From: a virus
Direction: 5' to 3' (one strand)
Virus record (IMG/VR): IMGVR_UViG_3300045988_072631
DNA length: 64,000 nucleotides
Shown here: positions 1 to 64,000 of the stretch, in pieces
Layout of the letters: the number at the start of each line of letters is the position of its first letter
Numbering within the stretch: the first letter of the stretch is position 1
Translations under genes and position numbers: made by a program
The notes under the pieces: model-generated
The model's database searches: none
Seen by the model: the letters and a program-made list of their open reading frames with translations, nothing else
What the model was told of the DNA's origin: nothing

Positions 1-123
1 TGTATAAAAATAAGCGATGTATCACTGACAGAAGCCAACGTTACTATCGTTCGTATTAAAGACGATGGTAGTTCTGGAAAACTAGATTTCGATCATGAAA
101 TTTATTGGATAGCACTTGGCTAA
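1..123 (+). CDS. 3' end of a CDS starting upstream of the window (partial)
   Basis: Frame 1 is open from base 1 to TAA 121-123 (...VTIVRIKDDGSSGKLDFDHEIYWIALG*). No start in the window. Confidence 0.3.
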   Translation, partial: CIKISDVSLTEANVTIVRIKDDGSSGKLDFDHEIYWIALG

Positions 124-127
124 AATT

Positions 128-361
128 TTATAAATACAAAACAGAAATCTCTACCCATTGCGTAGATGAAGCATTAATTCCAAGAGATTTTCCATTATTC
201 CAATTCATCCAAATATCAGCAGTTCCAGCTATTTTATAGTTTTTGGGAGTGCCACTTTTACTAGAAGCTGCACATGCAATATAGCAAAAATAATCATCGG
301 CATTACCACTGGATATGACATGACCTATAATTAGAGCATTTTGATCATTTTCAAATTTCAC
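128..361 (-). CDS. hypothetical protein (77 aa)
   Basis: ORF track; GTG start; convergent with the partial CDS; no clear RBS. Confidence 0.3.
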   Translation of the reverse strand: MKFENDQNALIIGHVISSGNADDYFCYIACAASSKSGTPKNYKIAGTADIWMNWNNGKSLGINASSTQWVEISVLYL

Positions 362-628
362 AGTAACCCATGCATCATGAAAATACTGTGAAAGAAATTT
401 TGGTTTTTTATCAAGATTCTCAGTTAGTTCATTTACTACTGGGAAGGTATTTAAGAAAGGAATTTAAAATGTTAAAAAATTTTATTGAATACGTAAAACA
501 AAATTGGCAGAACAGACCTGCCACGGCTACTCCTATTCGCTTCGCTATGACAATAGCGCTAATGAATACGGAGAAGGGGCATTTGAGATTAACTACTGCC
601 CTATATGCGGCAGAAAGTTGGTGGATTA

Positions 629-862
629 ATGAAAGTCAATGTTGGAGACAGCCTGTATGAAATGGGCGACGAGCAGTTTAAGGGAGTTTTGAAGATTGCG
701 AGCAAAGCAATTCCGTTTGGAATTTATGCGATCAGCAAAAAAGGCATTGCTATTCTTTTGAAAGAGACCTATTCCACCCATGAGGAGTTGAAAAAGGCTG
801 TTTCTGGTTATGCGATGAAAGGATTTAAGGTTTATTATAATGAGCATGGCAGAAGTAATTGA
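629..862 (+). CDS. hypothetical protein (77 aa)
   Basis: ATG 629 lies after GGTGGA and overlaps an upstream TAA (taATG). Internal start of track ORF 605-862. Confidence 0.5.
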   Translation: MKVNVGDSLYEMGDEQFKGVLKIASKAIPFGIYAISKKGIAILLKETYSTHEELKKAVSGYAMKGFKVYYNEHGRSN

Positions 863-1217
863 GAGCATAGAAAAAGATATGCGGCGAGATTTGGAGAGCC
901 GAGGCATACCGGAAAGCCAGCAGGAAATGATTGATTGTACGACTTTAGGAGAAGAGCCAAATTCAAAGCATATTTGCGGAAGAATATCTGGTGGCTATTC
1001 ATCAAAAGTGCCGTGCATAAGTAAAGATGATTCAATGCCGGAAGAACTCAGAAGAGGTGTCGAAGAGGCATTGAAAAAAAGGTATTGCTCAACATGCAGG
1101 CATTACTTAGAGCGTGACGGAGAATGTTGCAATGCGGTTTCTGACTACTGCGGTGGATTCAGAGGTTTAGATGATTCATGCGAACATTGGGAGGGATGGG
1201 AAAATGGCAAAGTATAG
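840..1217 (+). CDS. Cys-rich hypothetical protein (125 aa)
   Basis: ORF track. CSTCRH...ECC...C...C cluster in the C-terminal half. Confidence 0.5.
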   Translation: MSMAEVIESIEKDMRRDLESRGIPESQQEMIDCTTLGEEPNSKHICGRISGGYSSKVPCISKDDSMPEELRRGVEEALKKRYCSTCRHYLERDGECCNAVSDYCGGFRGLDDSCEHWEGWENGKV

Positions 1218-1500
1218 AAAGAAACCGGTAGTTGTAGAAGCGTTTCAGTATGACGGCGATCTGATTTACTCAAATGGTGAATGGTATTGCCCAGACTGGG
1301 CTAGAGATGCATTCCAGAATGGAACCATGTATTTTGATTCTCTGGACTGTGAGGAACCGCCGGTAGAGCTGTTCATTGACACGCTGGAAGGTAAACACCA
1401 TGTTTCTGTTGGTGATTTTATCATCCGTGGCGTTCATGGTGAACTGTATCCGTGCAAACCGGATATTTTCGCAAAGACATATGAGCTTGTGGAGGAATGA
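1204..1500 (+). CDS. hypothetical phage protein (98 aa)
   Basis: ATG after GGGAGGG. MAKYRKKPVVVEAFQYDG... N-terminus typical of small conserved phage ORFs. Confidence 0.6.
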   Translation: MAKYRKKPVVVEAFQYDGDLIYSNGEWYCPDWARDAFQNGTMYFDSLDCEEPPVELFIDTLEGKHHVSVGDFIIRGVHGELYPCKPDIFAKTYELVEE

Positions 1501-1540
1501 TTTGCTTACTAAATTTAACCGATTTGCTATTTTCCCAAGA

Positions 1541-1681
1541 ATGTGTAGTTCATGTCATAGATATATATTTCTGGAAAAATATCGTAGAGCAGATGTTTTT
1601 CATCATTTTGAAGATGTTCCTAATGGGCATCCGTTTTGGAAAGAAAACATTTGCCAGGAATGCATAAAAAAGTATAGTTGA
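1541..1681 (+). CDS. small zinc-ribbon-like protein (46 aa)
   Basis: MCSSCH...CQEC pairs. Internal ATG of track ORF 1376-1681. Confidence 0.3.
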   Translation: MCSSCHRYIFLEKYRRADVFHHFEDVPNGHPFWKENICQECIKKYS

Positions 1682-1753
1682 AACAATTACCGACTGAATA
1701 TTGGTTCAGCCGCTAACCTAAAAAAATTATAGGCAGAGGTCTTACAAGCACCT

Positions 1754-4570
1754 TTGCTTTTTGAAAGTGGAGGTGCTTTTCTATTGGCATCTGAAAATCT
1801 GAAACAAACAATCCAAGGATACGAAAATTATATACAGTCGCATGGAATAGACGAAACAGTCATTGAGGCATACGTAGAAGCCTGTTCCGTGGCTATAAAT
1901 AATGAAAAGGATACAGAATATGGCTTGCAACTTACAAGGCGGTCTAAAGAGCTTATAGAACGTTACTGCATGAAGCAGACCGGTGGGACGATCTGGGATC
2001 TGGAAAAATATGCGTTTGCAAATAAAACAAGCTATGATCTGATTGACAAATTCCATTCAGTATTGCTTTTGGAAGCACAAAACAAGGTGGTTGACAGCTT
2101 TTTCCGGTATATTGAGCATAAGCGAGAACCTAAAGAACGGTTCTACATGCCACGAAGGAAACAATTTTTGAAAATTGGTCTGGTGGATGCTCTACAGGGA
2201 ATGATTGATGACAAGTACGACATTTTGTGCATTAGCCTTATTCCCGGTGCCGGGAAAGCTGGAAAGATGTCGTCTAAAGTCCTAACACCAAGTGGATTCA
2301 TTGAAATGCGTGATGTAAAGGTTGGAACAAAAGTTGTGGCCGGAGACGGAGAAAAAGCGTCTGTTATTGGAGTATATCCACAAGGGAAACGCCGAATATA
2401 CAGAATTACAATGAATGACGGAGGCTTTACAGAAGTTTCAGATAATCACTTATGGGAAGTACAAAATCGGTGTGATAGACAATTTGAAACAAGGACGGGA
2501 AATCATAGAACAAGAATAATAAAAACGGAAGATATGCTTAAAGATTTTATTATTGAAAAAGACGGAAGGAAAAACTATTCTATAGACTATGTTCCCGAAA
2601 TTAAATCCTTTGAAGAAAAAAAGTTTTATATACACCCGTATCTTCTTGGATGCTTATTGGGAGATGGTGGATTAAGTACAAAAACAATTTGCTTTACAAA
2701 AAAAGATAAAGAAATAGTTGAAAAAATCAATTCACTCATTGGCGGATATGAGTTTGTCCTAAAACATGGAAGTGATAAAGATTATTATTTGCGCTCTAAA
2801 TATGCTGCAAAAAAGCCCAACCTATTAAAAGAGGAACTAAATAGATTAGGCCTTCTTGGTACAAAATCTGCTACAAAATTTATACCAGAAGAATATCTAT
2901 ATTCAAGTCATGAACAAAGATTGTGGCTATTACGTGGATTGTTAGATACAGACGGATACGCAGAATACAAGGGAATAGAATATTCAACAGCTTCTCAAAA
3001 ACTTGCGGAAAATGTAACAGAATTAGTACGTTCTTTGGGAGGATATGCGAGCTTAACAAAACGGAAATCTGGGTACAGAGACAAGGACGGCAATAGTGTT
3101 TCGTGCCTTGATAACTATAGGATTACAATTTTGTTTAGTGCAAATCATGATAATCCATTTTGGTTAGAGAGAAAAGCTAAAATATATAATCCAAAACGCA
3201 AGGTTTGGAAACGTTATATAAAAAATATTGAGTATGTAGGAGAAGAAGAGTGCCAGTGTATTATGATTGATAATCCTTGCCATTTGTACATTACAGATGA
3301 TTACATTATTACTCACAATACTACCATTGAAAAATTCTTTAATGCTGCGGTAATTGGCTGGTATCCGAAAGACTTCAATCTGTTTTATTCCCATAGTGGC
3401 GATATTACCAGAATGTACTATGACGGTATATATGATATAGTTACTAATTCAGATGAATATGCGTGGAATGAGATTTTCCCTGATTTGTATGTGACAAGCA
3501 CAAATGCAAAGACAGAACAGTTCAACGTAGGAAAATATAAGCCGTTTCCATCTGTACAGTGCACATCTGTAGGAAGCAAAAATGCGGGTAAAGTCCGTGC
3601 TTCTAAGTTTCTGCTGGTTGATGATATGATTGGCGGTATCGAGGAAGCATTGAATCCGGCTATACTTGAAAAGTTGTGGAGTAAGTATTCCGTAGATGCA
3701 CGCCAAAGAAAAATCAAAGATACTGATGGTAAGAATTGTAAGGAAATACACATTGCAACCAGATGGAGTGTCCAGGATGTCATAGGGCGTATCCAAAAAA
3801 TGTATGAAGGTAATCCGAGGGTAAAGGTAATTGCTGTTCCTGATGTTGATCCGGTAACTGGACAGAGCAATTTTGATTATGAATTTTCCGGGTTCGATGT
3901 GGAGTTCTTTGAAGATCAGCAACTTTTGATGGATGAAATATCCTACAAGTGTCTGTACAAACAGGAACCGATCGAGCGTGAAGGACTGCTATTCCCGGAT
4001 GATAAGATCAGGAGATATTTGAATCTTCCGCATGGCACACCAGAGCTTATCACAGCACAGTGCGATACAAAGGGTAAGGGAACGGACTATTTTGTTCTTC
4101 CAGTCCTGCAAAAGTACGGTGATGATTATTACTGCGTGGATGCCGTGTGCGATAATACTGCCGATTATGAGATGCAGTATGAGAATGCTGCTAACATTTT
4201 GGTAAATAACGAGGTGCAGGAATGCGAGTTTGAGCGGAATGCTGGCGGTGATCGGGTGGCAATGGAAGTCAATAAACGTGTTGAGTCTAAAGGCTGGATT
4301 TGCAACATCACCGATACACCTACAGAGACAAACAAGGAAGCAAGAATCTTCCAGTGCTCTAGCTGGATTTTACAGCATGTGATTTTCAAAGACCCATCAA
4401 AGTACAAGCCGAATGAACCGTATGGAATAATGATGTCGTTGCTGAAACAGTATTCGGTATCCGGCAAAAAGCAACTTGATGATGTGCCAGATGTGTTTTC
4501 TAACTTTGCATTAAGGATAAACAAAGGAGTTGCAAAACGGCACACAACAATTATGTCAAGCCCGATTTAA
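1754..4570 (+). CDS. terL: terminase large subunit, interrupted by an intein
   Basis: 938-aa ORF. The exteins give Walker A PGAGK/T, Walker B FLLVDDMIG, ATRWS and a nuclease-like C-terminal half. TTG start at 1754 or 1784 (GGAGG at 1769-1773). The portal gene follows. Confidence 0.9.
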   Translation: MLFESGGAFLLASENLKQTIQGYENYIQSHGIDETVIEAYVEACSVAINNEKDTEYGLQLTRRSKELIERYCMKQTGGTIWDLEKYAFANKTSYDLIDKFHSVLLLEAQNKVVDSFFRYIEHKREPKERFYMPRRKQFLKIGLVDALQGMIDDKYDILCISLIPGAGKAGKMSSKVLTPSGFIEMRDVKVGTKVVAGDGEKASVIGVYPQGKRRIYRITMNDGGFTEVSDNHLWEVQNRCDRQFETRTGNHRTRIIKTEDMLKDFIIEKDGRKNYSIDYVPEIKSFEEKKFYIHPYLLGCLLGDGGLSTKTICFTKKDKEIVEKINSLIGGYEFVLKHGSDKDYYLRSKYAAKKPNLLKEELNRLGLLGTKSATKFIPEEYLYSSHEQRLWLLRGLLDTDGYAEYKGIEYSTASQKLAENVTELVRSLGGYASLTKRKSGYRDKDGNSVSCLDNYRITILFSANHDNPFWLERKAKIYNPKRKVWKRYIKNIEYVGEEECQCIMIDNPCHLYITDDYIITHNTTIEKFFNAAVIGWYPKDFNLFYSHSGDITRMYYDGIYDIVTNSDEYAWNEIFPDLYVTSTNAKTEQFNVGKYKPFPSVQCTSVGSKNAGKVRASKFLLVDDMIGGIEEALNPAILEKLWSKYSVDARQRKIKDTDGKNCKEIHIATRWSVQDVIGRIQKMYEGNPRVKVIAVPDVDPVTGQSNFDYEFSGFDVEFFEDQQLLMDEISYKCLYKQEPIEREGLLFPDDKIRRYLNLPHGTPELITAQCDTKGKGTDYFVLPVLQKYGDDYYCVDAVCDNTADYEMQYENAANILVNNEVQECEFERNAGGDRVAMEVNKRVESKGWICNITDTPTETNKEARIFQCSSWILQHVIFKDPSKYKPNEPYGIMMSLLKQYSVSGKKQLDDVPDVFSNFALRINKGVAKRHTTIMSSPI
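2258..3319 (+). mobile_element. intein with LAGLIDADG homing-endonuclease domain inserted in the terL P-loop (candidate class 3)
   Basis: Block A KVLTPSGFIEMRDV, block B SDNHLW, two LAGLIDADG motifs (LLGCLLGDGG, LLRGLLDTDGY), C-terminal IITHN followed by T. The N boundary is ambiguous (2258 or 2267) within the GAGKAGK duplication. Confidence 0.8.
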
Positions 4571-4586
4571 GCATGGAGGAAAGTTA

Positions 4587-5003
4587 ATGGAAACAAAGAA
4601 ATACCTTGGTCAGATCAAAAGATATGACTGTATGATCGCAAATAAAATCGAGGAAATCAAGAATCTCCGGGCAACCATATACGGGATGCCGTCATTCTCC
4701 GGTGGGGAACGTGTGCAGACTTCCGGCACAAAAGATATTGTTGGCAGCGGAGCGCCTAAAATAGCGGATATGGAGTCAGAAGTTAGGACTCTTTCTCGGA
4801 AAAGAGAGGAGATTGTCCGGCAGATTGAGAAGATCCCGGATGCGGATATGTACGATGTGCTTGCAAAGCGTTTTGTGCTGGACAAAGATTTTAAGGTAAT
4901 TAGCGTCGAAATCAAGAAATCAAAGCGTCAAACGTTTTTCATTTACGATAATGCCATTGATACGTTTGAGAAAATGTTTGGGTACCTGTACATGGGGGAT
5001 TAA
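4587..5003 (+). CDS. ArpU/DUF1492-like putative late transcriptional regulator (sigma region-4-like)
   Basis: ATG after GGAGGA. N-terminal coiled coil, MPSFSGGERVQTSG segment, C-terminal HTH-like region. The family call is from memory. Confidence 0.45.
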   Translation: METKKYLGQIKRYDCMIANKIEEIKNLRATIYGMPSFSGGERVQTSGTKDIVGSGAPKIADMESEVRTLSRKREEIVRQIEKIPDADMYDVLAKRFVLDKDFKVISVEIKKSKRQTFFIYDNAIDTFEKMFGYLYMGD

Positions 5004-5112
5004 CTGCACCAAAACGCATAAAATAGCATAAAAATGTGTATTTTCTTTAAAAAATAAGTGGTATACAATATGATTGTAAAGTTTTAAGAAACTTTTCTCC
5101 CGTCGGTAAGAG

Positions 5113-5148
5113 AGAGCATTGCTGGAAACGGCAGTGCTCTTTTCTTTT
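5113..5148 (+). terminator. intrinsic terminator
   Basis: 12-bp stem AGAGCATTGCTG/CGGCAGTGCTCT (2 G-U pairs), GAAA loop, T-rich tail. Confidence 0.6.
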
Positions 5149-5166
5149 GCAGAAATGAGGAAAAAT

Positions 5167-5364
5167 ATGGAATACAAACCTAAAACAATATATTGTCCTA
5201 GGTGCGGCAGGAAAGTTGCTACATGGGACGGACGTTCTTCTATGCCGGTGATCGGAAGGTGTAAGAAGTGTAATAAACGTGTTGTCTATTACGTTGACAA
5301 CGATGAAACAGAAATCAAGGACATACCGGAAAGAAATTGTTCTTCCGGAGTCACGTATTTGTAG
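5167..5364 (+). CDS. zinc-ribbon protein (65 aa)
   Basis: CPRCG...CKKCN. ATG after GAGGAAAAAT. Confidence 0.55.
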   Translation: MEYKPKTIYCPRCGRKVATWDGRSSMPVIGRCKKCNKRVVYYVDNDETEIKDIPERNCSSGVTYL

Positions 5365-5373
5365 AGGTGCAAG

Positions 5374-6918
5374 ATGGCGAATCCGGGAAGAAAAATAATA
5401 TGGACTGATGAACCAGAAATTACATATGAAAATGTTATTGATGTTCTCCGGGATGCAATTCTTGTTCACACAGCGAACGCACAAAGAATCCAGTTTCTTT
5501 TAGATTATGATGGTGGAGATCAGCCGATCATACGAAAAAACCCAAAAACATACAGACCGGACATAGACTGCAGGTGCAATGATAATGTTGCACATCAGGT
5601 TTCCAACTTTTGGACTGGATTTGGTTGGGGAAATGCTATAACGCTTGTCCAGAACGGAGACGGGAAAGACCAATACGTATCGGATGGAATTTCTGAGCTT
5701 AACAAGCAATATGATCTGGTGAAAATCCGTGCGAAAACGCAGGAGCTTGGACGCTTTGTCGAAATTGGTGCATTGTGTTATGTATATGTTGATACAAACA
5801 TGAATTGGAGGGAAGGGAAAAGCTATTTTACGCTTGACATCCTAGACCCAAGAACATCTTTTGTAATCAGATCAAATTACTATCCTGACAAACGTGTAAT
5901 GCTTGGTGTTACTTATCGTTGTGATAAAAGAGGAATTAAGCATTATACATGCTTCACACCGGATGCCCGTTATGAAATCTCAGAATGGAAACATGCAGAA
6001 CGAAGCGGAGAGCTAAATCCGCTTGGCATGATACCAATTGTTGAATACATCAGATCGTATGATCGTATGGGTGTGTGGGAGCATCAGATTTCGGAGATGG
6101 ACAATCTTAATTTGCTCATTTCGGATTTTTCAAATGATGTTGAGCAAAACACGCAGGCTGTATGGCACGCAAACGATGTTGATTTTCCCGTTAAGCATGA
6201 AGTCATTGAAGAAAAAGACGGAACAAAGAAGTCCGTAGAGGAAGTTGTAAAACCTAAGTCCGGAGAATGGCTTAGTACATTCACTTCACCGGACGGAAAG
6301 ACTCCGTTTGTTAAAGCTCTGTCTATTGATTATGACTACGACGGAATGCTGAATGCGATACAATATCGCAGGAATAAAATTCTGGAAAAATGCAACGTTC
6401 CTCTCACAAGTGATAATGCATCAAACATCACAGGAGTGGCAGCGAGCAATGCTTCTGGATGGGATCATGCGGAAGCGGCAGCATCAAAACAGCAGATGAT
6501 CACAGAAAGCTGCAAACTGGAAGAGGTAGAAGTTGTTCTTGCGGCAATAGTAAACAATCCAAATCTTCCGGCTGACAGCCCGTTAAAGAAAATCACTCCG
6601 GCAGACATTGAAGTTAATGTGAAACGTCAAAAACTGTATGAGCTGTCAACGAAAGTAAACAGTGCTGTAACACTTATAAAAGCTGGATTTGACGGAGGAA
6701 AGATATTAAATACCATTCCGATTTTTGACGACCCAAATGAAGTGTGGGATGCCAGCAAAGAAATGGTGAGAAAAATCCAAAACAGCGGAATTTCTCAAGC
6801 CGCAAACACCGGGGACGATATAGAGCCGGAAAAACCAAATTCTGACAGGATAATGCAGGATTTATCAGATCAAGTTACAAACAGTCCGCTGATTGATAAA
6901 AGCAGAGCCGAGAAATAA
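5374..6918 (+). CDS. portal protein (SPP1 gp6-like)
   Basis: 514 aa. Lies immediately after terL and before the head-morphogenesis gene. Size and position are typical. Confidence 0.8.
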   Translation: MANPGRKIIWTDEPEITYENVIDVLRDAILVHTANAQRIQFLLDYDGGDQPIIRKNPKTYRPDIDCRCNDNVAHQVSNFWTGFGWGNAITLVQNGDGKDQYVSDGISELNKQYDLVKIRAKTQELGRFVEIGALCYVYVDTNMNWREGKSYFTLDILDPRTSFVIRSNYYPDKRVMLGVTYRCDKRGIKHYTCFTPDARYEISEWKHAERSGELNPLGMIPIVEYIRSYDRMGVWEHQISEMDNLNLLISDFSNDVEQNTQAVWHANDVDFPVKHEVIEEKDGTKKSVEEVVKPKSGEWLSTFTSPDGKTPFVKALSIDYDYDGMLNAIQYRRNKILEKCNVPLTSDNASNITGVAASNASGWDHAEAAASKQQMITESCKLEEVEVVLAAIVNNPNLPADSPLKKITPADIEVNVKRQKLYELSTKVNSAVTLIKAGFDGGKILNTIPIFDDPNEVWDASKEMVRKIQNSGISQAANTGDDIEPEKPNSDRIMQDLSDQVTNSPLIDKSRAEK

Positions 6919-7541
6919 TGGAACATGAATTTGACGAACTGAATAATCCAAAGAGCAGAGCAATTCCATATGAGCAATATTTTGGGGAGATGGAACTGAC
7001 GGAAGAACAGAAAGAAGAGCGGATAAAAGCGTCTAAACGTATTGAAGATATGATGCTTTTTCTTTTTTCTTTACTTTCAGTCATGAAAGAATATTCCTAT
7101 GAAAATTTAGAATTTGTTGTTTCGCAAGTAAAAAATCAGTATTCCGATATTTTATCTGTAAGCATGGAAATGGATGAATACTTAAATGGATACGTGAATG
7201 ATTTTTCTGTGCAGATTGTAGAAACAACACAAAATCATATGGATGATGAATGGTATCTTTCTGATGACCGGGCAATGTTTGTTGCGGAGAATGAAGCAAA
7301 TACGACATTTAATTATCTGGAATATAAAAAAGCTGTTGAGTCCGGGAAGACAAAAAAGAGGTGGATCACCATGCGTGACCGCCATGTGAGGCATACACAC
7401 CAGCTTGCCGACGGAAAATCCATTGGAATCAATTATGTTTTTCTTGTTGGTGACAGTGAGATGTTTTATCCAAAAGATACAACATTCGGTGCAAGCGCAC
7501 GTGAAATCGTGAATTGCAGATGCTCAATTAAATATTTTTGA
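6918..7541 (+). CDS. head morphogenesis protein (SPP1 gp7 / Mu F-like)
   Basis: ITMRDRHVRHTHQLADG ... NCRCS motif pattern of the gp7/F family. ATG overlaps the portal stop. Confidence 0.75.
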   Translation: MEHEFDELNNPKSRAIPYEQYFGEMELTEEQKEERIKASKRIEDMMLFLFSLLSVMKEYSYENLEFVVSQVKNQYSDILSVSMEMDEYLNGYVNDFSVQIVETTQNHMDDEWYLSDDRAMFVAENEANTTFNYLEYKKAVESGKTKKRWITMRDRHVRHTHQLADGKSIGINYVFLVGDSEMFYPKDTTFGASAREIVNCRCSIKYF

Positions 7542-7545
7542 CACG

Positions 7546-7575
7546 AAACCGCTGATTCTTATTGGCGGTTTTTTA
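7546..7575 (+). terminator. intrinsic terminator
   Basis: AAACCGC...GCGGTTT stem followed by a T run. A second GCCCC/GGGGC hairpin follows. Confidence 0.55.
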
Positions 7576-7655
7576 TATGCCCCAGAGAAGGGGCAGAAAA
7601 AATATCGCAAGAAGTTAGAGAAAACTTAAATCGCAGAAAGAAAGAGGTATGAATC

Positions 7656-8243
7656 ATGGCAGACACTAACACTACCACTACAACAACTAAGGCAGCTGAA
7701 ACGCAGGTAAACACAGGGCAAGAGCCAACCACTACTCAGGAGAATGAAACAAAGACTCCAACTGTAGAAGAACTTATGGCGCAGCTGGCCAGCGAGAGGG
7801 CAGAGAAAGAGAAATATAAAAATGCTTCTGACAAAGCAAGTTCCGAAGCTGCTCAGTACAAAAAACAGTTACGTTCCAAGCAGACGGCAGAGGAACAGGA
7901 AGCAGAAGCAAAAGCAGAAGCTGAACGCTTGCAGAACGAAAGGTATGAGAACGCAATTAAAGAGCTGAATCATATGAAAGCTGTATCTGCTTACAAGAAT
8001 GTTTCTGAAAAATCTATCGAAACCCTGATTGAAGCTGTTGCAGAGGGAGATCACAGTGCAATTGCCACAATTATTGACAACGAAGTAAAAGCGGCGGTCA
8101 CTGCTGCAAAAGCGGAATGGATGAAAACAAGACCGGCTGTAAATGCAGGAAAATATTCATCCATGACACGTGAGCAGATCATGGCAATTTCAGACAGAGA
8201 TGAAAGATTAAAGGCTATCGCTTTGAACCCAACTTTATTTTAG
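7656..8243 (+). CDS. scaffolding protein
   Basis: 195 aa, T/E/A/K-rich and predicted coiled coil. Lies directly upstream of the capsid gene. Confidence 0.7.
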   Translation: MADTNTTTTTTKAAETQVNTGQEPTTTQENETKTPTVEELMAQLASERAEKEKYKNASDKASSEAAQYKKQLRSKQTAEEQEAEAKAEAERLQNERYENAIKELNHMKAVSAYKNVSEKSIETLIEAVAEGDHSAIATIIDNEVKAAVTAAKAEWMKTRPAVNAGKYSSMTREQIMAISDRDERLKAIALNPTLF

Positions 8244-8255
8244 GAGGAATATTAA

Positions 8256-9356
8256 ATGGCAGCTGAAACAAATTTAATCAAAAGTGCAGACCTCGTAAAA
8301 GCCAGAGAGGTCGAGTTCACCTTTATGTTTGGTGAGAGTATTAAGAAGTTAATGGAGGCTCTGGGAGTAACCAGAATGATCCAGAAACAGGCTGGTATGG
8401 TGCTGAAAGCATACAAGGCCAGAGGAACACTGGAAGATGGAAATGTCGGTGAGGGTGAAACCATTCCGCTTTCCAAATACGAGACTTACCCGATTGTATT
8501 CGATGAGATCACTCTGAAAAAGTGGAGAAAAGCCACTTCCGCAGAGGCAATCATCGAAAAGGGATACAATCAGGCAGTTATCGAGACTACAGACGAGATG
8601 CTGAAAGACATCCAGAAGGGCATCAGAAGAGACTTCTTCACATTCCTTGAAAAAGGAACCGGAAGAGCAAACGGAACTGGCTTTCAGTCCACTCTTGCAA
8701 AGGCATGGGGACAGCTTGAGGTTCTGTTTGAGGATGATGAGATCGAAGCAGTGTATTTCATGAATCCGCTGGATGTTGCTGATTATCTGGCAACCGCAAA
8801 TATCACCCTGCAGAGCGCATTCGGCATGACTTATGTAGAGAACTTCCTTGGTCTTGGAACTGTGATTTTCAATAAATCTGTACCGACCGGAAAGATTTAT
8901 GCAACTGCAAAGAAAAATATCGTGATGTATTACATCCCAGTAAACGGTGCTGATCTGAATGAAGCATTTACGTTTACTTCCGATCAGACTGGTCTTATTG
9001 GAATCCATGAAAGCCCGGATTACAACAATATGACCGCTTCCGATACTGTTGTGTCTGGAATCGTACTGTTTGCCGAGAGAATTGACGGTATTGTTGTTGG
9101 CTCCATTGGAGGTTCTGGAAGCACCACGCTTTCCCTCAACAAAGAAACGGCAACTGTTCCGATCAATGGAAAAATTACTCTTAAAGCAACTGTAGCACCG
9201 GTTGGAACGGCAGTAACATGGGAGAGTGACCAGCCAACTTATGCAACCGTTGAAAATGGTGTAGTAACTGGTAAGGCAGCAGGAACAGCAAACATCACGG
9301 CAAAAGCAGGTGGTCAGACCGCAACTTGCGCAGTAACCGTGAGCGCAGGAGCGTGA
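8256..9356 (+). CDS. major capsid protein with C-terminal Big_2 (Ig-like) domain
   Basis: 366 aa after the scaffold gene. C-terminus ITLKATVAPVGTAVTWESDQPTYATVENGVVTGKAAGTANITA matches the Big_2 pattern. Confidence 0.8.
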   Translation: MAAETNLIKSADLVKAREVEFTFMFGESIKKLMEALGVTRMIQKQAGMVLKAYKARGTLEDGNVGEGETIPLSKYETYPIVFDEITLKKWRKATSAEAIIEKGYNQAVIETTDEMLKDIQKGIRRDFFTFLEKGTGRANGTGFQSTLAKAWGQLEVLFEDDEIEAVYFMNPLDVADYLATANITLQSAFGMTYVENFLGLGTVIFNKSVPTGKIYATAKKNIVMYYIPVNGADLNEAFTFTSDQTGLIGIHESPDYNNMTASDTVVSGIVLFAERIDGIVVGSIGGSGSTTLSLNKETATVPINGKITLKATVAPVGTAVTWESDQPTYATVENGVVTGKAAGTANITAKAGGQTATCAVTVSAGA

Positions 9357-9360
9357 TCGA

Positions 9361-9672
9361 ATGTATAAGGTAATCAGATTTTTCACTGATTTGCAAGACA
9401 ATGATTATCCGTATAACGAGGGAGACATCTTCCCTCGTGACGGATTATCCGTATCTAAAGAGAGATTGGTTGAGCTTTCCAGTACCAATAATAAGCAGAG
9501 AGAACGTCTTATCGAGCTTGTCGTGGATGAAGGAAAGCTTACCAAAACAGATATTAACCGGATGCCGGTATCCGATCTTCGGAAGATGGCATCTGACAGT
9601 GGAGTGGAGAATGCGGAAGCAATGACCGGCTCTGAATTAAAGACGTATCTCATTCACTTCATGGGTCTGTAG
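9361..9672 (+). CDS. hypothetical head-associated protein (103 aa)
   Basis: ORF track; position between the capsid and connector genes. Confidence 0.5.
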   Translation: MYKVIRFFTDLQDNDYPYNEGDIFPRDGLSVSKERLVELSSTNNKQRERLIELVVDEGKLTKTDINRMPVSDLRKMASDSGVENAEAMTGSELKTYLIHFMGL

Positions 9673-9683
9673 GGAGGTTCTAT

Positions 9684-10037
9684 ATGGCATACACGATGGT
9701 TGAGCAGGTAAAAATCCGGTTGAAACAATTTCATATTGATGACAAGGAATCCGTTGTGTTTGACCATAAAGAAGACAATCCTTTAATTGAGCAATTGATT
9801 GAGCAGGCACAGCAGGAATTAATAAGCAGACGGATGTATCCGAGCAGTTATACTCAGGAACAGATTGCCAGTGATATGAAGAATTACGAGGGAGTCATAG
9901 TTAATCTGGCTGTGTATGATCGCTCACAGGCAGGTGAGGCTTACATGGAATCTTATTCAGAGAATGGAGTAAGCAGGAGCTGGAAAGACCGTGACAGTCT
10001 CTTTTCCGGGGTATATCCGATTGCCAAACTGCTATAA
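9684..10037 (+). CDS. head-tail connector (gp6-like)
   Basis: 117 aa; position and size are consistent. The family call is tentative. Confidence 0.55.
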   Translation: MAYTMVEQVKIRLKQFHIDDKESVVFDHKEDNPLIEQLIEQAQQELISRRMYPSSYTQEQIASDMKNYEGVIVNLAVYDRSQAGEAYMESYSENGVSRSWKDRDSLFSGVYPIAKLL

Positions 10038-10184
10038 CCTATCTGCCATGAGCAGAAAAGGTATCCGGTTCTTGCATGGCAGTTACCGGTTTTTGAAGAT
10101 TGAGCGTTGCCGGAAGGCAGCAGGGGCGTGCTATAGGTGGTGGAGGGCAGCACGCAAAATTAAAGTAGGAAGGCGGTATATGAT

Positions 10185-10499
10185 GTGACGATACAGGTAT
10201 CGGCAGCAATCATTATAAGCGTGTTATCACTGAGTTTTTCCGTCTTTATGGGTCTGAAAAGTGATAAGCGGACAGACACAAAGGATATTGAGGAACGTGT
10301 AAAAGAAAATACACGCATTAACATGAAACTGGATGCAATATCGAATAACACAACTGAAATTAAAAACGAGGTTTCCGAGATGAGGAAAGAGATCAATTCC
10401 CATGATGGAAGAATTGTTAAGGTTGAGGAAAGTGTAAAGTCGGCGCATCACAGGTTGGACGGCTTGGAAGAGCGTCTTAATGAGCATAAGGAGGCTTAA
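10185..10499 (+). CDS. N-terminally membrane-anchored coiled-coil protein (holin-associated?)
   Basis: GTG start after GGAAGGCGG. TM helix AAIIISVLSLSFSVFMGL followed by a heptad-rich region. Confidence 0.5.
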   Translation: MTIQVSAAIIISVLSLSFSVFMGLKSDKRTDTKDIEERVKENTRINMKLDAISNNTTEIKNEVSEMRKEINSHDGRIVKVEESVKSAHHRLDGLEERLNEHKEA

Positions 10500-10502
10500 A
10501 TT

Positions 10503-10829
10503 ATGGATATTATGCAGACATTGATTGCCAACATGACTATTATATTGGCAATTATCGGTGCCCTGGCGTTTATGGTATCTGTGGTTACACAGGTGGTCAA
10601 AGGAGTGGGATTTCTGTCAAAAATTCCTACGGATGCCTTGGTGTTTTTCCTGTCTATCGGAATTACTGTAGCTGCTTTTGCGGCCTATATGCAGTATGTC
10701 CGAATGGAAATATTGTGGTATATGATTTTTGCAGCTATCATGGCAGGATTTATTGTTGCATTTGTTTCTATGTATGGATGGGAAAAATTAACAAAACTGT
10801 GGAAGAGATTCGGCAAGGATGTGAAGTGA
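10503..10829 (+). CDS. holin-like protein (3 TM helices, basic C-terminus)
   Basis: 108 aa, three hydrophobic helices, KLWKRFGKDVK tail. Confidence 0.6.
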   Translation: MDIMQTLIANMTIILAIIGALAFMVSVVTQVVKGVGFLSKIPTDALVFFLSIGITVAAFAAYMQYVRMEILWYMIFAAIMAGFIVAFVSMYGWEKLTKLWKRFGKDVK

Positions 10830-10830
10830 G

Positions 10831-11256
10831 ATGCTTGACATTAACAAACAGCTGATGAAGTACTCACAACACGGTCAAAAAGTTACCATCTATGAAAAAG
10901 ATGATGATGGAAATATCAAATACTACGTGGATGGTGACGGAAACAAAATCCCTCTGATTGCAGATGAGAAAGTTGGTTTTTCAGAACCGAAAGAGTTTTA
11001 TACCAATATCAGTAATAAGTTGAGCGAAGTTCTGGTAAAAGAGTTTGGAGTTGACGACAGTAGCACTTATGTACAGATCGTTACCGATAAAGGATACCTC
11101 CCTTTGAAAGCCGGTGATGTGGTCTGGAAGAAGTCGGAAGTCGGTTATGATGATTCTGGACTCGTGGACAGCACAACAGCTGATTATGAGGTTAAGGGAG
11201 TTGCTGATGAGGGTCTGACTGTTGACCTGTTTTTGCTCCAAAAGATTGTAAAGTAG
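10831..11256 (+). CDS. hypothetical virion/neck protein (141 aa)
   Basis: ORF track; tight coupling within the structural operon. Confidence 0.5.
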   Translation: MLDINKQLMKYSQHGQKVTIYEKDDDGNIKYYVDGDGNKIPLIADEKVGFSEPKEFYTNISNKLSEVLVKEFGVDDSSTYVQIVTDKGYLPLKAGDVVWKKSEVGYDDSGLVDSTTADYEVKGVADEGLTVDLFLLQKIVK

Positions 11257-11263
11257 GTAATTT

Positions 11264-11587
11264 ATGAAGAAAACAGTATTGATTCTTGGAACAGAATATG
11301 CAATTATTCACGAACATTTTGGAGAAAAAGGCGAAGACGGTTTTTGCGATTACACAAGCAAAGAAATCCATATCAGAAATGATAATGAAAATGAAGTTGG
11401 TAATTTTGAATGGTTGCAAAAGAAACAGCTCCGCCACGAATTGATACATGCCTTTTTGTGCGAAAGTGGATTAGAATCCAACTATGAGCATTTCAAACAG
11501 TATGGGCATGAAGAAACAATGGTTGATTGGATTGCGATTCAGTTTCCAAAGATTCTTAAAGTTTTTAATGATCTTGATATTTTGTAG
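11264..11587 (+). CDS. small HExxH metallopeptidase-like protein
   Basis: RHELIHAF motif. Paralog of 58044-58373 (HELCHCF), with a shared ...EE..DWI tail. Confidence 0.55.
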   Translation: MKKTVLILGTEYAIIHEHFGEKGEDGFCDYTSKEIHIRNDNENEVGNFEWLQKKQLRHELIHAFLCESGLESNYEHFKQYGHEETMVDWIAIQFPKILKVFNDLDIL

Positions 11588-11594
11588 GTGCGAT

Positions 11595-12098
11595 ATGTCA
11601 AAAACCATTTCAGTATCATTGTCAGAAAAATCATTCCGGGATGCATCAAAAGAGATTTTGAAGTACAAAAAAGAAATCATTGCGAAGTGCCGGACGTTTG
11701 CGGAGCGTCTGGCAGAACGTGGTGTAGAGATTGCTCAAATGAAAATTCAAAGTCACAACGCAGTTTATACTGGTGAACTGTGGGCGAGCATACAAAAGAC
11801 TCCTGGAATGGTTTTACAGTATGGCAGCACTTATATCGTCTACACGGATTGCCCGTGGGCGAAATATGTTGAATTTGGTACTGGTATTACCGGTTCGCAT
11901 AATCCTCACCCGAATACATCTGTATCCGGTTGGAAATATGATGTTAATGAGCATGGGGAATCCGGCTGGTTTTACTACAGAGACGGAGAGTGGCACTGGA
12001 CAAAAGGAATGCCGTCCAGACCGTTCATGTACGAGACCGATCTGGAACTGATACTGGAAATTTCAAAGATTGCAAAGGAGGTGTTCGGCAATGGCTAG
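11595..12098 (+). CDS. HK97 gp10-like neck/tail component
   Basis: WAKYVEFGTG...SRPFM pattern. Internal ATG of track ORF 11484-12098. Confidence 0.65.
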   Translation: MSKTISVSLSEKSFRDASKEILKYKKEIIAKCRTFAERLAERGVEIAQMKIQSHNAVYTGELWASIQKTPGMVLQYGSTYIVYTDCPWAKYVEFGTGITGSHNPHPNTSVSGWKYDVNEHGESGWFYYRDGEWHWTKGMPSRPFMYETDLELILEISKIAKEVFGNG

Positions 12099-12489
12099 TG
12101 GTAACCAATGGGCATTTGACATTGACACAAATGTGTTTTCAAAAATCTATGCTCAGCTTCATGAGAAATATCCAAAAGCTCTTATCACTCGTGATGAGCA
12201 GTCGAGCACCACACCTACATTCCCAACGATTCTTATACAGGCATTAGAGCCGGTAGAACGGAATCCAGATCTGGAAACTCAGATCAATAGCGTGCTGTTT
12301 AGCACACAGATCAAGGTAACTACAAACAAAGACAGAAGTACAGCCATGAGCATAGCAAGCGAAGTGGCAAAGCGTTATAAGGATTTATCGTTTCAGTTGA
12401 TTGGAATGCCTTATTGTCGGAAAGAAGATAAGCTGTGGGCAGCTACATTCCGTGCAAGACGAACATTCGATTGGAACGACAGATTATAA
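12091..12489 (+). CDS. tail completion/terminator-like protein
   Basis: ATGGCTAG overlap with the previous stop. Lies just upstream of the major tail gene. Confidence 0.45.
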   Translation: MASGNQWAFDIDTNVFSKIYAQLHEKYPKALITRDEQSSTTPTFPTILIQALEPVERNPDLETQINSVLFSTQIKVTTNKDRSTAMSIASEVAKRYKDLSFQLIGMPYCRKEDKLWAATFRARRTFDWNDRL

Positions 12490-12514
12490 AGAGCAGCAAT
12501 GCTCTTATTTTTTT
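12490..12514 (+). terminator. intrinsic terminator
   Basis: AGAGCA-GCAA-TGCTCT followed by TATTTTTTT. Confidence 0.55.
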
Positions 12515-12538
12515 ACTTATTTTTAGGAGGTAAGAATT

Positions 12539-12943
12539 ATGGCAACAGGCTTAAAAAGTAGAATTGCTTATAAGGAGCCGAGTTCCAGTGCAGTAGCAGG
12601 TGCTTACTGGGCAGGAACCTACAAGCTGCTTATCAGAGCAAAATCAATTCCTTCCCCGTTCGGCTCCCAGAACATGGTAGATACTTCCACTCTGGAAGAC
12701 CTTGTTGAGACTCAAGAGATGGGAAGACGTTCTGCAGGTTCCATGGAAGTTGAAGGTGCTTTTGAGAAGAAGTACAAAGATGAGATGGTTCAGAATGAGG
12801 GCAAGAAGCTCGACTTCATTATCCTGTACGGTACTGACGGAAAAGGTTCTGAAGGTATTTGCGGATTCATTGGGCAGGAGGCTTTTGCTCCCGGTGAGGC
12901 ATCCGACGACCATCTGACTGGCACTGCTACGGTTTCCGTATAG
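12539..12943 (+). CDS. major tail protein (134-aa product ending at an amber codon)
   Basis: Strong RBS AGGAGG, flanked by terminators, upstream of the chaperone pair. See the extension feature 12944-13119. Confidence 0.65.
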   Translation: MATGLKSRIAYKEPSSSAVAGAYWAGTYKLLIRAKSIPSPFGSQNMVDTSTLEDLVETQEMGRRSAGSMEVEGAFEKKYKDEMVQNEGKKLDFIILYGTDGKGSEGICGFIGQEAFAPGEASDDHLTGTATVSV

Positions 12944-13119
12944 ACCGTCCCGAAGTGGATTGAGGATGACTATGATGTTGCGGTAACAGAGGATGAGAAC
13001 GGTTATCCGACTGCTATTACACTGACAAAAAAATCATAAGCCAGTCTGCTAAAAGCAGAAAAGCCGTGGTGACTGGCTACGATGACGAAACGGCTGAGCC
13101 GGAAGTTGATATGTGGTAA
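12944..13119 (+). other. possible recoded C-terminal extension of the major tail protein
   Basis: 31 in-frame sense codons follow TAG 12941-12943. A7 lies at 13027-13033. The -1 frame stays open for 28 codons to TAA 13117-13119. A GCCAGTC...GACTGGC hairpin starts 6 nt after the A7. Confidence 0.4.
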
Positions 13120-13130
13120 AGGTGAAATGT

Positions 13131-13156
13131 GGGGCGGTCTACGGACTGCCCCCTTT
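13131..13156 (+). terminator. intrinsic terminator (weak T tract)
   Basis: 9-bp stem GGGGCGGTC/GGACTGCCC, loop TACG. Confidence 0.45.
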
Positions 13157-13187
13157 CCTATAACAGATTCATGGAAAGGGAAAAGAA

Positions 13188-13646
13188 ATGAAAGAGATTA
13201 CAGTTAATGGAAACGACTACAAATTAGAGTTTAGCTTTGAAGCAGCAGAGAGAAAAGACTTTGTGTCTATGATGTTCCGCATTGTCTCCGGCGCGGCGCT
13301 TCTGGAAGATGCGGCTGACATGGAGAATCCGACACCTAAAGATATGATTAACGGAACAATCAACATGGTATCTGATATTCCGCACATCTGCCGTACCGGA
13401 TTTTTTGTCGGTCTGATGGAGAATAACCCGGTACCAGAGACAGAAGCAAAAGCTCTGATGAAATCATATATGAAAGAGAATAAAATCGGCTATGCAGACC
13501 TGTATGAAGACCTGCGTAAATGCATGGAGGAGGACGGTTTTTTCGAGCTGTCCGGAATCACCAAAATGCTGAGCCAGATGGCAGAGAATCAGAAGCAGAG
13601 AAAAGTGCCGCAGGATCACAAGCAGAAATCAACTGGCACAAAATAA
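13188..13646 (+). CDS. tail assembly chaperone (G-like)
   Basis: 152 aa between the major tail and tape measure genes. An overlapping -1 ORF extends it. Confidence 0.7.
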   Translation: MKEITVNGNDYKLEFSFEAAERKDFVSMMFRIVSGAALLEDAADMENPTPKDMINGTINMVSDIPHICRTGFFVGLMENNPVPETEAKALMKSYMKENKIGYADLYEDLRKCMEEDGFFELSGITKMLSQMAENQKQRKVPQDHKQKSTGTK

Positions 13647-14002
13647 TCTGGGAAGAATACTTCCCGGTGGCTTTTTCCATCGGAATTTCAATAGATGAAT
13701 TTAAGCACCTTAATCCCACGAAACTTGGATATTGTCTGAAAGGCTATGCAATCCAGGAACGTAGGAAGGATGCACAGATGTGGGCATGGTTAGGAAATTA
13801 CGGCTTGTCTGCCGTGGCTACAGCCATTGAGCATAACTTTGCAAAGCATCCTAAATCCAAATATATTGAAAAACCGATGCTTCAAGATGAAAAAGAAAAT
13901 ACTTCTGGCAACACTGAGTCGAGAGAGGAATGTGCTGTGTATGAAATGAAGCAGCGAATCAACCTTCTCCGGCAGCAAGGTTTACCAGAAAGTCCTGATT
14001 AG
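13538..14002 (+). CDS. -1 frameshift extension of the tail assembly chaperone (GT-like)
   Basis: Slippery T_TTT_TTC at 13538-13544 in the G frame. The -1 frame is open to 14002, giving a predicted fusion of about 271 aa. Confidence 0.6.
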   Translation, partial: FFRAVRNHQNAEPDGRESEAEKSAAGSQAEINWHKIIWEEYFPVAFSIGISIDEFKHLNPTKLGYCLKGYAIQERRKDAQMWAWLGNYGLSAVATAIEHNFAKHPKSKYIEKPMLQDEKENTSGNTESREECAVYEMKQRINLLRQQGLPESPD

Positions 14003-14014
14003 GAGGAAATTATT

Positions 14015-14728
14015 ATGAGAATTAACGTACATGCCGGACATAACCCGGCAGGAAAAGTTGCGTGTGGCGCAGTAGGTCTTATTCAGGAGTCTGTAGAGGA
14101 CAGGAGAGTAAAGGATGAGGTTATCAATCAGCTCCGGCAGCTTGGACATACGGTCTATGACTGTACCGTGGATAATGGCACGGGACAGAAAGACGTATTA
14201 CGGAAAATTGTGCAGAAATGCAGACTGCATGAAGTTGATCTGGATGTATCCATCCACTTCAACTCCGGTGCGAATGATAAATCAGGTAACGCCAAGACAA
14301 CCGGAGTCGAGGTACTGGTTTACTCTGCGTCCAGCAAAGCAAAAGTCTATGCTGAAAAAGTCTGTGCTGCTATTGCAAGATTAGGTTTCCGGAATCGTGG
14401 TGTAAAGGTAAATTCCAGTCTGTATGTGCTGAAAAATACCAAGGCACCTGCAATGCTGGTTGAGTGCTGCTTCGTGGACGATAAGGACGATGTGAAACTC
14501 TATAATCACTATGAGATGGCATCAGCTATCGTTTACGGAATCACCGGCGAGAAGGTCTCTGCGACCTCTGAAACCGAAAAAGCAGATGCAGGTGAGGAAA
14601 CTACCACCGGCAATCCAAAAGCTCTTTATCGGGTGCAGGTGGGCGCATACGGTGTAAAGGGAAATGCGCAGACAATGGCAGATAAACTGAAAAAGGCCGG
14701 TTTTGATGCGGCAATCGTGCAGGCATAA
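14015..14728 (+). CDS. N-acetylmuramoyl-L-alanine amidase (Amidase_3) with C-terminal SPOR domain
   Basis: MRINVHAGHNPAG...SIHFN...ECCFVDDKDD. C-terminus YRVQVGAYGVKGNAQTMADKLKKAGFDAAIVQA. Confidence 0.8.
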   Translation: MRINVHAGHNPAGKVACGAVGLIQESVEDRRVKDEVINQLRQLGHTVYDCTVDNGTGQKDVLRKIVQKCRLHEVDLDVSIHFNSGANDKSGNAKTTGVEVLVYSASSKAKVYAEKVCAAIARLGFRNRGVKVNSSLYVLKNTKAPAMLVECCFVDDKDDVKLYNHYEMASAIVYGITGEKVSATSETEKADAGEETTTGNPKALYRVQVGAYGVKGNAQTMADKLKKAGFDAAIVQA

Positions 14729-14746
14729 TTTTAGTCTGATTTTATG

Positions 14747-14780
14747 GGGCAGTAGGTGTCAAAGCTTACTGCCCTTTTTT
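14747..14780 (+). terminator. intrinsic terminator
   Basis: 10-bp stem GGGCAGTAGG/CTTACTGCCC followed by T6. Confidence 0.7.
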
Positions 14781-14854
14781 GCTTATAACGAGCAACCGGA
14801 CACAGTTTTAGGTGTTCGCTAACCATCTAAAAACTAATGGTGGAGGTGAAATAA

Positions 14855-17800
14855 ATGGCAGCAACCACGATTGATGATCTTCAGATCAAGATTGAAGCGG
14901 ATGCGAAAACTGCTTCTGATAAGCTGGATGCACTTGCTCAAAGCATGGTGAAACTGGCATCAAGCCTGAGCATCAACGTTGGCAAGATGTCTGGTGTTGC
15001 TATTGGACTTAATAGCATTACCAAGGCATCGCAGAATCTCAATTCCAGAAACATTACTACGATGTCAACGGCTCTTGGAAAGATAGCAGGTGTGGATTCT
15101 GCTCAGATTTCCAGAGTAGCTGGTTCTATGACGCAGCTCAAAAACAGCGTTTCTGGCGGTTTTAACACCGATATGAGCGGAATAGTGAATGTTGCTGATT
15201 CGTTGTCAAAACTGGGCGGTATAAAAGCTACACAGGGCGCGCAAAACCTTGTGCTCATAAAAGATCAGCTTGCTCAATTTGTGCAGGGAATGAACAGCGT
15301 AGGAACATTTACGTTTGACCCAACCGGTCTGACAAACACAATTAAAGCTATTGCGAAGCTGGGCGGAAAGACCGCAACGCAGGCAACGGCAAATCTTCCG
15401 AGCATTTCTGCTCAATTACAGAATTTTGTCCGGCAGATGAACCAGATCGGCTCTATGTCGTTTGACAACAAGAATCTGACCGACCTTGTAACGTCCATAG
15501 GCAGGCTAGGAAGCGTCGCAAGTGGGCGAGCGGTAAATAATATACCTTTGCTTGCAAACAACCTTAAATACCTGTTTGAGACGCTCTCAAAAGCACCATA
15601 CATCAGCCAGAACATTATCCAAATGACCACGGCACTGGCTAATCTGGCACGTACAGGAGCATCTAGTGGTACTGCGGCAAGATCACTGGGAACAAGTCTT
15701 TTCTCATTCTCAAAATCTGCCGGTAACGCAAGAAAGAGTGCATTTTCTTTGGCAGGTGCTATCGGCAAGTTTTACGCAACTTACTGGATGGTCATTAGAG
15801 GGATTGGACTTTTCCGGGATGCTATTGATATCTCATCCGATTTAACTGAGGTTGAGAACGTTGTCCGTACCACGTTCGGAAATATGGAGTACAAGGTTAA
15901 TGACTTTGTGCAAAACTCCATTCAGCAGTTCGGTATGTCCGAGCTTTCCGTTAAGCAGTATGCCAGTACATTCCAGGCAATGGGGACTGCTATGGATGTC
16001 GGTGGAAAACAGATCGAGAACGCAAACAGGTTCTTAAATGGTGCCACAGATGGATATATTGGATTGTCAGATTCTATGTCAGATGTGTCTTTGAATCTTA
16101 CTAAACTGACTGCGGATATGGCATCTTTCTACGACAAAGATCAGGCAGATGTAGCCAAAGACCTGCAATCTGTATTCACCGGAATGGTAGTTCCGCTACG
16201 TAAATATGGACTTGATCTGACGCAGGCTACTCTGAAAGAGTGGGCAATGAAGAACGGCATGGATGCTGATATTAAGTCCATGACGCAGGCAGAAAAGGCA
16301 ATGCTGCGGTATCAGTACGTCCTAGCAAATACCACGGCAGCACAGGGGGACTTCGCCAGAACAGCCGATACATGGCATAACACTGTTGTCAGGCTGAAGC
16401 AGTCCTTCCAGCAGTTGGGCGGCATTATTGGTGGTGCGCTGATTAACGCATTCAAACCGTTTTTACGGACTCTGAATTTTGTTATGCAAAAGGTAATCAG
16501 CTTTGCAACAACGGTAACAAATGCCCTTGGTGCAATCTTCGGCTGGAAATTTGAAGTGTCCGGCGGTGGTGTAGCTGACGAATGGTCAGATGCGGCAAGT
16601 TCGGCTGATGATCTGGCAGACAGTACCGGTAAAGCAGCTGACAATACAAAGAAGATGAAAACCAATCTTCTGGCTATTGACGAATTAAATGTACTTAACC
16701 CGGATGATTCAGATTCCGGTTCCGGCGGTTCTGGTTCCGGTGCAGGTGGCGCAGGTGGCGGTGCTGGCTCTGGTGGTCTGGTTAAGACAGACACTATCTT
16801 TAAGGATTTTCAGAGTAACATTAAAGATTTATACCAGCTTGGACGGTATATCAGCGAGGAATTGTCCCGTGCAATGGAAAGTATTGACTGGGATAGCATT
16901 TACGAAAAAGCTAGAAACTTCGGAAAAGATCTGGCGGATTTCCTTAATGGTCTTATCAATCCGAGATTATTTGGAAATATCGGAAAAACCATAGCCGGAG
17001 CGCTGAATACAGCTCTGGAATTTTTAAATTCCTTCGGAACAGAATTTGACTGGACAAACTTTGGGGAGTCTATTGCTGCTGGAATCAATAAGTTTCTCTC
17101 AAACTTTAATTTCAAACTTTTAGCAACTACATTGAATACGTGGGTAAAAGGATTTGAAAAAGCGTTCGTTGCAGCAATAAAGAAATTCAAATGGTCAAAT
17201 CTGGTAAATGCCTTTACTGACTTCTTCGGAAATTTAAGGCTTGATACTGCATTGCTTTTGTTAATTCCTGCTTCTGGTAAAGTTACAAAAGCTTTCAAAG
17301 ACCTCAACAATGCAGTAAAACTGGTATCTTCTGGAATTGGTGCTTTCACTGGTGATGCAGATAGTATTAGCTACCTAGCAACAAAATCCTCTTCCCTTGC
17401 ATCTGCTGTTAATGTGGCAGGAGATTCTTTCCAGAGATTGATGTTTGGCATTCATTACGGAGACTGGGCTGGTGGATTAAATTCAGCCATTACAAACATA
17501 AGAGATAATCTCACCGGATTGCAAAAGGGCATTATAGGTGTTACTTCCGTAGTCGCAGAATTTGCGCTCATCCGTACTGCTTTTTACGATCTTCAGTCTG
17601 GAAGTGAAAACTTAGTTTCTTCCATTTCTAAAATTGCAGTAGGAGCAGGTGCAGCGAGCGCTGCTTTGTATGTTGCATTCGGTCCCGCTGGATTGGCAGT
17701 AGCGGCATTTACAGCTTTAGCGGCAGCAATAAGCGGAACAAGTAGAGCTTTTTCCGAGCAGGAAGATATGACGCTTTACGGTGAAAAGCTGTCTGATATT

Positions 17801-19816
17801 ACAGAGCGGTTAAGAGGAACTGCACAGGCAACTGTAGAAAGAATGCAAGCTTCAAAAGAATATGTGGACGAAGTAGGAACAGCAGAAGCTACAATGGCGC
17901 AGGATTTGGCTAATCAATATTTTGATCTGGCTGAAAAAGAGAATCTGACAAACGCAGAAAAGGAAAAAATGAAATCCTTGGCAAGCAGTTTGGTAGATAC
18001 TCTTCCGGGACTTAGCCAATACTATAACGAGGAGACTGGTCTTCTCAATACCACGAGAGAAAGCGTTGAGAACTTAATTCAGTCAAAACTTGAAGATATA
18101 AGATTATCGGCAATTCAGGACGAACTTAAAAGTGCATATTCCGAGCAGATCACTGCCTACAAGACGATGAAAGAGGCTTTGGATGATGCAAATGCCAGCA
18201 AGGAAAAAATGAATGAGTTGCAGGAAAATTTCAATTTAATTCTCGAAAAGCAAGACCTTGTAGCTCAATACGACCAGCTTTCACAAAAAATTCTTACTTC
18301 CACGGATGATACCACTGCCCTTGTTGATGAACAGCAAAGATTGTGGGATGAAATCACAAATAATGGAGAAGAGACTAACTGGCTAAATTACGATTATCTT
18401 TCACAGAAACTTGGTGAAGCGTCAGAAGATCTGAACGGCTTTAAAGGCAAATATGAAGAAACTATGCAAACTCTGGCAGATGCTAAAGGGGCATATGATA
18501 TGGTTGGAAATACCATTTCAGAGCTTACCAGCATGATGACGGATGGCATGGTTGAGGCTGCTGGTAATTCTATTTCAGGTTATTCTAATACGCTTTCAAC
18601 CAGCACAGAAGCACAGGAAGCGGCAAGCCAGATGGCGCAAAACGTGTTAGATTCATTCGCAGCGGCACAGGATAGCCACAGTCCTTCCAAAAAATTTGCA
18701 GCATTAGCAGGTGATTCTGTAGACGGATATGTTGTAGGAACGCAGGAAAATGCAAGCAAAATGGAAGATGCCGGGCGCTCTCTTGCTGAAAGTGCCATTC
18801 AAAGCTTTAATGATGGAATCCGGAATAATTCTCAAAGTACCATTGATGCAATGAATGAATGGATTTACGGCATCACATCCGCTCTTTCACCGGAAGTTTG
18901 GACACCGGCATTTACCGGAATGCTTACCGGATTTCAGACGAAATGGAGTGAACTTACTACATGGTGGTCTGGAACGGCAATGCCATCCTTCTTCTCTGCG
19001 AATGTGGCTCCGTGGTTCACGGATGCATTCTGGAATGCCAAAACGAACGGCATGAAGCTTGGCTTGCAGCAGAAGTGGAATGAATTTGTTACATGGTGGA
19101 AATCCAGCATTAACCTTTGGTTTACTGTAAATGTAATGCCATGGTTTACCGTTGCAAGGTGGACAGAACAGGGCGAGCATTTCAGAAAAGCTCTGAAAGA
19201 TAAGTGGGATGAATTTTCCGATCAGTGGCATAAAGACCTTAAAACGTGGTGGAACACAGATGTCACAGTTTGGTTTACCGTTGCTAAATGGAATGCATTC
19301 GGAACAAACATGAAAAATGGACTGTACGAAGGATTTAAGGGAATTGTTCAGATGGTAGGAAATGTAATGAACGGTATGATCGACGTATTCAATGCCGGTC
19401 TTTCCAAAATCCAAAAGTCCATGAACAGCCTGATAAGTGACTTCAACAAGAATGCCGCTGTGATGGGTGTCTCCTCACTTCACAAAGTACATTTTGATAG
19501 CATTTCTCATGTTACCATTCCAGCTTATGAAGTCGGAGGTTTCCCGGAAGACGGCTTGTTCTTTGCTAATCACAATGAAATGGTTGGTCAGTTCTCGAAT
19601 GGTAGAACAGCTGTGGCGAACAACGAACAGATTGTTGCCGGAATCCGTGAGGGCGTTAAGGCTGCGGTTACAGAAGCACTGGCTCCGTATCTGTCAGACA
19701 TTGCAGATACAAACCGGGAGATTGCAGAAAAGGATGCATCCATAAATGTAGACGGACGGGAACTGGTTAATGCGATCAATAATCGTATCAGCCGGAATGG
19801 TTTCAGTTTCACGTAA
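14855..19816 (+). CDS. tape measure protein
   Basis: 1653 aa, helical and Gly-rich segments, W-rich repeats near the C-terminus. Position after the chaperones. Confidence 0.9.
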   Translation: MAATTIDDLQIKIEADAKTASDKLDALAQSMVKLASSLSINVGKMSGVAIGLNSITKASQNLNSRNITTMSTALGKIAGVDSAQISRVAGSMTQLKNSVSGGFNTDMSGIVNVADSLSKLGGIKATQGAQNLVLIKDQLAQFVQGMNSVGTFTFDPTGLTNTIKAIAKLGGKTATQATANLPSISAQLQNFVRQMNQIGSMSFDNKNLTDLVTSIGRLGSVASGRAVNNIPLLANNLKYLFETLSKAPYISQNIIQMTTALANLARTGASSGTAARSLGTSLFSFSKSAGNARKSAFSLAGAIGKFYATYWMVIRGIGLFRDAIDISSDLTEVENVVRTTFGNMEYKVNDFVQNSIQQFGMSELSVKQYASTFQAMGTAMDVGGKQIENANRFLNGATDGYIGLSDSMSDVSLNLTKLTADMASFYDKDQADVAKDLQSVFTGMVVPLRKYGLDLTQATLKEWAMKNGMDADIKSMTQAEKAMLRYQYVLANTTAAQGDFARTADTWHNTVVRLKQSFQQLGGIIGGALINAFKPFLRTLNFVMQKVISFATTVTNALGAIFGWKFEVSGGGVADEWSDAASSADDLADSTGKAADNTKKMKTNLLAIDELNVLNPDDSDSGSGGSGSGAGGAGGGAGSGGLVKTDTIFKDFQSNIKDLYQLGRYISEELSRAMESIDWDSIYEKARNFGKDLADFLNGLINPRLFGNIGKTIAGALNTALEFLNSFGTEFDWTNFGESIAAGINKFLSNFNFKLLATTLNTWVKGFEKAFVAAIKKFKWSNLVNAFTDFFGNLRLDTALLLLIPASGKVTKAFKDLNNAVKLVSSGIGAFTGDADSISYLATKSSSLASAVNVAGDSFQRLMFGIHYGDWAGGLNSAITNIRDNLTGLQKGIIGVTSVVAEFALIRTAFYDLQSGSENLVSSISKIAVGAGAASAALYVAFGPAGLAVAAFTALAAAISGTSRAFSEQEDMTLYGEKLSDITERLRGTAQATVERMQASKEYVDEVGTAEATMAQDLANQYFDLAEKENLTNAEKEKMKSLASSLVDTLPGLSQYYNEETGLLNTTRESVENLIQSKLEDIRLSAIQDELKSAYSEQITAYKTMKEALDDANASKEKMNELQENFNLILEKQDLVAQYDQLSQKILTSTDDTTALVDEQQRLWDEITNNGEETNWLNYDYLSQKLGEASEDLNGFKGKYEETMQTLADAKGAYDMVGNTISELTSMMTDGMVEAAGNSISGYSNTLSTSTEAQEAASQMAQNVLDSFAAAQDSHSPSKKFAALAGDSVDGYVVGTQENASKMEDAGRSLAESAIQSFNDGIRNNSQSTIDAMNEWIYGITSALSPEVWTPAFTGMLTGFQTKWSELTTWWSGTAMPSFFSANVAPWFTDAFWNAKTNGMKLGLQQKWNEFVTWWKSSINLWFTVNVMPWFTVARWTEQGEHFRKALKDKWDEFSDQWHKDLKTWWNTDVTVWFTVAKWNAFGTNMKNGLYEGFKGIVQMVGNVMNGMIDVFNAGLSKIQKSMNSLISDFNKNAAVMGVSSLHKVHFDSISHVTIPAYEVGGFPEDGLFFANHNEMVGQFSNGRTAVANNEQIVAGIREGVKAAVTEALAPYLSDIADTNREIAEKDASINVDGRELVNAINNRISRNGFSFT

Positions 19817-19822
19817 AATTAA

Positions 19823-19857
19823 GGCGGTAGGGTAAAACCTGCCGCCTCTTTTCTTTT
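19823..19857 (+). terminator. intrinsic terminator after the tape measure gene
   Basis: 9-bp stem GGCGGTAGG/CCTGCCGCC followed by TCTTTTCTTTT. Confidence 0.7.
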
Positions 19858-19868
19858 GTCTTTTTCCG

Positions 19869-19877
19869 TGGTATAAT
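19869..19877 (+). promoter_or_regulatory. extended -10 promoter element (TGGTATAAT)
   Basis: TGnTATAAT lies 31 nt upstream of the lipoprotein start. Confidence 0.5.
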
Positions 19878-19907
19878 CTGGGTATATTTTCATGGGAGGA
19901 AAGTTAT

Positions 19908-20540
19908 ATGAAAAGGATAGTTTGCATTGCTTTAGCAGCGGTTATGCTTACCGGATGCGGAGGTCAGGAAATGAATTTAGAAAGCGCAAAAGCCGATCTT
20001 TCTAAGTTTGAACACCAAAAATCTGATGATAGCATGATTTTAAAAAGCTATGATGGTAAATCAAAGGTTTTGTATATTCAGCCAGAATATGAGGTGAATG
20101 AGAAAAATTACACCACTGATTTATCAGAATTTGTTCTTGATACAAATAAGGTAAAATTTTTGATATTGGGTGATGGGATTAAAACCATCAATAATGCTGT
20201 ATTTAATTTTTCCGATGTTGAAAGCGTATATTTTCCGGAATCAATGGAAGTAGTGTATGATGCAACACTTAATTATTTACACCCTGATGAAGATGAAAAA
20301 ATTCAAATATACTATGGTGGAACAGAAGAAGAATGGAATTCAATTTTTACAAAATATCAGCGTCAGACAGCAAAAGAAGCACTGGACTCTTCCGATGACC
20401 CATATGAACAGGGAGCAGCTCTAGGAGCGTCTATTGCTGATAAATTAAATTCTATGATGGGTTCATATAGTGCATCTGACTTTGAATATCACTATTCTGT
20501 ATCGGAAAGTGACCTAGAAGATATAATAAAAAATTATTAA
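19908..20540 (+). CDS. lipoprotein with LRR_5/BspA-like repeats
   Basis: Signal peptide with lipobox LTGCGG. INNAVFNFSDVESVYFPESMEVV-type repeats. Confidence 0.65.
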   Translation: MKRIVCIALAAVMLTGCGGQEMNLESAKADLSKFEHQKSDDSMILKSYDGKSKVLYIQPEYEVNEKNYTTDLSEFVLDTNKVKFLILGDGIKTINNAVFNFSDVESVYFPESMEVVYDATLNYLHPDEDEKIQIYYGGTEEEWNSIFTKYQRQTAKEALDSSDDPYEQGAALGASIADKLNSMMGSYSASDFEYHYSVSESDLEDIIKNY

Positions 20541-20554
20541 ACGGAGGAGAAAAG

Positions 20555-20785
20555 ATGGCAAAAACAATCAAATGTCCTAGCTGGGGATGTGATGGAATTG
20601 GAATCCCTGCGGACACAAAGAAAAAATTTTCGTTCGGTAAGGCAATTGTAGGAAACACAGTTGGATTTGCTTTGGGAGGCCCGGTTGGTGGAATCGTAGG
20701 AGCCGCAACAGGAATCGGTGGTAAACGCGGAAAGACCACGTTTGTGTGCTCAAAGTGCGGTAGAGTTTTTGAAGCAAAGCTGTAA
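20555..20785 (+). CDS. zinc-ribbon protein with a glycine-zipper segment
   Basis: CPSWGC...CSKCG flank GFALGGPVGGIVGAATGIGG. Confidence 0.5.
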   Translation: MAKTIKCPSWGCDGIGIPADTKKKFSFGKAIVGNTVGFALGGPVGGIVGAATGIGGKRGKTTFVCSKCGRVFEAKL

Positions 20786-20797
20786 GGATGGAATGAT

Positions 20798-21052
20798 ATG
20801 TACGACAAAGAAAAAGGAATTTATCCGTCTGGAAGCTATTTGGTAGGAAGAGATTTGCCTCTTGGTCGATATATTTTTAAAGCAAAGAAAGGCGAAACCG
20901 GTATGGTAAGTCTTTTTAAAGATTACGAAGATTTTAAAAATAAGAAAAATGCAATTGTAGACCAATGGTTTGAAGACGATATACATTTGTCATTGATGGA
21001 AGAGAACAACTATCTATTTGTGGAAGAAGCAACAATCAAAAGAAATGCCTAA
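20798..21052 (+). CDS. hypothetical protein (84 aa)
   Basis: ORF track; coupled to the previous gene. Confidence 0.45.
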   Translation: MYDKEKGIYPSGSYLVGRDLPLGRYIFKAKKGETGMVSLFKDYEDFKNKKNAIVDQWFEDDIHLSLMEENNYLFVEEATIKRNA

Positions 21053-21054
21053 AA

Positions 21055-21086
21055 GTGGTGCCCTGTTATGGGGCATCATTTTTTTT
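21055..21086 (+). terminator. intrinsic terminator
   Basis: Stem 21055-21063/21071-21079 followed by T8. Confidence 0.6.
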
Positions 21087-21097
21087 GCAAAAAGGTA

Positions 21098-21144
21098 TTG
21101 ACTTTTGCCGGACAAAATATATAATAGAATTATGCCAGACAAAA
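21098..21144 (+). promoter_or_regulatory. promoter (TTGACT-16-TATAAT) with direct TGCCrGACAAAA repeats
   Basis: -35 at 21098-21103, -10 at 21120-21125. Repeats at 21106-21117 and 21133-21144. Confidence 0.55.
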
Positions 21145-21157
21145 GTGAGGTGAGAAT

Positions 21158-21322
21158 ATGAGTCCAAGGACGGGCAGACCAACAGATAACCCAAGACCAA
21201 ATAAGATTAGTATCCGCATAAGTGATTCCGATAAGCGCATTTTGGAAAATTACTGTGAACGTGAAAACGTAAATAAGACAGAAGCAATTAGTCGCGGGAT
21301 AAAGAAGTTGGAAGAAAAATAA
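21158..21322 (+). CDS. ribbon-helix-helix (CopG-like) DNA-binding protein (54 aa)
   Basis: MSPRTGRPTDNPRPNKISIRISDSDKRILENYCERENVNKTEAISRGI. Below the ORF-track cutoff. GAGGTGAG RBS. Confidence 0.65.
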   Translation: MSPRTGRPTDNPRPNKISIRISDSDKRILENYCERENVNKTEAISRGIKKLEEK

Positions 21323-21441
21323 AACAGCCGTAGCACCGACCAAAGCGTAACGACTGTTTTCACCATTCCCGAAAGACTGGTAAATTTATTATATCAGTTC
21401 CTTTCGGGAAAATCAAATAATTTTGAAAGGAACGAAAAAAA

Positions 21442-21687
21442 ATGGACAAATTTTTAGAGGTAGTATATTCCAGTCAGATAGCAGAAAGCGCAGAAAAGGG
21501 CGATAAGTGTATAGAATTCTTTCAGCCGCTGATGGACGAGATCAAAGAAATCGTAAACGAAAAGGTTTATGAGAAGTTGAGCGAAATTTTCATGGCGTGT
21601 GCTTCCAAAAATGACAGCTATTACGCCGTGGAAGGAATGAAACTGGCAATCAGTATCATGGACGGAAGCTATATTCCGCAGGTGTAA
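21442..21687 (+). CDS. hypothetical protein (81 aa)
   Basis: ORF track. Confidence 0.45.
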   Translation: MDKFLEVVYSSQIAESAEKGDKCIEFFQPLMDEIKEIVNEKVYEKLSEIFMACASKNDSYYAVEGMKLAISIMDGSYIPQV

Positions 21688-21701
21688 GGGAGGAAAGGTT
21701 G

Positions 21702-21854
21702 ATGGAAGAGAACAGAAAGAAAATTCACGAGATGGTTGACTGCATGGACACTGACGGGATGTTAGCCTACTGGGAGACATTCATGAGACGCTGGTTAGAA
21801 TACTGGGGACATGGATGCTTGGACAATATGGGAAAGAAAGGCGGTGTGCAGTAA
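21702..21854 (+). CDS. hypothetical protein (50 aa)
   Basis: ATG after GGGAGGAAAGG. The stop overlaps the next ATG. Confidence 0.35.
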   Translation: MEENRKKIHEMVDCMDTDGMLAYWETFMRRWLEYWGHGCLDNMGKKGGVQ

Positions 21855-21970
21855 TGGACTATAAAAAAGCGTTGATTTCTATGATCGAGGAAATGGAGAA
21901 CTGTGATTTTTTGTTTAAGATTTACCATTATGCCATCGTAAAATATCGCAAGGAAAGAGGTGCCAGATAA
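21854..21970 (+). CDS. hypothetical protein (38 aa)
   Basis: taATG coupling at both ends. Confidence 0.3.
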   Translation: MDYKKALISMIEEMENCDFLFKIYHYAIVKYRKERGAR

Positions 21971-22695
21971 TGACTGATATTCAGATTTTCAATAACCCAG
22001 ATTTTGGGGACATTAGAACCGTTGAGATCGACGGAAATGTTTGGTTTGTAGGAATAGATATTGCTTCAGCTCTTGGGTATTCCAATGTCAAAAACGCTGT
22101 TCCTACGCATGTAGACGAAGATGATAAGCTGAGTACTCAAATCGAGTACGCAGGTCAGAAAAGAACAGTTACAGTTATCAATGAATCCGGTCTCTATGCG
22201 CTTGTTTTCGGCAGTAAACTTGACTCTGCAAAGAAGTTCAAGAAGTGGGTGACATCAGAAGTCCTCCCGGCAATTCGTAAGAATGGCTCTTACACCATGC
22301 CGATCAGCACCAACGACAAAATCATGATTCTGGCGCAGGGGCATATGGAGTTGCAACAGGAGGTTGACAGCATCAAGAAGGACATGGAAAGTCTGAAAAT
22401 GGATTTACCGATTCTCCCGGTAGAGGAAGACCGGATAACGTCTGCTGTGAAGCGCAAGGGACTGGCTGTAATGGGAGGTAAGACCTCTAATGTGTATCGG
22501 GATAAATCCATTCGCCGCAAGGTGTATCAGGGCATCTATGCGAATTTGAAGTACAACTTTCAGATCAAGACGTACCGGGCATTGAAACGGAGTCAGGTGG
22601 ACAAGGCTATTGATATCATCAATAACTATCAGCCGCCGTATGTTCTGGCAGAACAAATCGACTCTGCAAATGCACAGCAGACCTTGATATTCTAG
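21970..22695 (+). CDS. Bro-N domain antirepressor-like protein
   Basis: IQIFNNPDFGDIRTVEIDGNVWFVGIDIASALGY ... [17 protein letters not shown]. Confidence 0.75.
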   Translation: MTDIQIFNNPDFGDIRTVEIDGNVWFVGIDIASALGYSNVKNAVPTHVDEDDKLSTQIEYAGQKRTVTVINESGLYALVFGSKLDSAKKFKKWVTSEVLPAIRKNGSYTMPISTNDKIMILAQGHMELQQEVDSIKKDMESLKMDLPILPVEEDRITSAVKRKGLAVMGGKTSNVYRDKSIRRKVYQGIYANLKYNFQIKTYRALKRSQVDKAIDIINNYQPPYVLAEQIDSANAQQTLIF

Positions 22696-22718
22696 GGGAA
22701 AACTGCTATAATAAAATC

Positions 22719-22869
22719 AAATTCAGCCGAATCCATCAGCTCCGCCCGGCTTGTCGTTGAGGGGAGAACGGGGCGAAAAGGATAGGACGAACCGAGCAAG
22801 GACGGCAAACATTTTGAGAATCACGCTCACTGGACATGGTAGAGATACTGTGTCTGGTGGGCGTTTTTT
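22719..22869 (+). ncRNA. structured leader / short terminated RNA (copy A), upstream of rha
   Basis: Promoter TTGATA-17-TATAAT (22684-22712); about 150 nt GC-rich; terminator 22824-22869. Homologous to 62732-62886. Confidence 0.55.
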
Positions 22870-22911
22870 GTTTGTCTGAAACGAACAATAAATATCACAG
22901 GAGGATGGTAT

Positions 22912-23559
22912 ATGTTAGTTGAGATCACAAAAATCCAGAAAGAAGAAGTTGCGACCGTAACTAGCCTTGATGTAGCGGAAACGTTCGGAAAGGAACACCG
23001 TAGGGTTTTACAGGATATACGTGAGCTGAAATGCAGTGAAGATTTTCGATTGCACAATTTCGTGCAGTCGAAATATGTGAATGAACAGGGTCATAATCAA
23101 TCAATGTTTATTATGACCAGAGACGGCTTTACGTTATTGGCAATGGGGTATACCGGTGAAAAGGCTATGCAGTTCAAAGAAGCATATATTCGCCAGTTTA
23201 ACGCAATGGAAAAAGCTCTTATCGGAAAAATCAGAGAAAGAGAAAAAGGCATTGCAGTCCGGCAGGCTCTTACCAATACTTTGAAACAATCAGAAGAAAA
23301 TGATCGGATGCATGGTCATGCCTACTCCACATATACAAATGTAATTTACAAAGCTGTATTTGGTAAAAATGCAAAACAGCTCCGGGAAGAGTATGGAGTA
23401 GACGATAAAGCAAATTTGAGAGACTTTTTTAGCGAAGAGGATTTAAGAATAGTCCAGTCAAAAGAAATGCTTGTCAGCGGACTCATCGGGTGTGGTTGGG
23501 GATATGACCAAATTAAGAAATTCTTAAATGAAAACAATGCCTTGTTACAGGCCGTATAA
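22912..23559 (+). CDS. Rha-family phage regulatory protein
   Basis: VATVTSLDVAETFGKEHRRVLQDIREL N-terminus. Confidence 0.7.
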   Translation: MLVEITKIQKEEVATVTSLDVAETFGKEHRRVLQDIRELKCSEDFRLHNFVQSKYVNEQGHNQSMFIMTRDGFTLLAMGYTGEKAMQFKEAYIRQFNAMEKALIGKIREREKGIAVRQALTNTLKQSEENDRMHGHAYSTYTNVIYKAVFGKNAKQLREEYGVDDKANLRDFFSEEDLRIVQSKEMLVSGLIGCGWGYDQIKKFLNENNALLQAV

Positions 23560-23570
23560 AACACATGCAA

Positions 23571-23614
23571 GCAGTCAGTGGTTTATGGAGGTTCGATTCC
23601 TCCGGCTGCTTTTT
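23571..23614 (+). terminator. tRNA-like minihelix (acceptor stem + T-arm) acting as an intrinsic terminator
   Basis: GCAGTC...GGAGG-TTCGATT-CCTCC-GGCTGC followed by T5. No D or anticodon arms. Confidence 0.5.
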
Positions 23615-23666
23615 CAGTGGGATAGGGTAGCTACCGAAAGGCGAGACGACAGTCGCTTTCCCACTG
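23615..23666 (+). ncRNA. conserved three-way-junction RNA motif (copy X) in a 5' UTR
   Basis: P1 CAGTGGGA/TCCCACTG encloses TAGGGTAGCTACCGAAAG plus the hairpin GCGA..TCGC. Same architecture as 55917-55966 (-). Confidence 0.45.
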
Positions 23667-23729
23667 ATTCAACTATTATTGTCGCAAGTGCATGCAGGAG
23701 CACACATATCTGATGTCGGAGGTATAAGA

Positions 23730-24734
23730 ATGAATGAACAGCAGAAAAAATTAACTGAAGATGAAATAAATACACAGATTGAATTTTTGTCAAGCGCAAA
23801 GTGCAATCATACATATCACAAATACATTGATATTACAGGGGATTTGATAGAGGGAACACTTCTTTCCAGAATCCTTTACTGGTTCACACCAGACAAAAAG
23901 AATAATACAAAAGTTCGCATATTTAAAGATGGGGAATATTGGATTGCAAAGCAGAGAAAAGACTGGTGGGAAGAAATCAGAATCAGTGAGAGACAGTATG
24001 ATAAAGCAATTAAAAGACTCGCTGAAAAAGGATTTATTACTTTGGCGAAGTATAAATTTAATTCTATGCCTACTGTCCATATTAGACCTGAATGGAAAAA
24101 AATCAATGAAGCAGTTGCGATCTGGAAAGAGAATTTAAGAAAAGAAATTACCGGAGAAAACAATCAGGAATTGCCAAAACAGGAAAACGGGAATGACACA
24201 AAATGTAATTCCCAAGGGAATAACACAAAGTGTAATTCGGGAGTTGCACAAACAGGCATTCCTATAACATGTATTACTAACAATGATTACAATAACAATG
24301 ATTACGATAGTATGAGAGTATGCTCTTTTTCTGCGGAAAAAGAGGTCTCTCCCACATCTGAAGGTGGTACGTTATCTCCTACGGTCACAAAGGCCATTGA
24401 CGAGGCAATGACGGAAGAAGGAGAATCACCTGCTAGCGGCTATAGAGCCGAGTTGAAGGACATAGCTGAATACTTTGTAAGCGAATATGCCAGAACGCAA
24501 GGAAAGCCGCATAAGCCACTCACAAGACCGGCTATTAGCAATATCGTATACAATTACTTGCATCAAGACGAGGACGAATACGGAATCATGGATGATGTGT
24601 GGACGCTAGACCAGTATATTCCGTTAATTGATATGTATATGCAGACGAACTACCGGGAGGGCATAGAAAAGAGCCTGTCCCACTTTATGTCCGGTTCTAT
24701 CCGCCGGAATTTAAAAGCAAAATTGATAGAGTAA
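23730..24734 (+). CDS. winged-helix DNA-binding protein, possible replication initiator-like
   Basis: ATG after GGAGG. TLLSRILYWF...RISERQYDKAIKRLAEKGFI pattern. The function is a guess. Confidence 0.4.
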   Translation: MNEQQKKLTEDEINTQIEFLSSAKCNHTYHKYIDITGDLIEGTLLSRILYWFTPDKKNNTKVRIFKDGEYWIAKQRKDWWEEIRISERQYDKAIKRLAEKGFITLAKYKFNSMPTVHIRPEWKKINEAVAIWKENLRKEITGENNQELPKQENGNDTKCNSQGNNTKCNSGVAQTGIPITCITNNDYNNNDYDSMRVCSFSAEKEVSPTSEGGTLSPTVTKAIDEAMTEEGESPASGYRAELKDIAEYFVSEYARTQGKPHKPLTRPAISNIVYNYLHQDEDEYGIMDDVWTLDQYIPLIDMYMQTNYREGIEKSLSHFMSGSIRRNLKAKLIE

Positions 24735-24832
24735 GAATCATACCGGGTGCCGACGACGTAGGCATCCGCTAACCAGAAAAAGATACTGGCAGACTGCCGG
24801 AGGGTACTTCTGCCGAGAACGGAGGTGCCTGA

Positions 24833-25246
24833 ATGGCAGAAAAAAAAATAAAAATTGGTTCTGGCATGTCCTCTTTCCTAAACGTGAACGGGGTAGACTT
24901 CCCGTGCCCTAGGGTGGGATTTTCGTATATTATCAGCACAACGGTAAATGCCGGGCGAAATGCGAACAATGCAGTCATTGGCCAGAGAGTAGGAAGAGAC
25001 ATTTTTAAGCTGAACAATATGGAATGGGCAATGCTGGATGCAGCTAAGTGGCAGAGCATGTTGGATGCAATTAAACCATATTTTGTACCTGTAACATTTG
25101 AGGACTACAGAACAGGGAGACCAATCACCATTACAATGTACCCGGGGGACAGAACGGGGGTTCCACTCTATTCAGACCCGGATTCTCATATTGTTACAAA
25201 GTATGAAAACTGCAAATTCAATCTGATTGATGCCGGTTGGGAGTGA
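24833..25246 (+). CDS. distal tail protein (Dit)-like
   Basis: 137 aa, directly upstream of the large tail tip protein. Confidence 0.5.
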   Translation: MAEKKIKIGSGMSSFLNVNGVDFPCPRVGFSYIISTTVNAGRNANNAVIGQRVGRDIFKLNNMEWAMLDAAKWQSMLDAIKPYFVPVTFEDYRTGRPITITMYPGDRTGVPLYSDPDSHIVTKYENCKFNLIDAGWE

Positions 25247-25252
25247 TAGATC

Positions 25253-27556
25253 ATGCAAAATGTAAGTGCAGCATATAAAAAGGCCATGAGGCAGCCGATG
25301 CGGAACCGTGGCTACATAACTGCCAGAATCGGAATTATCAGTTCAACGGCACAGGATAACGTAGTTGCAAAAGAATCTGATAATGATTTTGCGTACTTCG
25401 TAAACAACACAGAGGTATTCAAGGATAACACAGTAAGCCGGGTGTACGCCACCATGGAGCAGAATTTCGCAAAGGTTGACGGAACCATGTACTTTCTGCC
25501 GGAGGAATATGAAGGGTACGACTATTACAACAATGGTTTGGTGACGAGTGAGTTGCTAAGTCCCATGTACATTTCCTTTGACGGAAACATTGCGGATATC
25601 AAGGGACTTACAATTGATTTTGGGGAATGCTACCCTACTTCATTTACGGTTCAGTCTGATAATGGTACGAAAACCTATGAAAATGCCGGGAAAATATTTG
25701 TTACTGAGGATACATTTGATGCGGTAACATTCCTGCGGATAACACCGGTAACCATGGTTAATGGACAGGGAAGGATGCGAATTTTTCAATTTACCTGCGG
25801 AATTTCCAACACTTTTTCAAATAAGCAGGTGAAATCATTCACCTATAAAGACTATGTATCGTCCGTATGTGAATCTCTTCCGAGTCAGGATATGACCCTG
25901 ACAGTGGACAATCAGGATTTGTATTACAACCCGGATAACCCGGAATCAGCCGTTGCCTACATGGAGCAGGGGCAGGAGATGAAGGTGTCATTCGGATATG
26001 ATCTGGATGGTGAAGGAACAATTGAATGGGTGCCGGAAATCACCACATTCCTTAAATCGTGGTCAGCGACCGATACAGAAGCCAAATTTACCATGGTTGA
26101 TGTATTTGACTGGAAACTGAATGGAACGTATTACAAGGGTCTGTACCGCACGGAGGGCATATCTTTGTATGATCTGGCACTGGATGTTTTGACAGATGCC
26201 GGCATGAAGCCAGAAGAATATGTGATCGACCCGTATTTGCATGATGTCAAGGTATGCAATCCTATGCCTGCGGTAAAACATTCGGAAGCCCTGCAGATCA
26301 TATCGAATGCCGGACGCTGTGTTTTAAGCGTCGATAGAAAAGGAAGGGTACTAATCAGATCATCTTTTATCCCGGATATGACTTCCAGTGCCGGAATAGA
26401 TTTGCTGTATCCAAGTAATTTCCTGTATCCGGGAGAAGATGTACTACCGATAGGGGACAACGGAACGGCAGCGCAAACAGGATTCAGCCATGCAGAAAAT
26501 GTTCTGAAATCCGGAGAGCGGACAGCATATGCAATGTTCAGTAACGATTTTTCCGTGGTAGATGGAACGGTGATGTTTCTTCCGGAGTCAGAAGCGGATT
26601 ATGTTGATACGACTGGATATGTCAGTGACAGCATAGCAGATGAAAACGGGGAGTTTGAGGACATACCAAAAATTATCATCGAATTGGAGTCTGGATATAT
26701 TTGTTACGGTTTTGCTATTCAATTCCGGAATGTGGCACCTAAAGAATACCACGTAGTAACCTACTATCAGAAAGAACAGGTGCAGGATGTAACGGTCGAA
26801 AATCCTGGATTATACAGCCAGTACACAGAACAGCTTGACCGGTTCGACGTCATGGAGATTGTGTTCAAGAAAGGTTACCCAAATGCCAGAGTGGCGGTTG
26901 ACTCGGTATTGTTCGGAAATGCAACAGATTACACGCTGTCAAGAGATTACAATTTGAAGGGTTCACCGACTGCAACAAGACAAGAAAGAGTCAAAACGAT
27001 TGCAGTTAAGCGAAGCCTTTACAGAAATTCTACATTGGCAATTAAAGAATTATCGTCAGAAGAACTCACACTGGCCGGAACAGAGATCACGAAAACGATT
27101 CATTTTAGCAAAGCGTCATACGGTCTTACAGTGTCAGTAGAAGAAGGGAACGCAACGGCAGCGATTACTGTCAGCAGCAACTACTTTGCAGATATTAAGA
27201 TCACAGGAACAGCCGGTGAAAAAATCAGATATTCTGTCAAGGGATATGAATATGTTGTGGATGAACTGTATTACAGAATCAACCACAATGACACGGGTAT
27301 TGAAAAAGCATGGAGCAATCCACTTATCAGCACAGAAGAGTTGGCAAAAGATCAGGAGGAATGGCTTGCATCCTACTATCTGGGTGATGTAGATTATCAA
27401 ATTTCGTGGAACGGAGATCCGAGAACAGATGCGAATGATCTTTTCTATCTGGAATTAAAAGAAAGAGACAACACGATGATACGAGCCTACCAGAATGAGC
27501 TGAAATATAGCTCCGGATGGTCAGGCACTTTAAAAGCAAGAAAGGTGGTGCTGTAA
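25253..27556 (+). CDS. tail tip / Tal-like protein
   Basis: 767 aa; position after the Dit-like gene. Confidence 0.6.
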   Translation: MQNVSAAYKKAMRQPMRNRGYITARIGIISSTAQDNVVAKESDNDFAYFVNNTEVFKDNTVSRVYATMEQNFAKVDGTMYFLPEEYEGYDYYNNGLVTSELLSPMYISFDGNIADIKGLTIDFGECYPTSFTVQSDNGTKTYENAGKIFVTEDTFDAVTFLRITPVTMVNGQGRMRIFQFTCGISNTFSNKQVKSFTYKDYVSSVCESLPSQDMTLTVDNQDLYYNPDNPESAVAYMEQGQEMKVSFGYDLDGEGTIEWVPEITTFLKSWSATDTEAKFTMVDVFDWKLNGTYYKGLYRTEGISLYDLALDVLTDAGMKPEEYVIDPYLHDVKVCNPMPAVKHSEALQIISNAGRCVLSVDRKGRVLIRSSFIPDMTSSAGIDLLYPSNFLYPGEDVLPIGDNGTAAQTGFSHAENVLKSGERTAYAMFSNDFSVVDGTVMFLPESEADYVDTTGYVSDSIADENGEFEDIPKIIIELESGYICYGFAIQFRNVAPKEYHVVTYYQKEQVQDVTVENPGLYSQYTEQLDRFDVMEIVFKKGYPNARVAVDSVLFGNATDYTLSRDYNLKGSPTATRQERVKTIAVKRSLYRNSTLAIKELSSEELTLAGTEITKTIHFSKASYGLTVSVEEGNATAAITVSSNYFADIKITGTAGEKIRYSVKGYEYVVDELYYRINHNDTGIEKAWSNPLISTEELAKDQEEWLASYYLGDVDYQISWNGDPRTDANDLFYLELKERDNTMIRAYQNELKYSSGWSGTLKARKVVL

Positions 27557-27557
27557 T

Positions 27558-27965
27558 ATGGCGTGGATTCAGCCTAAAACAAACTGGGCGGTTGGAGACC
27601 GGTTTAATATATCGGATTACAACAGGATTAAAGGAAATCTTAATTTTTTACACGAACGAGCGGAAGAGCTTTACCCGGATTTCAATATTATCAATATGGG
27701 AGCGGATAAAGTGTATGCCGACTATCCATATGCCCGTGAAATCAATAATTTTGAGAAGAACCTGGAAACAATCAACGATAATGTTTATACGCAAGACCTG
27801 GGCGTTACAGCAACTTTCTACAGCAATGGAGCTTTTATCCAGTGGGACGAACTGAACCGGATAGAATCAGCTATGCTGAGCATCTATGAAATGTTGAACA
27901 GGCAAGAAGCAGGATTGCCAGTGCTATCGTTCAGGCTGGGTGGAATGAAAGGAGTGAGAGTATAA
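27558..27965 (+). CDS. tail-associated hypothetical protein
   Basis: ORF track; coupled (taATATG). Confidence 0.5.
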   Translation: MAWIQPKTNWAVGDRFNISDYNRIKGNLNFLHERAEELYPDFNIINMGADKVYADYPYAREINNFEKNLETINDNVYTQDLGVTATFYSNGAFIQWDELNRIESAMLSIYEMLNRQEAGLPVLSFRLGGMKGVRV

Positions 27966-28421
27966 ATGGCATTAAAGACGGATTACAAAGATGATATCAT
28001 TGCAACGGGTACGCAGAGAAAGTATACACAGACAACTAATTCTGATGGTACAGTGTCGTTCACAGATTCTACAGAGTATCAGCAGACCGGTGACACCTTT
28101 GGAGCAAAGGATATTAACGCAACCAACGTTGAAGTGAATAAACTGGAAGGAGTTAAGTCGGTGACTCTGAAAGCAAACGAATGGACAGGCTCGGCAGCTC
28201 CATATCAGCAGATTGTGACGGTTGATGGAATTAGATCGACGGATTCTCCGGTGCTTGTCAGCTTGCTGGCAGACGGGGCATCTGAGGCAACACAGAAAGC
28301 ATACAGTAAGGCATTCGGAATTGTATCTTCTGGAACTGGTTCAACTTCTGATGGCAGTGTTACATTCAAAGTATACAAAAAGCCAGCCACAGACATTACG
28401 GTTGGTTTGAAAGGAGTCTAG
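27966..28421 (+). CDS. tail-associated hypothetical protein
   Basis: ORF track. Confidence 0.5.
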   Translation: MALKTDYKDDIIATGTQRKYTQTTNSDGTVSFTDSTEYQQTGDTFGAKDINATNVEVNKLEGVKSVTLKANEWTGSAAPYQQIVTVDGIRSTDSPVLVSLLADGASEATQKAYSKAFGIVSSGTGSTSDGSVTFKVYKKPATDITVGLKGV

Positions 28422-28424
28422 GTT

Positions 28425-29276
28425 ATGGGAACTATTTTAATGCCGGGCGGCGGTGGCGGAATTGATCTGGATGTTGTTACTGCTGCGGCTGGAGATGTTT
28501 TAAATGGAAAAGTAATTGTTGGTGCAGATGGAGAGCCATTGACAGGAACGCTTGCTTTAACAGGAAATGCAGGTACGGGAGATGTACTGTCCGGGAAGAC
28601 GTTCTACAATGCCGATGCAAAAACAAAGCGCACCGGAACAATGACAAATCAGGGTGCAAAAACAGCGTCTCTTAACTGCGGGGGAAGTTATACGATTCCT
28701 GCTGGTTATCACAATGGATCTGGAAAAGTATCAGCAAAAAGTTTGTCTTCTCAGACCAGAGGAACTGCGTCTGCCGGAAATATTTTAACAGGTAAGACCG
28801 CTTGGGTTAATGGAAACATGATAACTGGCGCAATGAGGGATTATTCAAATGTTGAGCAAACAGCCACTATAGAAACGTCAGATCAAACAAAATCATGCTA
28901 CGGAAATGATGGAACTAATATAAAAGTTGTTCCTGCAATTGGTTATTGGGGTTCATGGACATTCAATAAGTGCATAAGTATTCCATTAAACAGCATTATA
29001 AAAATTGCTAGCGGTGATTGGACTGCTGGAACAGCAGGTTGGTGCGGATTCAAACCAGATATTGTATTTTTCCGAGGAAATGTGTCCGGTTCACAATTTC
29101 CAATAGGAATATATTGTAACGTAAATGGAATGTATATTAATGTGGTAGAAGGACAGTCGCAATCACACTATGGAGACAATATTTATGTAACTGATACTGG
29201 ATGGGCATATCATAACAGCATGGCATATATTGATGGAAAAGCTATTAAGTATGTTTGCTTAAAAATTACACCATAA
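28425..29276 (+). CDS. tail fibre / receptor-binding protein
   Basis: Gly-rich N-terminus and three GDVLxGKxF...TGTM repeats. Last gene of the structural block. Confidence 0.6.
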   Translation: MGTILMPGGGGGIDLDVVTAAAGDVLNGKVIVGADGEPLTGTLALTGNAGTGDVLSGKTFYNADAKTKRTGTMTNQGAKTASLNCGGSYTIPAGYHNGSGKVSAKSLSSQTRGTASAGNILTGKTAWVNGNMITGAMRDYSNVEQTATIETSDQTKSCYGNDGTNIKVVPAIGYWGSWTFNKCISIPLNSIIKIASGDWTAGTAGWCGFKPDIVFFRGNVSGSQFPIGIYCNVNGMYINVVEGQSQSHYGDNIYVTDTGWAYHNSMAYIDGKAIKYVCLKITP

Positions 29277-29283
29277 ATCAGCG

Positions 29284-30042
29284 TTACAACACATACGCCA
29301 CATAACCAATAACATCATCAACATCACCTTCTGAGCATCGGGATCTGTTATCTCTGATGCTCACATATTCAAATTTTCCATTTCCGCAAGGATTTCTGCG
29401 GGCAATGAACACATTGTCCCCGTAAATGATGATGATATCCTCGGTAGGACGTGGATTGCGGTCATTGGCAATCAGGAGAATATCATATGGAGAATAGTGC
29501 GGCATATAGTTGTCAACCGATGTTTTTATACCCATAAAAATTTGCGGCTTGATATTTTGCGGAATATCAGTGATATCAAGGAATTCAAACTCGCCGGAAA
29601 TATGTAACGTGCCGTCTGGATGTTCCTCCAGATTCATCACAGGGACAGTTTTTCTCCCTTGCCGGAAACCGCCCAAAGAAAGATCATATTGCCTGCGGAC
29701 GAACCAGCGCACAAAATACTGATAGTGTTCAGGCATTTCACGGAACATAGAAATGCAGTCCATGTCCTCTTCGGAAATAGTGTCAAGTCCGATTAGCTCA
29801 TCCACTGTAACACCTATAGCCTTAGCTAAGAGGGCGGCAGTGGACAGCTTGCAATCTTTGGAGTTCTGGTACAACAGATTTTTAAGCGTGTCAAATGAAA
29901 TACCGGCTGATTCAGCAAGTTCATGAATGGTAATATCTGAATACTTTAAGCAAATATCCAAATTGTGACGCAAATTATCTGTAAAGACAGTGTTTTCTCT
30001 GGTAAAATGTCCAGATAATTTATACAAATTTTCTTTTTTCAT
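29284..30042 (-). CDS. XRE-HTH regulator with a degenerate S24 (LexA/CI-like) C-terminal domain
   Basis: N-terminal HTH ITIHELAESAGISFDTLKNLL. The C-terminus aligns to the S24 fold, but VDNYMP replaces GDSMxP and IARR replaces the K-containing motif. Confidence 0.6.
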   Translation of the reverse strand: MKKENLYKLSGHFTRENTVFTDNLRHNLDICLKYSDITIHELAESAGISFDTLKNLLYQNSKDCKLSTAALLAKAIGVTVDELIGLDTISEEDMDCISMFREMPEHYQYFVRWFVRRQYDLSLGGFRQGRKTVPVMNLEEHPDGTLHISGEFEFLDITDIPQNIKPQIFMGIKTSVDNYMPHYSPYDILLIANDRNPRPTEDIIIIYGDNVFIARRNPCGNGKFEYVSIRDNRSRCSEGDVDDVIGYVAYVL

Positions 30043-30241
30043 AGTGTTCCGTCCTCCCTCTTTAAAGTGTTAAAATATGATTGTCTCAAAAAAGAGACAT
30101 CAACTTCCGGCTGGGGGAACACTAATCCGCATGGTGTTTCCCCATACGAATAGCTTACTTTTTTCGGGAAAATCTGTCAATCTTTTCGCATACATAACCT
30201 TTCTGCAAAATCCGACACGATTCGACAAGATTTGATTGATA

Positions 30242-30271
30242 TTGACAAAATAAGAACATATGTTCTATAAT
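30242..30271 (+). promoter_or_regulatory. promoter TTGACA-18-TATAAT containing a Cheo-type LexA box
   Basis: AGAACATATGTTCT (30253-30266) has the form GAAC-N4-GTTC and is a perfect palindrome lying between -35 and -10. Confidence 0.65.
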
Positions 30272-30322
30272 TATGTTAAGCTACTTTACGGCACATGCGG
30301 ATTTCTGATGGGAGGGTTTTTA

Positions 30323-30451
30323 GTGAATGAGAAGGAAGAGTACAGGAAACAGATCATCGAAATGATTGAGAATGTAAAAAGAAAAGATATTCTATTATAC
30401 ATTTTTAATATTACAAAGGATATTATCAAGGAGGATAAAGAAAATGAGTGA
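30323..30451 (+). CDS. small acidic/basic helical protein (42 aa)
   Basis: GTG after GGGAGGG. Internal start of track ORF 30260-30451. Confidence 0.4.
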   Translation: MNEKEEYRKQIIEMIENVKRKDILLYIFNITKDIIKEDKENE

Positions 30452-30701
30452 AAATTTATCAAATATTGTAATAAAGTCAAACGAAGAGAAGGGATATACA
30501 GAGATTTTTGTTGATGGGCATAAATTAAAAGGGGTTCGTAGTTTTGAGCTTAAAGAAGATGTCTCTGGCGCACCAACATTAACCGTAGACCTAAATGCCA
30601 TAAATTTAAGCGTGGACTGCTTGTGTTTTATGCGTCATAAAGGCTACGGTGATATGAAGATAACATTCATTGATGATGTTGGACACGAAATGGATATATA
30701 G
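30444..30701 (+). CDS. small protein, paralog of 32903-33178
   Basis: GYTEIFVDGHKLKGVRSFELKEDVSGAPTLTVDLNA versus GIFTEIRIGGRKIDGVRSYELKQKAGELPVLTIDLNA. Confidence 0.55.
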   Translation: MSENLSNIVIKSNEEKGYTEIFVDGHKLKGVRSFELKEDVSGAPTLTVDLNAINLSVDCLCFMRHKGYGDMKITFIDDVGHEMDI

Positions 30702-30706
30702 TACCA

Positions 30707-30913
30707 TTAGATATTATGTGGTGCTTTTTCCATGATAGGACATTTATTTGCCCGTTTGCATCCATAGGATTTTTGGTAAGAGCAGTCAAAGCGTTCTCTG
30801 GAAAATTTTTCTTTTGTTTCCAGAGTATTGTCACCACAATATGTTACTGAAACGGAGTAGTCTTTCTGTTGCGTAGGACAGAAACCTGTGAAGTCTTTAG
30901 TAATATAACTCAT
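30707..30913 (-). CDS. Cys-rich hypothetical protein (68 aa)
   Basis: ORF track; co-oriented with and downstream of the repressor gene. Confidence 0.45.
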   Translation of the reverse strand: MSYITKDFTGFCPTQQKDYSVSVTYCGDNTLETKEKFSRERFDCSYQKSYGCKRANKCPIMEKAPHNI

Positions 30914-30915
30914 AT

Positions 30916-31257
30916 TTACACCTCACTAAGCACGTCGATAGTATCAATGACGTGCTTTTTCTTTTTATCTGAAAGTTTCATGTATTTTTCCAAGGCGTTT
31001 AACAATTCTTTATCGTTTCTAATGGAAATCCACAGATCAGCTTGCGTTTGTAGCGGAATTTCTTTCTCTTCACCGTTTACAAGATAATCAACGGTTACAT
31101 CTAAATAGTCCGCTAATTTTTGCATTGTTTCTGTTTTTGGATTCGTTTTTCCACGTTTCCAATCGGAAAGAGTCATGTTTGAAACGCCGGTTGCTCTTGA
31201 TACATCGGCATTCTTTAGACCTTTTTCGTCTAGCAATTTCTGGTAATGTTCGTACAT
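30916..31257 (-). CDS. CI-like XRE-family repressor
   Basis: ATG after GAGGTG. LKNADVSRATGVSNMTLSDWKRGKTNP HTH. Divergent from the cro-like gene. Confidence 0.7.
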   Translation of the reverse strand: MYEHYQKLLDEKGLKNADVSRATGVSNMTLSDWKRGKTNPKTETMQKLADYLDVTVDYLVNGEEKEIPLQTQADLWISIRNDKELLNALEKYMKLSDKKKKHVIDTIDVLSEV

Positions 31258-31266
31258 AAAAATCAC

Positions 31267-31455
31267 CTCAAAGAAATTACGGAAAACTTTAAAAATGTTA
31301 TTGACTTTTAAAGAAACCCGTAATATACTAGACCTAGATTAAGGAAAGCCTTAAAACCTAGGTTATATTGGTTAGTTATATATTGTTCTGGTAGATAGTA
31401 TTATAACGGTTTTCCTTAATAATTTCAATAGTTTTTAAGGAAAGGAGTATGAATT
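31267..31455. promoter_or_regulatory. divergent switch region with TTAAGGAAA operator repeats
   Basis: + promoter TTGACT-17-TATACT (31301-31329). TTAAGGAAA at 31339 and 31435, inverted copy at 31410. Palindrome AACCTAGGTT. Confidence 0.55.
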
Positions 31456-31668
31456 TTGAAGCAGGAAAGAAAATATGGAAGTTCTTATGGAAAATTTTGC
31501 GAGATTATCAGCAAAAAAGGGATTACTCCATATCGGGTAGCAACAGATTTAGGCATTTCTCCAATGCTGCTTTCTGATTGGAAAAATGACAAAAGCAAAC
31601 CTAAGTTAGACACTATGGTAATGATAGCTGACTACCTTGGTACGGACGTAAAGCAGTTTGTTGATTGA
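31456..31668 (+). CDS. Cro-like XRE-family HTH protein
   Basis: TTG start 8 nt after AAAGGAG. ITPYRVATDLGISPMLLSDWKNDKSKP. Confidence 0.65.
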   Translation: MKQERKYGSSYGKFCEIISKKGITPYRVATDLGISPMLLSDWKNDKSKPKLDTMVMIADYLGTDVKQFVD

Positions 31669-31699
31669 ACCGGTTTAGTAGAAAGGAGGAATAAGGAAA

Positions 31700-31861
31700 A
31701 TGCAACATGACATTGATGGGTTAAAAGAAGTCCTCTACCAGCAAATTGAGAAACTGGCAGAGGAAAGCAACAGTAATTCTGCTGATGCGGAAACCAAAAT
31801 TCGCATTGCGGGCGAGATTTGCCGTATCGCAGATACGATTATCAGGATTGATGCCGATTAA
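31700..31861 (+). CDS. hypothetical protein (53 aa)
   Basis: ATG after AAAGGAGGA. Below the track cutoff. Confidence 0.45.
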   Translation: MQHDIDGLKEVLYQQIEKLAEESNSNSADAETKIRIAGEICRIADTIIRIDAD

Positions 31862-32082
31862 GTGCGGATTCGATACTGGATATATTTCTTTCTATGGACT
31901 TAAGCTCTACGAGATTTGATACGCTATGTAGACTGCTTAATTTATGCATAGCACAACATTTATACTTGGAAATATACCACGCACAGTCATGTACACAATC
32001 CTTGAAATCGTTAAGAGGACATTTACTTATCTTTACCACCTCCTTTATAGGAGAGTATATCACAGAAAGAAAGTGAGAGGAA

Positions 32083-32880
32083 ATGAACGAATTACAAATT
32101 TTCAAAAATTCAGAGTTCGGCGAAATTCGAACTGTGGTAGATAAGGTAAATAATGTGTGGTTCTGCGGAAACGATGTGGCAAAAGCACTTGGATACGAAA
32201 GAGGAGCAAAAGCAATTTCGGATCACGTAGACACGGAAGATAGACATGAAGTCCCAATTCAGGATTCCATCGGAAGAATGCAGAAGACAGCATTTATAAG
32301 CGAAAGCGGATTATATGCGCTTGTACTTTCTAGCAAATTGCAGGATGCAAAAAAATTCAAACGATGGGTCACATCCGAAGTGCTCCCGTCCATCCGCAAG
32401 AATGGCGGCTACATTGCCGGACAGGAAAACATGACGGACGATGAACTTCTGGCAAATGCAATTCTGGTGGCGCAGAAAAAGATTGCTGAACGGGACAAGA
32501 AGATACAGGAACTTGAAACCGAAGTTGTGGAAATGAATAACACCATTTCGGAAATGCAACCGAAAGTGAACTACGTTGATTTGATCTTGAAAAGCAAGTC
32601 AGCGGTTCTGGTAACGCAGATTGCGCAGGACTATGGGATGTCGGCGAAAGCATTCAACAAGGTGCTGAAAGATTTAGGAGTCCAGCATAAAGTCGGTGGT
32701 CAGTGGATTTTGTACCGGAAGTATCAAGGACTTGGATACGTCCACAGCAAAACGATTGATATTACCAGATCAAGCGGACAGGCAGATGTTGTAATGCAGA
32801 CAGAGTGGACGCAGAAGGGCAGATTGTTTCTGTATGAACTTCTGAAAAAGAACGGAACATATCCGCTGATTGAAAGGTAG
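32083..32880 (+). CDS. antirepressor (Bro-N + KilA-C-like)
   Basis: [35 protein letters not shown] ... [17 protein letters not shown], with a C-terminal DNA-binding-like half. Confidence 0.75.
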
Positions 32881-32902
32881 TCAACAAAAGGAGTGGAGAA
32901 AA

Positions 32903-33178
32903 ATGGCAAAAATCGAAATAAGACAGGTTGATGGGGAAAAAGGAATATTCACCGAAATTCGTATTGGTGGTCGCAAAATTGATGGTGTCAGAAGTTACGA
33001 ATTAAAGCAAAAAGCTGGAGAGCTTCCTGTGTTGACAATTGACTTGAACGCTTTTGAGATCGCGACAGACTTGAGGGTGCTACTTGTTAATCAGGACACT
33101 GCTGGAGAGATTAAAAGCATCAGATTCAAAGATGGGTATGAGGTTGAAATTGGCTCTCCTGTTACAGAGAGCCAGTAA
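32903..33178 (+). CDS. small protein, paralog of 30444-30701
   Basis: ATG after AAAGGAGTGGAG. See the paralog alignment at 30444-30701. Confidence 0.55.
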   Translation: MAKIEIRQVDGEKGIFTEIRIGGRKIDGVRSYELKQKAGELPVLTIDLNAFEIATDLRVLLVNQDTAGEIKSIRFKDGYEVEIGSPVTESQ

Positions 33179-33402
33179 ATTATTTGTTGAGATTTTGAAG
33201 TATGGAACATTGTTTTGGGGTGTGGCAACAACCGGACAATGCTGAATACGGGCAGATTAAACGTCCGTTTTCAAAACGTTGTTCTTCTAAATCAGAAGAA
33301 TCTACCATTTTAATCTCAACAGAATAATTCTTGCTCTGTTTTAGCAAAAAGCATATACAAAAGGAAGATGAAAGGGAACTATTCGTAAAACAGGAGGCAT
33401 TT

Positions 33403-33597
33403 ATGCAGACAGCACCATGCTTAAAGTGTGAACGTCGTGGATGCGGAAGCTACCATGATGAATGTGAGCAGTACAAAGCATTCAGAGCGGAGCAGGATGC
33501 ATTGAGCGAGAAGAAAAAGAAGTTTCGAGGTGAAAATGTTCCAGCACGACATTATAGATGGCGAGAACATTCACCTATCAAATGTCACAAAAAGTAG
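33403..33597 (+). CDS. Cys-rich small protein (64 aa)
   Basis: ATG after ACAGGAGG. CLKCERRGCGSYHDEC. Confidence 0.5.
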   Translation: MQTAPCLKCERRGCGSYHDECEQYKAFRAEQDALSEKKKKFRGENVPARHYRWREHSPIKCHKK

Positions 33598-33606
33598 GAG
33601 GGGGAA

Positions 33607-34083
33607 ATGAAAAAAATGGCAATAGCGGTAGTAATTGCATTCCTGTTGTTCGTCGGTTTTGCCATGATTGCGAATGCCGGGAGCGATCATCAGGGAGACT
33701 GGCAGGAGTACATAGAAAGACTATGCGAAAGCAAGAACATTTCACCGGAGCTTGTGGAAGCCATGATCGAACGGGAGTCTAGCTGGAACCCGGATGCGGT
33801 AAATGGTAACTGCGTCGGTCTCATGCAGGTGGATAAGGAAATTCACTGGGAGTTGATCGGAGATCGGAATATGACTGACCCATACGACAACATTTATGTG
33901 GGAGTAACGATTCTGGAAGAACTGCTTCACAAATATGGCGAAGCGGCACCGGCACTGATGTTCTATAACGCAGGATATTCCGATAATTACGGAATCGGAG
34001 CATATGAGGACGGAACACTTAGCAACTATGCTGAAGAAATTTTAAAGCGTGCAACGGAATTGGAAAGATTGCACGGGAAATAG
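33607..34083 (+). CDS. lytic transglycosylase (SLT domain) with signal/TM anchor
   Basis: ERESSWNPDAV...GLMQV...YNAGY motifs. Hydrophobic N-terminus. Confidence 0.75.
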   Translation: MKKMAIAVVIAFLLFVGFAMIANAGSDHQGDWQEYIERLCESKNISPELVEAMIERESSWNPDAVNGNCVGLMQVDKEIHWELIGDRNMTDPYDNIYVGVTILEELLHKYGEAAPALMFYNAGYSDNYGIGAYEDGTLSNYAEEILKRATELERLHGK

Positions 34084-34093
34084 GAGGAAAATC

Positions 34094-34204
34094 ATGACAA
34101 TTTATATCCCGGAATTTTGGGTAGGCTTTATGGCTTGCATTATTGCAGAAGTTGGTGCTTGCATCGCATACAGCTGGTATCTTTCACGGAGAAAGAAAAG
34201 ATGA
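34094..34204 (+). CDS. small membrane peptide (36 aa)
   Basis: ATG after AGGAGGAAA. One TM helix followed by RRKKR. Confidence 0.4.
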   Translation: MTIYIPEFWVGFMACIIAEVGACIAYSWYLSRRKKR

Positions 34205-34377
34205 AGCAGCCGAAACGCCTAACAAGAGAGCAAAAAGAAGCTGTGGCAGCAGCTAGATTTAATCCGGCTAACTGGATGCTGGTGGATGAAACAGAGTTCT
34301 ATTTAAAGATAATCCACAAGGAAACAGGAATTATTCGGTCGGTGGATAAGTTTAGAAGATTAAATTACAGGAGATAG
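34201..34377 (+). CDS. hypothetical protein (58 aa)
   Basis: ATGA overlap. MKQPKRLTREQKEAVAAARFNPANWMLV. Confidence 0.5.
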   Translation: MKQPKRLTREQKEAVAAARFNPANWMLVDETEFYLKIIHKETGIIRSVDKFRRLNYRR

Positions 34378-34379
34378 AA

Positions 34380-34496
34380 ATGAACATGGAAACTATTACA
34401 TTGCAGGACTGAATTGACAATTATGAGAAAAAAGATCAGGCAGCAGTCATTAACGACGGTCAGGTGCTTGGATTTGAACAGGTGGAGGAAAAATGA
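34380..34496 (+). CDS. small ORF interrupted by an in-frame TGA (34410-34412)
   Basis: AGGAG lies 7 nt before the ATG. MNMETITLQD*IDNYEKKDQAAVINDGQVLGFEQVEEK*. The final stop overlaps the next ATG (ATGA). Confidence 0.3.
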
Positions 34497-34756
34497 AAGT
34501 GGATTTACTGGAGGATGCGTACATATGCATCAGCAAAGACGAGTATATCAATTTGGTAGATCAGGAAACTAGAGTGAATGTTCTGGTTGGTTTGATAGCT
34601 GCCGGATGCAAGCCGAGCGGAGAGGAAATACTTCGTATCCTTGGAACGGAACTGGCAATCGTAACCGCAAACGAATTAAGGGAGAAAAGAAATGGAACTG
34701 AAACTTTTACGAATGAAGCTGAAAAACTTCACAAAATATACCGAAAAAGAGATTGA
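34493..34756 (+). CDS. hypothetical protein (87 aa)
   Basis: ORF track. Overlaps the ATPase start by 65 nt. Confidence 0.45.
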   Translation: MKVDLLEDAYICISKDEYINLVDQETRVNVLVGLIAAGCKPSGEEILRILGTELAIVTANELREKRNGTETFTNEAEKLHKIYRKRD

Positions 34757-36614
34757 TTTCTCTAATATCACTAAAATTTCCGGTATGAACGGAGCTGGAA
34801 AGTCCAGCATTGCGACCGCATATACTTGGGTACTGTTTGATTGCGACTACAATTTGAAAAGCAGTCCGGCAGTCCGTAGGGAAGTTGACGGGGAACCGGT
34901 AATGGATTCTGATGTAGAAGTAACACTGATATTCGATCTGGATGGAAAAGAAATTTCCATGCGAAAGGTACAGCACCGGACGATCAGCAAGGACGGAGCA
35001 TCCTACAAAGATGATAATAAATATTTTATCAATGATGTTCCAAAGAAAAAAGCAGAATTTGAATCGTATCTTGGAATTGATATGGGACTTTTGAAAAGTT
35101 GTTCTAATCCAGAGGCTTTTCTTACTAAAAAAGCAGATGAAATGAGAGCATATTTGTTTTCACTGTCAGAATCTTTTTCAGATATGCATGTTTGCTGGGA
35201 GAACGAAAGCCTTCATGGATTGGCAGAAAAGCTGACAGATTATTCAGTTGAAGAGTTATCTGCCATGAATAAGAAAAAGAAAACGGATATTGAGAAAGAG
35301 CTTCCGGTTCTGGACGGACATATTAAGGAGAAAGAACGAGACATCAAGTTAAAATCCGACATGGATGTGTCTGATCTGGAATTGCAGAGAAATACATTGA
35401 AAGAACAGATTGCAGAGAATCTGAAAAAACAGGCTGATAGTCAGAACATTTTGAAAGATTATGAATCTGCTACTGCCGGAATTATGGAGCTGAAATTCAA
35501 ACTGCCAGATATGCAGAATCAGGCGAATAATGTTCTATCAGAAAAAGTCCGGAAGATCAGAAGTGAAATAGCGGATAAAACAGCCGAAAAGCGGAGATTA
35601 GAAATTGAGTCTGACAATTACAGCCGGAAAGTAGAAATATTGACAGATTCAATTAAGAGATTGACCGAAGATAAGCAGAAAATGGCTGAACTTTGGAAGC
35701 AGGAGAAAGCAAGAGTTTTTGACGAAAACAGTACCGTATGCGTGTACTGCGGGCAGGAATATCCAGAGGACAAGAAAGAACAGCTCCGGTCAGAGTTCGC
35801 AGTGCGTAAAGAAGCGGAATTGAAGCGCATCACCGACAAAGGAATGTCTCTGAAATCTTCTATCGAGGAAAATGAAAAACATATTAAGACTTTGAATACT
35901 TTTTTTGAGCATAACGCAGAATGTATTCGGAATATTGAAGAAGAAATTCGACTTCTCAGAGAAAAAGAAGCGGAAATTCCGATTGCTGCGGATATTTCTG
36001 GTAATGAAGAATATAAGAAAATTCAGAACCAGATTACTGAAAAGGGAAAGTACCTGGAACAGTTTGGAAACGCTTCTGATTTGAAAGAACAGCTTAAACA
36101 GGAAGAATCGGAGTTGAACGAACAACTGAGAGCCTGCGAACAGAAAATTGCACAGTCGGATACCTCCGCAGAAGAAGAAAGACTGGAAGAACTGAAAGCA
36201 AGAAAGCTTGACCTGGGGCAGAAAAAGACGGACGCAGAGCATATACTTGACCTTCTGGCAGAACTGGAAAAGAAGAAAAATGAGCTGCTTTCCGATGAAA
36301 TCAACAGCCATTTTGGACTGGTTAAGTGGAAGTTGTTCGAGAATGCAAAGAATGGAAATTACAAGTCCGTATGCATTCCACAGGTTGACGAAAAGTCCAT
36401 TCTGACCACCATCAGCAATAAGGGGAACCGGATTCTCGGAAAACTGGATATTTGCCGGAGTATCCAGAAAATCGAGGGAATTTCAGTGCCGATCTGGTTG
36501 GATGATTGTGAGTCGTTGGACTCTGAAAACCAGAAGAAGGTTATTGATATGGTGGACGGTCAGCTGATTATGCTGATCGTAAATGATGGCAAAGAATTAA
36601 AAGTGGAGGGGTAA
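34692..36614 (+). CDS. SbcC/Rad50-like AAA ATPase
   Basis: Walker A GMNGAGKSS, long coiled coil, C-terminal WLDDCESLD. Confidence 0.7.
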   Translation: MELKLLRMKLKNFTKYTEKEIDFSNITKISGMNGAGKSSIATAYTWVLFDCDYNLKSSPAVRREVDGEPVMDSDVEVTLIFDLDGKEISMRKVQHRTISKDGASYKDDNKYFINDVPKKKAEFESYLGIDMGLLKSCSNPEAFLTKKADEMRAYLFSLSESFSDMHVCWENESLHGLAEKLTDYSVEELSAMNKKKKTDIEKELPVLDGHIKEKERDIKLKSDMDVSDLELQRNTLKEQIAENLKKQADSQNILKDYESATAGIMELKFKLPDMQNQANNVLSEKVRKIRSEIADKTAEKRRLEIESDNYSRKVEILTDSIKRLTEDKQKMAELWKQEKARVFDENSTVCVYCGQEYPEDKKEQLRSEFAVRKEAELKRITDKGMSLKSSIEENEKHIKTLNTFFEHNAECIRNIEEEIRLLREKEAEIPIAADISGNEEYKKIQNQITEKGKYLEQFGNASDLKEQLKQEESELNEQLRACEQKIAQSDTSAEEERLEELKARKLDLGQKKTDAEHILDLLAELEKKKNELLSDEINSHFGLVKWKLFENAKNGNYKSVCIPQVDEKSILTTISNKGNRILGKLDICRSIQKIEGISVPIWLDDCESLDSENQKKVIDMVDGQLIMLIVNDGKELKVEG

Positions 36615-36616
36615 AA

Positions 36617-37216
36617 ATGAGTAAAGCATTGGATATGGCAAGAGAACTGGTTAAGAAGCTGGAAGAAGAGGAAAAACAGCCAAAAGTGCAGCTTTTAACT
36701 TTGAATCCGGGAAATGTATTCAAAATTGGAGAGCATGATTTTATTGTACTGATGCAGTGCAGAGAGGAAACAGCAGTAATTTCCAAAGGATTCATGGCTG
36801 AAAATGTGAAATTTGATGAGGATTCGAGAAACTATAAAGAGTCAAATCTGAAAAAGGTTATCGAGAATCTGATCCAGCCGGTTATTGAGAAGGAAGTCGG
36901 ATCAAAAAACCTTATTGAGCATGAGGTTGATCTGACAAGTGTAGATATGCAGGATGAGTTCGGAGGATTCAAGTGCAAAGTCAGACCAATCACATTCGAA
37001 GAAGCCAGACTGTACAACAATTTACTGGTTAATAAAAACCTTAATGATTGGTGGTGGACATGCACACCTTGGAGCACAGAAGACAGAGGATGGAAATATT
37101 CAATTGCCGTTGTTGCTCCGTCCGGCCTTATCAACGACAACTATTTCAGCAACTGCTACGGTGTTCGCCCGTTTTGTATCTTAAAATCTAATATCTTTGT
37201 ATCGAAGGGAGAATGA
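36617..37216 (+). CDS. DGR target protein 1 (C-type-lectin-fold variable C-terminus)
   Basis: C-terminus WWWTCTPWS...VVAPSGLINDNYFSNCYGVRPFCI contains VR1. Confidence 0.8.
   Translation: MSKALDMARELVKKLEEEEKQPKVQLLTLNPGNVFKIGEHDFIVLMQCREETAVISKGFMAENVKFDEDSRNYKESNLKKVIENLIQPVIEKEVGSKNLIEHEVDLTSVDMQDEFGGFKCKVRPITFEEARLYNNLLVNKNLNDWWWTCTPWSTEDRGWKYSIAVVAPSGLINDNYFSNCYGVRPFCILKSNIFVSKGE
37107..37180 (+). repeat. DGR variable region VR1
   Basis: The 74 nt align to TR with 11 differences, 10 of them at TR adenines. Confidence 0.85.
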
Positions 37217-37857
37217 AAATGGGATTAACAATGAAAGCATTGCAGGAACAGATTGATGTGTTAAAAAAAGAAATGGAAGAGCTGAGAAGCGGCCAGAAAG
37301 TAGAATGCAACAAGAAATTTTCCAAATTTCTTACTATTGGTGAAACATTTGAACTGGCAGGAGTTAATTGGAAGATTATTGATATCACGAGTGATGGTTA
37401 TGTTTGTCTGTCTGATTCTATAGGTGAAATGAAATTCAGCTCTGAAAACAATGACTGGAGAACCAGCAATCTTCGAAAATATTTGAATGAAGAATTTTTG
37501 AAAAAGATGGAATCAGAAATCGGGACAGGTAATCTGATCAAATTTGAGAGAAGCCTTCTTTCTTTGGACGGTCAGACGGAGTACGGAACATGTGATGATA
37601 AAGTTTCACTTTTGACAGTGGATGAGTACCGGAAATACAGAAAGCTCATTCCAAATACAGACGATTGGTTCTGGTTGATTTCTCCGTGGAGTACACCTTG
37701 CAATGGCTTCAACAACAGTGTTACCGTTGTTGCTCCGTCCGGCAATATGCCTTCAACTACGGCGGTTACTACGGCCGCTGCGGTGTTCGCCCGTTCTGTA
37801 TCTTTTCTTCTGCAATCTTTGAATCAGAGGAAAAATAAATGCCAGAAACAGAACTGA
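37213..37857 (+). CDS. DGR target protein 2, frame-shifted inside its variable region
   Basis: Paralog of target 1 (WFWLISPWS...VVAPSG). A 5-nt duplication in VR2 shifts the frame. The ancestral frame ends at TAA 37836-37838. Confidence 0.7.
   Translation: MKMGLTMKALQEQIDVLKKEMEELRSGQKVECNKKFSKFLTIGETFELAGVNWKIIDITSDGYVCLSDSIGEMKFSSENNDWRTSNLRKYLNEEFLKKMESEIGTGNLIKFERSLLSLDGQTEYGTCDDKVSLLTVDEYRKYRKLIPNTDDWFWLISPWSTPCNGFNNSVTVVAPSGNMPSTTAVTTAAAVFARSVSFLLQSLNQRKNKCQKQN
37724..37802 (+). repeat. DGR variable region VR2 (79 nt, carries a 5-nt duplication)
   Basis: Positions 1-25 correspond to TR 1-25. Positions 26-79 correspond to TR 21-74 with adenine-specific changes. Confidence 0.8.
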
Positions 37858-38210
37858 AAGTAATTCTGAAAGCAAAAGATCTGGCAGCGCATACTTTGAG
37901 AGTGACATCGAATTGCAACCGGTATCCTAAAAAGTATAGATTTTCATTGGTGGACAAGATGCAGAATAAAGCACTTGAAATTTATGAATATTTGTACGAA
38001 GCCAACCGGACAGATTTGAAAAATTTTAAAAAGGAGCGATCAGAGTTACAGACAAAAGCAATCACAAATTGCGATGAATTGTTGTTTTATATCGAATTAT
38101 CAATGAAACTTAATATTATCAGCATGGAAAGCACGGAGTATTGGTCGAAAATGGTGTCCGATATAAAACATATGGCGATTGCATGGAGAACCAAAGATAA
38201 AGGACGATAA
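37839..38210 (+). CDS. avd: accessory variability determinant (Avd, four-helix bundle)
   Basis: 123 aa, basic and helical, lying between the targets and TR/RT. Confidence 0.75.
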   Translation: MPETELKVILKAKDLAAHTLRVTSNCNRYPKKYRFSLVDKMQNKALEIYEYLYEANRTDLKNFKKERSELQTKAITNCDELLFYIELSMKLNIISMESTEYWSKMVSDIKHMAIAWRTKDKGR

Positions 38211-38235
38211 AATTATAGGTTATGCGCTGTTTAAA

Positions 38236-38309
38236 CCGTTGTTGCTCCATCCGGCAATATCAACAACAACAATTACAACAACAGCAACGGTGTTCGCCCA
38301 TTCTGTATC
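38236..38309 (+). repeat. DGR template repeat (TR)
   Basis: A-rich AAC-codon tract (..AATATCAACAACAACAATTACAACAACAGCAAC..) matching both VRs. Confidence 0.85.
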
Positions 38310-38407
38310 AAACAGGCAGTTAGAGTAGGCAATAAGCCGAAATCAGAGAAAGATACAAAAAAGTGCATGACCTTCTCGAATAGGGTAAATACAAAGGAAT
38401 TTTTACA

Positions 38408-39430
38408 ATGGATAAAGATGTTATATGCAGCTATGAAAATCTGTATAAGGCATACCGGAAGGCTAAAACTGGAAAAGGTTTTAATGGAAGCTGTGCAAAA
38501 TTTCAGACTATGAATCTGGAAGGACTTCACTTATTGAAAGAACAACTGGAAAATCAGACATACCGGTTGAATCCGTACAACGAATTTAAGGTTTACGAAC
38601 CGAAAGAAAGAGTGATTAAATCGTGTTCTTTCAAAGACAAAATCGTCCAACATTGCTTATGCGACGAGATTTTGCATCCTGCATTAAGGGATCGCTTTAT
38701 TAGTACGAATTATGCAGGGCAGCAGGGGAAAGGTACTCATTTTGGAATGGATTGCTTGAAAGAGCAAATGATTGATTTTTATGAAGAACATAGACTTGAT
38801 GGCTGGATTCTTAAATGTGACATTAAAAAGTTTTTCTACCAGATAGACCATGAGATCCTGAAAAGAATTGTTGACTATCACTTTCCAGATGAGTACACCA
38901 AATGGTTGAATCACCTGTTTATTGAAAGCACAGAAGGTCTGGGGCTTCCACTCGGGAATCAGGTAGCTCAGGTATATGCACTTCTGATGCTAGATGGTAT
39001 GGATCACTTCATTACCGAAACACTTGGAATATCCAGATATGGAAGATACATGGATGATTTCTATTTGATCTATCCAGATAAAGAGTATTTGATGTTTTGT
39101 CTAAAACAGATCCGAGAATTTCTTGGAAGGCTGGAACTTGAATTGAATGGAAAGACACAGATTGTCCCATTCAAATGCGGAATAGCATTTACAGGTTTTC
39201 ATCACTACGTAACATTGGAAGGAAAATACATAAGAAAATTGAGTGGAACAAACAAACGAAAGATGCGTAAGAAAATCAGGAAATGGTCAGAACTGGTTAG
39301 ATCCGGGAAAATGACGGAAGAAAAATTTTTTGAGAAGTACAACGCTTGGAAAAACCATGCATTACATGGGAATTGCATTAAGTTGTGCCACTCGATGGAT
39401 TTATATGTAAAAGAATTATTGGAGGAATAA
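38408..39430 (+). CDS. DGR reverse transcriptase
   Basis: 340 aa. CDIKKFFYQIDH, LPLGNQVAQ, RYMDDFYLIY (YMDD). Confidence 0.85.
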   Translation: MDKDVICSYENLYKAYRKAKTGKGFNGSCAKFQTMNLEGLHLLKEQLENQTYRLNPYNEFKVYEPKERVIKSCSFKDKIVQHCLCDEILHPALRDRFISTNYAGQQGKGTHFGMDCLKEQMIDFYEEHRLDGWILKCDIKKFFYQIDHEILKRIVDYHFPDEYTKWLNHLFIESTEGLGLPLGNQVAQVYALLMLDGMDHFITETLGISRYGRYMDDFYLIYPDKEYLMFCLKQIREFLGRLELELNGKTQIVPFKCGIAFTGFHHYVTLEGKYIRKLSGTNKRKMRKKIRKWSELVRSGKMTEEKFFEKYNAWKNHALHGNCIKLCHSMDLYVKELLEE

Positions 39431-39436
39431 GTGATT

Positions 39437-40183
39437 ATGGCAGATACACAGGTAGCAGTAACAGAGGAAAAGAGAGAAGTATCAAGAAATAAAGTGACGG
39501 ATTACAGTCTTGGAATTTTTGGAACGTCAGATAACTTCATTATGGCTATGCAGATGGCAAAAGCATTGTCAAGTTCAACGATAGTGCCACAAACGTTCCA
39601 GAGAAATGAAGCGAATTGTCTGATTGCCATTGAGCAGGCACAGAGATTGCACGTAAGTCCGCTTATGGTAATGCAGAACCTTAATGTAATCCAGGGAAGA
39701 CCGTCATGGAGTTCCAAGTTTTTGATTGCTGCGATCAATAACAGCGGAAATTTTGATACGGAATTACAGTTCGAGGAGAAGAAGGACAAGGACGGAAAGC
39801 CATTTTCTTGCACAGCATGGGTAATGAAGAATGGTAGAAAAGTTGAAGGTATGACGGTTGACATGGATATGGCGAGAGCAGAGGGATGGCTTGGAAAAAA
39901 CGGAAGTAAATGGAAAACCATGCCACAGCTGATGCTTCGTTACAGAGCAGCATCTTTCTTTTCCAGTCTTAATTGCCCGGAACTGACTATGGGTCTGTAC
40001 ACAAAAGAAGAGATTATTGACGGTGATTTCAAAGAATACAAGATCGAAGATGTACAGGAGCAGGCTCATGAAGAGATCGTTAAGAATGCAAATTCTATGG
40101 ATTTTGAACCGGAAGAAACTGCTGGAACAGTGACTGAACCGGACGGGCAGCAGGCAATGCCGGAGTTCATGCAGGAGGGATAA
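39437..40183 (+). CDS. recT: RecT-family single-strand annealing recombinase
   Basis: MQMAKALSSSTIVPQTFQ...NVIQGRPSWSSKF pattern. The alternative GTG 39431 is also possible. Confidence 0.75.
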   Translation: MADTQVAVTEEKREVSRNKVTDYSLGIFGTSDNFIMAMQMAKALSSSTIVPQTFQRNEANCLIAIEQAQRLHVSPLMVMQNLNVIQGRPSWSSKFLIAAINNSGNFDTELQFEEKKDKDGKPFSCTAWVMKNGRKVEGMTVDMDMARAEGWLGKNGSKWKTMPQLMLRYRAASFFSSLNCPELTMGLYTKEEIIDGDFKEYKIEDVQEQAHEEIVKNANSMDFEPEETAGTVTEPDGQQAMPEFMQEG

Positions 40184-40184
40184 G

Positions 40185-40553
40185 ATGAGAGTAATTTCGC
40201 AGGATGGAACGATTGATGTTCCGTATGAAAATTTTGTATTTGGAATAACTTTAGATAATTATATATCGGCGGTTATGGATACAGCAGTAAGACCAACTGA
40301 AGTCGTGAATGGAATTATGGCTAAATATTCATCCAGAGAAAAAGCACTGAAAGTAATGGAATTGTTGAGAGAGACATATGTCGGAATACCTATCGTAATG
40401 CAGAATGTTGATGTTTCAGAAGATGTGGCAAAGGAATTTGAAAGATTAAATAAATGCGGTGTTATGGTGCGAGCAGAAAATCAGCCGTCAAAAGTAGATT
40501 TTATTAACAATGCTGTTTTCCGGTTTCCGGCGGACGATGAGGTGAAAGTATGA
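40185..40553 (+). CDS. hypothetical protein (122 aa)
   Basis: ORF track. Confidence 0.5.
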   Translation: MRVISQDGTIDVPYENFVFGITLDNYISAVMDTAVRPTEVVNGIMAKYSSREKALKVMELLRETYVGIPIVMQNVDVSEDVAKEFERLNKCGVMVRAENQPSKVDFINNAVFRFPADDEVKV

Positions 40554-40765
40554 CTCTTAAAGAACGAGTGATCGTAGAAGCCTACACAGGTTACTGTATG
40601 ACAATAGGCGAGGAAAGAGAAGAACTCTATAAATACATAGCGAATGCTATGGGAAGACCGATTTTTTCCCATGAACTTGCAGATGAAGAAATTCTAAGCG
40701 AGTTGCACGATAAAGTTAAAACGGATTTTATCAGGCTTTGCAGAGGAGAGGATGTAGAAGCATGA
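40550..40765 (+). CDS. hypothetical protein (71 aa)
   Basis: ORF track; overlapping stop/start. Confidence 0.45.
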   Translation: MTLKERVIVEAYTGYCMTIGEEREELYKYIANAMGRPIFSHELADEEILSELHDKVKTDFIRLCRGEDVEA

Positions 40766-41484
40766 TTTTAAAAACCGTAGAGAGTGGAAGCTCTGGTAAT
40801 TGCTATTTGCTCATTGCAAACAGCGGAGAAAAACTAATTCTGGATTGTGGAGCACTAGCAAAGGAAATTAAGAAAGGGCTGAACTGGGAAATCAGAAATG
40901 TTTCCGGGTGCGTTGTAACACATCAGCATGGGGATCATGCGTGCTCAGCCAAGTATCTTTCTAATATCGGAATACCAGTATTTGCTCCTTGCTTAGGAGA
41001 TGCTTCTGCAAACTTCAAGGGAGAATGGATTATCAAAGTCTTTGAATTGACAACGGTGGATGGCAAATGGACTCATACAAACGGTGATGGTTCTGAATGC
41101 CCGTGTTACGGTTTTTGGATTCATCACCCAGAGATGGGGACAATGATTTATGCAACTGACACAGAACTGATTAAGTGGAGGTTCAAAAATGTCAATCATA
41201 TTCTTCTGGGAGTCAATTATGACCCGGAATTATTATCCGGTGACGATGCAAAGAAAAACCATGTTGTCCGGGGACACATGAGCATTGATACGGCTTGCGA
41301 ATTTGTGAAAGCCAATGTGTCAGATCAGTTGCAGAACGTTATTATGTGCCATTTATCAAAAGAAAATGCAGATGCCGGTAAATTCATCGAAAAGATGAAA
41401 AAATCCGTTCCAAACGTCAATGTGTGCGTTGTGGAGCCTGGCATGGAATTAGAATTAAGGAATCCGGGTGAATGCCCGTTTTAG
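40762..41484 (+). CDS. MBL-fold metallo-hydrolase (probable nuclease)
   Basis: VVTHQHGDHA motif. Internal ATG of the track ORF. Confidence 0.7.
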   Translation: MILKTVESGSSGNCYLLIANSGEKLILDCGALAKEIKKGLNWEIRNVSGCVVTHQHGDHACSAKYLSNIGIPVFAPCLGDASANFKGEWIIKVFELTTVDGKWTHTNGDGSECPCYGFWIHHPEMGTMIYATDTELIKWRFKNVNHILLGVNYDPELLSGDDAKKNHVVRGHMSIDTACEFVKANVSDQLQNVIMCHLSKENADAGKFIEKMKKSVPNVNVCVVEPGMELELRNPGECPF

Positions 41485-41500
41485 AAAGGTGGAATGACTT

Positions 41501-41938
41501 ATCAATAAAGTAATTTTAACAGGTAGATTCGCGAAAGACCCTGACGTTAGATACTCAAACGGAGAAAAGACAACTGCGGTTGCGAGATTTACTCTGGCAG
41601 TAGAACGAAGATTCAAAGGTGATGGAAATCCGACGGCTGATTTTATCAACTGTGTAGCATTCGGAAAATCCGGGGAGTTTATCGAAAAATACTTCCGCAA
41701 AGGTATGAAAGCTAATATTTGTGGACGGATTCAGACCGGCTCTTATACGAATAAGGACGGAAACAAGATCTACACCACAGATGTTCTGGTGGAAGAAATT
41801 GAGTTTGGTGAAAGCAAAAGCAGCAATCAGCAGAGCGCAGCTCCGGCTAATCCAAGTAATGCAGTTAATCCAATGACTGATGAAAATGGTTTCATGAACA
41901 TCCCAGATGGAATTGATGAAGAGTTACCGTTTGCGTGA
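41501..41938 (+). CDS. ssb: single-stranded DNA-binding protein (no canonical start codon)
   Basis: INKVILTGRFAKDPDVRYS...DEELPFA*. The frame opens after TGA 41495-41497. The first plausible codon is ATC 41501, 8 nt after AAAGGTGG. Confidence 0.7.
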   Translation: MNKVILTGRFAKDPDVRYSNGEKTTAVARFTLAVERRFKGDGNPTADFINCVAFGKSGEFIEKYFRKGMKANICGRIQTGSYTNKDGNKIYTTDVLVEEIEFGESKSSNQQSAAPANPSNAVNPMTDENGFMNIPDGIDEELPFA

Positions 41939-41954
41939 TAAAGAGGGTGAGAAA

Positions 41955-42659
41955 ATGAAAAAATTTGAACTTACAGCAGAATGCGTAACAAATATTTTTG
42001 GAAAAAAATTATTCAGAATCAAAGCACTGGTAGCATTTGAAAATGTGAAAGAAGGAGATCTGGGCGGATTCGTGGAGAAAGAATCTAACCTCGCTAATAG
42101 CGGTAAAGCATGGGTTTGCGGTGATGCACAGGTCTACGGTGAAGCACAGGTCTCTGGTAATGCACAGGTTTGCGGTGATGCACAGGTCTACGGTGAAGCA
42201 CAGGTCTACGGTAATGCACAGGTTTGCGGTAATGCACGGGTCTGCGGTAATGCACGGGTCTACGGTGAAGCATGGGTCTACGATAATGCACGAGTCTACG
42301 ATAATGCACGGGTCTACGGTGAAGCACAGGTCTACGGTGAAGCACAGGTCTACGGTGATGCACAGGTCTACGGTGATGCACAGGTCTACGGTAATGCATG
42401 GGTTTGCGGTAATGCACGGGTCTCCGGTGATCTGGATTATGCAATTGTTGGAGGTTTTGGAAGTGAGCAGCGGACAACTACATTTTTCCGGCAGAAGGAC
42501 GGAACAGTAGGAGTGAGGTGCGGATGCTTTTACGGAACACTGGAAGAATTCAGGGGAAAAGTTAAGAAAACGCACAAAGACAGCAAATACGGACAGGAAT
42601 ACCTGATGATTGCAGATCTGATGGAATTACATTTTGCAGGAGGAAAAGAGAATGAATGA
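41955..42659 (+). CDS. hexapeptide-repeat (beta-helix-like) protein
   Basis: 18 tandem G[DEN]A[QRW]V[YCS] units followed by a Cys-containing globular C-terminus. Confidence 0.6.
   Translation: MKKFELTAECVTNIFGKKLFRIKALVAFENVKEGDLGGFVEKESNLANSGKAWVCGDAQVYGEAQVSGNAQVCGDAQVYGEAQVYGNAQVCGNARVCGNARVYGEAWVYDNARVYDNARVYGEAQVYGEAQVYGDAQVYGDAQVYGNAWVCGNARVSGDLDYAIVGGFGSEQRTTTFFRQKDGTVGVRCGCFYGTLEEFRGKVKKTHKDSKYGQEYLMIADLMELHFAGGKENE
42102..42425 (+). repeat. 18 tandem 18-bp coding repeats
   Basis: GGTGAWGCACAGGTCTAC-type units. All six frames are open across it. Confidence 0.9.
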
Positions 42660-42897
42660 GAATATGGCAGTTAGACCGGACGATAAAGCAAAATTATCAG
42701 ATGTGATTACACATACAGCGGAAATCTTGGATGGAGTTGAATGCCTTGTAAGTGATCTTGGGAGCAAACTCTATGGATATGACATGGTTTCATCACCTGC
42801 AGAAATGGGAAACTGTATGGAACAGGTACTTGTTACCAATCATGATAGATTAGCCGAAATCCGTAACAAGTTGGAGGTTATCTGCAGGAGGCTGTAA
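42652..42897 (+). CDS. hypothetical protein (81 aa)
   Basis: ATG after GCAGGAGGAAAAGAGA. Confidence 0.5.
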   Translation: MNENMAVRPDDKAKLSDVITHTAEILDGVECLVSDLGSKLYGYDMVSSPAEMGNCMEQVLVTNHDRLAEIRNKLEVICRRL

Positions 42898-43067
42898 TGG
42901 AAATGATCGAAACAAGCTTAAAGCTGTGCAAAAGCTGTAAATACGGCTTATACAATGGCACGAACGGCGGAGCAATATGCGATTACATAAGCATAACAAA
43001 GCATAGTCGCAAATGTCCGGTAGGGAAGTGCGATAAGTACCAGCCGAGAAAGAGGAAGAAGAAATGA
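42897..43067 (+). CDS. Cys-rich small protein (56 aa)
   Basis: CKSC...C...CPVGKC. taATG and ATGA coupling at the two ends. Confidence 0.45.
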   Translation: MEMIETSLKLCKSCKYGLYNGTNGGAICDYISITKHSRKCPVGKCDKYQPRKRKKK

Positions 43068-43969
43068 GAGTTGCGCTGGTTGATGTAGACGGACATAATT
43101 TCCCGAGCTTACCGCTTATGAAACTGTCCGCATGGCACAAACAGGACGGCGATACAGTGGAATGGTATGATCCGCTAACTGCTTGGAAGGACCAGCCGGA
43201 TCTTGTGTATATGAGCAAGGTATTTACATTTACACCAGATTATCCGCATCCGGTATCTGGCAGAACAATAGTCAAAGGCGGAACGGGTTATCATTACCCG
43301 GACGGGGGCTTACCGTTACCATTTGGTGTAGAGCATATATATCCAGATTATAGTCTGTATCCAGATCTGTGCAGAGATACAGCATATGGATTCTTAACCA
43401 GAGGATGCCCGCGAGGGTGTGACTTCTGCATCGTCGAGAAGAAAGAAGGAAAATGCTCTACAAAAGTAGCTGATCTATCGGAATTCTGGAACGGTCAGAA
43501 AAATATTGTGCTACTTGACCCGAATATGTTTGCCTGCCGTGAATGGAAAGATTTAAGTCAGCAGCTTATTGATAGCGGCGCATGGGTGGATTTTTCACAA
43601 GGATGTGATATCCGCCTTATGACTGAAGAAAAAGCGGAATACATCCGGCGGATGAAAATTAAGCAGATACATTTTGCTTGGGACAGGTACGAAGACCGGG
43701 AGAAAATAATTACGAAGTTCAAAATGTTCCAGGAGCTTACAGGATGGGGACGCTGGAAAATGACTGTGTATGTTCTGTGCGGATTCAACACAACGATGGA
43801 ACAGGACTTGGAAAGGATCTATACTCTGCGGGATCTTGGATACAGTCCATACGTCATGATCTATGAAAAATACAAATTAAGACGCGGAGACGACTTACTG
43901 CGACTGCAAAGATGGGTAAATTCCAGAGTTACTTTTGCGGCAGTAAAGAGATTTGAAGATTACAAATAA
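43064..43969 (+). CDS. radical SAM protein
   Basis: CPRGCDFC (CX3CX2C) at about aa 115. N-terminal B12-binding-like region. Confidence 0.7.
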   Translation: MRVALVDVDGHNFPSLPLMKLSAWHKQDGDTVEWYDPLTAWKDQPDLVYMSKVFTFTPDYPHPVSGRTIVKGGTGYHYPDGGLPLPFGVEHIYPDYSLYPDLCRDTAYGFLTRGCPRGCDFCIVEKKEGKCSTKVADLSEFWNGQKNIVLLDPNMFACREWKDLSQQLIDSGAWVDFSQGCDIRLMTEEKAEYIRRMKIKQIHFAWDRYEDREKIITKFKMFQELTGWGRWKMTVYVLCGFNTTMEQDLERIYTLRDLGYSPYVMIYEKYKLRRGDDLLRLQRWVNSRVTFAAVKRFEDYK

Positions 43970-44025
43970 CAGAAAGGAGCCGAACCTCCGGCCGGGGTAA
44001 CGATATATCGGGTTCCTTTTGAAAA

Positions 44026-45015
44026 ATGATTCAGATTTTAGAATTGTTCGGCGGTATTGGATCTCCGCGATGCGCCTTGCGCAACCTCGGGATCCCTGTA
44101 AAAGCCATCGACTATGTGGAAATAGATGAAAAGGCAGTCAGAAGCTATAACGCAATGTTTGCCACTGACTTGCCATACAAAACGCAAAGTGTAGTCGGTT
44201 GGAATTTGAAGCCAGATATCCTGATACATGGCAGTCCGTGCCAAGATTTTAGTATTGCCGGTAAACAGAAGGGCGCAGACGAAGGATCAGAAACACGGTC
44301 AAGCCTTATGTGGGAGACAATACACATTTTATTGCAGATGGGTGCATGGAAACCAAGGTATGTCATCTGGGAGAACGTGAAGAACGTGCGGAGCAAGTAC
44401 ATGGTACACAATCACAACAGATATATGTCTGAAATGGAAAAAATGGGATACACCAGTAGCTATGAGCTTCTGGACGCAAGAGATTTCGGACTCCCTCAAG
44501 CAAGACAAAGATATTTCACGGTGTCTGCACTCGGGACGGAATATTTTGATTTTTCTGATCTGATACACACACCAATGCGTAATATAAAAAATTTCCTAGA
44601 AACAGATGTGCCAGACTACTACGTGGTAACACAGCCAAGCATGTTGCGGAGAATAGATGGGTTATCTGACTATGACGGGAGCTTCAAAGGGAGAGTGCCT
44701 GTAATCAGAGATTATGCAATGACAATAACCTGCAAACAGATGCGCAGTCCGAACAGTGGGGTTGTGGATATTGGGAATGGGAAATACAGGTATCTTACAG
44801 AACGGGAGTGTTGGAGAATCCAAGGCTATACCGATGAAGATTTTGAAAATGCAAAAAGAGTGCATCCAGGGAAAGAAAATTGTCTGAACGGTGCACTGTA
44901 TAAGCAGGCTGGAAACAGCATACCTGTCCCGATCTTTGAAAGCCTGTTCCGTAAGATAATTCTCGGAGAAACAGAGAAAATTGAAGATCAGACCGGTCAA
45001 CTCCGGTTCGCGTAA
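44026..45015 (+). CDS. DNA (cytosine-5)-methyltransferase
   Basis: FGGIGS, GSPCQDFS, ENV, QRR/RE motifs, GNSI near the C-terminus. Confidence 0.85.
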   Translation: MIQILELFGGIGSPRCALRNLGIPVKAIDYVEIDEKAVRSYNAMFATDLPYKTQSVVGWNLKPDILIHGSPCQDFSIAGKQKGADEGSETRSSLMWETIHILLQMGAWKPRYVIWENVKNVRSKYMVHNHNRYMSEMEKMGYTSSYELLDARDFGLPQARQRYFTVSALGTEYFDFSDLIHTPMRNIKNFLETDVPDYYVVTQPSMLRRIDGLSDYDGSFKGRVPVIRDYAMTITCKQMRSPNSGVVDIGNGKYRYLTERECWRIQGYTDEDFENAKRVHPGKENCLNGALYKQAGNSIPVPIFESLFRKIILGETEKIEDQTGQLRFA

Positions 45016-45044
45016 CTGCCGGAGCTGTGGAAAGGAGAAGGAGT

Positions 45045-45218
45045 ATGTACTGTAATGGAAACTGCGAATTTCTGGATAAAAAACGCAAGAAATGCAAAGC
45101 GGACGGAAAGATTATTGCAGTTATGAAAGTGAAAGGAAAGCCCCTTTCCTATGACTGCTATGAGCATAGAGTAGGCTGCGTGAAAGACATGGAGGGAGAA
45201 GATAATGGAGAAACTTAA
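45045..45218 (+). CDS. Cys-rich small protein (57 aa)
   Basis: ATG after AAAGGAGAAGGAG. Confidence 0.45.
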   Translation: MYCNGNCEFLDKKRKKCKADGKIIAVMKVKGKPLSYDCYEHRVGCVKDMEGEDNGET

Positions 45219-45384
45219 ACCGTGCCATTTCTGCGGAAAAACACCAAGAATCGAACATTGGTCAAGTGGAGGAATGATGTATATGGTAAAGTGTAACAAT
45301 CCTGATTGTCCTGTGCCGGTAGTGTCTTATCCGGCAGGACATAACCTGAGTGAGGTAATTTCCGAATGGAACAGGAGGCAGTGA
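45205..45384 (+). CDS. Lar-family restriction-alleviation-like protein (59 aa)
   Basis: KPCHFCGK...VKCNNPDCPV...EVISEWNRR. Below the track cutoff. Confidence 0.5.
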   Translation: MEKLKPCHFCGKTPRIEHWSSGGMMYMVKCNNPDCPVPVVSYPAGHNLSEVISEWNRRQ

Positions 45385-45650
45385 TGAGCGGTAAATATGT
45401 AAGAGCAGATGATGTAATGGAACTCATAAATACTTCTAATCGTGGAACCTGTGATTATTTTATCGTAGATCAGATTGAAGAATTATGCAGATCAGAAAAA
45501 ATATACGATCTGGACAAGGTTGTGGAGCAGTTAAAAGAGGAAAGAGAAAATGTTGGCTTTGTGAAAGCCACAACGGAAGCGAGTGCTTATATTCGGGGGA
45601 TCAATGATGCAATCAAGATTGTGAAAGGCGGTGGAGTAGATGGAAATTAA
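45384..45650 (+). CDS. hypothetical protein (88 aa)
   Basis: gtgATG overlap with the previous stop. Confidence 0.45.
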   Translation: MSGKYVRADDVMELINTSNRGTCDYFIVDQIEELCRSEKIYDLDKVVEQLKEERENVGFVKATTEASAYIRGINDAIKIVKGGGVDGN

Positions 45651-46302
45651 ACCGATTTTATTCAATACCGAGATGGTGAGAGCAATTCTGGATGGACGCA
45701 AGACCTGTACCAGAAGGATTGTTAAAGATGGCATTCCGGATGATGCGATGTGGGGATATAAAGCATTTACTCCTAAAGGATATATATCTTGTAGAGGGGT
45801 GTATGCCGATGGATACGGCGAAGGATTTTACAAATTGCCATATCAACCGGGCGATATCCTCTATGTCAGAGAAACATGGCAGTATCTATATGAATTGGAT
45901 GGAAATGAACAGGTCATTGAGGATACGGGAAAATATTATTATGCAGCAACAGATACAATCCCGTTCGATACATATGTTGATGAAAATGGAGTGAAACACG
46001 ATCATGCGCCGTGGCGACCATCCATCCACATGCCGAAAGAAGCGGCGAGGATATGGCTGAAGGTTACGAATGTACGGGTGGAGCGGTTGCAGGATATCAC
46101 TGCTGATGACATCCGCAGTGAGGGACTTTCTTCTATTGCAGTTCATGCTGGAAATATGGAGATTGCATTGAAAGAATGGAAAAAACTTTGGAACAGCACC
46201 ATCAAGAAATCTGATCTTGACCGCTACGGCTGGGATGCGAACCCGTGGGTCTGGGTGATTGAGTTTGAGCGGTGTGAGAAACCGCAGGAGGCAGAAGAAT
46301 GA
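45640..46302 (+). CDS. ASCH/PUA-like domain protein
   Basis: KPILFNTEMVRAILDGRKTCTRR N-terminus. Confidence 0.5.
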   Translation: MEIKPILFNTEMVRAILDGRKTCTRRIVKDGIPDDAMWGYKAFTPKGYISCRGVYADGYGEGFYKLPYQPGDILYVRETWQYLYELDGNEQVIEDTGKYYYAATDTIPFDTYVDENGVKHDHAPWRPSIHMPKEAARIWLKVTNVRVERLQDITADDIRSEGLSSIAVHAGNMEIALKEWKKLWNSTIKKSDLDRYGWDANPWVWVIEFERCEKPQEAEE

Positions 46303-46550
46303 AATACACAATTGAGACAACAGAAGACGGATGGGTTGAAACGTTGGAGATAAGCGGTCAGACCTATGCGAAAAACTGGAAGAGACGTAGCAATGGTTAC
46401 TATCGGTGCGAAGAGGGAGATTTTACTGATCGAATGATTACCGATGGCTATGCCCCGGATTATCTGGAAGAGGAGCTGTATAGCGTTTTAGACGACAATC
46501 CAAACGGATTGGATATGCATAATTTAGTGCGTGATTATTTGGAGGAATGA
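46299..46550 (+). CDS. hypothetical protein (83 aa)
   Basis: ORF track. Confidence 0.45.
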   Translation: MKYTIETTEDGWVETLEISGQTYAKNWKRRSNGYYRCEEGDFTDRMITDGYAPDYLEEELYSVLDDNPNGLDMHNLVRDYLEE

Positions 46551-47011
46551 CTATGAGAGAGATTCTTTTCCGTGGGAAGCGGATTGATAACGGCGAGTGG
46601 GTAGAAGGTTATTATGTAAAAGCACTGGATATGTATGATAAGGAAATACATACAATTTTTGATACAGCGACAACTTTTTACTCATGTGGAGAAACATCCG
46701 GGTTTGAATTAGTAGATCCAGAAACTATCGGTCAATATACAGGATTTACCGATAAGAACGGTAAGAAAATATGGGAGAATGATATTATTTCATACCAAAG
46801 AGACAATGATGATTGCCCGTTTCCGAATAAGGATACGAAGAAAAGACTTGGGAAAGTATTCTATCAAGGTTTTAGATCGACTTTTGCTATTTGCATGGGA
46901 AGAAATGGAAGTAGATCTATAAATGATGATTTGTGGAAATACGTTCGGAATGGAAATCGAGTTGAGGTTATCGGAAACGTATTTGATAACCCGGAATTGT
47001 TGGAGGTGTAG
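46547..47011 (+). CDS. YopX-family protein
   Basis: REILFRGKRIDNGEWVEGYY...IGNVFDNPELLE. Confidence 0.7.
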   Translation: MTMREILFRGKRIDNGEWVEGYYVKALDMYDKEIHTIFDTATTFYSCGETSGFELVDPETIGQYTGFTDKNGKKIWENDIISYQRDNDDCPFPNKDTKKRLGKVFYQGFRSTFAICMGRNGSRSINDDLWKYVRNGNRVEVIGNVFDNPELLEV

Positions 47012-47012
47012 G

Positions 47013-47414
47013 ATGAAAAGATTAACACAAACAAGCGACAAAGGAGGAGTTGCTTTTACTTTTGATTTGACCATATCCTGTGAGCCGAATGAAGCTAAGA
47101 AGATTTTGAAAGTAGCTGAGAAATTAAAACAATACGAAGATCTGGAAGAGCAGGGAAGGCTGCTGCGGTTGCCGTGCAAGGTGGGAGATACAGTTTATGT
47201 AATACATTATATAGATAGACGCTATGTAATTTGCTCACACGTTATAAGCAAGTTTGTTATAATGCCATATCGTTTTCCAAGAGTACAGATTTATTTTGAA
47301 AAAGAGAACGGGTTTATAACAAGTGATTTCGAAGGACAAGTAAATGAGAATTTATTTTTAACCAGAGAGGAAGCCGAAGCCAAGCTGGCAGAAATGGAGG
47401 AAAGCCATGACTGA
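47013..47414 (+). CDS. hypothetical protein (133 aa)
   Basis: ATG after GGAGGTG. Confidence 0.5.
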   Translation: MKRLTQTSDKGGVAFTFDLTISCEPNEAKKILKVAEKLKQYEDLEEQGRLLRLPCKVGDTVYVIHYIDRRYVICSHVISKFVIMPYRFPRVQIYFEKENGFITSDFEGQVNENLFLTREEAEAKLAEMEESHD

Positions 47415-47739
47415 GAGTGAAGCAATTAAAGCATGTAATACAATTGTTTACGCAGCATTATCAGGCATCCAAAGAGCGCCGCTTAACATGACCAAAAACG
47501 AACTTACAGAAGCAATAAAGATGGCGATCAAAGCGTTGGAAGGGGTAAGAGTACTTCAGGATCGCATTGTAGATGTATCCCTTCTGTTGGGCGAATATAT
47601 GGCAATCGGTACGCCGGAAGAATGCTTGCGGAATAAAGATTTCTTGGATTTCCTTTCGGACAAGATGGATCCTGACGATTTTGAGATGTATTTACACATT
47701 TATAATTCACTGGATGAGAAAGGAGACAGCCGTGACTGA
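47407..47739 (+). CDS. hypothetical protein (110 aa)
   Basis: ORF track. Shares the IGTxEEC motif with the next ORF. Confidence 0.5.
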   Translation: MTESEAIKACNTIVYAALSGIQRAPLNMTKNELTEAIKMAIKALEGVRVLQDRIVDVSLLLGEYMAIGTPEECLRNKDFLDFLSDKMDPDDFEMYLHIYNSLDEKGDSRD

Positions 47740-48160
47740 GAATGAAGCACTCGAAAGCGCATTGAAAAAAATAATCGCACAGGAAAAGTCTAATTGGGGA
47801 TATATAGAAAACTTTGACGTTGATGAGAATTGGGCGGTAAGAACAGCTATTGAACATGTGAAGCAGTACAGGAAGATCGGAACAGTAGAAGAACTGAAAG
47901 CAACATCCAAATATCTGCAACTGGCCAAGAAACATGGAACTGTAGGAAAAGCTATTGAGGCATGTGCAGAATATGAAGGAATCGGAACGGTGGAAGAATG
48001 CCGGGAAGCTATGGAGAAACAGAGAAGGAAGCTTGTGAAAAATCAATATGGAACAAACTATGTTTTGAAAGCTGGTTATTGCCCTATATGTGGCTGCGGA
48101 GTTACAGCAAGGTGGGATTATTGCCAGTGCTGCGGGCAGAAGTTGAACTGGCAGGTATAA
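47732..48160 (+). CDS. hypothetical protein with C-terminal zinc ribbon
   Basis: GTG after AAAGGAG. CPICGC...CQCCG. Confidence 0.45.
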   Translation: MTENEALESALKKIIAQEKSNWGYIENFDVDENWAVRTAIEHVKQYRKIGTVEELKATSKYLQLAKKHGTVGKAIEACAEYEGIGTVEECREAMEKQRRKLVKNQYGTNYVLKAGYCPICGCGVTARWDYCQCCGQKLNWQV

Positions 48161-48162
48161 CT

Positions 48163-48297
48163 ATGGACGATGATTATGACTATTGCTATGAATGCACCGG
48201 ATACGGTGATAACTACTACGAAAATGAGGACGGAGAGATGATTTGCAGGTGTTTTGAATGCCCCTTTTTTAATAGCGGAGGTGATTTTTATGAATGA
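48163..48297 (+). CDS. Cys-rich small protein (44 aa)
   Basis: CYEC...CRCFEC. Confidence 0.35.
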   Translation: MDDDYDYCYECTGYGDNYYENEDGEMICRCFECPFFNSGGDFYE

Positions 48298-48475
48298 TGA
48301 GACAAAGGAAGAAATCAAAGTGGTTCTTGAACTGTTAAGACATACGATTATAGAGAATGGTGTGAGCATGGGAAACAGTGGGAAAAAACTGTTATTTTTT
48401 AGCACAGATCACTATGTGGCTACTGGAAAATTTGATGGATTCAGTGTGGAAATGGAGAGTTTGGTGAAGTGGTGA
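48290..48475 (+). CDS. hypothetical protein (61 aa)
   Basis: Internal ATG after GGAGGTG. Confidence 0.45.
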   Translation: MNDETKEEIKVVLELLRHTIIENGVSMGNSGKKLLFFSTDHYVATGKFDGFSVEMESLVKW

Positions 48476-48687
48476 AGATAATCTTTTTAGTTATGATTGC
48501 AATATTCTGGTTAAGTATTTCGATTGCCGCCTCCATTATGATAGGGAAAGAGCAAATGCTTTGGTATAGAAAAACAAAGGAAATATCAGAATTGGTTCTC
48601 ATGACATGCATGCTGTTGGGGTATAATATATGCTTTTTTCTTATTTTTTTAGTATGTATTTCATCTGGACTTGCCATATTTGAATGA
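48469..48687 (+). CDS. small membrane protein (2 TM helices)
   Basis: GTG start; two hydrophobic helices. Confidence 0.45.
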   Translation: MVKIIFLVMIAIFWLSISIAASIMIGKEQMLWYRKTKEISELVLMTCMLLGYNICFFLIFLVCISSGLAIFE

Positions 48688-48702
48688 TGGAGAAAACAAA
48701 AA

Positions 48703-49098
48703 ATGTCACGAAATAAAGAGGAACGAGCAAGAATGGAGGGTATGGCACAGGCCCTTAGAATTGCCAAGGCAAAAGGTGTTGAAGGACTTGAGGAAGAATT
48801 GCGAATGCGGAATATTGTTGATCTTCCGTGTGCCGTCAGCAAGGCTACCATGAATGAATGCATTATGCGGATAAAGAACAACACAGTTGATACAGTCACT
48901 ATTTTATCGGCATATATTCTTCACGAAAAATTTGGTTTTGGGAGAACAAGACTAGACAGATTTATTCATGAATTTAATTTTCAAGCAGAATGCCTTATGG
49001 ATGATTACTGTACATGGGACGACCAAATCGAAGTTCTCCGGAAAGAATGCGGACTTAATCTTGAAATTAGAAAAAATGATAAGGATGTGAGAATTTAA
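48703..49098 (+). CDS. hypothetical protein (131 aa)
   Basis: ORF track. Confidence 0.5.
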   Translation: MSRNKEERARMEGMAQALRIAKAKGVEGLEEELRMRNIVDLPCAVSKATMNECIMRIKNNTVDTVTILSAYILHEKFGFGRTRLDRFIHEFNFQAECLMDDYCTWDDQIEVLRKECGLNLEIRKNDKDVRI

Positions 49099-49099
49099 G

Positions 49100-49690
49100 A
49101 TGGACTACAATAAATTCAAGCAGGCAAAAGCTATTGAAGCAAAGAATAAGAAGCGATTGCTGGAAGTGAATCCGTATTTGGACGAAGGAAGCGGAATCTA
49201 CTTTCTTACAAGAATGGATGAAAACGGATTCAAATATGCGTATGTTGGACAGGCGGTACATCTTTTGACCAGACTGGCTCAACATATGGTAGGTTACCAG
49301 CATATAGATCTTTCAATCAAAAAGCATGGTTTGTACTCTAAGCAAAACCAAAATGGATGGAAAATTGATTTTAATTCATATCCAGAAGTTGTGCTTAATG
49401 AAATGGAACAGCTTTTTATAAAAGAATATGCAGATCGAGGTTATCAGCTACGCAACAAGACTTCCGGTTCACAGGGAGAGGGCAAGACGCAGATAGATGA
49501 TTACAGACCGCAGAAAGGCTACAGAGACGGGATTCAGCAGGGCAGAAAGAATATGGCTAGGGAATTATCATCTATCGCAGAAAAGCACCTTAAAATCGAA
49601 ATTAGAGAGGATAAAAAGCATAATAAGGTATCGCAGAAGCAGTATGAGAAATTTATGGATTTATTGAAAGCGGGTGAAGTAGATGGCTAA
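49100..49690 (+). CDS. GIY-YIG nuclease-like protein
   Basis: GIYFLTR...YVGQA...R...H and downstream E (NEMEQLFIKEY). Confidence 0.55.
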   Translation: MDYNKFKQAKAIEAKNKKRLLEVNPYLDEGSGIYFLTRMDENGFKYAYVGQAVHLLTRLAQHMVGYQHIDLSIKKHGLYSKQNQNGWKIDFNSYPEVVLNEMEQLFIKEYADRGYQLRNKTSGSQGEGKTQIDDYRPQKGYRDGIQQGRKNMARELSSIAEKHLKIEIREDKKHNKVSQKQYEKFMDLLKAGEVDG

Positions 49691-49988
49691 AGCAGTATTG
49701 GTTATGGATATGCCGGAAACTTGTTGTGATTGCAGATTTTGCAGAGAACTACATGAGGGAGTAGAGGCGTGTTGCGAGCTTGAAGATGAGCCGAACGATA
49801 ACACACAGTGTCGGATGATTGATGATTATTGTTACTATAAACCGGACTGGTGTCCCCTTCGGGAGTTGCCGGAGCGAAAAGAGGAGCTTCCAGTTGAAAA
49901 ATACGAGTTTGGCGGAATAGGAAAGGCATTTGTATCCGGCTGGAATGCATGCCTGGATGAGATTTTGAAAGAGGGTAGGAGTGAATGA
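49683..49988 (+). CDS. Cys-rich hypothetical protein
   Basis: ORF track. CCDCRFC...CC...C. Confidence 0.45.
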   Translation: MAKAVLVMDMPETCCDCRFCRELHEGVEACCELEDEPNDNTQCRMIDDYCYYKPDWCPLRELPERKEELPVEKYEFGGIGKAFVSGWNACLDEILKEGRSE

Positions 49989-50338
49989 GCAAAATTAAAG
50001 GCTATACAGCGGAAGAAATCGCACGAGATGCAAAGGAAAAACTTATTAGCGATTATGAATATTGCAAGTGTGATTTAGCTGAAATCAGACGGCATGAAAA
50101 AGAAATTGCAGATATAAGACTTGATTACAATTCAAAGATAGTAAAGTACAGGATGGAAAGTGTAAACAGAGTTCTTGACTTCATAACAAGCGAATATAGG
50201 GCAGGTAGAATTTGCAACCTTGGAACGCTATTGTGTCACTGTCAAAACAAGTTGAACGGAAATATTGACGGAATAGAATTAGACCTTGATGAGCATTTAA
50301 GAGGAGTTTACTTTAAGAAAGCTGGTGATTCAGAGTGA
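49985..50338 (+). CDS. hypothetical protein (117 aa)
   Basis: ORF track. Confidence 0.5.
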   Translation: MSKIKGYTAEEIARDAKEKLISDYEYCKCDLAEIRRHEKEIADIRLDYNSKIVKYRMESVNRVLDFITSEYRAGRICNLGTLLCHCQNKLNGNIDGIELDLDEHLRGVYFKKAGDSE

Positions 50339-50550
50339 TAACTGAACGAGATGAATGCTGCGGTTGTGCAACGGAATCGTATCCTTGCCTTGGAGATAGT
50401 TGTCATAGAAGACATACGGCGGTGCTGATCTGCGACGAGTGTGGGGATGAAGTAGAAAAATTATACAAAGTGGACGGAATGCAGTTATGTAGCAGATGCG
50501 CTTTGAATGAACTGGAGGAAGTTGATTATGAAAGAGAAAGAGGCTATTGA
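50335..50550 (+). CDS. zinc-finger small protein
   Basis: GTG start. CCGC...C...C...CDECG...CSRC. Confidence 0.45.
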   Translation: MITERDECCGCATESYPCLGDSCHRRHTAVLICDECGDEVEKLYKVDGMQLCSRCALNELEEVDYERERGY

Positions 50551-50989
50551 ATATCTGAAAACAAAATATTTGCACCCAGATAGTCCGGCTAATCCGTCAA
50601 AAGAGCTATGCATTATGCATAATGAGGCTCTTGATTTGGCAATTGCCGCCTTGAAAGAAGAGGACAAGCGGAAGAAAAAGAGTGTTACGTTAGAGCAGAT
50701 CAAGGAAATTGTTGACTATTTGAATCAAGTATGCGGAACGAGATACAAATACAATAACAAGCAGACACAATCTTACATAAATGCCAGATTTTCCGAAGGA
50801 TATACGATGGAAGATTTCAAGAACGTGATCGACAAAAAGGCAAAGGAATGGAAAGGTACGCAGTTTGAGCAGTTTTTGAAGCCCGGAACGCTGTTTTGTA
50901 CCAAATTTGAGGGATACGTCAATCAGAAAGAGAAAGTCTTCAGACCAAAAGGACAGCAGGACATTCTAGGAGAGTGGAGGGATAGCTGA
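50528..50989 (+). CDS. replisome-organizer-like protein (conserved phage C-terminal domain)
   Basis: IVDYLNQVCGTRYKYNNKQTQSYINARFSEGYTMEDFKNVID...FLKPGTLF. Confidence 0.55.
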   Translation: MKEKEAIEYLKTKYLHPDSPANPSKELCIMHNEALDLAIAALKEEDKRKKKSVTLEQIKEIVDYLNQVCGTRYKYNNKQTQSYINARFSEGYTMEDFKNVIDKKAKEWKGTQFEQFLKPGTLFCTKFEGYVNQKEKVFRPKGQQDILGEWRDS

Positions 50990-51540
50990 TGACAAGAGAA
51001 GAGACACAAAATCTTCTGGCAATGATGCAGGCAGCATATCAAAATTATAATCCACCTAGCAAAACAGCTGCGGTAAATGTCTGGCATATGATGTTGCAGG
51101 ACTTTGACTGGAAGCTTGTGCAGGCGGCATTTGTGGCATTTGTCAGAGAGAATGCCAGCGGATTTCCTCCATCTCCCGGCCAGATCATCGAAAAAATCCA
51201 ACTGCTCACTAAACCGGAAGATTTAAACGAAATGGAAGCATGGGCGTTAGTGAGTAAGGCTATCAGGAGGAGTGCTTATAATAGTCGGGAAGAGTATGAG
51301 AAGCTGCCAGAATCTGTGCAGAAAGCCGTCGGTTCGTCAAATCAGTTATACGCTTGGGCAATGGACACAGAATACAATGAAAGTGTAGTGAGCAGCCATT
51401 TTGTCAGATGCTATCGAACAATTATTGAACGGGAAAATACGATTGCGAAGATGCCGGAGAATATCAGAAAACTTATAGGACGGGTAAACCAGAAATTGGA
51501 TGGAATAGAAAGCAATGCATATAGTATAGAAGAAAAATAA
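50989..51540 (+). CDS. helicase-loader-like protein (G39P-like N-terminus)
   Basis: TREETQNLLAMMQAAYQNY...VNVWHMMLQDF...PPSPGQI. Confidence 0.5.
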   Translation: MTREETQNLLAMMQAAYQNYNPPSKTAAVNVWHMMLQDFDWKLVQAAFVAFVRENASGFPPSPGQIIEKIQLLTKPEDLNEMEAWALVSKAIRRSAYNSREEYEKLPESVQKAVGSSNQLYAWAMDTEYNESVVSSHFVRCYRTIIERENTIAKMPENIRKLIGRVNQKLDGIESNAYSIEEK

Positions 51541-51594
51541 ATATCGGAAGGAGTGAAGAGATTTGTCCGGACAATAAAGCTAGCTTTACTCTGA

Positions 51595-52221
51595 ATGATT
51601 ATGCAAGAAAATTTGATTTATGTTAAAAGATTACGGGAAAAAAGACGCATGAATGGTTTGTGCCAGAGATGCGGAAAACCATTAGACAGGGAAGGTGCAT
51701 TGTGCAAAATATGTTTAAAAGATCAGAACCAATATAAAAAAGAGACAAGAGATTGGTTACTTGATCACAAAATTTGTCCTAGATGTGGAAAAAATGATAT
51801 TTTCGGAGATGAAAAATCTTGTCCTGAATGCAGGGCAAAAGAAAATAGATATGTAATGAAAAGCCGGGAGGGTGATGGAAGATTAGAATACAACAAAAAG
51901 CACAAGGAATGGGTGAAAAAGGAACATCACAGACGTATAGAAGTTGGAATTTGCACTAGATGTGGTAAAAGAAAAGCAGATTATGGATTTAAAACTTGCG
52001 GTATATGCAGAGAAAAAATACGAAACCAGAAAAAAAGACTAACGTTTAGCAATAAACGTGATAACCGTGTAAAAAATGGACTGTGTTTCTTTTGCGATAG
52101 CCCTGTAAAAGAAGGGTATAAAGTCTGTGAAAAGCATTACGAAATGAATGTACAGAAGGCAAGGTCTAAAAAAGCGAAAGAAGCCAGAAATAAACTGGAA
52201 AAATCAGGAATATTATATTGA
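51595..52221 (+). CDS. protein with four tandem zinc-ribbon modules
   Basis: Repeated CxRCGK...CxxC units followed by basic linkers. Confidence 0.5.
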   Translation: MIMQENLIYVKRLREKRRMNGLCQRCGKPLDREGALCKICLKDQNQYKKETRDWLLDHKICPRCGKNDIFGDEKSCPECRAKENRYVMKSREGDGRLEYNKKHKEWVKKEHHRRIEVGICTRCGKRKADYGFKTCGICREKIRNQKKRLTFSNKRDNRVKNGLCFFCDSPVKEGYKVCEKHYEMNVQKARSKKAKEARNKLEKSGILY

Positions 52222-52233
52222 GAGGTGTGGCTT

Positions 52234-52635
52234 ATGAGGTCGAATTTTAACAGACTAAGTAAGCCGGAAGTTGATCTTATAATTAAAAAAACAAATTTTA
52301 CAGAAGAGGAAGAAATGATTTTCCATATGCTCTGTCGCGGAAAGAGCCTGGATCAAATATGTTTAGAAACATTTCTTCCAAAATCTACACTATGCCGTAG
52401 GATTCATTCAATCAAAGAAAAGGTAGGAGATGATAAGGTGAAAAAGCAGGTTCCAATTTGGGAAAAAGTGACACTTACATTAGAAGAGGCTGCGGAATAC
52501 AGCAACATAGGAATTAACAAAATAAGAGAGCTTTCAAATAATCCTCGATGCAATTTTGTGATTTTTGTCGGAAAAAAGCGGTTAATTAAAAGAAAAGAAT
52601 TTGAGAAATACATTTCTGAGAATGTGGAATTGTAG
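52234..52635 (+). CDS. xis: excisionase-like HTH protein
   Basis: C-terminus VTLTLEEAAEYSNIGINKIRELS...KRLIKRKEFEKYI (MerR/Xis-type HTH). Immediately upstream of int. Confidence 0.55.
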   Translation: MRSNFNRLSKPEVDLIIKKTNFTEEEEMIFHMLCRGKSLDQICLETFLPKSTLCRRIHSIKEKVGDDKVKKQVPIWEKVTLTLEEAAEYSNIGINKIRELSNNPRCNFVIFVGKKRLIKRKEFEKYISENVEL

Positions 52636-52642
52636 ACTTTTG

Positions 52643-52684
52643 AAGCCTTATGTGATAATATTTAATATTGCATAAGGCTTTTCT
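52643..52684 (+). terminator. intrinsic terminator / hairpin
   Basis: AAGCCTTATG...CATAAGGCTT 10-bp stem followed by TTTTCTC. Confidence 0.5.
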
Positions 52685-52707
52685 CATAAAGAAAGGAGAG
52701 GCGAAAC

Positions 52708-53838
52708 GTGGGAAAAGACTTGAAAGGAAAAGAACTTGGATCTGGAATCAGTCAGAGGAAAGATGGATACTATATTGGGCGGTATACGACAAGAGACGGG
52801 AAACGAGTTCAAAAAATTTTTAGAAAGTTGCAAGAGTGCAGGAAATGGGTTGCGGATTCTCAGTATTTAGAATCACATTCCAATATAGATTTTCCGGTAA
52901 ATATGCTTGTTTCCGAGTGGTACAAATACTGGATAGCTGTCAAAGAAAAAACAATAAGACTGAACACGTTAGACAATTACAAAGACCGATACAGAATGAA
53001 TATAGAACCTGTATTGGGACAAAAATTGTTGCGTGATGTAAGCATGATAGATTGTCAAAGAGTATTGAATAGGATGGCAGATGAAGGATATAAAAACACT
53101 TCCATTATGCAGGCGAAAGCAACTTTACATAATATGCTAGATTATGCATATCAGAATAATGTTTTGAGCAAAAATCCTTGCACAAAAGTTGTTCAATATA
53201 ATATTGGCGAAAAATCTTCAAATAGAGAGGCGCTTTCAATTGATGAGCAAAGAAAAATACTTAAAGCTATTTCTGGGAACAAGTACGAAAAACAATATCG
53301 TTTTGCATTGCAGACGGGTTTACGCGCCGGAGAACTAATTGGTCTTGAATGGAAAGATGTAGATTTTGGGAACAAAACAATTTCAGTCAAAAGGACATGC
53401 AGATACAAATACAAATTAAAGGAATGGCGAATAGGAGATCCCAAAAGCAGAAATGGAAAACGAACAATACCACTTACAGAAGAAGCATTTGAAATTTTGA
53501 AGGAGCAAAAGAAAATAGACAATGGCTTAAAAGTGTTAGAGTTCAAATGGAAAGATACAGTTTTTTTAAGACTTGATGGAAAGCCAGCCAATAACACAGA
53601 GTTGGATATTGAGTTGTATACTGTATGCAAAAAGAATGGACTTCCTAAAATATCAATGCATATTTTAAGACACACTTTTGCTACCAGATGCGCAGAAGCA
53701 GGAATGATTCCGAAAACATTGCAAATGATATTGGGTCATTCTAATATAACAACAACAATGAACATATATGTTCATGCCACGGAAGATCAGAAAAAGAAGG
53801 AAATGAATATGGTTGAGGAAGCTCTTAGAGTGGTGTAA
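52708..53838 (+). CDS. int: tyrosine integrase
   Basis: GTG after AAAGGAGAGG. GLRAGEL, HILRHTFATR, LGHSNITTTMNIYVH. Confidence 0.9.
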   Translation: MGKDLKGKELGSGISQRKDGYYIGRYTTRDGKRVQKIFRKLQECRKWVADSQYLESHSNIDFPVNMLVSEWYKYWIAVKEKTIRLNTLDNYKDRYRMNIEPVLGQKLLRDVSMIDCQRVLNRMADEGYKNTSIMQAKATLHNMLDYAYQNNVLSKNPCTKVVQYNIGEKSSNREALSIDEQRKILKAISGNKYEKQYRFALQTGLRAGELIGLEWKDVDFGNKTISVKRTCRYKYKLKEWRIGDPKSRNGKRTIPLTEEAFEILKEQKKIDNGLKVLEFKWKDTVFLRLDGKPANNTELDIELYTVCKKNGLPKISMHILRHTFATRCAEAGMIPKTLQMILGHSNITTTMNIYVHATEDQKKKEMNMVEEALRVV

Positions 53839-54084
53839 TTGGTACATAATTGGTACAAAATGAATTTTTAATTTTCAAAAAACGTTGATAAATCAACAAA
53901 AAATGAGCAAAAAAGAAAAAATTAAAATTATTGAGAAAAATATACTTAGGAAGGAGCTGATTCTCATTATAACTTGTTAAAGTCCTACGAATGCTTATAT
54001 TTAAAGGATTTTTGATAATTTCATGTTCACGTAGTTCATTATAATTATTTATATTTTTCAATAAATTGGTACATAAATGGTACA
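53839..54084 (+). promoter_or_regulatory. att-like AT-rich region with TGGTACA arm-type repeats
   Basis: TTGGTACATAATTGGTACA (53839-53857) and TTGGTACATAAATGGTACA (54066-54084). Palindrome GTTGATAAATCAAC. Confidence 0.45.
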
Positions 54085-54182
54085 TAGAAAAGCCTTATGC
54101 GAATGAGAATATTATGAGAAGAAAACGAAAATTTTCTTCTCTTTTTTTATGCCAGAATATAAACAGAAGGAGGGAGAAAAGA

Positions 54183-54326
54183 GTGTTTTCAGATGAAATT
54201 TTAGAAAAGATTTTTGCCCGGAAAGAATTGCAGAGACTTGATCTACAGACACAATCCGAAGTCATTCATGCAATCGAGGAAGTTTTAGAGGAGGTAAAGG
54301 AAGATGCCGGTTCCGTATCAGAATAA
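54183..54326 (+). CDS. small acidic protein (47 aa)
   Basis: GTG 6 nt after AAGGAGGGAG. Confidence 0.4.
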   Translation: MFSDEILEKIFARKELQRLDLQTQSEVIHAIEEVLEEVKEDAGSVSE

Positions 54327-54825
54327 TATGTATCCACAGATGCCGTATGGCCAGCAACAGTACGGTGTAAATTCATATCTTCCGTATATGCAGCCAAGAT
54401 TTCAGCAACCGGAAGTTCCAGTGCAGCAGGTTCAGCAACAGACTCAACCGGTGCAACAGATGCCAAGGGGACTTAACGGAATGGTCGTGCAGGCAATTGA
54501 AAACGTGACAGCTGATTGTGTGCCTATGGACGGATCAGCAGCTTTCTTTCCAAAACAGGACTTGTCAGAAATCTATGTTAAAAGTTGGTGCGCTGATGGA
54601 ACAATACGCACATTGACCTATAAACCGGTTCAACCAAATACACCCAAAGAAGTACAAGCTAACGAAGATAAAATGGCTTCTGGACTCGTACAGAACGTCA
54701 CAGAGGTATTTGAGAGACGCTTCAACGAGCTTTCCGAAAAGATTGACCGGTTGGAACTGTCAATAGCCAGACCAGGAACAAAAGGAAGAACTGCCACAGT
54801 GAAAAAGGATGGTGAATCTGAATGA
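54304..54825 (+). CDS. Q/P/Y-rich low-complexity protein
   Basis: ORF track. N-terminal 55 aa are Q/P/M/Y-rich; the C-terminal half looks globular. Confidence 0.5.
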   Translation: MPVPYQNNMYPQMPYGQQQYGVNSYLPYMQPRFQQPEVPVQQVQQQTQPVQQMPRGLNGMVVQAIENVTADCVPMDGSAAFFPKQDLSEIYVKSWCADGTIRTLTYKPVQPNTPKEVQANEDKMASGLVQNVTEVFERRFNELSEKIDRLELSIARPGTKGRTATVKKDGESE

Positions 54826-55052
54826 ATCCGATGAATTTAATGCAGATGTTTCAAAATCCACAGCAGTTTATGCAAAACATTATGGGAAACAACCAGATAA
54901 TGAGCAATCCAATGGTAAGAAATATAATGAATATGGCTCAAAGAGGAGATATACAAGGCATAGAGAAATTTGGAAGGAACATTGCAAAAGAAAAGGGAAT
55001 TGATTTTGATAAAGCATTTGCTGAATTTAAAACCCAATTCCCCATAAAATAG
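54822..55052 (+). CDS. M/N/Q-rich small protein
   Basis: ORF track. MNPMNLMQMFQNPQQFMQNIMGNNQIMSNPM. Confidence 0.45.
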   Translation: MNPMNLMQMFQNPQQFMQNIMGNNQIMSNPMVRNIMNMAQRGDIQGIEKFGRNIAKEKGIDFDKAFAEFKTQFPIK

Positions 55053-55868
55053 CTATTTGGACTTTGGAGCAAAAACTTTTTCTAGTGGCCATTTTTTTTG
55101 CAGGCGTTTGGATAAAGATTGATCGCTTATTCCGATTTCTGTTGCCCATTCATGAAGAGTCTTTGAAACTCCGTTATATTCAATGATTCTGTTTGTTGAC
55201 TTGTTTGTAGATTGAATTTTGGAATCAGCCCATCTGCAATTTTCTGGACAGTAATTTTTATCATTGTTTATTCGGTCTAAGGAAAAGCCATTTGGTCTTC
55301 CTCCGACAGAAATAGACCACGAAACAAAACTCCAAAAATTATGCCATTCATTGCACACTTTGATTCCTCTAGCGCCATACCGGTAAAATTTTGGGTGATT
55401 TGGATTTTCGCATCTTCCAAGCATGTTTTTCCAAAGTCCATAAAGTTCGTTGGCGCTTCTCCCGTCCAAGTAGTTTGGACTGTTTTTGAGCAAGCAACCG
55501 CAACTTTTTATAGATCCTTTTTTGAATTGATATGGTAAAACTTCTGTAGTTTTACCACAATCGCATAGACAAATTAGCTTTGTTCTTCCCTTTGGCTCTT
55601 TGTGTGTGGAAACAACAGTTAAAAGATTATTTCTTTTTCCGATGTAATCTTCCGGCTTTATTCTTGCGGGAGACTCGTTAGAAAACAAACATTTTCCGCA
55701 GGATTTCTGATGTCCTTTTATAACTAGGTCAGGAGCGAGAGAGATTTCTCTTCCGCAGTCACATAGAAACAAAAAACAATTAGGAACATTTGACTCAATA
55801 GCTTTTCCTAAAACTTTTAGGTGACCATATTTTTTGCCAATATAGTCTTCAATTTTGTATTTGAGCAT
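55053..55868 (-). CDS. HNH-type endonuclease-like protein with zinc-ribbon modules
   Basis: LDRINNDKNYCPENCRWADSKIQSTN pattern. CDCG...CGKC and CLCDCG...CGC clusters. Confidence 0.55.
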   Translation of the reverse strand: MLKYKIEDYIGKKYGHLKVLGKAIESNVPNCFLFLCDCGREISLAPDLVIKGHQKSCGKCLFSNESPARIKPEDYIGKRNNLLTVVSTHKEPKGRTKLICLCDCGKTTEVLPYQFKKGSIKSCGCLLKNSPNYLDGRSANELYGLWKNMLGRCENPNHPKFYRYGARGIKVCNEWHNFWSFVSWSISVGGRPNGFSLDRINNDKNYCPENCRWADSKIQSTNKSTNRIIEYNGVSKTLHEWATEIGISDQSLSKRLQKKWPLEKVFAPKSK

Positions 55869-55916
55869 AAAAATAACACCTGTCCTTTCAGTGTAAATGT
55901 CCTATACAAGTTTGAT

Positions 55917-55966
55917 GTACGGAAACTGTTAGGACAAACAGCTTTCGGGAGCTACCCTATCCGTAC
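55917..55966 (-). ncRNA. conserved three-way-junction RNA motif (copy Y) in the 5' UTR of the HNH gene
   Basis: Minus strand: GTACGGA-TAGGGTAGCTCCCGAAAG-CTGTT..AACAG-TT-TCCGTAC. A TATAAT lies just upstream. Confidence 0.45.
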
Positions 55967-56050
55967 ACAAATATTATACAACAAGTTTTATAAAAAAGAT
56001 ACTAATTTCTTGCAAGAATTAAGTATATATCAATTTCAGGAGGTAAAATC

Positions 56051-56818
56051 ATGTTTAATTCAAACACACCTTTTACAATGCCGGTAACTCCTGCTTATGG
56101 CAACGGAGGAGATGGCTTTGGAGATGGCAATGGATGGTGGATCATCCTGTTTGTTCTGTTTTTCGTATTCGGAGGATGGGGAAATGGAGGCTGGGGAGGA
56201 AACGGTTCCAACTCTAGCTATTATACGGATTCTGCGATCCAGCGTGGATTTGATAATCAGGCGGTTATCAGCAAACTTGACGGAATTTCTAATGGATTGT
56301 GTGATGGCTTTTACGCCGTGAATAACGGTATGCTTACCGGATTCAATGGAATCAACACAAACATCATGCAGACCGGATTCGGAATCCAGCAGGCAATCAA
56401 TGCAGATACCATTGCCAATATGCAGAACACCAATGCATTGCAGGCACAGATTGCAAATTGCTGCTGCGAAAACCGTGAAGCTATTCAGGGTGTAAACTAC
56501 AACATGGCACAGAATACCTGCGCTTTGCAGAACACAATGAACAGCAACACCAGAGACATCATCGACAGCCAGAATGCAGGAACCCGTGCAATCCTTGACT
56601 ATCTGTGTCAGGAAAAAATCTCTACTCTTCAGGCAGAGAATAATGATCTTCGTCAAGCAGCTTCTCAGGATCGCCAGAGCGCACTGCTCACCACTGCAAT
56701 GTCTGCTCAGACACAGCAGATCATTGATGCGGTACGTCCGACACCGGTTCCATCATATCCGGCATCTAACCTTTATGGTTATGCAGGTTGCGGATGCAAC
56801 GCAGGCTGCGGATGCTGA
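56051..56818 (+). CDS. Gly/Asn/Gln-rich membrane-anchored protein with a Cys-Gly C-terminus
   Basis: One TM helix (WWIILFVLFFVFGGW) flanked by GNGG tracts. N/Q-rich body. Ends GCGCNAGCGC. Confidence 0.5.
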   Translation: MFNSNTPFTMPVTPAYGNGGDGFGDGNGWWIILFVLFFVFGGWGNGGWGGNGSNSSYYTDSAIQRGFDNQAVISKLDGISNGLCDGFYAVNNGMLTGFNGINTNIMQTGFGIQQAINADTIANMQNTNALQAQIANCCCENREAIQGVNYNMAQNTCALQNTMNSNTRDIIDSQNAGTRAILDYLCQEKISTLQAENNDLRQAASQDRQSALLTTAMSAQTQQIIDAVRPTPVPSYPASNLYGYAGCGCNAGCGC

Positions 56819-56921
56819 CAACAGAATAATTGTAACTTAACCAAACAGGTTATGTCTGCATAGCAGAATTACACAGGGCAGGCTTAACGGTCTGCCCTTA
56901 TCATTTATGGAGGTAAATATT

Positions 56922-57344
56922 ATGGCTGAATTTGTAACTGTAGCTGCGCAGGAAGTAGCACAGAACGGAAATGTGGTTTTTTCAAACACAGCGGTAAAAG
57001 CAGGAAACTGCATCAAACACCGGGAAGGTTCCGGAATCATCACTTTAAGAGGACTTACTAACCAGTGTCGTGCAAGATATTTTGTGGATTTTTCCGCAAA
57101 TATCGCAGTACCAGCAGGCGGAACAGCAGGTGAAATTTCTCTGGCAATCGCAATCAGTGGAGAACCGGTTCTTTCATCTCAAATGCGTTCCACTCCGGCA
57201 GCAGTATCGCAGTATAACAACGTGTCCGCTGGAATCTATGTAGATGTCCCGGCAGGATGTTGCGTGAACATTGCGGTTGAAAATACCAGTACGCAGGCTA
57301 TTGACGTAGCAAATGCCAATATCGTTGTAACGAGGGAGGCGTAA
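56922..57344 (+). CDS. BclA-C-terminal-domain-like (TNF-like jelly-roll) protein
   Basis: ATG after GGAGG. The pattern GSGIITLRG...ARYFVDFSANIAV...ISLAIAISGEPV...IVVTR resembles exosporium BclA C-terminal domains. Confidence 0.45.
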   Translation: MAEFVTVAAQEVAQNGNVVFSNTAVKAGNCIKHREGSGIITLRGLTNQCRARYFVDFSANIAVPAGGTAGEISLAIAISGEPVLSSQMRSTPAAVSQYNNVSAGIYVDVPAGCCVNIAVENTSTQAIDVANANIVVTREA

Positions 57345-57349
57345 AAGCT

Positions 57350-57997
57350 ATGGATGTTAAGAGAATGTATTGCATGATTGAAAAGCTAGCTGAATGTGCC
57401 GAAAAACAGTTTGATGCCGGAATCGAAAACATTGATACTGCTGAGATGGGACAGGTCGTAGACATGATGAAAGATCTGGCAGAAGCTATGTACTATCGGG
57501 AGCTGACAAAAGCCATGCAGGAATTTGATACAGAAGATGTAATGGAAATGCTTGACCGTTATGGAGATGGACGGAAGTTTTACGATCATTACCGGTATGC
57601 AGATGGAAGATTTGCACCGAAAGGACGCGGAACATACCGTCGTGGCTATGAGGAGCCGCCTTACTACCACATGACACCGGAAATGTACCGGAACATGGAG
57701 CAGTACCGGGATATGGACAGAGGATCTGGCAGAATGTATTATACCGAGCCGTCTATGAGTTCTGACTCTGGCAGCCACATGGAAAGCCGGTATGATATGG
57801 CAAAGCGTAATTATACCGAGAGCAAAGAACTTCACCGTGGCAATACGGCAGAAGACAAGGAACACAAAATGAAAGAGTTGGAAAAATACATGCGTGAGAT
57901 CGGTTCTGACATTGCGGAAGTGATTTCTGATGCATCATCAGAGGAAAAAGCTCTTCTTAAGCAAAAAATGCAGGTTATCATGCAGAAAATCCAGTAA
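57350..57997 (+). CDS. Y/R/M/E-rich low-complexity protein
   Basis: ORF track. Confidence 0.5.
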   Translation: MDVKRMYCMIEKLAECAEKQFDAGIENIDTAEMGQVVDMMKDLAEAMYYRELTKAMQEFDTEDVMEMLDRYGDGRKFYDHYRYADGRFAPKGRGTYRRGYEEPPYYHMTPEMYRNMEQYRDMDRGSGRMYYTEPSMSSDSGSHMESRYDMAKRNYTESKELHRGNTAEDKEHKMKELEKYMREIGSDIAEVISDASSEEKALLKQKMQVIMQKIQ

Positions 57998-58043
57998 AAG
58001 TGCAGGGTGGTGCGGTTTTGCATCACCCTTTTGAGGTGCAATT

Positions 58044-58373
58044 ATGTTTGAAATTAATGGAATAAAATGGAATATAGAATTTGTTCCGGTTACAAGTCCA
58101 TTTCTGACGCGCTCTGACGGCTCGCAAAGCGTTGGAGTGACAGATGCCAACACTTCTACGGTTTACCTGTCAAACAGGCTTAAAGGGGCATTTCTGCGAC
58201 GTGTGACGGCACACGAACTCTGCCATTGCTTCTGCTTCTCATATGACATTCATATGCCGATAGAACAGGAAGAGTACATGGCAGACTGGATAAGTCTGTA
58301 TGGGTCAGATTTGGTATATTTGTTGGATGATATATTATCTGCAACTAATAATGAAAAGCAATGCGCTAGGTAG
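58044..58373 (+). CDS. small HExxH metallopeptidase-like protein
   Basis: TAHELCHCF. Paralog of 11264-11587. Confidence 0.55.
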   Translation: MFEINGIKWNIEFVPVTSPFLTRSDGSQSVGVTDANTSTVYLSNRLKGAFLRRVTAHELCHCFCFSYDIHMPIEQEEYMADWISLYGSDLVYLLDDILSATNNEKQCAR

Positions 58374-58388
58374 ATGCTTAATGAAGTT

Positions 58389-59045
58389 TTATATTTCTGA
58401 TTCGGATTGTTTGAGTTCTTTTAACTTTTGATTCCGTTTCTTTTCTCGTTCCCTTTTTCGCCGTAATCGTTCTTCTTCTGGCATTTTTACACGAGGAATT
58501 GCTTTCTTTGTTGGAGGAAAATCTTTCCTTGCTTTGTTCTCTTCAAAAAAGTTTAAAAGTTTCCAACCTTGATATGAAGTTGCTTTTCCTTTTTTACCGA
58601 GAAGAGCACGTTTTACATCAACTATTCCTCTTGCAAATTTTGAGGGTTCGCACGGAAGTTTGTCTGCATTTTTTCTTGCCCAATGAGACAAGTTGTTTAT
58701 TTCGTATATATTTCCTGCTGGGTCTTTTAAAATCCAGCTTTTGGCTTTGCTGTTTGTTTCAAAATCTCCACTATTCGGATTTGTCTTAAATTTTTCCCAT
58801 GCAAGTTCCAACTTCTTTTTATTAGATTCGCTTTTTCCTTCGCAAGAACGGTTGATTTTTTCGCACTCCGGACTGCAAGTTTTAACTTCTGAAGAAGGTG
58901 CCGCCCAGAATTCTTTTCCACAAATTATGCATTTTCTTTTATTTCTCACACCTATAGTTCTGCATTTTACGGAACAGTATAATTTGTTTCTTCCTTTATC
59001 CTTGCCGCAAATAATACACTTGTTAAAATCATTCATATAATCCAC
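58389..59045 (-). CDS. zinc-ribbon, Lys-rich protein (218 aa)
   Basis: Two CIICGK...C..KC modules and a basic C-terminus. Confidence 0.5.
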   Translation of the reverse strand: MDYMNDFNKCIICGKDKGRNKLYCSVKCRTIGVRNKRKCIICGKEFWAAPSSEVKTCSPECEKINRSCEGKSESNKKKLELAWEKFKTNPNSGDFETNSKAKSWILKDPAGNIYEINNLSHWARKNADKLPCEPSKFARGIVDVKRALLGKKGKATSYQGWKLLNFFEENKARKDFPPTKKAIPRVKMPEEERLRRKREREKKRNQKLKELKQSESEI

Positions 59046-59279
59046 AGCCTTTTATTATCATGATTTACTTCCCAGTTATTTTTTCTCCAAAAATTTCTAG
59101 GAGATTTTAATACCCCCCTATATCACGTTTTCTCATCCAAAAATCGGTTACAGGGTCGGTGAAAAAGTGGTGAAATTTTCCGAAAATTTTTTTGAAATTT
59201 CCTTGTTACGGAAGGTGAAATGGTCGATCTGAACAGGCCACCGGCGTTTCACTTGGTGACGTTGGTACGCCATCCAGCG

Positions 59280-59327
59280 CCGGTTGTTTCCCGGTTGTTT
59301 CCCGGTTGCTTCCCGGTTGCTTCCCGG
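59280..59327 (+). repeat. four tandem 11-bp iterons CCGGTTGYTTC
   Basis: Direct reading: 2x CCGGTTGTTTC, then 2x CCGGTTGCTTC, then CCGG. Confidence 0.9.
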
Positions 59328-59532
59328 AATCCTGCTTTGTGGGCAGAGAATCCAGAAACCGGTACAGGGATAAAATAATATTATAATCGTACACCAAGAG
59401 CACCGAAAACGTCAATGGCTTTTTTTCGTCCTGGTATAGTATCCCCGTTGATCTGCTGCGATCTGGGCAGACTTCGCCAACTGTATTAAGTTGTCAATGT
59501 ACAATTCTGATACTGTATTGAATCCGGGTAGC

Positions 59533-59558
59533 AGAAAAAGGGCGGACAGAATCCACCC
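59533..59558 (-). terminator. intrinsic terminator of the minus-strand block
   Basis: Minus strand: GGGTGG-ATTCTGT-CCGCCC followed by T5. Confidence 0.55.
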
Positions 59559-59824
59559 TATACCATGCAAAAATCACCGGGAAAGCCGGTTGTAACTATC
59601 ATTTTACCATCTGGACGACGGTACACGACCCCGCATCCGTCCGCAAAGGTTGACCATACAAGCCAGCCTGGCGGCGTGAGGTTTTTGCCGGTCTTATAAT
59701 CCCGGAACGCATAACGCGGAGAAATTCCGCTTTTTTCCTGCTCCAGTGCGTTGTTGATTGCCTGCGATTCTGTCACAAGCTGCACACCGTTGTGAGTGTG
59801 CAAAACATAGTTATTTTCTTTCAT
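59558..59824 (-). CDS. hypothetical protein (88 aa)
   Basis: ORF track. Confidence 0.5.
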   Translation of the reverse strand: MKENNYVLHTHNGVQLVTESQAINNALEQEKSGISPRYAFRDYKTGKNLTPPGWLVWSTFADGCGVVYRRPDGKMIVTTGFPGDFCMV

Positions 59825-59894
59825 GGTTTCTTTCTCCTTTTCAATTTCATAAAACCGCCGCCGGTAGTGATCCGGCGGGCATCCTCTGCGGCGG

Positions 59895-60104
59895 CTAGTT
59901 CAAACAGTTCTCAATATCTTTCGCAAGGTGCGGAAATGCTTTTTCTATGCCTTGCACGCTGTCGGCGTAATAATCACCAACAATTTTTCCAAAAATGCGA
60001 AGATTGCCGGCATAAAATCCGCCTAACTCATTAAAATATATGTCTAATCCTGTCACCTGTTCCGGCTTGTCTCCATACCACATATCAATATTTGTTTTTC
60101 CCAT
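59895..60104 (-). CDS. hypothetical protein (69 aa)
   Basis: ATG 8 nt after GGAGG. Internal start of the track ORF. Confidence 0.5.
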   Translation of the reverse strand: MGKTNIDMWYGDKPEQVTGLDIYFNELGGFYAGNLRIFGKIVGDYYADSVQGIEKAFPHLAKDIENCLN

Positions 60105-60188
60105 TTTCATTTCCTCCATATTTTCAAATTTTCCCGGTATCCGGGGAAAAGCAAGTCCCGGAATCGAACCGGGATAAAGCCGCCCTTG

Positions 60189-60272
60189 CTAAATTTCAAT
60201 TTTTCCGGTTACTAGTTCCCAGGTGTACCGGAGACCGTATCCGATCAGAAGCCAGAAAAGAAAATCCGCCAT
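60189..60272 (-). CDS. small membrane peptide (27 aa)
   Basis: AAGGAGGATAAAAAC then ATG. MADFLFWLLIGYGLRYTWELVTGKIEI. Confidence 0.35.
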   Translation of the reverse strand: MADFLFWLLIGYGLRYTWELVTGKIEI

Positions 60273-60286
60273 GTTTTTATCCTCCT

Positions 60287-60535
60287 TTATTCCGTGAATT
60301 TTTCCGGCAGTTCGTACCGGATAACGACAACCTCTTCACCGGTACTTTTCAGGGTTCTTGTGCCGTTGTACATGGGGCCGTTGAGTCCGAGCAGTTTTGG
60401 CTGTCCCTGCAACTCGTCGCGCTGACTCTCGTTATAATTGTAATCGTAGATAAGGCTGTTCATCTGCTCCACGTTTTTAATATTTTCCGGCAAATCATAA
60501 ACAAATTTAAAGCCGTTTCCTGATCCCATAATCAT
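60287..60535 (-). CDS. hypothetical protein (82 aa)
   Basis: ORF track. Confidence 0.5.
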   Translation of the reverse strand: MIMGSGNGFKFVYDLPENIKNVEQMNSLIYDYNYNESQRDELQGQPKLLGLNGPMYNGTRTLKSTGEEVVVIRYELPEKFTE

Positions 60536-60614
60536 ACTTTTCCCTTTCTAGCCTGCCATCATCAGAGCCGGGAGGCTGTCCCGCGGCTGACGCTCCGATC
60601 TGGAGCGTTTCGGC

Positions 60615-60941
60615 TTAAAAATAAATATAAAAGCTGTTTCCGGTGCTGTTCCATTCTCTATCCAATATGGTGACTTTTGAAAGTCTGCCGATACATCCAT
60701 AAATTCCTGTAGCGTAGTATTCAGAATCAACCCGGCACCCTTTAGCGTTAGGAAATGATTTTTTAATTTCCTCTATAATTTCATTGACTTTATGGCAGCA
60801 GACCCCGCTTTCCTCGTTGAACGGCTCCAGCCGTGAAATATAGTGTTCTGCATTTTCAAACGTGTAGATATTGCACTGTAACTTGATACCGTCCATCATT
60901 TCGCCCATTCTGCAAAGTTCCTTGTGTGATAATTTTTTCAT
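60615..60941 (-). CDS. hypothetical protein (108 aa)
   Basis: ORF track; first gene of the minus-strand block. Confidence 0.5.
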   Translation of the reverse strand: MKKLSHKELCRMGEMMDGIKLQCNIYTFENAEHYISRLEPFNEESGVCCHKVNEIIEEIKKSFPNAKGCRVDSEYYATGIYGCIGRLSKVTILDREWNSTGNSFYIYF

Positions 60942-61051
60942 TTTCTTTTTCCTTTTGACTGTGATATAATACAGTCACCTTTCTTTTATTTGATTGGTGC
61001 CGGTGGTCGCTTGGTAGGTGTCACCGGCTTTCTTTATTTGATGGTTTTATT

Positions 61052-61181
61052 ATAACGCACATATACAGCAAAAACAATATGGAATAATTCACAAAATAAC
61101 GCACATATAGCAATAAAATATGTGCAATATATATAACGCACATATAACCATTGACAATATAACGCACTTATGATATTATAA
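61052..61181 (+). promoter_or_regulatory. iteron-rich promoter region (ATAACGCACWTAT x4, TTGACA-17-TATTAT)
   Basis: Copies at 61052, 61096, 61133 and 61159, plus an inverted partial copy at about 61118. Segment 61133-61181 is repeated exactly at 61407-61455. Confidence 0.65.
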
Positions 61182-61212
61182 GGCTTATAATATAAGGAAA
61201 GGCGGTCAGAAA

Positions 61213-61410
61213 ATGAGCGAACCGAAAACATCAGCGGCACAAAGAAAAGCCGTTAGAGAGTACGAAAAAAACAACTATAGATTGAACATAGTATTCCCGA
61301 AGGGCACAAAAGAGCGGATTGAAGCACTAAACCTTGAAAAAACAAATTCCGCATTTATTCGAGATACTGTAATATCAAAACTTGATGAACTCGAAAAAAT
61401 TCTAAAATAA
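61213..61410 (+). CDS. RHH/Arc-like small DNA-binding protein
   Basis: RKAVREYEKNNYRLNIVFPKGTKERIEAL. N-terminus paralogous to 61954-62475. Confidence 0.55.
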   Translation: MSEPKTSAAQRKAVREYEKNNYRLNIVFPKGTKERIEALNLEKTNSAFIRDTVISKLDELEKILK

Positions 61411-61455
61411 CGCACATATAACCATTGACAATATAACGCACTTATGATATTATAA
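61407..61455 (+). promoter_or_regulatory. second exact copy of the 49-bp promoter/operator
   Basis: ATAACGCACATATAACCATTGACAATATAACGCACTTATGATATTATAA is identical to 61133-61181. Confidence 0.7.
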
Positions 61456-61494
61456 TATTGTCGAAAGGCAATAGAAAAAAGGAGGAACGAAAAC

Positions 61495-61746
61495 ATGACA
61501 GAAGAAACAAAGATGATTCTTGAGGAGCTTAAAAAGCTGAATGATAAAGTTACTGACATTCAGCTGACGCTGGAGAACGAGACGAACAAGAATATCAAAA
61601 TAATCGCCGAGGGTCATTTAGACTTGAGCCGCAAACTTGATGAAGCGTTAAAGGTTGACAGCGAGAAAGAAATGCTCATGATCCGGGTTAATCGTTTAGA
61701 AAATGAGCTGAGACGATTAAAAGCAAGAGTTGAAGAAATCGCATAG
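61495..61746 (+). CDS. coiled-coil protein (83 aa)
   Basis: ATG after AAGGAGGAACGAAAAC. Heptad-rich. Confidence 0.5.
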   Translation: MTEETKMILEELKKLNDKVTDIQLTLENETNKNIKIIAEGHLDLSRKLDEALKVDSEKEMLMIRVNRLENELRRLKARVEEIA

Positions 61747-61762
61747 TAGTTAAGAAAGAAAG

Positions 61763-61785
61763 CCGCCCAGAAATGGGCGGTTTTT
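61763..61785 (+). terminator. intrinsic terminator
   Basis: CCGCCCA-GAAA-TGGGCGG followed by T5. Confidence 0.7.
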
Positions 61786-61830
61786 CTATGCCCGGATGAT
61801 ATAATTCTGTATAAAAATGCTATATAGCAA

Positions 61831-61937
61831 TTTATATGAATATTTATATAAAAATTTATATATACATTTATATAAAAAAGATATATAATAATTTATATAA
61901 GTTGCTTGTATAAGAAAGCTATATAAATATTTATATA
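61831..61937 (+). repeat. AT-rich TTTATATA iteron array
   Basis: Copies at 61831, 61843, 61855 and 61867 (12-bp phase), plus 61892 and 61930. Confidence 0.7.
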
Positions 61938-61953
61938 CTGCGGAGGGTGAAAG

Positions 61954-62475
61954 ATGGCAAATACAGCGGACTACACGAGAAGAGCAATAGACAAGTACCG
62001 GGCGAAATTCGATATTATCCAGATCAAGGCACCGAAGGGAACAAAGGAACGCATAACAACGCTGAGCGGTCAGAGCTTGGCGGCTTTCTGCCTGCAATGC
62101 GTTCTTGATCGTCTGGACGAGCTGGAAAGATCAGAAACGGCACCGGAACATGAAAAGCCAGCAAATGCACCAACGGACAGCGAAAACGCAAATACAACCG
62201 TTACAGAAGCACAGGCGGAAAAGAAACCGTTGACAGATGATGACGTTATGGAGATATGGCGGCAACGTGTAGCAGAGAACGAAGCCAAGAAGAAAGCAGC
62301 AGCTAACGAAATGCCACCAGAGCCGGAACCGGTACAGGAAGAAGAACCGGAAGACGCGAAATCTGTTTTCTTGCGAGAGTTAGAGCGTATAAGAGAAGGG
62401 CAGATGCCGGAAGAGGACGAAGAAAAGGAAGCTGCTAGAGCTGCCAGCATTAACAAGGCGGATGCAGAAAGCTAA
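61954..62475 (+). CDS. RHH/Arc-like N-terminal domain protein with an acidic tail
   Basis: RRAIDKYRAKFDIIQIKAPKGTKERITTL. E/P-rich C-terminal half. Confidence 0.55.
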   Translation: MANTADYTRRAIDKYRAKFDIIQIKAPKGTKERITTLSGQSLAAFCLQCVLDRLDELERSETAPEHEKPANAPTDSENANTTVTEAQAEKKPLTDDDVMEIWRQRVAENEAKKKAAANEMPPEPEPVQEEEPEDAKSVFLRELERIREGQMPEEDEEKEAARAASINKADAES

Positions 62476-62640
62476 GAAAGCTAAGAAAGAAAAAGAAAAA
62501 CAAGAAAGAAAAGCAAAGAAAGAAAAAAGAGAGAAAAACGAGAAAAGAAAGAAGCAAAGAAAAGAGAAATAAAGAGAGTATAAAAGAAAGAAAAATAAAA
62601 GAAAGAATAAAAAGAAAAATAAAGAAGTATGCTTTTTTTA
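62462..62640 (+). repeat. about 170-nt polypurine tract
   Basis: Nearly all A/G. Contains the duplicated GAAAGCTAA and an ATG-initiated 36-codon K/E/R ORF (62462-62572). Confidence 0.85.
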
Positions 62641-62731
62641 CTGACGTAAAAAAAGGTATTTCGCGCGCGTAGCTCAACATATTGATTAAAAAAACATTGA
62701 CTTTCTAGCAGTTGTGGTATATGATTAAGTC

Positions 62732-62886
62732 AATTCAACCGGGTTCCGCAGGTTCTCCCAGATTGCCGAGGAGGGAACAAAGAGCCGCAACGGGACAGGC
62801 AGTTATAGAGCAAGGACGGCAGAAAGCAAAACAGAGGCGTCACGCTCACGAGATTAGATATAATTCTTTTCTCGTGGGCGTTTTTT
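62732..62886 (+). ncRNA. structured leader / short terminated RNA (copy B), upstream of the terS-like gene
   Basis: Promoter TTGACT-17-TATGAT (62697-62725). Terminator 62843-62886. Homologous to 22719-22869. Confidence 0.55.
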
Positions 62887-62919
62887 ATTTCCCGGAAATC
62901 ACAGAAGGAGGTGCAGAGC

Positions 62920-63588
62920 ATGGAAAAAGTGGAGGATTGCAAAGCGGATTCGGAAATATTTGAAAATGATATAGACATGTATTTGCAGATCTTCTGTGAA
63001 AACCAGAAACCGCCTATTGAGGATTTGACAAAAGCAAGTCAAAGTGTCTGGAATGCCGCGCTAATGTATGTACATAGACATATATTTAAGAATCGGGAAT
63101 ATTTCAGAAATACCGAAAATATACAGGCTAACAATAAAGCCCCTATCAGTAACTATTATATATATAATTACAATCTGGTAAATGATGTATGTGATTATTA
63201 TATATATCTATGCATGAAATATGAAAAAGAAATAAGTATATTGGGATTCAGTAATTTAACAGGCATCCCAGATAGCACGTTATATGATTGGGGATATAAT
63301 CCGCAGAGACAACTAAGCCGCGTTGGGTCGGAGATTTGCAAAAAGCTGCAAAAATACAACGAAGAAAGTCTCGAAAATAAACTTGCATCGGGCAAGGCTA
63401 ACCCCGTTGGAGTTATTGCAATACTTAACAGGCGGCACGGCTGGGCGAGTCCATACACGGCAGATAGCAACCGCCAGAGGACACAAGCATTGACGGCGGA
63501 TCAGCTGCCGAAGTTGGGACAGACGACACGAGAACTACCAGATAAAATACAAGATATAGTAGACAGTAATTGCAAAACCACAACATAA
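62920..63588 (+). CDS. terminase small subunit-like protein
   Basis: ATG 8 nt after AAGGAGG. HTH-like ILGFSNLTGIPDSTLYDW and NPVGVIAILNRRHGW. The family call is tentative. Confidence 0.45.
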   Translation: MEKVEDCKADSEIFENDIDMYLQIFCENQKPPIEDLTKASQSVWNAALMYVHRHIFKNREYFRNTENIQANNKAPISNYYIYNYNLVNDVCDYYIYLCMKYEKEISILGFSNLTGIPDSTLYDWGYNPQRQLSRVGSEICKKLQKYNEESLENKLASGKANPVGVIAILNRRHGWASPYTADSNRQRTQALTADQLPKLGQTTRELPDKIQDIVDSNCKTTT

Positions 63589-63743
63589 ACGTAAAGAAAA
63601 GGCACGATATTTTTTTACATTGTCAAAGCATGTGAAAAATTGTGGAAAATGACGAACAGGACAGAGGAAGCCGGAGAGAATAACCGGGGGAGGGGGTCTG
63701 AAAGATCAGCAAAAACCGCCCTACTAAGTCCCCCAAATTTCCG

Positions 63744-63779
63744 AAAAAAGAAAAAGGCCTCCTGCGTAAGCAAGAAGCC
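63744..63779 (-). terminator. intrinsic terminator of the minus-strand RHH gene
   Basis: Minus strand: GGCTTCTTGC-TTAC-GCAGGAGGCC followed by a T run. Confidence 0.6.
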
Positions 63780-63791
63780 AATTCCGAAGAG

Positions 63792-63962
63792 TTATTTGTT
63801 TGATACTGATACAGAATCCAGATAAGCTGTAATTGCTCTATCAAAGATTTTTGTTATTGGAACATCAGAAGAACTAGAATATTCCTTTAATCTCTGGTAG
63901 ATAGAGTTTTCCAGTGTAGTTGAAATCCTGGTACGGTTTTTCAGATCGCGATAATTTGGCAT
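63792..63962 (-). CDS. ribbon-helix-helix (CopG-like) protein (56 aa)
   Basis: GGAGAACGTT then ATG. MPNYRDLKNRTRISTTLENSIYQRLKEYSSSSDVPITKIFDRAITAYL. Below the track cutoff. Confidence 0.55.
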   Translation of the reverse strand: MPNYRDLKNRTRISTTLENSIYQRLKEYSSSSDVPITKIFDRAITAYLDSVSVSNK

Positions 63963-64000
63963 AACGTTCTCCTTTCATAAGTTTATATAAGTTTAATTCA

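What the first reader, a model, noticed from the sequence alone, without database searches (positions are those of the whole stretch)
2258..3319. Intein in the terL Walker-A loop lacks an N-terminal nucleophile and shows a WCT-like (class 3) signature
Removing about 351-354 codons restores a P-loop (PGAGK|TT or PGAGKAGK|TT). The boundary falls in a GAGK/AGK duplication, so the first intein residue is Ala or Met rather than Cys or Ser. Block B reads SDNHLW, placing Trp two residues after the conserved His. The block F region reads CQCIMIDNPCH, with a Cys at or next to the position normally held by Asp. Block G reads IITHN, with Thr preceding His-Asn, and the +1 residue is Thr. Together these match the Trp/Cys/Thr signature described for class 3 inteins, which splice through an internal Cys. 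Two LAGLIDADG motifs indicate an intact homing endonuclease.
Basis: partly seen in the sequence, partly recalled or inferred. Interest (0 to 1): 0.65.

Follow-up and report, generated by a model that had tools for sequence, protein, structure and literature searches.

The report
Class 3 intein in phage terminase

Summary
Window 2258-3319 encodes a 354-aa intein inside terL (ORF 1754/1784-4570). More than 100 intein-free TerL alleles (95-98% aa identity) and Dulem virus 39 read SLIPGAGK|TTIEKFF, so residue 1 is Ala, the last residue is Asn and +1 is Thr.

The class 3 signature is complete: Ala1, His64 (B:10), Trp66 (B:12), Cys334 (F:4, the second Cys of CQC), Thr352-His353-Asn354 (G:5-7) and Thr+1. 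In a 61-member family alignment His64, Cys334, Thr352, His353 and Asn354 are invariant. Among solved mini-inteins, the best sequence and fold matches are the class 3 MchDnaB1 and MsmDnaB1 inteins and gp41-1. The AF2 model (pLDDT 95) is a HINT domain plus a PI-SceI-like LAGLIDADG endonuclease.

The intein looks active and mobile. dN/dS is 0.07. An identical TerL occurs on 12 metagenome contigs. The intein has low GC3. The same intein sits in a much more divergent terL.

Tori et al. (2010) already reported class 3 inteins in phage terminase large subunits and said most class 3 inteins sit in ATPase P-loops. Cultured phages (FishSpeaker, N1M2, MetMV) carry homologues at the same TerL site. Verdict: a new member of a known kind, of low interest.

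The parts
1784..2257 (+). terL N-extein: the N-terminal part of the ATPase domain, ending in the Walker A residues PGAGK. The ORF may start at TTG 1754 or TTG 1784; database gene calls give 938 and 928 aa.
   Evidence: It is 95-98% identical to intein-free 574/577-aa TerLs. PHROG terminase large subunit hits appear.
2258..3319 (+). Intein of 354 aa, from Ala1 to Asn354: a HINT splicing domain split by a LAGLIDADG homing endonuclease.
   Evidence: It is absent, to the exact codon, from intein-free alleles. The AF2 model has pLDDT 95 and pTM 0.93. Foldseek matches PI-SceI and TliVMA inteins over the full length and MchDnaB1/MsmDnaB1 for the HINT part.
2258..2260 (+). Intein residue 1 = Ala (GCT), a non-nucleophile that directly follows the Walker A Lys.
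   Evidence: In the family, residue 1 is Ala 53, Glu 5, Ser 2 and Cys 1 of 61.
2438..2455 (+). Block B, S61-D-N-H64-L-W66: His at B:10 and the class 3 Trp at B:12.
   Evidence: His64 is invariant in 61/61 and Trp66 is present in 58/61.
2636..2674 (+). LAGLIDADG motif 1 (PYLLGCLLGD136GGL).
   Evidence: Pfam LAGLIDADG_3 and Hom_end hits. Gly131 and Gly137 are invariant, and Asp136 is conserved in 53/61.
2918..2959 (+). LAGLIDADG motif 2 (RLWLLRGLLD230TD232GY).
   Evidence: Asp232 is invariant, Asp230 is present in 59/61, and Lys207 upstream is invariant.
3248..3292 (+). Block F, ECQC334IMIDNPCHLYI. Cys334 (nt 3257-3259) is the F:4 residue and the predicted initiating nucleophile.
   Evidence: Cys334 and Ile335 are invariant in 61/61. 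The block aligns with VRC(124)VEVDNPAHLY of the class 3 MchDnaB1 intein.
3305..3319 (+). Block G, I-I-T352-H353-N354: the class 3 Thr at G:5, the penultimate His and the cyclising Asn.
   Evidence: Thr352, His353 and Asn354 are invariant in 61/61.
3320..4570 (+). terL C-extein. It begins with Thr+1 (nt 3320-3322, the Walker A Thr) and continues through a Walker B-like motif (FLLVDD) and the RNaseH-like nuclease domain.
   Evidence: In the family, +1 is Thr 55 and Ser 5 of 60.

Best explanation
The feature is a functional class 3 intein with a LAGLIDADG homing endonuclease. It is inserted between the Lys and the Thr of the Walker A motif (PGAGK|T) of the large terminase of a temperate gut phage, probably one infecting Lachnospiraceae.

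Protein level (inferred from homology with the MP-Be DnaB, MsmDnaB1 and MchDnaB1 inteins):
1. The thiol of Cys334 (block F:4), helped by His64 and Trp66 of block B, attacks the Lys(-1)-Ala1 peptide bond. This gives a block-F thioester branched intermediate.
2. The N-extein is passed to the hydroxyl of Thr+1.
3. Asn354 cyclises, assisted by His353, and releases the intein.
4. An O-to-N acyl shift restores the native Lys-Thr bond, and with it an intact P-loop and an active packaging ATPase.

DNA level (inferred): the endonuclease domain cuts intein-free terL alleles at the P-loop coding sequence (CCNGGNGCCGGGAAA|ACNACNATYGARAAA) during co-infection or a phage-prophage encounter. The intein is then copied in by double-strand-break repair (homing).

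Shown here: the exact boundaries, all signature residues and their family-wide invariance, the two-domain fold prediction, purifying selection, and horizontal distribution. Inferred: the chemistry and the endonuclease activity.
For: Boundaries: fixed by intein-free alleles.

Signature: the full WCT triplet plus Ala1, Thr+1, His64, His353 and Asn354 is present. His64, Cys334, Thr352, His353 and Asn354 are invariant in a 61-sequence family alignment; Trp66 is in 58/61 and +1 is Thr or Ser in 60/60.

Solved structures: the best sequence matches are gp41-1(WCT) 6RIZ, MchDnaB1 6RIX/6RIY and the class 3 MsmDnaB1 6BS8. Block F aligns CQCIMIDNPCHLY with VRCVEVDNPAHLY. Those DnaB1 inteins also follow GK and begin with Ala.

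Fold: the AF2 model has pLDDT 95. Foldseek gives PI-SceI and TliVMA over the full length (TM 0.64-0.77) and MchDnaB1/MsmDnaB1 for the HINT part (target TM 0.73-0.80).

Activity:
- dN/dS is 0.068 between this intein and its copy in L003: 0.059 in the splicing domain and 0.069 in the endonuclease domain.
- An identical TerL precursor occurs on 12 metagenome contigs, 8 of them 50-200 kb. TerL is essential and its P-loop is interrupted, so a circulating phage implies splicing.

Mobility:
- Intein GC3 is 0.243 against 0.416 for the extein.
- The inteins are 85.5% nt identical while their exteins are 73.6% identical, with saturated synonymous sites.
- 119 of the 120 closest TerL clusters lack the intein.
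- A second, 48%-identical family member sits at the same site in a Lachnospiraceae MAG terL.

Precedent: Tori et al. 2010 found class 3 inteins in DnaB, RecG, SNF2 and phage TerL, mostly in P-loops. The Bethlehem gp10 TerL class 3 intein splices and its endonuclease cuts.
Against: There is no biochemical evidence for this intein. The sequence signature predicts the mechanism but does not demonstrate it.

Beyer et al. 2020 showed that grafting WCT onto a class 1 intein is not enough for splicing, so the triplet alone is not proof of competence.

Pfam HINT models do not reach their thresholds here (Hom_end_hint E=0.017, below the gathering score). The HINT assignment therefore rests on PDB sequence matches and the predicted fold.

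No clear co-conversion tract was seen next to the insertion site, so recent homing into this particular allele is not directly visible.

Residues 2-4 (GKM) depart from the family consensus QPL. The consequence of this is unknown.
Confidence: 0.88

Rival explanations
1. A class 1 intein whose true first residue is Ser5 or Ser6 (nt 2270-2275). It would splice by the canonical N-O acyl shift and leave AGKM(S) in the P-loop.
For: Two serines lie 4-5 residues into the insert. Ser6 is the commonest residue at that position in the family, 45/61.
Against: All intein-free alleles read PGAGK|TT with no extra residues. Ser6 is replaced by Ala, Glu, Val, Cys or Thr in 16/61 relatives, whereas Cys334 is invariant. 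The block A register matches class 3 DnaB1 inteins, which start with Ala right after GK.
Confidence: 0.02
2. A degenerate, non-splicing intein remnant in a defective prophage, with terL inactivated.
For: No experimental data exist. Grafting WCT alone is insufficient for splicing. The N-terminal residues 2-4 are atypical for the family.
Against: The ORF is intact, and every catalytic and near-invariant family residue is present. dN/dS is 0.07 in both domains. An identical allele appears on 12 independent contigs, 8 of them of near-genome length. The window carries a complete set of phage modules.
Confidence: 0.05
3. An intein with a class 2-like mechanism: Thr+1 attacks the N-terminal junction directly, as in KlbA inteins, and Cys334 plays only a structural or coordinating role.
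For: Residue 1 is a non-nucleophile, as in class 2. Position F:4 has a coordinating role in other inteins.
Against: Class 2 inteins lack the WCT triplet by definition, and this intein has it. In the class 3 prototype the F:4 Cys is absolutely required, and N-terminal cleavage occurs without Thr+1. The family-wide invariance of Cys334 fits a nucleophile.
Confidence: 0.05

Closest known systems
Mycobacterium smegmatis / M. chimaera DnaB1 (DnaB-b) class 3 inteins (PDB 6BS8, 6RIX, 6RIY)
   Same: They are inserted after the GK of a P-loop. They start with Ala and carry the WCT triplet, THN at the C-terminus and DNPxHLY after the F:4 Cys. They are the closest solved mini-intein structures by sequence and by fold for the HINT part.
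   Different: They are mini-inteins with no endonuclease, sit in a bacterial replicative helicase, and have Asp rather than Ser at B:7. Sequence identity is only about 25-30% in the aligned N-terminal segment.
Mycobacteriophage Bethlehem DnaB intein (class 3 prototype) and Bethlehem gp10 TerL1-c class 3 intein
   Same: They are phage-borne, about 340 aa, and carry a LAGLIDADG endonuclease, the WCT triplet and Thr+1. For these inteins the block-F Cys nucleophile, the splicing and the endonuclease activity were shown experimentally.
   Different: The prototype starts with Pro and follows Gln. TerL1-c sits in a poorly conserved helix of a Terminase_1-type TerL in actinophages, not at the GK|T site of this TerL family.
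Homologous inteins in the TerL Walker A of cultured phages: Shewanella phage FishSpeaker, Klebsiella phage N1M2 and Methanosarcina virus MetMV
   Same: Same family, 33-39% identity. The architecture is the same, (G/S)GK|AQ(P/S)L...HLW...QCI...HN|T, including the LAGLIDADG domain, in annotated terminase large subunits. PHROG TerL families 19299, 36964 and 15 include such inteins.
   Different: The exteins are unrelated or only distantly related. Residues 2-4 follow the family consensus Q(P/S)L, where this intein has GKM.
gp41-1 intein (class 1, cyanophage-like; PDB 6QAZ, and the WCT-grafted form 6RIZ)
   Same: It is the best PDB sequence match to the N-terminal splicing half (E=2.5e-9) and has Thr at G:5.
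   Different: It is a class 1 intein with Cys1 and Asp at F:4. The WCT-grafted version does not splice.
PI-SceI / TliVMA homing-endonuclease inteins
   Same: The overall two-domain architecture (HINT plus LAGLIDADG endonuclease) is the same, with TM 0.64-0.77 over the full length.
   Different: They are class 1 inteins (Cys1) in V-ATPase subunits, with 16-18% identity.

Membership tests
Class 3 inteins (Tori et al. 2010) | No Cys/Ser/Thr nucleophile at intein residue 1 | tested here: met
   Residue 1 is Ala. The boundary is fixed by intein-free alleles reading PGAGK|TT.
Class 3 inteins (Tori et al. 2010) | Trp at block B position 12 (two residues after the B:10 His) | tested here: met
   S-D-N-H64-L-W66. 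Trp is present in 58/61 relatives and His64 is invariant.
Class 3 inteins (Tori et al. 2010) | Cys at block F position 4 | tested here: met
   Cys334 is invariant in 61/61 and aligns with the catalytic Cys of MchDnaB1 (VRCVEV).
Class 3 inteins (Tori et al. 2010) | Thr at block G position 5 | tested here: met
   Thr352 is invariant in 61/61.
Class 3 inteins (Tori et al. 2010) | [quoted passage not shown] | tested here: met
   Thr+1, which is also the Walker A Thr. In the family it is Thr 55 and Ser 5 of 60.
Class 3 inteins (Tori et al. 2010) | Splicing through a block-F thioester branched intermediate, with an obligate F:4 Cys | not testable with these tools
   This needs expression, C334A/S, N354A and T+1A mutants, and thiol-lability assays.
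Inteins in general (HINT fold, precise excision) | HINT fold, C-terminal Asn (with penultimate His), and an in-frame insert absent from orthologues at a conserved site | tested here: met
   The AF2 model has pLDDT 95. Foldseek matches PI-SceI, TliVMA, MchDnaB1 and MsmDnaB1 inteins. H353-N354 are present. The 354-codon insert is exactly absent from 119 of the 120 closest TerL clusters. Pfam HINT models themselves fall below threshold.
LAGLIDADG homing endonucleases (double-motif, intein-associated) | Two LAGLIDADG helices, each ending in a catalytic acidic residue, in an alpha-beta-beta-alpha-beta-beta-alpha core | tested here: met
   Pfam LAGLIDADG_3 E=5e-12 and Hom_end E=7e-6. Asp136 and Asp232 are present, and Asp232 and Lys207 are invariant. 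Foldseek matches I-DmoI and PI-SceI. dN/dS of this domain is 0.069. Cleavage activity was not tested.
Phage terminase large subunit | N-terminal Walker A/B ATPase plus a C-terminal RNaseH-like nuclease, encoded next to the portal gene | tested here: met
   Pfam Terminase_6C and Terminase-T7_RNaseH-like hits. PHROG 38 terminase large subunit at E=1e-43. The spliced Walker A is PGAGKT, and a Walker B-like FLLVDD motif is read directly from the sequence. SPP1-type portal and MuF genes lie downstream.

The most novel reading that the evidence does not exclude
The intein may be a conditional switch rather than only a parasite. Block F carries three cysteines (C332-x-C334 plus C341, ECQCIMIDNPCH), and the CxC pair is conserved in 52/61 family members. 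A disulfide or a bound metal involving the nucleophile Cys334 could hold TerL as an inactive precursor under oxidative or metal stress. Genome packaging would then be gated post-translationally in an anaerobe-infecting phage. This would parallel the Cys48-Cys118 redox trap of the class 3 MsmDnaB1 intein. Nothing here tests it. The evidence only shows that the cysteines exist and that Cys332 is largely conserved.
Probability: 0.07. Interest if true: 0.5.

Novelty: new member of a known kind. Interest (0 to 1): 0.2.

Why it matters
For annotation, terL here should be read as a 574-aa mature terminase plus a 354-aa class 3 intein, not as a 928-aa protein.

Biologically, the finding adds a gut Lachnospiraceae-type temperate phage to the hosts of a very large, mostly unannotated family of class 3 inteins. 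These inteins hop between P-loops of TerL, PhoH, AAA+, RecA-like and DnaC-like ATPases.

The population picture is useful. One intein-bearing cluster sits among about 120 near-identical intein-free TerL clusters, the same intein occurs in a 74%-identical terL, and a second family member occupies the same site. This offers a natural system for studying intein homing dynamics in gut phages.

The finding does not change what is known about splicing mechanisms.

Tried and rejected
- The Met-1, 351-codon boundary and the Ser5/Ser6 class 1 reading were rejected using intein-free alleles and the family alignment.
- I looked for a co-conversion tract next to the insertion site. Mismatch density near the junction (about 12-13%) is only slightly above the gene-wide 9-11% against intein-free alleles. 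The flanks of the two intein-bearing alleles are not clearly more alike than the rest of the gene. There is no usable signal.
- The AGK|AGK repeat as a target-site or recent DNA duplication was rejected. All three codons differ at the third position. Close relatives have AGR, ASR or ALS at residues 1-3. It is best read as coincidence within a variable stretch.
- Pfam HINT and Intein_splicing models gave no hit above threshold. The HINT assignment had to come from PDB sequence matches and fold search.
- Tori & Perler 2011 (J Bacteriol 193:2035) could not be read. The supplementary tables of Tori et al. 2010 are not held. I therefore could not check whether a TerL GK|T class 3 intein is individually listed there. 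The main text states that class 3 inteins occur in phage TerL and that most are in P-loops.
- Model coordinates are not returned by the structure tool, so the distance from Cys334 to the scissile bond could not be measured.
Full report
**What is there**

The window carries a long + strand ORF (TTG 1754 or TTG 1784 to the stop at 4570; 938 or 928 aa). It reads ...DILCISLIPGAGK AGKMSSKVLTPSGFIEMRDV ... ECQCIMIDNPCHLYITDDYIITHN TTIEKFFNAAVIGW....

The flanks are a terminase large subunit:
- PHROG 38 at E=1e-43, and Pfam Terminase_6C and T7-type RNaseH-like nuclease domain hits.
- An SPP1-type portal gene and a MuF gene lie directly downstream.

The middle part hits Pfam LAGLIDADG_3 (E=5e-12) and Hom_end (E=7e-6). 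It hits HINT only weakly (Hom_end_hint E=0.017, below threshold).

**Boundaries**

The terminase of Dulem virus 39 (lemur faeces, PP511791) is 80% identical over the exteins and reads SLIPGAGK-TTIEKF, with a clean 354-residue gap opposite window 2258-3319.

A search with the conceptually spliced extein returned 120 listed clusters at 95-98% identity. Of these, 119 are 574-587 aa and intein-free. One, of 928 aa, is the window's own protein.

Nucleotide alignment with five such alleles puts the insert exactly between ...GCCGGGAAA and ACNACN.... The C-terminal residue must be the Asn before Thr+1, so there is no register ambiguity. Residue 1 is Ala (nt 2258-2260), the intein is 354 aa, and the ligated product is PGAGK-TT.

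**Class 3 signature**

Block by block:
- Block B is S61-D-N-H64-L-W66, with His at B:10 and Trp at B:12.
- Block F is E-C-Q-C334-I-M-I-D-N-P-C-H-L-Y, with the F:4 Cys being the second Cys of CQC.
- Block G is I-I-T352-H353-N354, followed by Thr+1.

A search with the intein found 272 homologues, with E-values down to 2e-148. In the register of the query, nearly all of them show (G)K|A-Q-P-L-x-S-K-V-L-T-P-x-G ... H-L-W ... C-Q-C-I ... T-H-N|T.

In a 61-sequence alignment of full-length members:
- His64, Cys334, Ile335, Thr352, His353 and Asn354 are invariant.
- Trp66 is present in 58/61.
- Residue 1 is Ala 53, Glu 5, Ser 2, Cys 1.
- The -1 residue is Lys in 49 and Arg in 7 of 60.
- +1 is Thr 55, Ser 5.

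These are the criteria of Tori et al. 2010 (PMC2807308) and Kelley et al. 2016 (PMC5050341).

**Comparison with solved structures**

By sequence, the best PDB matches are gp41-1 (6RIZ is the WCT-grafted form; 6QAZ), then the class 3 MchDnaB1 (6RIX/6RIY) and MsmDnaB1 (6BS8) inteins. HMMER aligns CQCIMIDNPCHLY to VRCVEVDNPAHLY. These DnaB1 inteins also follow a P-loop GK and begin with Ala: the N-extein is SVGK and the cloning primer encodes GK-ALALD.

An AlphaFold2 model built on the family alignment is confident (mean pLDDT 95, pTM 0.93). Foldseek places the whole protein with the endonuclease-bearing inteins TliVMA and PI-SceI (query TM 0.64-0.77). It places the HINT part with MchDnaB1, MsmDnaB1 and gp41-1 (target TM 0.73-0.80), and the insert with I-DmoI-type LAGLIDADG enzymes.

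Both LAGLIDADG motifs keep their acidic residues. Asp136 is conserved in 53/61 and Asp232 is invariant. Lys207 is also invariant.

**Is it alive?**
- A second full-length copy of the same intein (89% aa, 85.5% nt identity) sits in another terL (L003/P0256). dN/dS between the two copies is 0.068: 0.059 in the splicing parts and 0.069 in the endonuclease part.
- A TerL precursor identical to the window's, apart from the start-codon residue, is recorded on 12 contigs. Eight of them are 50-200 kb, which is near-genome length for a phage of about 60-68 kb.
- The Walker A loop of an essential packaging ATPase is interrupted. A phage genome found repeatedly therefore argues that the intein splices. 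This is an inference.

**Is it mobile?**
- Intein GC is 0.341 and GC3 is 0.243, against 0.411 and 0.416 for the exteins.
- The two intein copies are 85.5% nt identical (dS 0.81). Their exteins are only 73.6% identical, with saturated synonymous sites (pS 0.87). The inteins therefore share a more recent ancestor than their host genes.
- Among the closest TerL clusters the intein is rare, 1 of 120.
- A different member of the same family (48% aa identity, starting AQPLYSKVLTP) occupies the same site in a 76%-identical terL of a Lachnospiraceae MAG.
- I saw no clear co-conversion tract.

**Context**

The window matches JGI metagenome 3300029887, contig Ga0245331_1000379 (68 kb).

It looks like a temperate phage. 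It has an integrase, a Cro/C1-type repressor, a Bro/ANT antirepressor, a C5 methylase, an SbcC-like ATPase, a RecT-like protein and a diversity-generating retroelement.

Related intein-free terL genes lie in a Lachnospira intestinalis isolate genome and in Lachnospiraceae and Faecalimonas MAGs. Some are also in Bacteroidaceae MAG bins. The host is probably a Lachnospiraceae member, but this is not certain.

**Comparison with what is known**

- Mycobacteriophages: Kelley et al. describe class 3 TerL inteins and showed splicing and endonuclease activity for one of them, Bethlehem gp10. They also call the Lys|Thr site the "classic" P-loop intein insertion.
- Actinophages: a 2025 preprint counts 287 class 3 inteins, mostly in TerL and Cas4.
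- Cultured phages outside the actinophages carry homologues of this very family at the same TerL site: Shewanella phage FishSpeaker (MGAGK|AQSL...THN|TF), Klebsiella phage N1M2 (RQSGK|AQPL...THN|TV) and Methanosarcina virus MetMV (RRSGK|AQPL...THN|TV).
- Three PHROG terminase families contain the intein within their profiles.

The element is therefore a new, unannotated member of a well-described kind.

**What is mildly unusual**

Residues 2-4 are G-K-M where 50/61 relatives have Q-P-L. The intein therefore starts with AGK, repeating the extein's AGK. The codons differ at every third position, and close relatives have AGR, ASR or ALS. I read this as coincidence.

Block F has three cysteines. 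The CxC pair is family-wide, in 52/61. Whether this supports redox or metal control of splicing, as in MsmDnaB1, is open.

**Verdict**

The mechanism is inferred by homology. Novelty is low.

Noticed in passing
window 36617-39430: A diversity-generating retroelement. The reverse transcriptase (Pfam RVT_1, E=2e-16) is at 38408-39430. An A-rich template repeat lies at about 38236-38309. Two variable repeats lie at the 3' ends of adjacent ORFs 36617-37216 (VR1, about 37107-37180) and 37213-37857 (VR2, about 37730-37810). In the core, the differences fall almost entirely at template adenines.
   Followed up: partly
homologues P0045, P0054, P0059, P0066-P0075 etc. (PhoH) and P0098, P0106, P0118 (CHAP-domain proteins): The same class 3 intein family also occupies non-P-loop sites. 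One is a second PhoH site...FMRGR|A...THN|TL/TF. Another is an ...IEGN|A...THN|TG/TS site in proteins with a CHAP domain (PF05257). The family spans TerL, PhoH, AAA+ (PF00004), RecA-like (PF00154), IstB/DnaC-like (PF01695) and AAA_24 exteins. Almost none of these proteins is annotated as containing an intein.
   Followed up: no
L014 (Lachnospiraceae MAG JAZUQL010000041.1) 2-2476: A terL 76% identical in the exteins carries a different member of the intein family (48% aa identity, PGTGK|AQPLYSKVLTP...THN|TT) at the identical Walker A site. The site has therefore been invaded by at least two diverged lineages within this TerL family.
   Followed up: partly
window 2246-2266: The last three N-extein residues (AGK, GCC GGG AAA) are repeated as the first three intein residues (AGK, GCT GGA AAG). 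All third codon positions differ. The family consensus at intein residues 1-4 is AQPL.
   Followed up: yes
window 42047-42496 (ORF 41907-42659): About 25 tandem 18-nt (hexapeptide) repeats lie inside a 250-aa ORF that matches the YdcK beta-solenoid repeat (E=1e-20), with a sub-threshold match to bactofilin.
   Followed up: no
window 61133-61181 and 61407-61455 (degenerate third copy at 61070-61118): An exact 49-nt direct repeat, ATAACGCACATATAACCATTGACAATATAACGCACTTATGATATTATAA. It contains TTGACA and a TATTAT-like hexamer, plus an internal ATAACGCAC(A/T)TAT repeat. It looks like duplicated promoter/operator units in an intergenic region.
   Followed up: no
window 1754-1786: The terL start is ambiguous. 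The longest ORF starts at TTG 1754 (938 aa). Intein-free homologues and most gene calls correspond to a start at TTG 1784 (928 aa, MASENLK...). Both versions are present in the protein collection (P0241 and P0127).
   Followed up: partly

Follow-up and report, generated by a model that had tools for sequence, protein, structure and literature searches.

A probable strain-private amber knockout and a conserved, predicted -1 frameshift signal in the tail-tube gene of uncultured human-gut phages

When the major tail gene of a phage contains an in-frame stop codon and, a short distance downstream, a slippery run followed by a hairpin, do these elements form a single recoding device, or are they unrelated? 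The locus that raises this question lies in a 64,000-nt stretch of viral DNA (IMG/VR record IMGVR_UViG_3300045988_072631), referred to here as the window. An open reading frame (ORF) of 134 aa (12539-12943), preceded by a good AGGAGG ribosome-binding site, stops at TAG 12941-12943. The same frame then stays open for 31 codons (TVPKWIEDDYDVAVTEDENGYPTAITLTKKS) to TAA 13037-13039, and just before that stop a run of seven A's leads into a -1 frame that runs without a stop from 13033 as far as TAA 13117-13119 (IISQSAKSRKAVVTGYDDETAEPEVDMW). A preliminary description, made from the sequence of the window, had reported this arrangement together with complementary GCCAGTC and GACTGGC arms past the A-run, and all of these features are present (Table 1). 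A 28-codon frame is open by chance in a single sequence with an estimated probability of (61/64)^28 = 0.26, which is not unusual. The features of the window alone are not statistically striking, and the case presented here therefore rests on comparison with relatives. That comparison indicates that the amber codon and the frameshift signal are unrelated things. Probably, the former is a knockout private to this strain, and the latter, a conserved A7 run plus pseudoknot, extends the tail-tube protein by frameshifting.

The whole window represents one temperate phage, with genes for a terminase, portal, capsid, integrase and CI-like repressor, and a diversity-generating retroelement. A 60.8-kb IMG/VR record (G001), which is collinear with the window at ~95% identity, was used as the nearest relative for genome-wide comparison. 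Distant relatives in assembled bacterial genomes were mostly in gut metagenome-assembled genomes of Lachnospiraceae, Lachnospira and Eubacterium, and the single match among GenBank phages was an unannotated faecal fragment (MT837185.1). As one element of our best explanation, in which we have good confidence as a whole, the source is a temperate siphophage of ~60-67 kb from human-gut Lachnospiraceae, belonging to an uncultured lineage. The gene in question follows the neck and tail-completion genes and precedes a pair of G/GT chaperone genes with a slip site of their own (T_TTT_TTC at 13538-13544) and a 1653-aa tape measure gene.

The ORF had been described as a major tail gene, and this identity is borne out by profile and structure matches as well as by its position in the tail module. 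The predicted protein matched the PHROG major tail protein profile phrog_158 with an E value of 3e-4, which improved to 3.4e-7 when the TAG was read through, the match then reaching residue 159. Homologues in a large protein collection (n = 477) are nearly all 165-167 aa long and are labelled "tail tube protein" by some sources; Pfam and PDB sequence searches with the tube protein gave no match. An AlphaFold model of moderate quality (mean pLDDT 67, pTM 0.63) was obtained for P0004, a natural, 94%-identical homologue with eight A's in the run. Using Foldseek, this model matched the lambda gpV tail tube (8k36_A, E 4e-4, probability 1.0), and the top matches comprised 8k36_A and 8k35_L (lambda) and the tubes of YDC107, NF5, Sf11, 80alpha and GTA (probability 0.84-1.0, E values down to 2e-4, TM scores 0.41-0.53 over the tube matches). 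The model and the sequence matches support the product of gene 12539-13039 as a siphophage tail-tube protein with the lambda gpV N-domain fold. The standard product of this family is 165-168 aa long, spans codon 135 and already makes up a whole lambda gpV-like tube fold, contrary to the earlier suggestion that 193 aa would be the more typical length. Compared with its closest relatives, the window shows 19-31 differences over the 581 nt of gene plus -1 extension, and those inside the tube gene are nearly all synonymous. This pattern of substitution indicates that the gene was under very strong purifying selection until recently.

Table 1. Features of the tail-tube gene and its surroundings (positions in the window)
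Feature	Position	Strand	Basis or remark
Terminator-like hairpin upstream of tail-tube gene	12489..12506	+	Consensus scan
Tail-tube (major tail) protein gene, zero frame	12539..13039	+	166 aa in relatives; here TAG at codon 135
In-frame amber, CAG-to-TAG, Gln135 to stop	12941..12943	+	Private to strain
Slippery heptamer A_AAA_AAA	13027..13033	+	Zero frame ACA AAA AAA; relatives
-1 frame extension, 28 codons plus TAA 13117-13119	13033..13119	+	Predicted 193-aa frameshift product in relatives
6-nt spacer TCATAA, holding zero-frame stop TAA 13037-13039	13034..13039	+	Relatives
Predicted pseudoknot stem 1, 5' arm GCCAGTC	13040..13046	+	Pairs with 13071-13077
Predicted pseudoknot stem 2, 5' arm AGCCGT, within stem 1 loop	13062..13067	+	Pairs with 13090-13095
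Predicted pseudoknot stem 1, 3' arm GACTGGC	13071..13077	+	Pairs with 13040-13046
Predicted pseudoknot stem 2, 3' arm ACGGCT	13090..13095	+	Pairs with 13062-13067
Terminator-like hairpin, 11 nt past -1 frame stop	13131..13152	+	Consensus scan; conserved in relatives

Relatives do not share the amber codon. Codon 135 is a stop in none of the 156 distinct related loci (CAG in 99, GCT in 24, AAA in 21 and other sense codons in the remainder), and homologues continue through the site in alignments, close relatives having Q there. All 10 contigs from IMG/VR and JGI metagenomes with the exact flanking 30-nt context have CAG. The TAG allele was found only in ENA ERZ826364 NODE_392 (67,650 bp) and Logan ERR3451329_1697, which match the window at 100% identity across 4.7-6.4 kb; other "134-aa" records are from contigs that end at or within two bases of codon 135, reading ...GTAC(A). 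After the TAG, no amino-acid changes private to the window were found relative to its closest relatives. We therefore have good confidence, as part of the same overall explanation, that the TAG is a single recent C-to-T nonsense mutation and not a programmed stop, in a phage that is not generally decayed.

The preliminary description had proposed that the TAG implied either readthrough or suppression, or else a nonsense mutation in a decaying prophage, and of these only the nonsense mutation itself is retained. Decay was rejected, as comparison with G001 found no other conserved gene broken; two further "stops" flagged in this comparison lie upstream of likely true starts and so are not lesions. 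Programmed readthrough was not supported, because a leaky stop at codon 135 is not conserved in any of the 156 relatives. Genome-wide reassignment of TAG was rejected: the window has only one in-frame TAG, TAG is an ordinary terminator that ends 21 of its 86 ORFs, and no tRNA gene (hence no suppressor tRNA) was found in the window, which together argue that the code is not reassigned.

Two further accounts of this codon bear on how the locus is read. The TAG might be missing from the real genome, being instead a sequencing or assembly error, or a low-coverage minority variant of a phage that has CAG. Coverage of the ENA contig is only ~7.5x, the allele is confined to assemblies identical to the window that possibly derive from the same reads, and five more contigs terminate at 12941 or no more than two bases from it, which makes this position a branch point in assembly graphs. 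The TAG evidence comes from assemblies of this coverage, possibly all from one sample. Nonetheless, two differently made assemblies (ENA and Logan) agree on the base, ~10 stop-carrying contigs in JGI, Logan and ENA have entries for the truncated protein, and consensus substitution errors are rare with Illumina data, making an artefact quite unlikely. We consider it still less likely that the TAG is decoded, via a host amber suppressor, readthrough by a near-cognate Gln-tRNA or an early stage of TAG-to-Gln recoding, in a phage that remains viable. Known TAG-recoded phages insert Gln at TAG, and the TAG here sits exactly at a Gln codon, with no further amino-acid changes downstream, in a contig that is roughly the size of a phage genome and, with its integrase in the interior, looks free or circular rather than integrated. 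However, the missing downstream decay is equally expected of a very recent mutation. While an in-frame TAG where relatives carry Gln is a likeness to TAG-to-Gln recoded gut phages, the solitary TAG, its normal use as a terminator, the lack of a suppressor tRNA in the window and a stop unshared by relatives all differ from that group, and on this sequence evidence the phage is placed outside it. The locus thus cautions against concluding that a gut phage is recoded from nothing more than an in-frame stop where a Gln codon is expected.

If the TAG is a nonsense mutation, as we prefer, the lesion (CAG to TAG at Gln135) lies 84 nt upstream of the slip site, and translation would halt at 134 aa. 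The beta-strands predicted at residues 145-151 and 157-164, both past residue 134, are the last two of the modelled tube fold and would be lost, so neither normal form would be made, save by rare misreading of the stop. In SPP1, removal of the C-arm abolishes tube polymerisation (PMC8718954), and by analogy, given the missing strands, we infer that the 134-aa product would be unable to assemble. The window copy is thus most likely defective in tail assembly through a recent loss of function. Products of 134, 166 and 193 aa had been put forward for this gene. Comparison with relatives points to the 166- and 193-aa products as forms of the lineage. The 134-aa product, in contrast, is truncated by mutation rather than programmed as a third form, because the TAG is a private CAG-to-TAG change and the family standard is 165-168 aa.

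Turning to the slip site, A_AAA_AAA fits the X_XXY_YYZ pattern in the zero-frame register. In the relatives, A7 is kept in register in 139 of the 156 distinct related loci, with A8 in 3 more. In every relative bearing the slip site, the zero-frame stop comes 0 or 1 codons past it, with a variety of spellings (TCA TAA, GGG TGA, TCG TGA, GCG TGA, TAG and TAA). Stem 1 of the structure described below starts 6 nt past the A-run, and this spacer is exactly 6 nt in every in-register A7 or A8 haplotype with stem 1, which falls within the range of ~5-9 nt for such signals. The A8 alleles (3/156 loci) encode the predicted fusion in frame, and singleton protein records of 191-199 aa correspond to them. 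These alleles may be real variants or homopolymer errors, but either way they display the long form.

Downstream, the predicted stimulator takes the form of an H-type pseudoknot, each of whose two stems shows compensatory changes. The stem-loop reported earlier is correct in its outer stem, which forms stem 1, but its inner TCTGC/GCAGA hairpin was rejected as a stimulator, being unconserved (one clade, L020, is without 9 nt of the loop); stem 2, in which the 3' portion of the loop closed by stem 1 pairs with a stretch lying 8-13 nt past that stem, had been overlooked. Stem 1 (7 bp) and stem 2 (6-7 bp) occur at the same location in 25 out of 25 haplotype representatives. Variants of stem 1 include GCCAGTC/GACTGGC, GTCAGTC/GACTGAC, GCCAATC/GGTTGGC, GCCAATC/GATTGGC, CCCAGTC/GGCTGGG and GTCAGCC/GGTTGAC. 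Stem 2 exists in at least eight versions (AGCCGT/ACGGCT, GGCTGTT/AACAGCC, AGACCGT/ACGGTCT, GGCTAC/GTAGCC, TCGGCTA/TAGCCGA, TCTACCG/CGGTAGA, CTGCCGT/ACGGTAG and GGCTGC/GCAGC). Folding of the hairpin region of the window gave a minimum free energy of -20.5 kcal/mol with a modest z-score (-2.7), and an Rfam search yielded nothing credible (best match PrrB_RsmZ, 19 bits versus a gathering score of 44).

Base pairs were counted after 24 distinct sequences had been aligned with plain MAFFT (12 pairs scored, 500 shuffles). Overall, 93.4% of cells were paired, compared with 84.5 +/- 1.0% in shuffles (0/500 as high), 8 of the 12 pairs had changed on both sides (1/500 as high), and the covariation score was 0.405 versus 0.239 in the control (0/500 as high), although the sequences are related, so these shuffle counts overstate significance and are not probabilities. 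For stem 1, 98.8% of cells were paired and both-side changes were found in 4 of 7 pairs, and in stem 2 such changes were found in 4 of 5 scored pairs. MAFFT and protein-guided alignments both misplace a one-codon indel in loop 3 in some clades; hence, only five stem 2 pairs were scored, and misaligned rows were counted against the structure. When partners were slid by 1-3 columns, only 7-49% of cells paired. With G-U pairs allowed, a test in which loops and partners were swapped between cognate and non-cognate combinations was weakly discriminating (6.6 versus 5.0 contiguous pairs), and many of the stem changes go via G-U intermediates. The slid controls and the variety of paired variants are convincing support for the predicted pseudoknot.

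The frame entered by a -1 shift is open throughout the relatives. Across the extension in 15 diverged relatives, no stops were found in 405 codons of the -1 frame, compared with 42 and 56 in the zero and +1 frames, respectively. Extensions are 23-34 residues long and vary by whole codons only. They follow a family pattern of x-x-S-Q-S, a basic stretch, K-A-V, x-G/D-Y-D-D/E, an acidic stretch and a hydrophobic or aromatic end, and both the open frame and the acidic composition are kept through the variable region past stem 2. The peptide motifs SQS, KAV, TGY and ETA coincide with the four stem arms; therefore, part of the peptide conservation reflects constraint on the RNA (a Gly-to-Asp change from TGY to TDY, for example, is matched by a synonymous change in SQS), and conservation of peptide and RNA would not be fully separable by sequence comparison. 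The tube gene plus extension is flanked on both sides by terminator-like hairpins, with further conserved hairpins nearby. In most clades, the downstream one lies 8-14 nt after the -1 stop rather than after the zero-frame stop, so the transcript would include the extension. The homologous extension of P0004 was modelled with a pLDDT of ~40 and one short helix, and is thus predicted to be disordered; searches of the extension found no Pfam match and no folded Ig-like or FN3 domain.

The extension also behaves as a module. In one clade with a 94%-identical tube protein (L016-L019), the whole ~80-nt cassette is missing and ACT AAA AAA replaces ACA AAA AAA; more distant relatives lack the cassette too. 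Its absence from so close a clade implies that the extension is dispensable. A scan for the cassette pattern gave at least 111 sites, and among the matches listed, 97 follow a homologue of the tube gene, so that within this set the cassette occurs essentially only behind the tube gene family. The other 14 listed sites, considered as possible cassettes on unrelated genes, were rejected as chance matches or tail-chaperone sites of the G/GT type.

The proposal that the A7 run opens a -1 extension is hence upheld by comparison with relatives: the predicted frameshift signal is conserved in its heptamer, spacer, covarying structure and open frame. A ribosomal origin of the slippage is what we infer from these features, as is its efficiency, and two other readings of the same region were considered. 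RNA polymerase could stutter on the A7 run and add one A to the message; the A8 alleles in DNA illustrate that the resulting fusion would be the same as with a -1 shift. Those rare alleles also suggest that the run is unstable in length, or error-prone in sequencing, and homopolymeric A-runs are known slippage sites (PMC5009743). Yet the polymerase would be unaffected by a downstream structure that it has still to transcribe, while the compensated pseudoknot is kept at 6 nt, and 139 of 156 loci have a run of exactly seven that fits the X_XXY_YYZ register. In bacteria, efficient transcriptional slippage usually needs nine or more A's, a length that the A7 run falls short of, and we regard this origin of the long form as very unlikely. 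It is more improbable again that the -1 frame is untranslated and the pseudoknot has another RNA role, such as in message stability, processing or control of the terminator, with the open frame as a by-product. The coincidence of peptide motifs with stem arms, the predicted disorder of the extension, the close clade that manages without the cassette and the position of the gene between terminator-like hairpins, with other conserved hairpins near, would all fit such a role. Against it, the -1 frame is free of stops (versus 42 and 56 in the alternative frames), it stays open and acidic past stem 2 in the variable region, and extension length changes by whole codons only. Moreover, the slip site is perfectly in register, falling on the final two sense codons or on the two that precede the final one.

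Under ribosomal frameshifting, our preferred reading, most ribosomes would stop at the zero-frame stop and release the 166-aa tube subunit. A fraction would pause on the pseudoknot at the mRNA entry channel, where the two Lys-tRNAs may slip back one base on A_AAA_AAA. Ribosomes that slipped would add 23-34 codons (28 in the window), giving the 193-aa long form, with a flexible added tail that is basic and then acidic and ends in a hydrophobic residue (...GYDDETAEPEVDMW). This form would be a fixed minority of subunits, co-assembled with the 166-aa form. In known siphophage tubes, the C terminus of the tube protein is on the outer surface (PMC8718954), so the added tail would probably be displayed outward. 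By analogy with frameshift-extended tail proteins elsewhere, both forms probably co-assemble, such that a subset of tube subunits shows the tail outside. Our best guess for its function is a docking or adhesion peptide.

Frameshift-extended tail proteins were already known in Firmicute phages, as the preliminary description had noted; long major tail proteins made in this way are established in SPP1, A2 and Listeria phages (PMC5009743, PMC8718954). Lactobacillus casei phage A2 uses -1 frameshifts to produce longer versions of both its major head and its major tail protein (PMC5009743). As in A2, a major virion protein of a Firmicute siphophage would come in a short and a C-terminally extended form, owing to a -1 shift at the 3' end of its gene. 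However, the extension in A2 is described as Ig-like, whereas here it is 23-34 residues long, predicted to be disordered and without a domain match; A_AAA_AAA with the pseudoknot is specific to the present lineage, and the two have no detectable sequence relation. SPP1 makes two tail-tube forms (gp17.1 and gp17.1*) via translational frameshifting, which are both incorporated, at 3:1, and the extension is dispensable for infectivity (PMC8718954). This parallels the clade without the cassette, although gp17.1* gains a folded FN3 domain, for which binding of cell-wall sugars has been proposed, in contrast to the short acidic peptide here. In Listeria phages PSA, A118 and A500, the long form of the tail shaft protein (tsh) results from a +1 shift at CCC_UGA (PMC5009743). 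These phages likewise derive a second major-tail product by recoding at the gene end, beside the stop codon, but in the +1 direction, rather than by a -1 shift at A_AAA_AAA with a downstream pseudoknot.

Lambda-type G/GT genes share the canonical -1 slippery heptamer in a tail gene and a fixed ratio of two products. They differ in encoding a chaperone that is not in the virion, with a GT extension that is a whole domain of roughly 150 aa. The Ig-like and FN3 decorations of T3, SPP1 and A2 form a class defined by folded domains, and the present extension, as predicted, falls outside it. Frameshift-extended major tail proteins as such are not new; the present case, in an uncultured lineage, would work in the same manner but differs in its slip site, its predicted stimulator and its short acidic peptide, predicted to be unstructured. 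On this prediction, an Ig-like domain is no requirement for a frameshift extension of a tail-tube protein.

The tube gene is carried by hundreds of uncultured human-gut phage genomes (393 IMG/VR loci, 477 protein clusters), and we saw no annotation of a frameshift product in this lineage. Gene callers record the 166-aa protein only, or a 191-199-aa oddity where the run reads A8. The cassette represents a compact and comparatively well-supported candidate for a bacterial -1 frameshift pseudoknot, and its natural compensatory variants in both stems make a ready-made reporter series.

Even tube genes with 94% identity differ in whether they have the module. A tentative extension of our reading, which we rate as rather unlikely when taken in all its parts, is that slip site, pseudoknot and acidic tail together make a discrete ~80-nt unit that can be gained and lost, and that its product is a flexible docking tail, its acidic stretch closing with an aromatic or hydrophobic residue, which recruits a partner protein or a host-surface ligand to a set fraction of tube subunits. 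If so, the docking tail would be a minimal, peptide-tag counterpart of Ig-domain decorations. More speculatively still, frameshifted ribosomes that stop 8-14 nt before the terminator stem might reduce termination, which would link the rate of shifting to the expression of the downstream tail genes. The capsid gene of the window, in which no matching frameshift tag was found, carries an Ig domain in frame.

The frameshift cassette of the tube gene (~80 nt, comprising the A_AAA_AAA slip site, spacer, pseudoknot, and -1 extension) is precisely absent from loci L016-L019, a clade with a tube protein 94% identical. These loci have the same terminator hairpin as the cassette carriers, located 11 nt 3' of the stop codon, and a broken A7 run (ACT AAA AAA). 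Given its precise absence from this clade, the cassette behaves, on sequence grounds, as an insertion/deletion module. Rare alleles with eight A's in the slip run (A8) fuse the extension in frame, yielding proteins of 191-199 aa (loci L001/L002, L003, and L065; proteins P0004, P0005, P0006, P0015, and P0021). Each A8 allele is essentially a singleton, and they represent either genuine variants making the long form only or homopolymer errors. Unrelated phages (loci L233, L238, L277, L290, and L306) combine A_AAA_AAA, a 6-nt spacer, and the stem GCCAGCC...GGCTGGC, in what look like the frameshift sites of lambda-type G/GT tail assembly chaperones, with -1 extensions of >50 aa containing an EPFG motif. 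The slip-site and stem design is similar to that of the tube-gene cassette, in a different tail gene.

Codon 134/135, at the private amber codon of the tube gene, is the end point (exact or ≤2 bases off) of five independent metagenome contigs (L103-L107; ...GTTTCCGTAC[A]), and the window has private synonymous changes clustered at 12901-12922. This part of the tube gene (~12900-12943) resembles either a branch in the assembly graph or a recombination junction. Being a C-to-T transition, the amber mutation belongs to a type of change favored at methylated cytosines. A C-5 cytosine methyltransferase gene is carried by the phage (44026-45015).

Downstream of the tube gene, the T_TTT_TTC site of the tail assembly chaperone pair (13538-13544; zero frame GGT TTT TTC) opens a -1 ORF ending at 14002 and is predicted to be a second programmed frameshift, ~500 nt downstream of that in the tube gene. 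Between the two genes, the terminator-like hairpin is followed by a second inverted repeat (CCTTTCC...GGAAAGG) that overlaps with the chaperone gene's ribosome-binding region. Many relatives keep both hairpins (13131-13185), and these could control translation or termination for the downstream tail genes. The endolysin-like gene is flanked by the chaperone genes on one side and the tape measure gene on the other, an unusual location for a lysin.

Features of the window outside the tube gene
Feature	Position	Details
Large terminase ORF	1754-4570	938 aa
Terminator-like hairpin	13131-13152	
Tail assembly chaperone pair	13188-14002	contains canonical -1 site T_TTT_TTC
Amidase_3/endolysin-like gene	14015-14728	phrog_435, E 1e-70
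Diversity-generating retroelement	36617-39430	
A-rich template repeat	38260-38346	
Reverse transcriptase gene	38408-39430	RVT_1

In the large terminase, residues ~377-459, N-terminal of the nuclease domain, form a LAGLIDADG/Hom_end homing-endonuclease block, which suggests that this protein contains an intein. The block may account for part of the excess length of the phage over G001, a collinear 60.8-kb IMG/VR record ~95% identical to the window. The template repeat of the retroelement has two diverged copies, one (37131-37217) at the 3' end of ORF 36617-37216 and the other (37753-37839) at that of ORF 37213-37857, indicating two variable target genes. Lastly, an 18-nt unit is repeated in tandem ~25 times at 42047-42496, inside ORF 41907-42659, whose product would be a hexapeptide-repeat protein.

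Follow-up and report, generated by a model that had tools for sequence, protein, structure and literature searches.

A long-standing exchange zone for accessory and antirepressor genes between the tape-measure and tail-tip genes of an uncultured temperate gut phage lineage

The DNA considered here belongs to an uncultured, temperate gut phage lineage, and the window, the whole stretch that was analysed, comprises 64,000 nucleotides; features lie on the plus strand unless stated otherwise. The tape-measure protein gene (TMP; 14855-19816; 1653 aa; phrog_1535, 2.7e-55) forms the upstream boundary of an interval of about 5 kb. It is followed by an intrinsic terminator at 19822-19857 (hairpin 19822-19847 and a T-run), which has a 10-bp stem with 7 GC pairs and ranks second-best among the terminator-like sites of a terminator scan. 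The downstream boundary is set by the first tail-tip genes (24833-27556), which encode a 137-aa protein (d137; phrog_1194) and a 767-aa protein (d767; phrog_13879). The initial annotation had reported a strong terminator at the end of TMP, the next tail gene from 24833 and a series of elements in between; the observation and all of these elements were confirmed, with positions as given, and its overall interpretation was partly supported. Its description of the 137-aa protein as Dit-like is weakly supported, the fold being weakly tube-like. Plus-strand terminators also occur inside the late units (14746, 19822, 21056 and 23586), and an endolysin gene with its terminator (14015-14775) interrupts the tail operon just 5' of TMP too.

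The first cargo slot begins with an extended -10 element (TGgTATAAT, 19869-19877), read in the sequence. Together with the TMP terminator and the RBS, this element makes up a conserved linker; DNA homology with the relatives L002, L004 and L005 spans 19526-19910/19914 and ends at the start codon, with a different gene beyond. The terminator is kept in L192, and a comparable hairpin lies 3' of TMP in L016. The slot holds a 210-aa lipoprotein gene (19908-20540; lipobox LTGC; LPAM_1, E = 0.009; phrog_9700). It had been proposed that this is a leucine-rich repeat lipoprotein behind an extended -10; the lipobox and the promoter element were borne out, whereas leucine-rich repeat character is hinted at weakly, by a top sequence match in PDB to a 'leucine rich hypothetical protein' (E = 0.096). 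Unrelated genes take its place in L004/L005, L006 and L192, and it is absent from L002. Next come a 76-aa Zn-ribbon protein with a Gly-zipper segment (20555-20785), matching phrog_3845 (4.7e-13) and phrog_24502 (4.1e-11) in agreement with its earlier description, and an 84-aa ORF with no assigned function (20798-21052), kept in L001-L003 and L013. The ORF is followed by a terminator-like hairpin with T8 (21056-21087), read in the sequence and seen in the alignment.

A sigma-70-type promoter, TTGACT-16-TATAAT (21098-21125), lies in an operator-like region (21098-21144) with two exact 12-nt direct repeats, TGCCRGACAAAA, at 21106 and 21133; allowing at most one mismatch, five matches to the repeat were found in the window against 1.0 expected. 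The promoter precedes a gene for a 54-aa RHH (CopG/Arc-like) DNA-binding protein (21158-21322). The match to phrog_876 (1.5e-13) and the repeats uphold the earlier reading of an RHH gene with a repeat-bearing promoter, with the Pfam RHH_1 match below threshold (17.8 bits, cutoff 20.5). RHH homologs were found inside the interval in 12 of 15 mapped loci. Three small ORFs of 81, 50 and 38 aa (21442-21970) form variable cargo, present or absent among relatives, and no family matches were obtained for them in Pfam or PHROG. They are followed by a 241-aa protein of the Bro-N + ORF6C antirepressor family (21970-22695; Pfam 5.1e-26 and 8.1e-31; phrog_463, 1.1e-75), whose slot carries an antirepressor-family gene in L006-type relatives as well. 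A Bro-N paralog is found elsewhere in the window, at 32083-32880.

The next element, leader A (22684-22873; covariance model [CM] score 152.8 bits), is composed of a promoter, a structured RNA of about 150 nt and an intrinsic terminator. The promoter reads TTGATA-17-TATAAT with TG ahead of the -10 hexamer, and its spacing is fixed in all versions. The RNA spans 22707-22873 and ends in a strong terminator (22823-22864 and T6; 19 pairs). Leader A is the only DNA of the island that is conserved across distant relatives (about 78%). Behind it lie a Rha-family regulator of 215 aa (22912-23559; Phage_pRha, 1.6e-32) and a tRNA-like minihelix (23570-23614; helix 23570-23609), in which an acceptor-like stem and a T-arm, GGAGGTTCGATTCCTCC, are followed by a T-run. 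No tRNA was detected by ARAGORN. The minihelix recurs in relatives as a linker, a second one lies near 60140-60190 on the minus strand, and it closes the cargo slot as a terminator and linker. A hairpin termed motif X (23614-23667; inverted repeat I15) occupies the 5' UTR of the following gene; it is retained in two sequence variants and scores below threshold against Rfam int-alpA (22.7 bits, cutoff 35.8). The last gene (23730-24734; phrog_6493, 1.2e-13) encodes a 334-aa winged-helix (wHTH) protein, in which a disordered linker joins an N-terminal winged helix to a helical C-domain that is conserved (AF2 pLDDT 70.8). Foldseek related it to wHTH domains of the MarR/Lrs14/TFE type (E about 0.008). 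Its N-domain is swapped among relatives, to HTH_36, and the linker-coding DNA contains tandem repeats at 24189-24238 and 24278-24307.

It was found that leader A has a paralog, leader B, with its own promoter and terminator (62697-62890; RNA 62718-62890; nhmmer 1.1e-18; CM 128.6 bits), and a CM search gave exactly two copies in the window. The earlier suggestion that the RNA elements and the Bro domain have paralogs elsewhere in the window thus proved correct. Leader B is the start of the late operon: a TerS-like gene (62920-63588; GP3_package, E = 1.8e-5, sub-threshold) begins 29 nt after it, and TerL and portal follow further downstream by synteny. A gene of the TerS-like family lies 0-34 nt past the end of the leader match in all 31 unique TerS-followed sequences, i.e. 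30 of B type and the intermediate L033. Helix P1 of the leader RNA pairs throughout (100%) and has undergone compensatory changes at 4 of its 6 pairs, and covariation is also seen in P2 and in the upper terminator stem. The covariation score was 0.178 against 0.092 in shuffles, and none of 500 shuffles reached 0.178. The blocks CCGAAUC, GCCGU, GAUAGG, GAGCAAGGACGGC and CACGCUCAC...GUGGGCGUUUUU are invariant in leaders A and B and show no covariation; a long-range GCCG:CGGC pairing is proposed. No Rfam family was matched by the RNA, which can be taken, from these comparisons, as an undescribed late-operon leader of which the island holds a second copy. For neither leader was a promoter found in the gap that separates its terminator from the start codon downstream, which measures 38 nt before Rha and 29 nt before the TerS-like gene.

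The interval was compared in 14 relatives with a 767-aa tail protein at 55-99% identity and in 3 identified by neighbouring genes, the majority of them from one metagenome (3300045988), so that the sampling is narrow. All of these have an interval of 1.7-5.3 kb at the same position (TMP to d137 1.8-5.3 kb in 14 relatives; about 1.7 kb in L255, L257 and L260), with a common layout and swapped cargo. In the more distant L016 (44% identity), TMP and the 137-aa gene are just 60 nt apart. Homology breaks near 19910, 21102-21132, 21957, 22869-22881, 23579-23616 and 24306, i.e. on regulatory linkers and gene starts; the central and C-terminal parts of TMP are mosaic as well. The cargo of relatives belongs mostly to the Rha, Bro, Ant and ORF6N families, with a collagen-like tail-fibre gene in one slot and a nuclease-like gene in another. 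The slot behind leader A contains Ant/Bro, ORF6N or the collagen-like gene, or is empty; in L008 the minihelix comes directly after the leader. Leader A precedes d137 in every interval-bearing relative irrespective of the cargo, even in L008, which lacks a cargo gene behind the leader. The presence/absence polymorphism that was to be looked for at this junction is seen gene by gene.

Four relatives (L192, L206, L217 and L025) are inverted here: directly downstream of a CI-like repressor gene, and on the other strand from TMP, they carry the block 'leader A, (Rha), wHTH, d137, d767, d135, d151'. Transcription of the TMP operon cannot include tail-tip genes so placed and, since leader A is inverted together with them, the leader heads a separate tail-tip operon there. 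The arrangement could be an assembly artefact; it was, however, seen in four contigs with consistent junctions. Leader A thus seems to make the tail-tip genes an operon of their own. The initial annotation had regarded TMP and the next tail gene as split by an insertion; the gap is real, but the tail-tip genes seem to form a separate leader-headed unit, which can lie in either orientation.

The interval is probably native, with exchangeable cargo slots and with leader A serving the tail tip. The late genes would be organised in two transcription units with one common device at the head of each, consisting of a sigma-70-type promoter, a structured leader RNA of about 150 nt and a strong intrinsic terminator, with leader B before the TerS-like gene and leader A before the tail-tip genes. 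Both leaders would answer one common late signal that permits read-through, for which a phage antiterminator or a ligand is a candidate. With a leader dedicated to the tail-tip unit, genes could be taken up and exchanged in the stretch from the TMP terminator to leader A, and in the slot immediately behind leader A, at no cost to tail synthesis. The points of exchange would be the TMP terminator with the extended -10 and RBS, the leader terminator and the minihelix. The lipoprotein and the small membrane/Zn proteins, under their own promoter, are probably expressed from the prophage, perhaps with a role in exclusion, and the lipoprotein is a candidate surface or exclusion protein. The RHH repressor, its operator-like repeats and the Bro/ORF6C antirepressor behind it may together represent a second immunity module of the immI kind; for the Bro and Rha proteins, an antirepressor role is putative and taken from family names. 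Behind leader A would stand the Rha-family regulator and the modular winged-helix protein.

It is also conceivable, but unlikely, that the interval is a plain cluster of independently acquired morons, with the tail-tip genes transcribed by read-through of the TMP operon; leader A could then serve only the neighbouring cargo gene, Rha or another, or be a stand-alone small RNA. The cargo genes do carry their own promoters and terminators, in support of the earlier description of a large moron cluster, they are polymorphic among relatives, and the terminator of the leader, of 19 pairs and T6, is a strong one. Such read-through would nevertheless have to pass two strong terminators (19822 and 22823), it is incompatible with the four inverted relatives, whose tail-tip genes still have leader A ahead of them, and the constancy of leader A upstream of d137 regardless of cargo counts against this reading too.

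Somewhat more doubtful is an accessory replication module, in which the winged-helix protein would be a lambda-O-type initiator with an iteron origin inside its own gene, providing a second, late-expressed origin. This reading is favoured by PHROG matches, at 1.2e-13 for the protein of the window and at 4e-20 for the L003 variant of the N-domain, to families of DnaD-like proteins and replication initiators, by HTH_36 in N-swapped variants, by the architecture of two domains and a disordered linker, and by tandem direct repeats in the linker DNA of two alleles (2 x 23-27 nt in the window, 4 x 22 nt in L005). On the other hand, the Foldseek matches are generic, the C-domain has no Pfam family match and does not resemble the Phg_2220_C protein of this phage, the repeats are absent from three other alleles, the gene is absent in L006-, L010- and L255-type relatives, and a replication module is already present at 50507-51540. 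Of the earlier description as initiator- or Rep-like, a generic winged-helix protein with weak initiator hints stands, and an initiator role is possible.

A satellite-like or parasitic cassette integrated into a helper's tail operon, proposed earlier from the satellite-like regulatory content (antirepressor, Rha, RHH, Rep-like protein) and the tRNA-like fragment, is very improbable, given that a search of the interval found no integrase, other recombinase or flanking direct repeats (an excisionase and a tyrosine integrase lie at 52225-53838 of the same phage, so that 'no integrase' holds for the island and not for the phage), that the tetranucleotide profile is ordinary, that the interval lies at the same place in all relatives checked, with a conserved layout and parts exchanged piecemeal, that the RNA at its core is paralogous to the late leader of the phage itself, and that the minihelix is a recurrent linker with a second copy in the window.

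The closest known analogue of the interval, with its exchangeable zone upstream of leader A, is the sieA-mnt-arc-sar-ant region (immI) of phage P22, where late transcription must get past the ant terminator before gene 9. The immI interval of about 3 kb also lies among late structural genes, between gene 16 (injection protein) and gene 9 (tailspike), and in both phages the interval separates DNA-delivery proteins from a tail-tip protein (BK000583). The P22 interval encodes a membrane protein for superinfection exclusion, RHH repressors whose operators lie at the promoter, an antirepressor and a small regulatory RNA, and has promoters and terminators of its own, as here (BK000583). In the present phage, however, all genes are on the same strand, there are several antirepressor-family genes (Bro-N/ORF6C and Rha), a winged-helix gene follows the RNA, and the RNA is not antisense like that of P22 but a structured leader, with its paralog at the head of the late operon. 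The likeness is one of layout, not drawn from protein sequence homology, and a shared regulatory logic is putative.

With respect to the leaders, the lambda PR'-qut-6S RNA-tR' region (Q antitermination) consists of a promoter, a short RNA and a strong terminator ahead of the genes for packaging and other late functions; HK022 put, N/nut, EAR and LoaP leaders are further examples of processive antitermination. The leaders described here resemble the lambda Q system in the constitutive-looking promoter, short RNA and strong terminator directly before packaging or late genes, with more terminators downstream, and they resemble nutL/nutR and putL/putR in being placed at two sites of the genome. 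They differ in a conserved, covarying structure belonging to no Rfam family, and neither a ligand nor a factor resembling Q, N or NusG was identified; they could equally well be riboswitches that sense a ligand. Lastly, the cargo shares with morons of the lambda/HK97 type, and with the antirepressor genes that lie far from the immunity region in Gifsy-type prophages, the possession of separate promoters and terminators amid essential late genes, its variable presence among relatives and the inclusion of lipoproteins and antirepressors. Unlike morons, it is not atypical in composition, and it occupies defined slots in a fixed architecture with conserved linkers, tied to a duplicated regulatory leader.

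The window belongs to a temperate tailed phage. The gene for the large terminase (938 aa, 1754-4570) contains a LAGLIDADG/Hom_end homing-endonuclease insert that looks like an intein, and is followed by the portal and capsid genes (1754-9356 in all). After the tail genes that follow comes an endolysin gene (Amidase_3 and SPOR; 14015-14728), situated between the tail-chaperone genes and the tape-measure gene (TMP, 14855-19816) and followed by a strong terminator (14746-14775). In relatives, a CHAP and choline-binding lysin occupies the endolysin position. The tail-tip genes (24833-29276) are followed by the gene of a CI-like HTH repressor on the minus strand (29284-30042), and the early genes include a replication module (50507-51540) and an excisionase with a tyrosine integrase (52225-53838). 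A diversity-generating retroelement (36617-39430) comprises a reverse transcriptase gene (38408-39430; phrog_1423, 8.7e-104), an A-rich template repeat (38236-38346) and two variable repeats (37107-37217 and 37753-37839), one at the 3' end of each of two paralogous target genes; where these repeats depart from the template, it is mostly at A positions. A type II hammerhead ribozyme lies between small minus-strand ORFs (60547-60615, minus strand) and was the sole Rfam match in the window (Hammerhead_II, RF02276; E = 1.6e-8; 54.7 bits, gathering threshold 37). A megablast search with 13-29.5 kb found no match among GenBank phages, and tblastn of the 767-aa tail-tip protein against the same phages found two unannotated faecal contigs only, at 23% identity; hence, there is no cultured relative and no annotation that could be borrowed.

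The interval between TMP and the 137-aa tail-tip gene (19817-24832) had been described in the initial annotation as an island of separately controlled genes, and every element listed for it was found there. They comprise genes for a lipoprotein, a Zn-ribbon/Gly-zipper protein, an RHH protein, a Bro-N/ORF6C protein (21970-22695), Rha and a winged-helix protein of 334 aa, together with the TMP terminator, an extended -10 element, a leader that ends in a strong terminator, a terminator in the form of a tRNA-like minihelix, and a long hairpin. The lipoprotein gene is preceded by a terminator (19822-19847) and the extended -10 (19869-19877), and a hairpin with a T8 run lies downstream of it (21056-21087). 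The RHH gene (phrog_876, 1.5e-13; 17.8 bits to Pfam RHH_1, under its cutoff of 20.5) has a consensus-like promoter (21098-21125) with two 12-mers, one inside it (21106) and one past it (21133). The lipoprotein gene and those next to it have the look of genes expressed from the prophage; an exclusion role for them is a guess. A promoter-like site on the minus strand within 21325-21416 (TTGATT-17-TATAAT with TG), 72% complementary to the promoter region of the island leader, and a terminator-like hairpin on the same strand (21342-21325) could give an RNA of about 65 nt antisense to the end of the RHH gene; on consensus matches alone, this candidate recalls sar of phage P22.

The only DNA of the island common to distant relatives was 22668-22877 (~78% identity), the region of the leader. 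It is composed of a sigma-70-type promoter, an RNA of about 150 nt and a 19-pair terminator. A covariance model run with filters off found exactly two copies in the window, namely leader A in the island (22684-22873) and leader B (62697-62890; match 62718-62890). Over the fetched loci, 45 distinct leader sequences were collected, and in 31 of them (30 B-type and one intermediate, from locus L033) a homolog of the gene at 62920-63588 was found 0-34 nt past the end of the match. The protein of this gene gave a sub-threshold match to P22 gp3, the small terminase (TerS). As the large terminase and portal genes are within a few kilobases downstream, leader B is where the late operon begins. Upstream of it, two to three small genes are present (61040-62475), at least one of them RHH-like by eye (PKGTKERI motif), behind promoters in which TAACGCACATATA/TTGACAATATAACGCAC motifs recur. 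The 173-aa gene among them (61954-62475) is kept upstream of leader B in relatives.

The predicted structure of the leader is supported by covariation. The promoter is at a fixed distance in every version; pairing in helix P1 (CCGAAUCC/GGAUAGG) is complete (100%), and four of its six pairs show compensatory changes; P2 and the upper terminator stem covary too, whereas no variation is seen in the base of the terminator or in a proposed long-range GCCG:CGGC pairing (22761 and 22802 regions). For covariation, the score was 0.178 compared with 0.092 in shuffles, and 89% of cells were paired compared with about 40% when partners were slid. A small hairpin around GAGCAAGGACGG proposed by RNAalifold was dropped, since its 5' side is unconserved and the GCCG:CGGC pairing is kept in 20 of 20 sequences. 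Neither leader matched Rfam 15 at the gathering threshold, and a scan of the island at E<=5 returned a chance hairpin match and no leader family. When genome contigs were scanned with the loose pattern AAGGACGGC-N12-30-CACGCTCAC, nhmmer recognized no true leader among the 120 matches listed. No description of the arrangement was found in the literature searched. Of all that was found, this leader, a structured RNA with no earlier description, is of the greatest interest.

A promoter, a conserved structured RNA, an intrinsic terminator and a promoterless gene follow one another here, as in attenuator and antitermination leaders; a conserved antiterminator alternative to the leader terminator, sought by eye, was not found. 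The near-consensus promoters, strong terminators and promoterless next genes of both leaders suggest that termination would be the default and that read-through would occur late in infection. The strongest argument for this mechanism is the inverted arrangement seen in some relatives (loci L192, L206, L217 and L025/L028), where the whole tail-tip module and leader A are on the strand opposite TMP, directly downstream of the CI-like repressor gene. In these relatives, the terminator and extended -10 linker behind TMP are retained, and a different first cargo gene follows. Tail-tip genes placed in this way are out of reach of transcription from the TMP operon, so that leader A heads an autonomous unit. 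The inversion may be a fixed rearrangement or a programmed one. It is possible that the leader is a riboswitch and responds to no processive factor, though the additional terminators downstream of the leaders (14746, 19822, 21056 and 23586) favour a processive, factor-dependent mechanism.

We tentatively propose, at somewhat below even confidence, that the leader is a new class of cis-regulatory RNA, composed of a pseudoknotted aptamer-like domain and a terminator, which gates the late genes of widespread uncultured gut phages; that its duplication yielded a self-contained tail-tip module independent of orientation; and that the slot behind the leader allows a varying set of proteins, antirepressor-type or origin-binding, to be co-expressed with the tail tip. 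A duplicated late-operon leader would make the accessory locus tolerable. The result is a candidate late-gene switch defined by sequence, present twice per genome and known in at least 45 different versions from public viral contigs, in a gut phage group without a cultured member.

Relatives were collected as 16 viral contigs by a search with the 767-aa tail-tip protein, and more were added by pattern and exact-protein look-ups. The distance from the end of TMP to the 137-aa gene was 1.8-5.3 kb in 14 relatives (767-aa protein 55-99% identical) and about 1.7 kb in three relatives from ENA (L255, L257 and L260), reached through an exact homolog of the 137-aa protein. In L016, which is the most distant (44% identity), this distance shrinks to 60 nt, with one hairpin inside. 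Across relatives, the content of the interval is mosaic and its layout constant. The first slot after the TMP terminator holds a lipoprotein, an unrelated protein of 207 or 213 aa, or a Rha-like protein; small genes, the RHH gene (12 of 15 loci mapped), more small ORFs, an antirepressor-family gene and the leader follow. Behind the leader is a second cargo slot, which may be empty or may hold Rha, Ant/Bro, ORF6N or a collagen-like tail-fibre gene. In loci that have them, the minihelix and the winged-helix gene come after this slot, and the 137-aa gene is next. In one close relative (L002, 6920-8290), a 456-aa collagen-like tail-fibre gene replaces Rha behind leader A. Linkers and gene starts are where DNA homology with close relatives ends; one such break falls precisely on the start codon at 19908, past the conserved terminator, -10 and ribosome-binding site. 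This pattern fits cassette exchange at a fixed locus, and the interval is an accessory and regulatory locus organized in slots and shared throughout the lineage.

The suggestion that the interval is a large moron cluster holds in part. Promoters and terminators of their own flank genes at the lipoprotein and RHH sites, and genes are present, absent or replaced between close relatives, but the composition is not atypical (tetranucleotide distance z -0.4 to -1.4), GC being lower (0.36) at 20-21 kb only.

In the 334-aa protein (23730-24734), a disordered linker joins an N-domain of winged-helix type to a helical C-domain. In relatives, the C-domain is retained (88-97% identity) and the N-domain swapped, some of the replacements being of HTH_36 type with matches to replication-initiator PHROGs. 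The linker-coding DNA has iteron-like tandem direct repeats in the window (24189-24307; 2x23-27 nt and 2x15 nt) and in the L005 allele (8922-9008; 4x22 nt), but none in the alleles of L008, L206 and L192. The protein may be an initiator of the O type whose origin lies inside its gene, but this is unlikely, and it could just as well, or better, be a transcription factor. A profile search of the family against PDB sequences gave nothing meaningful, Foldseek of the model returned generic winged-helix folds only, and BLASTP found no similarity to the Phg_2220_C protein of the phage itself.

ARAGORN found no tRNA, and neither the minihelix (23570-23614) nor the long hairpin after it (23614-23667) belongs to an Rfam family at the gathering threshold or at E<=5, int-alpA being a sub-threshold match only. 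A second minihelix of identical design (~60140-60190, minus strand) has an acceptor-like stem, a T-arm CCCGGTTCGATTCCGGG and a T-run. The reading of the tRNA-like piece as attP was set aside, given an integrase gene about 29 kb away, its place as a linker in relatives and the second copy in the window. The satellite-like cassette of the initial annotation, compared here with phage satellites of the P4, PICI and PLE kinds, for which the weak initiator-family matches and short tandem repeats of the winged-helix gene might speak, is ruled out by a site that is the same in all relatives, parts that are exchanged piecemeal, ordinary tetranucleotide composition and an interval with neither a recombinase ORF nor flanking repeats.

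The 137-aa gene had been called Dit-like. It directly follows TMP in L016, and in the window only if the interval is set aside. The protein had no Pfam match, Sipho_tail included. Its AF2 model is of low confidence (pLDDT 61), with best Foldseek matches to tube and baseplate proteins of contractile injection systems that are themselves weak (E ~0.1, TM 0.26-0.39); the likeness of the protein to tube or Dit proteins is weak.

The RHH gene with its promoter repeats and the Bro/ORF6C gene resemble immI of P22. In the P22 record, genes 7, 20 and 16 are followed by sieA, mnt, arc, sar, ant, a terminator and gene 9. The Bro-N/ORF6C gene is likewise an antirepressor-family gene away from the primary immunity region and amid late genes, and by this family resemblance its product is a candidate antirepressor. 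Tail synthesis would be unharmed by the island since the downstream genes own a copy of the late-operon switch, which would explain how a large, fast-changing accessory and antirepressor locus can be accommodated amid tail genes. The layout of P22 immI is extended by this finding to a lineage that is unrelated and has a long tape-measure gene, which suggests, by analogy, that immunity and exclusion genes may repeatedly find a safe site at the junction of DNA-delivery and tail-tip genes.
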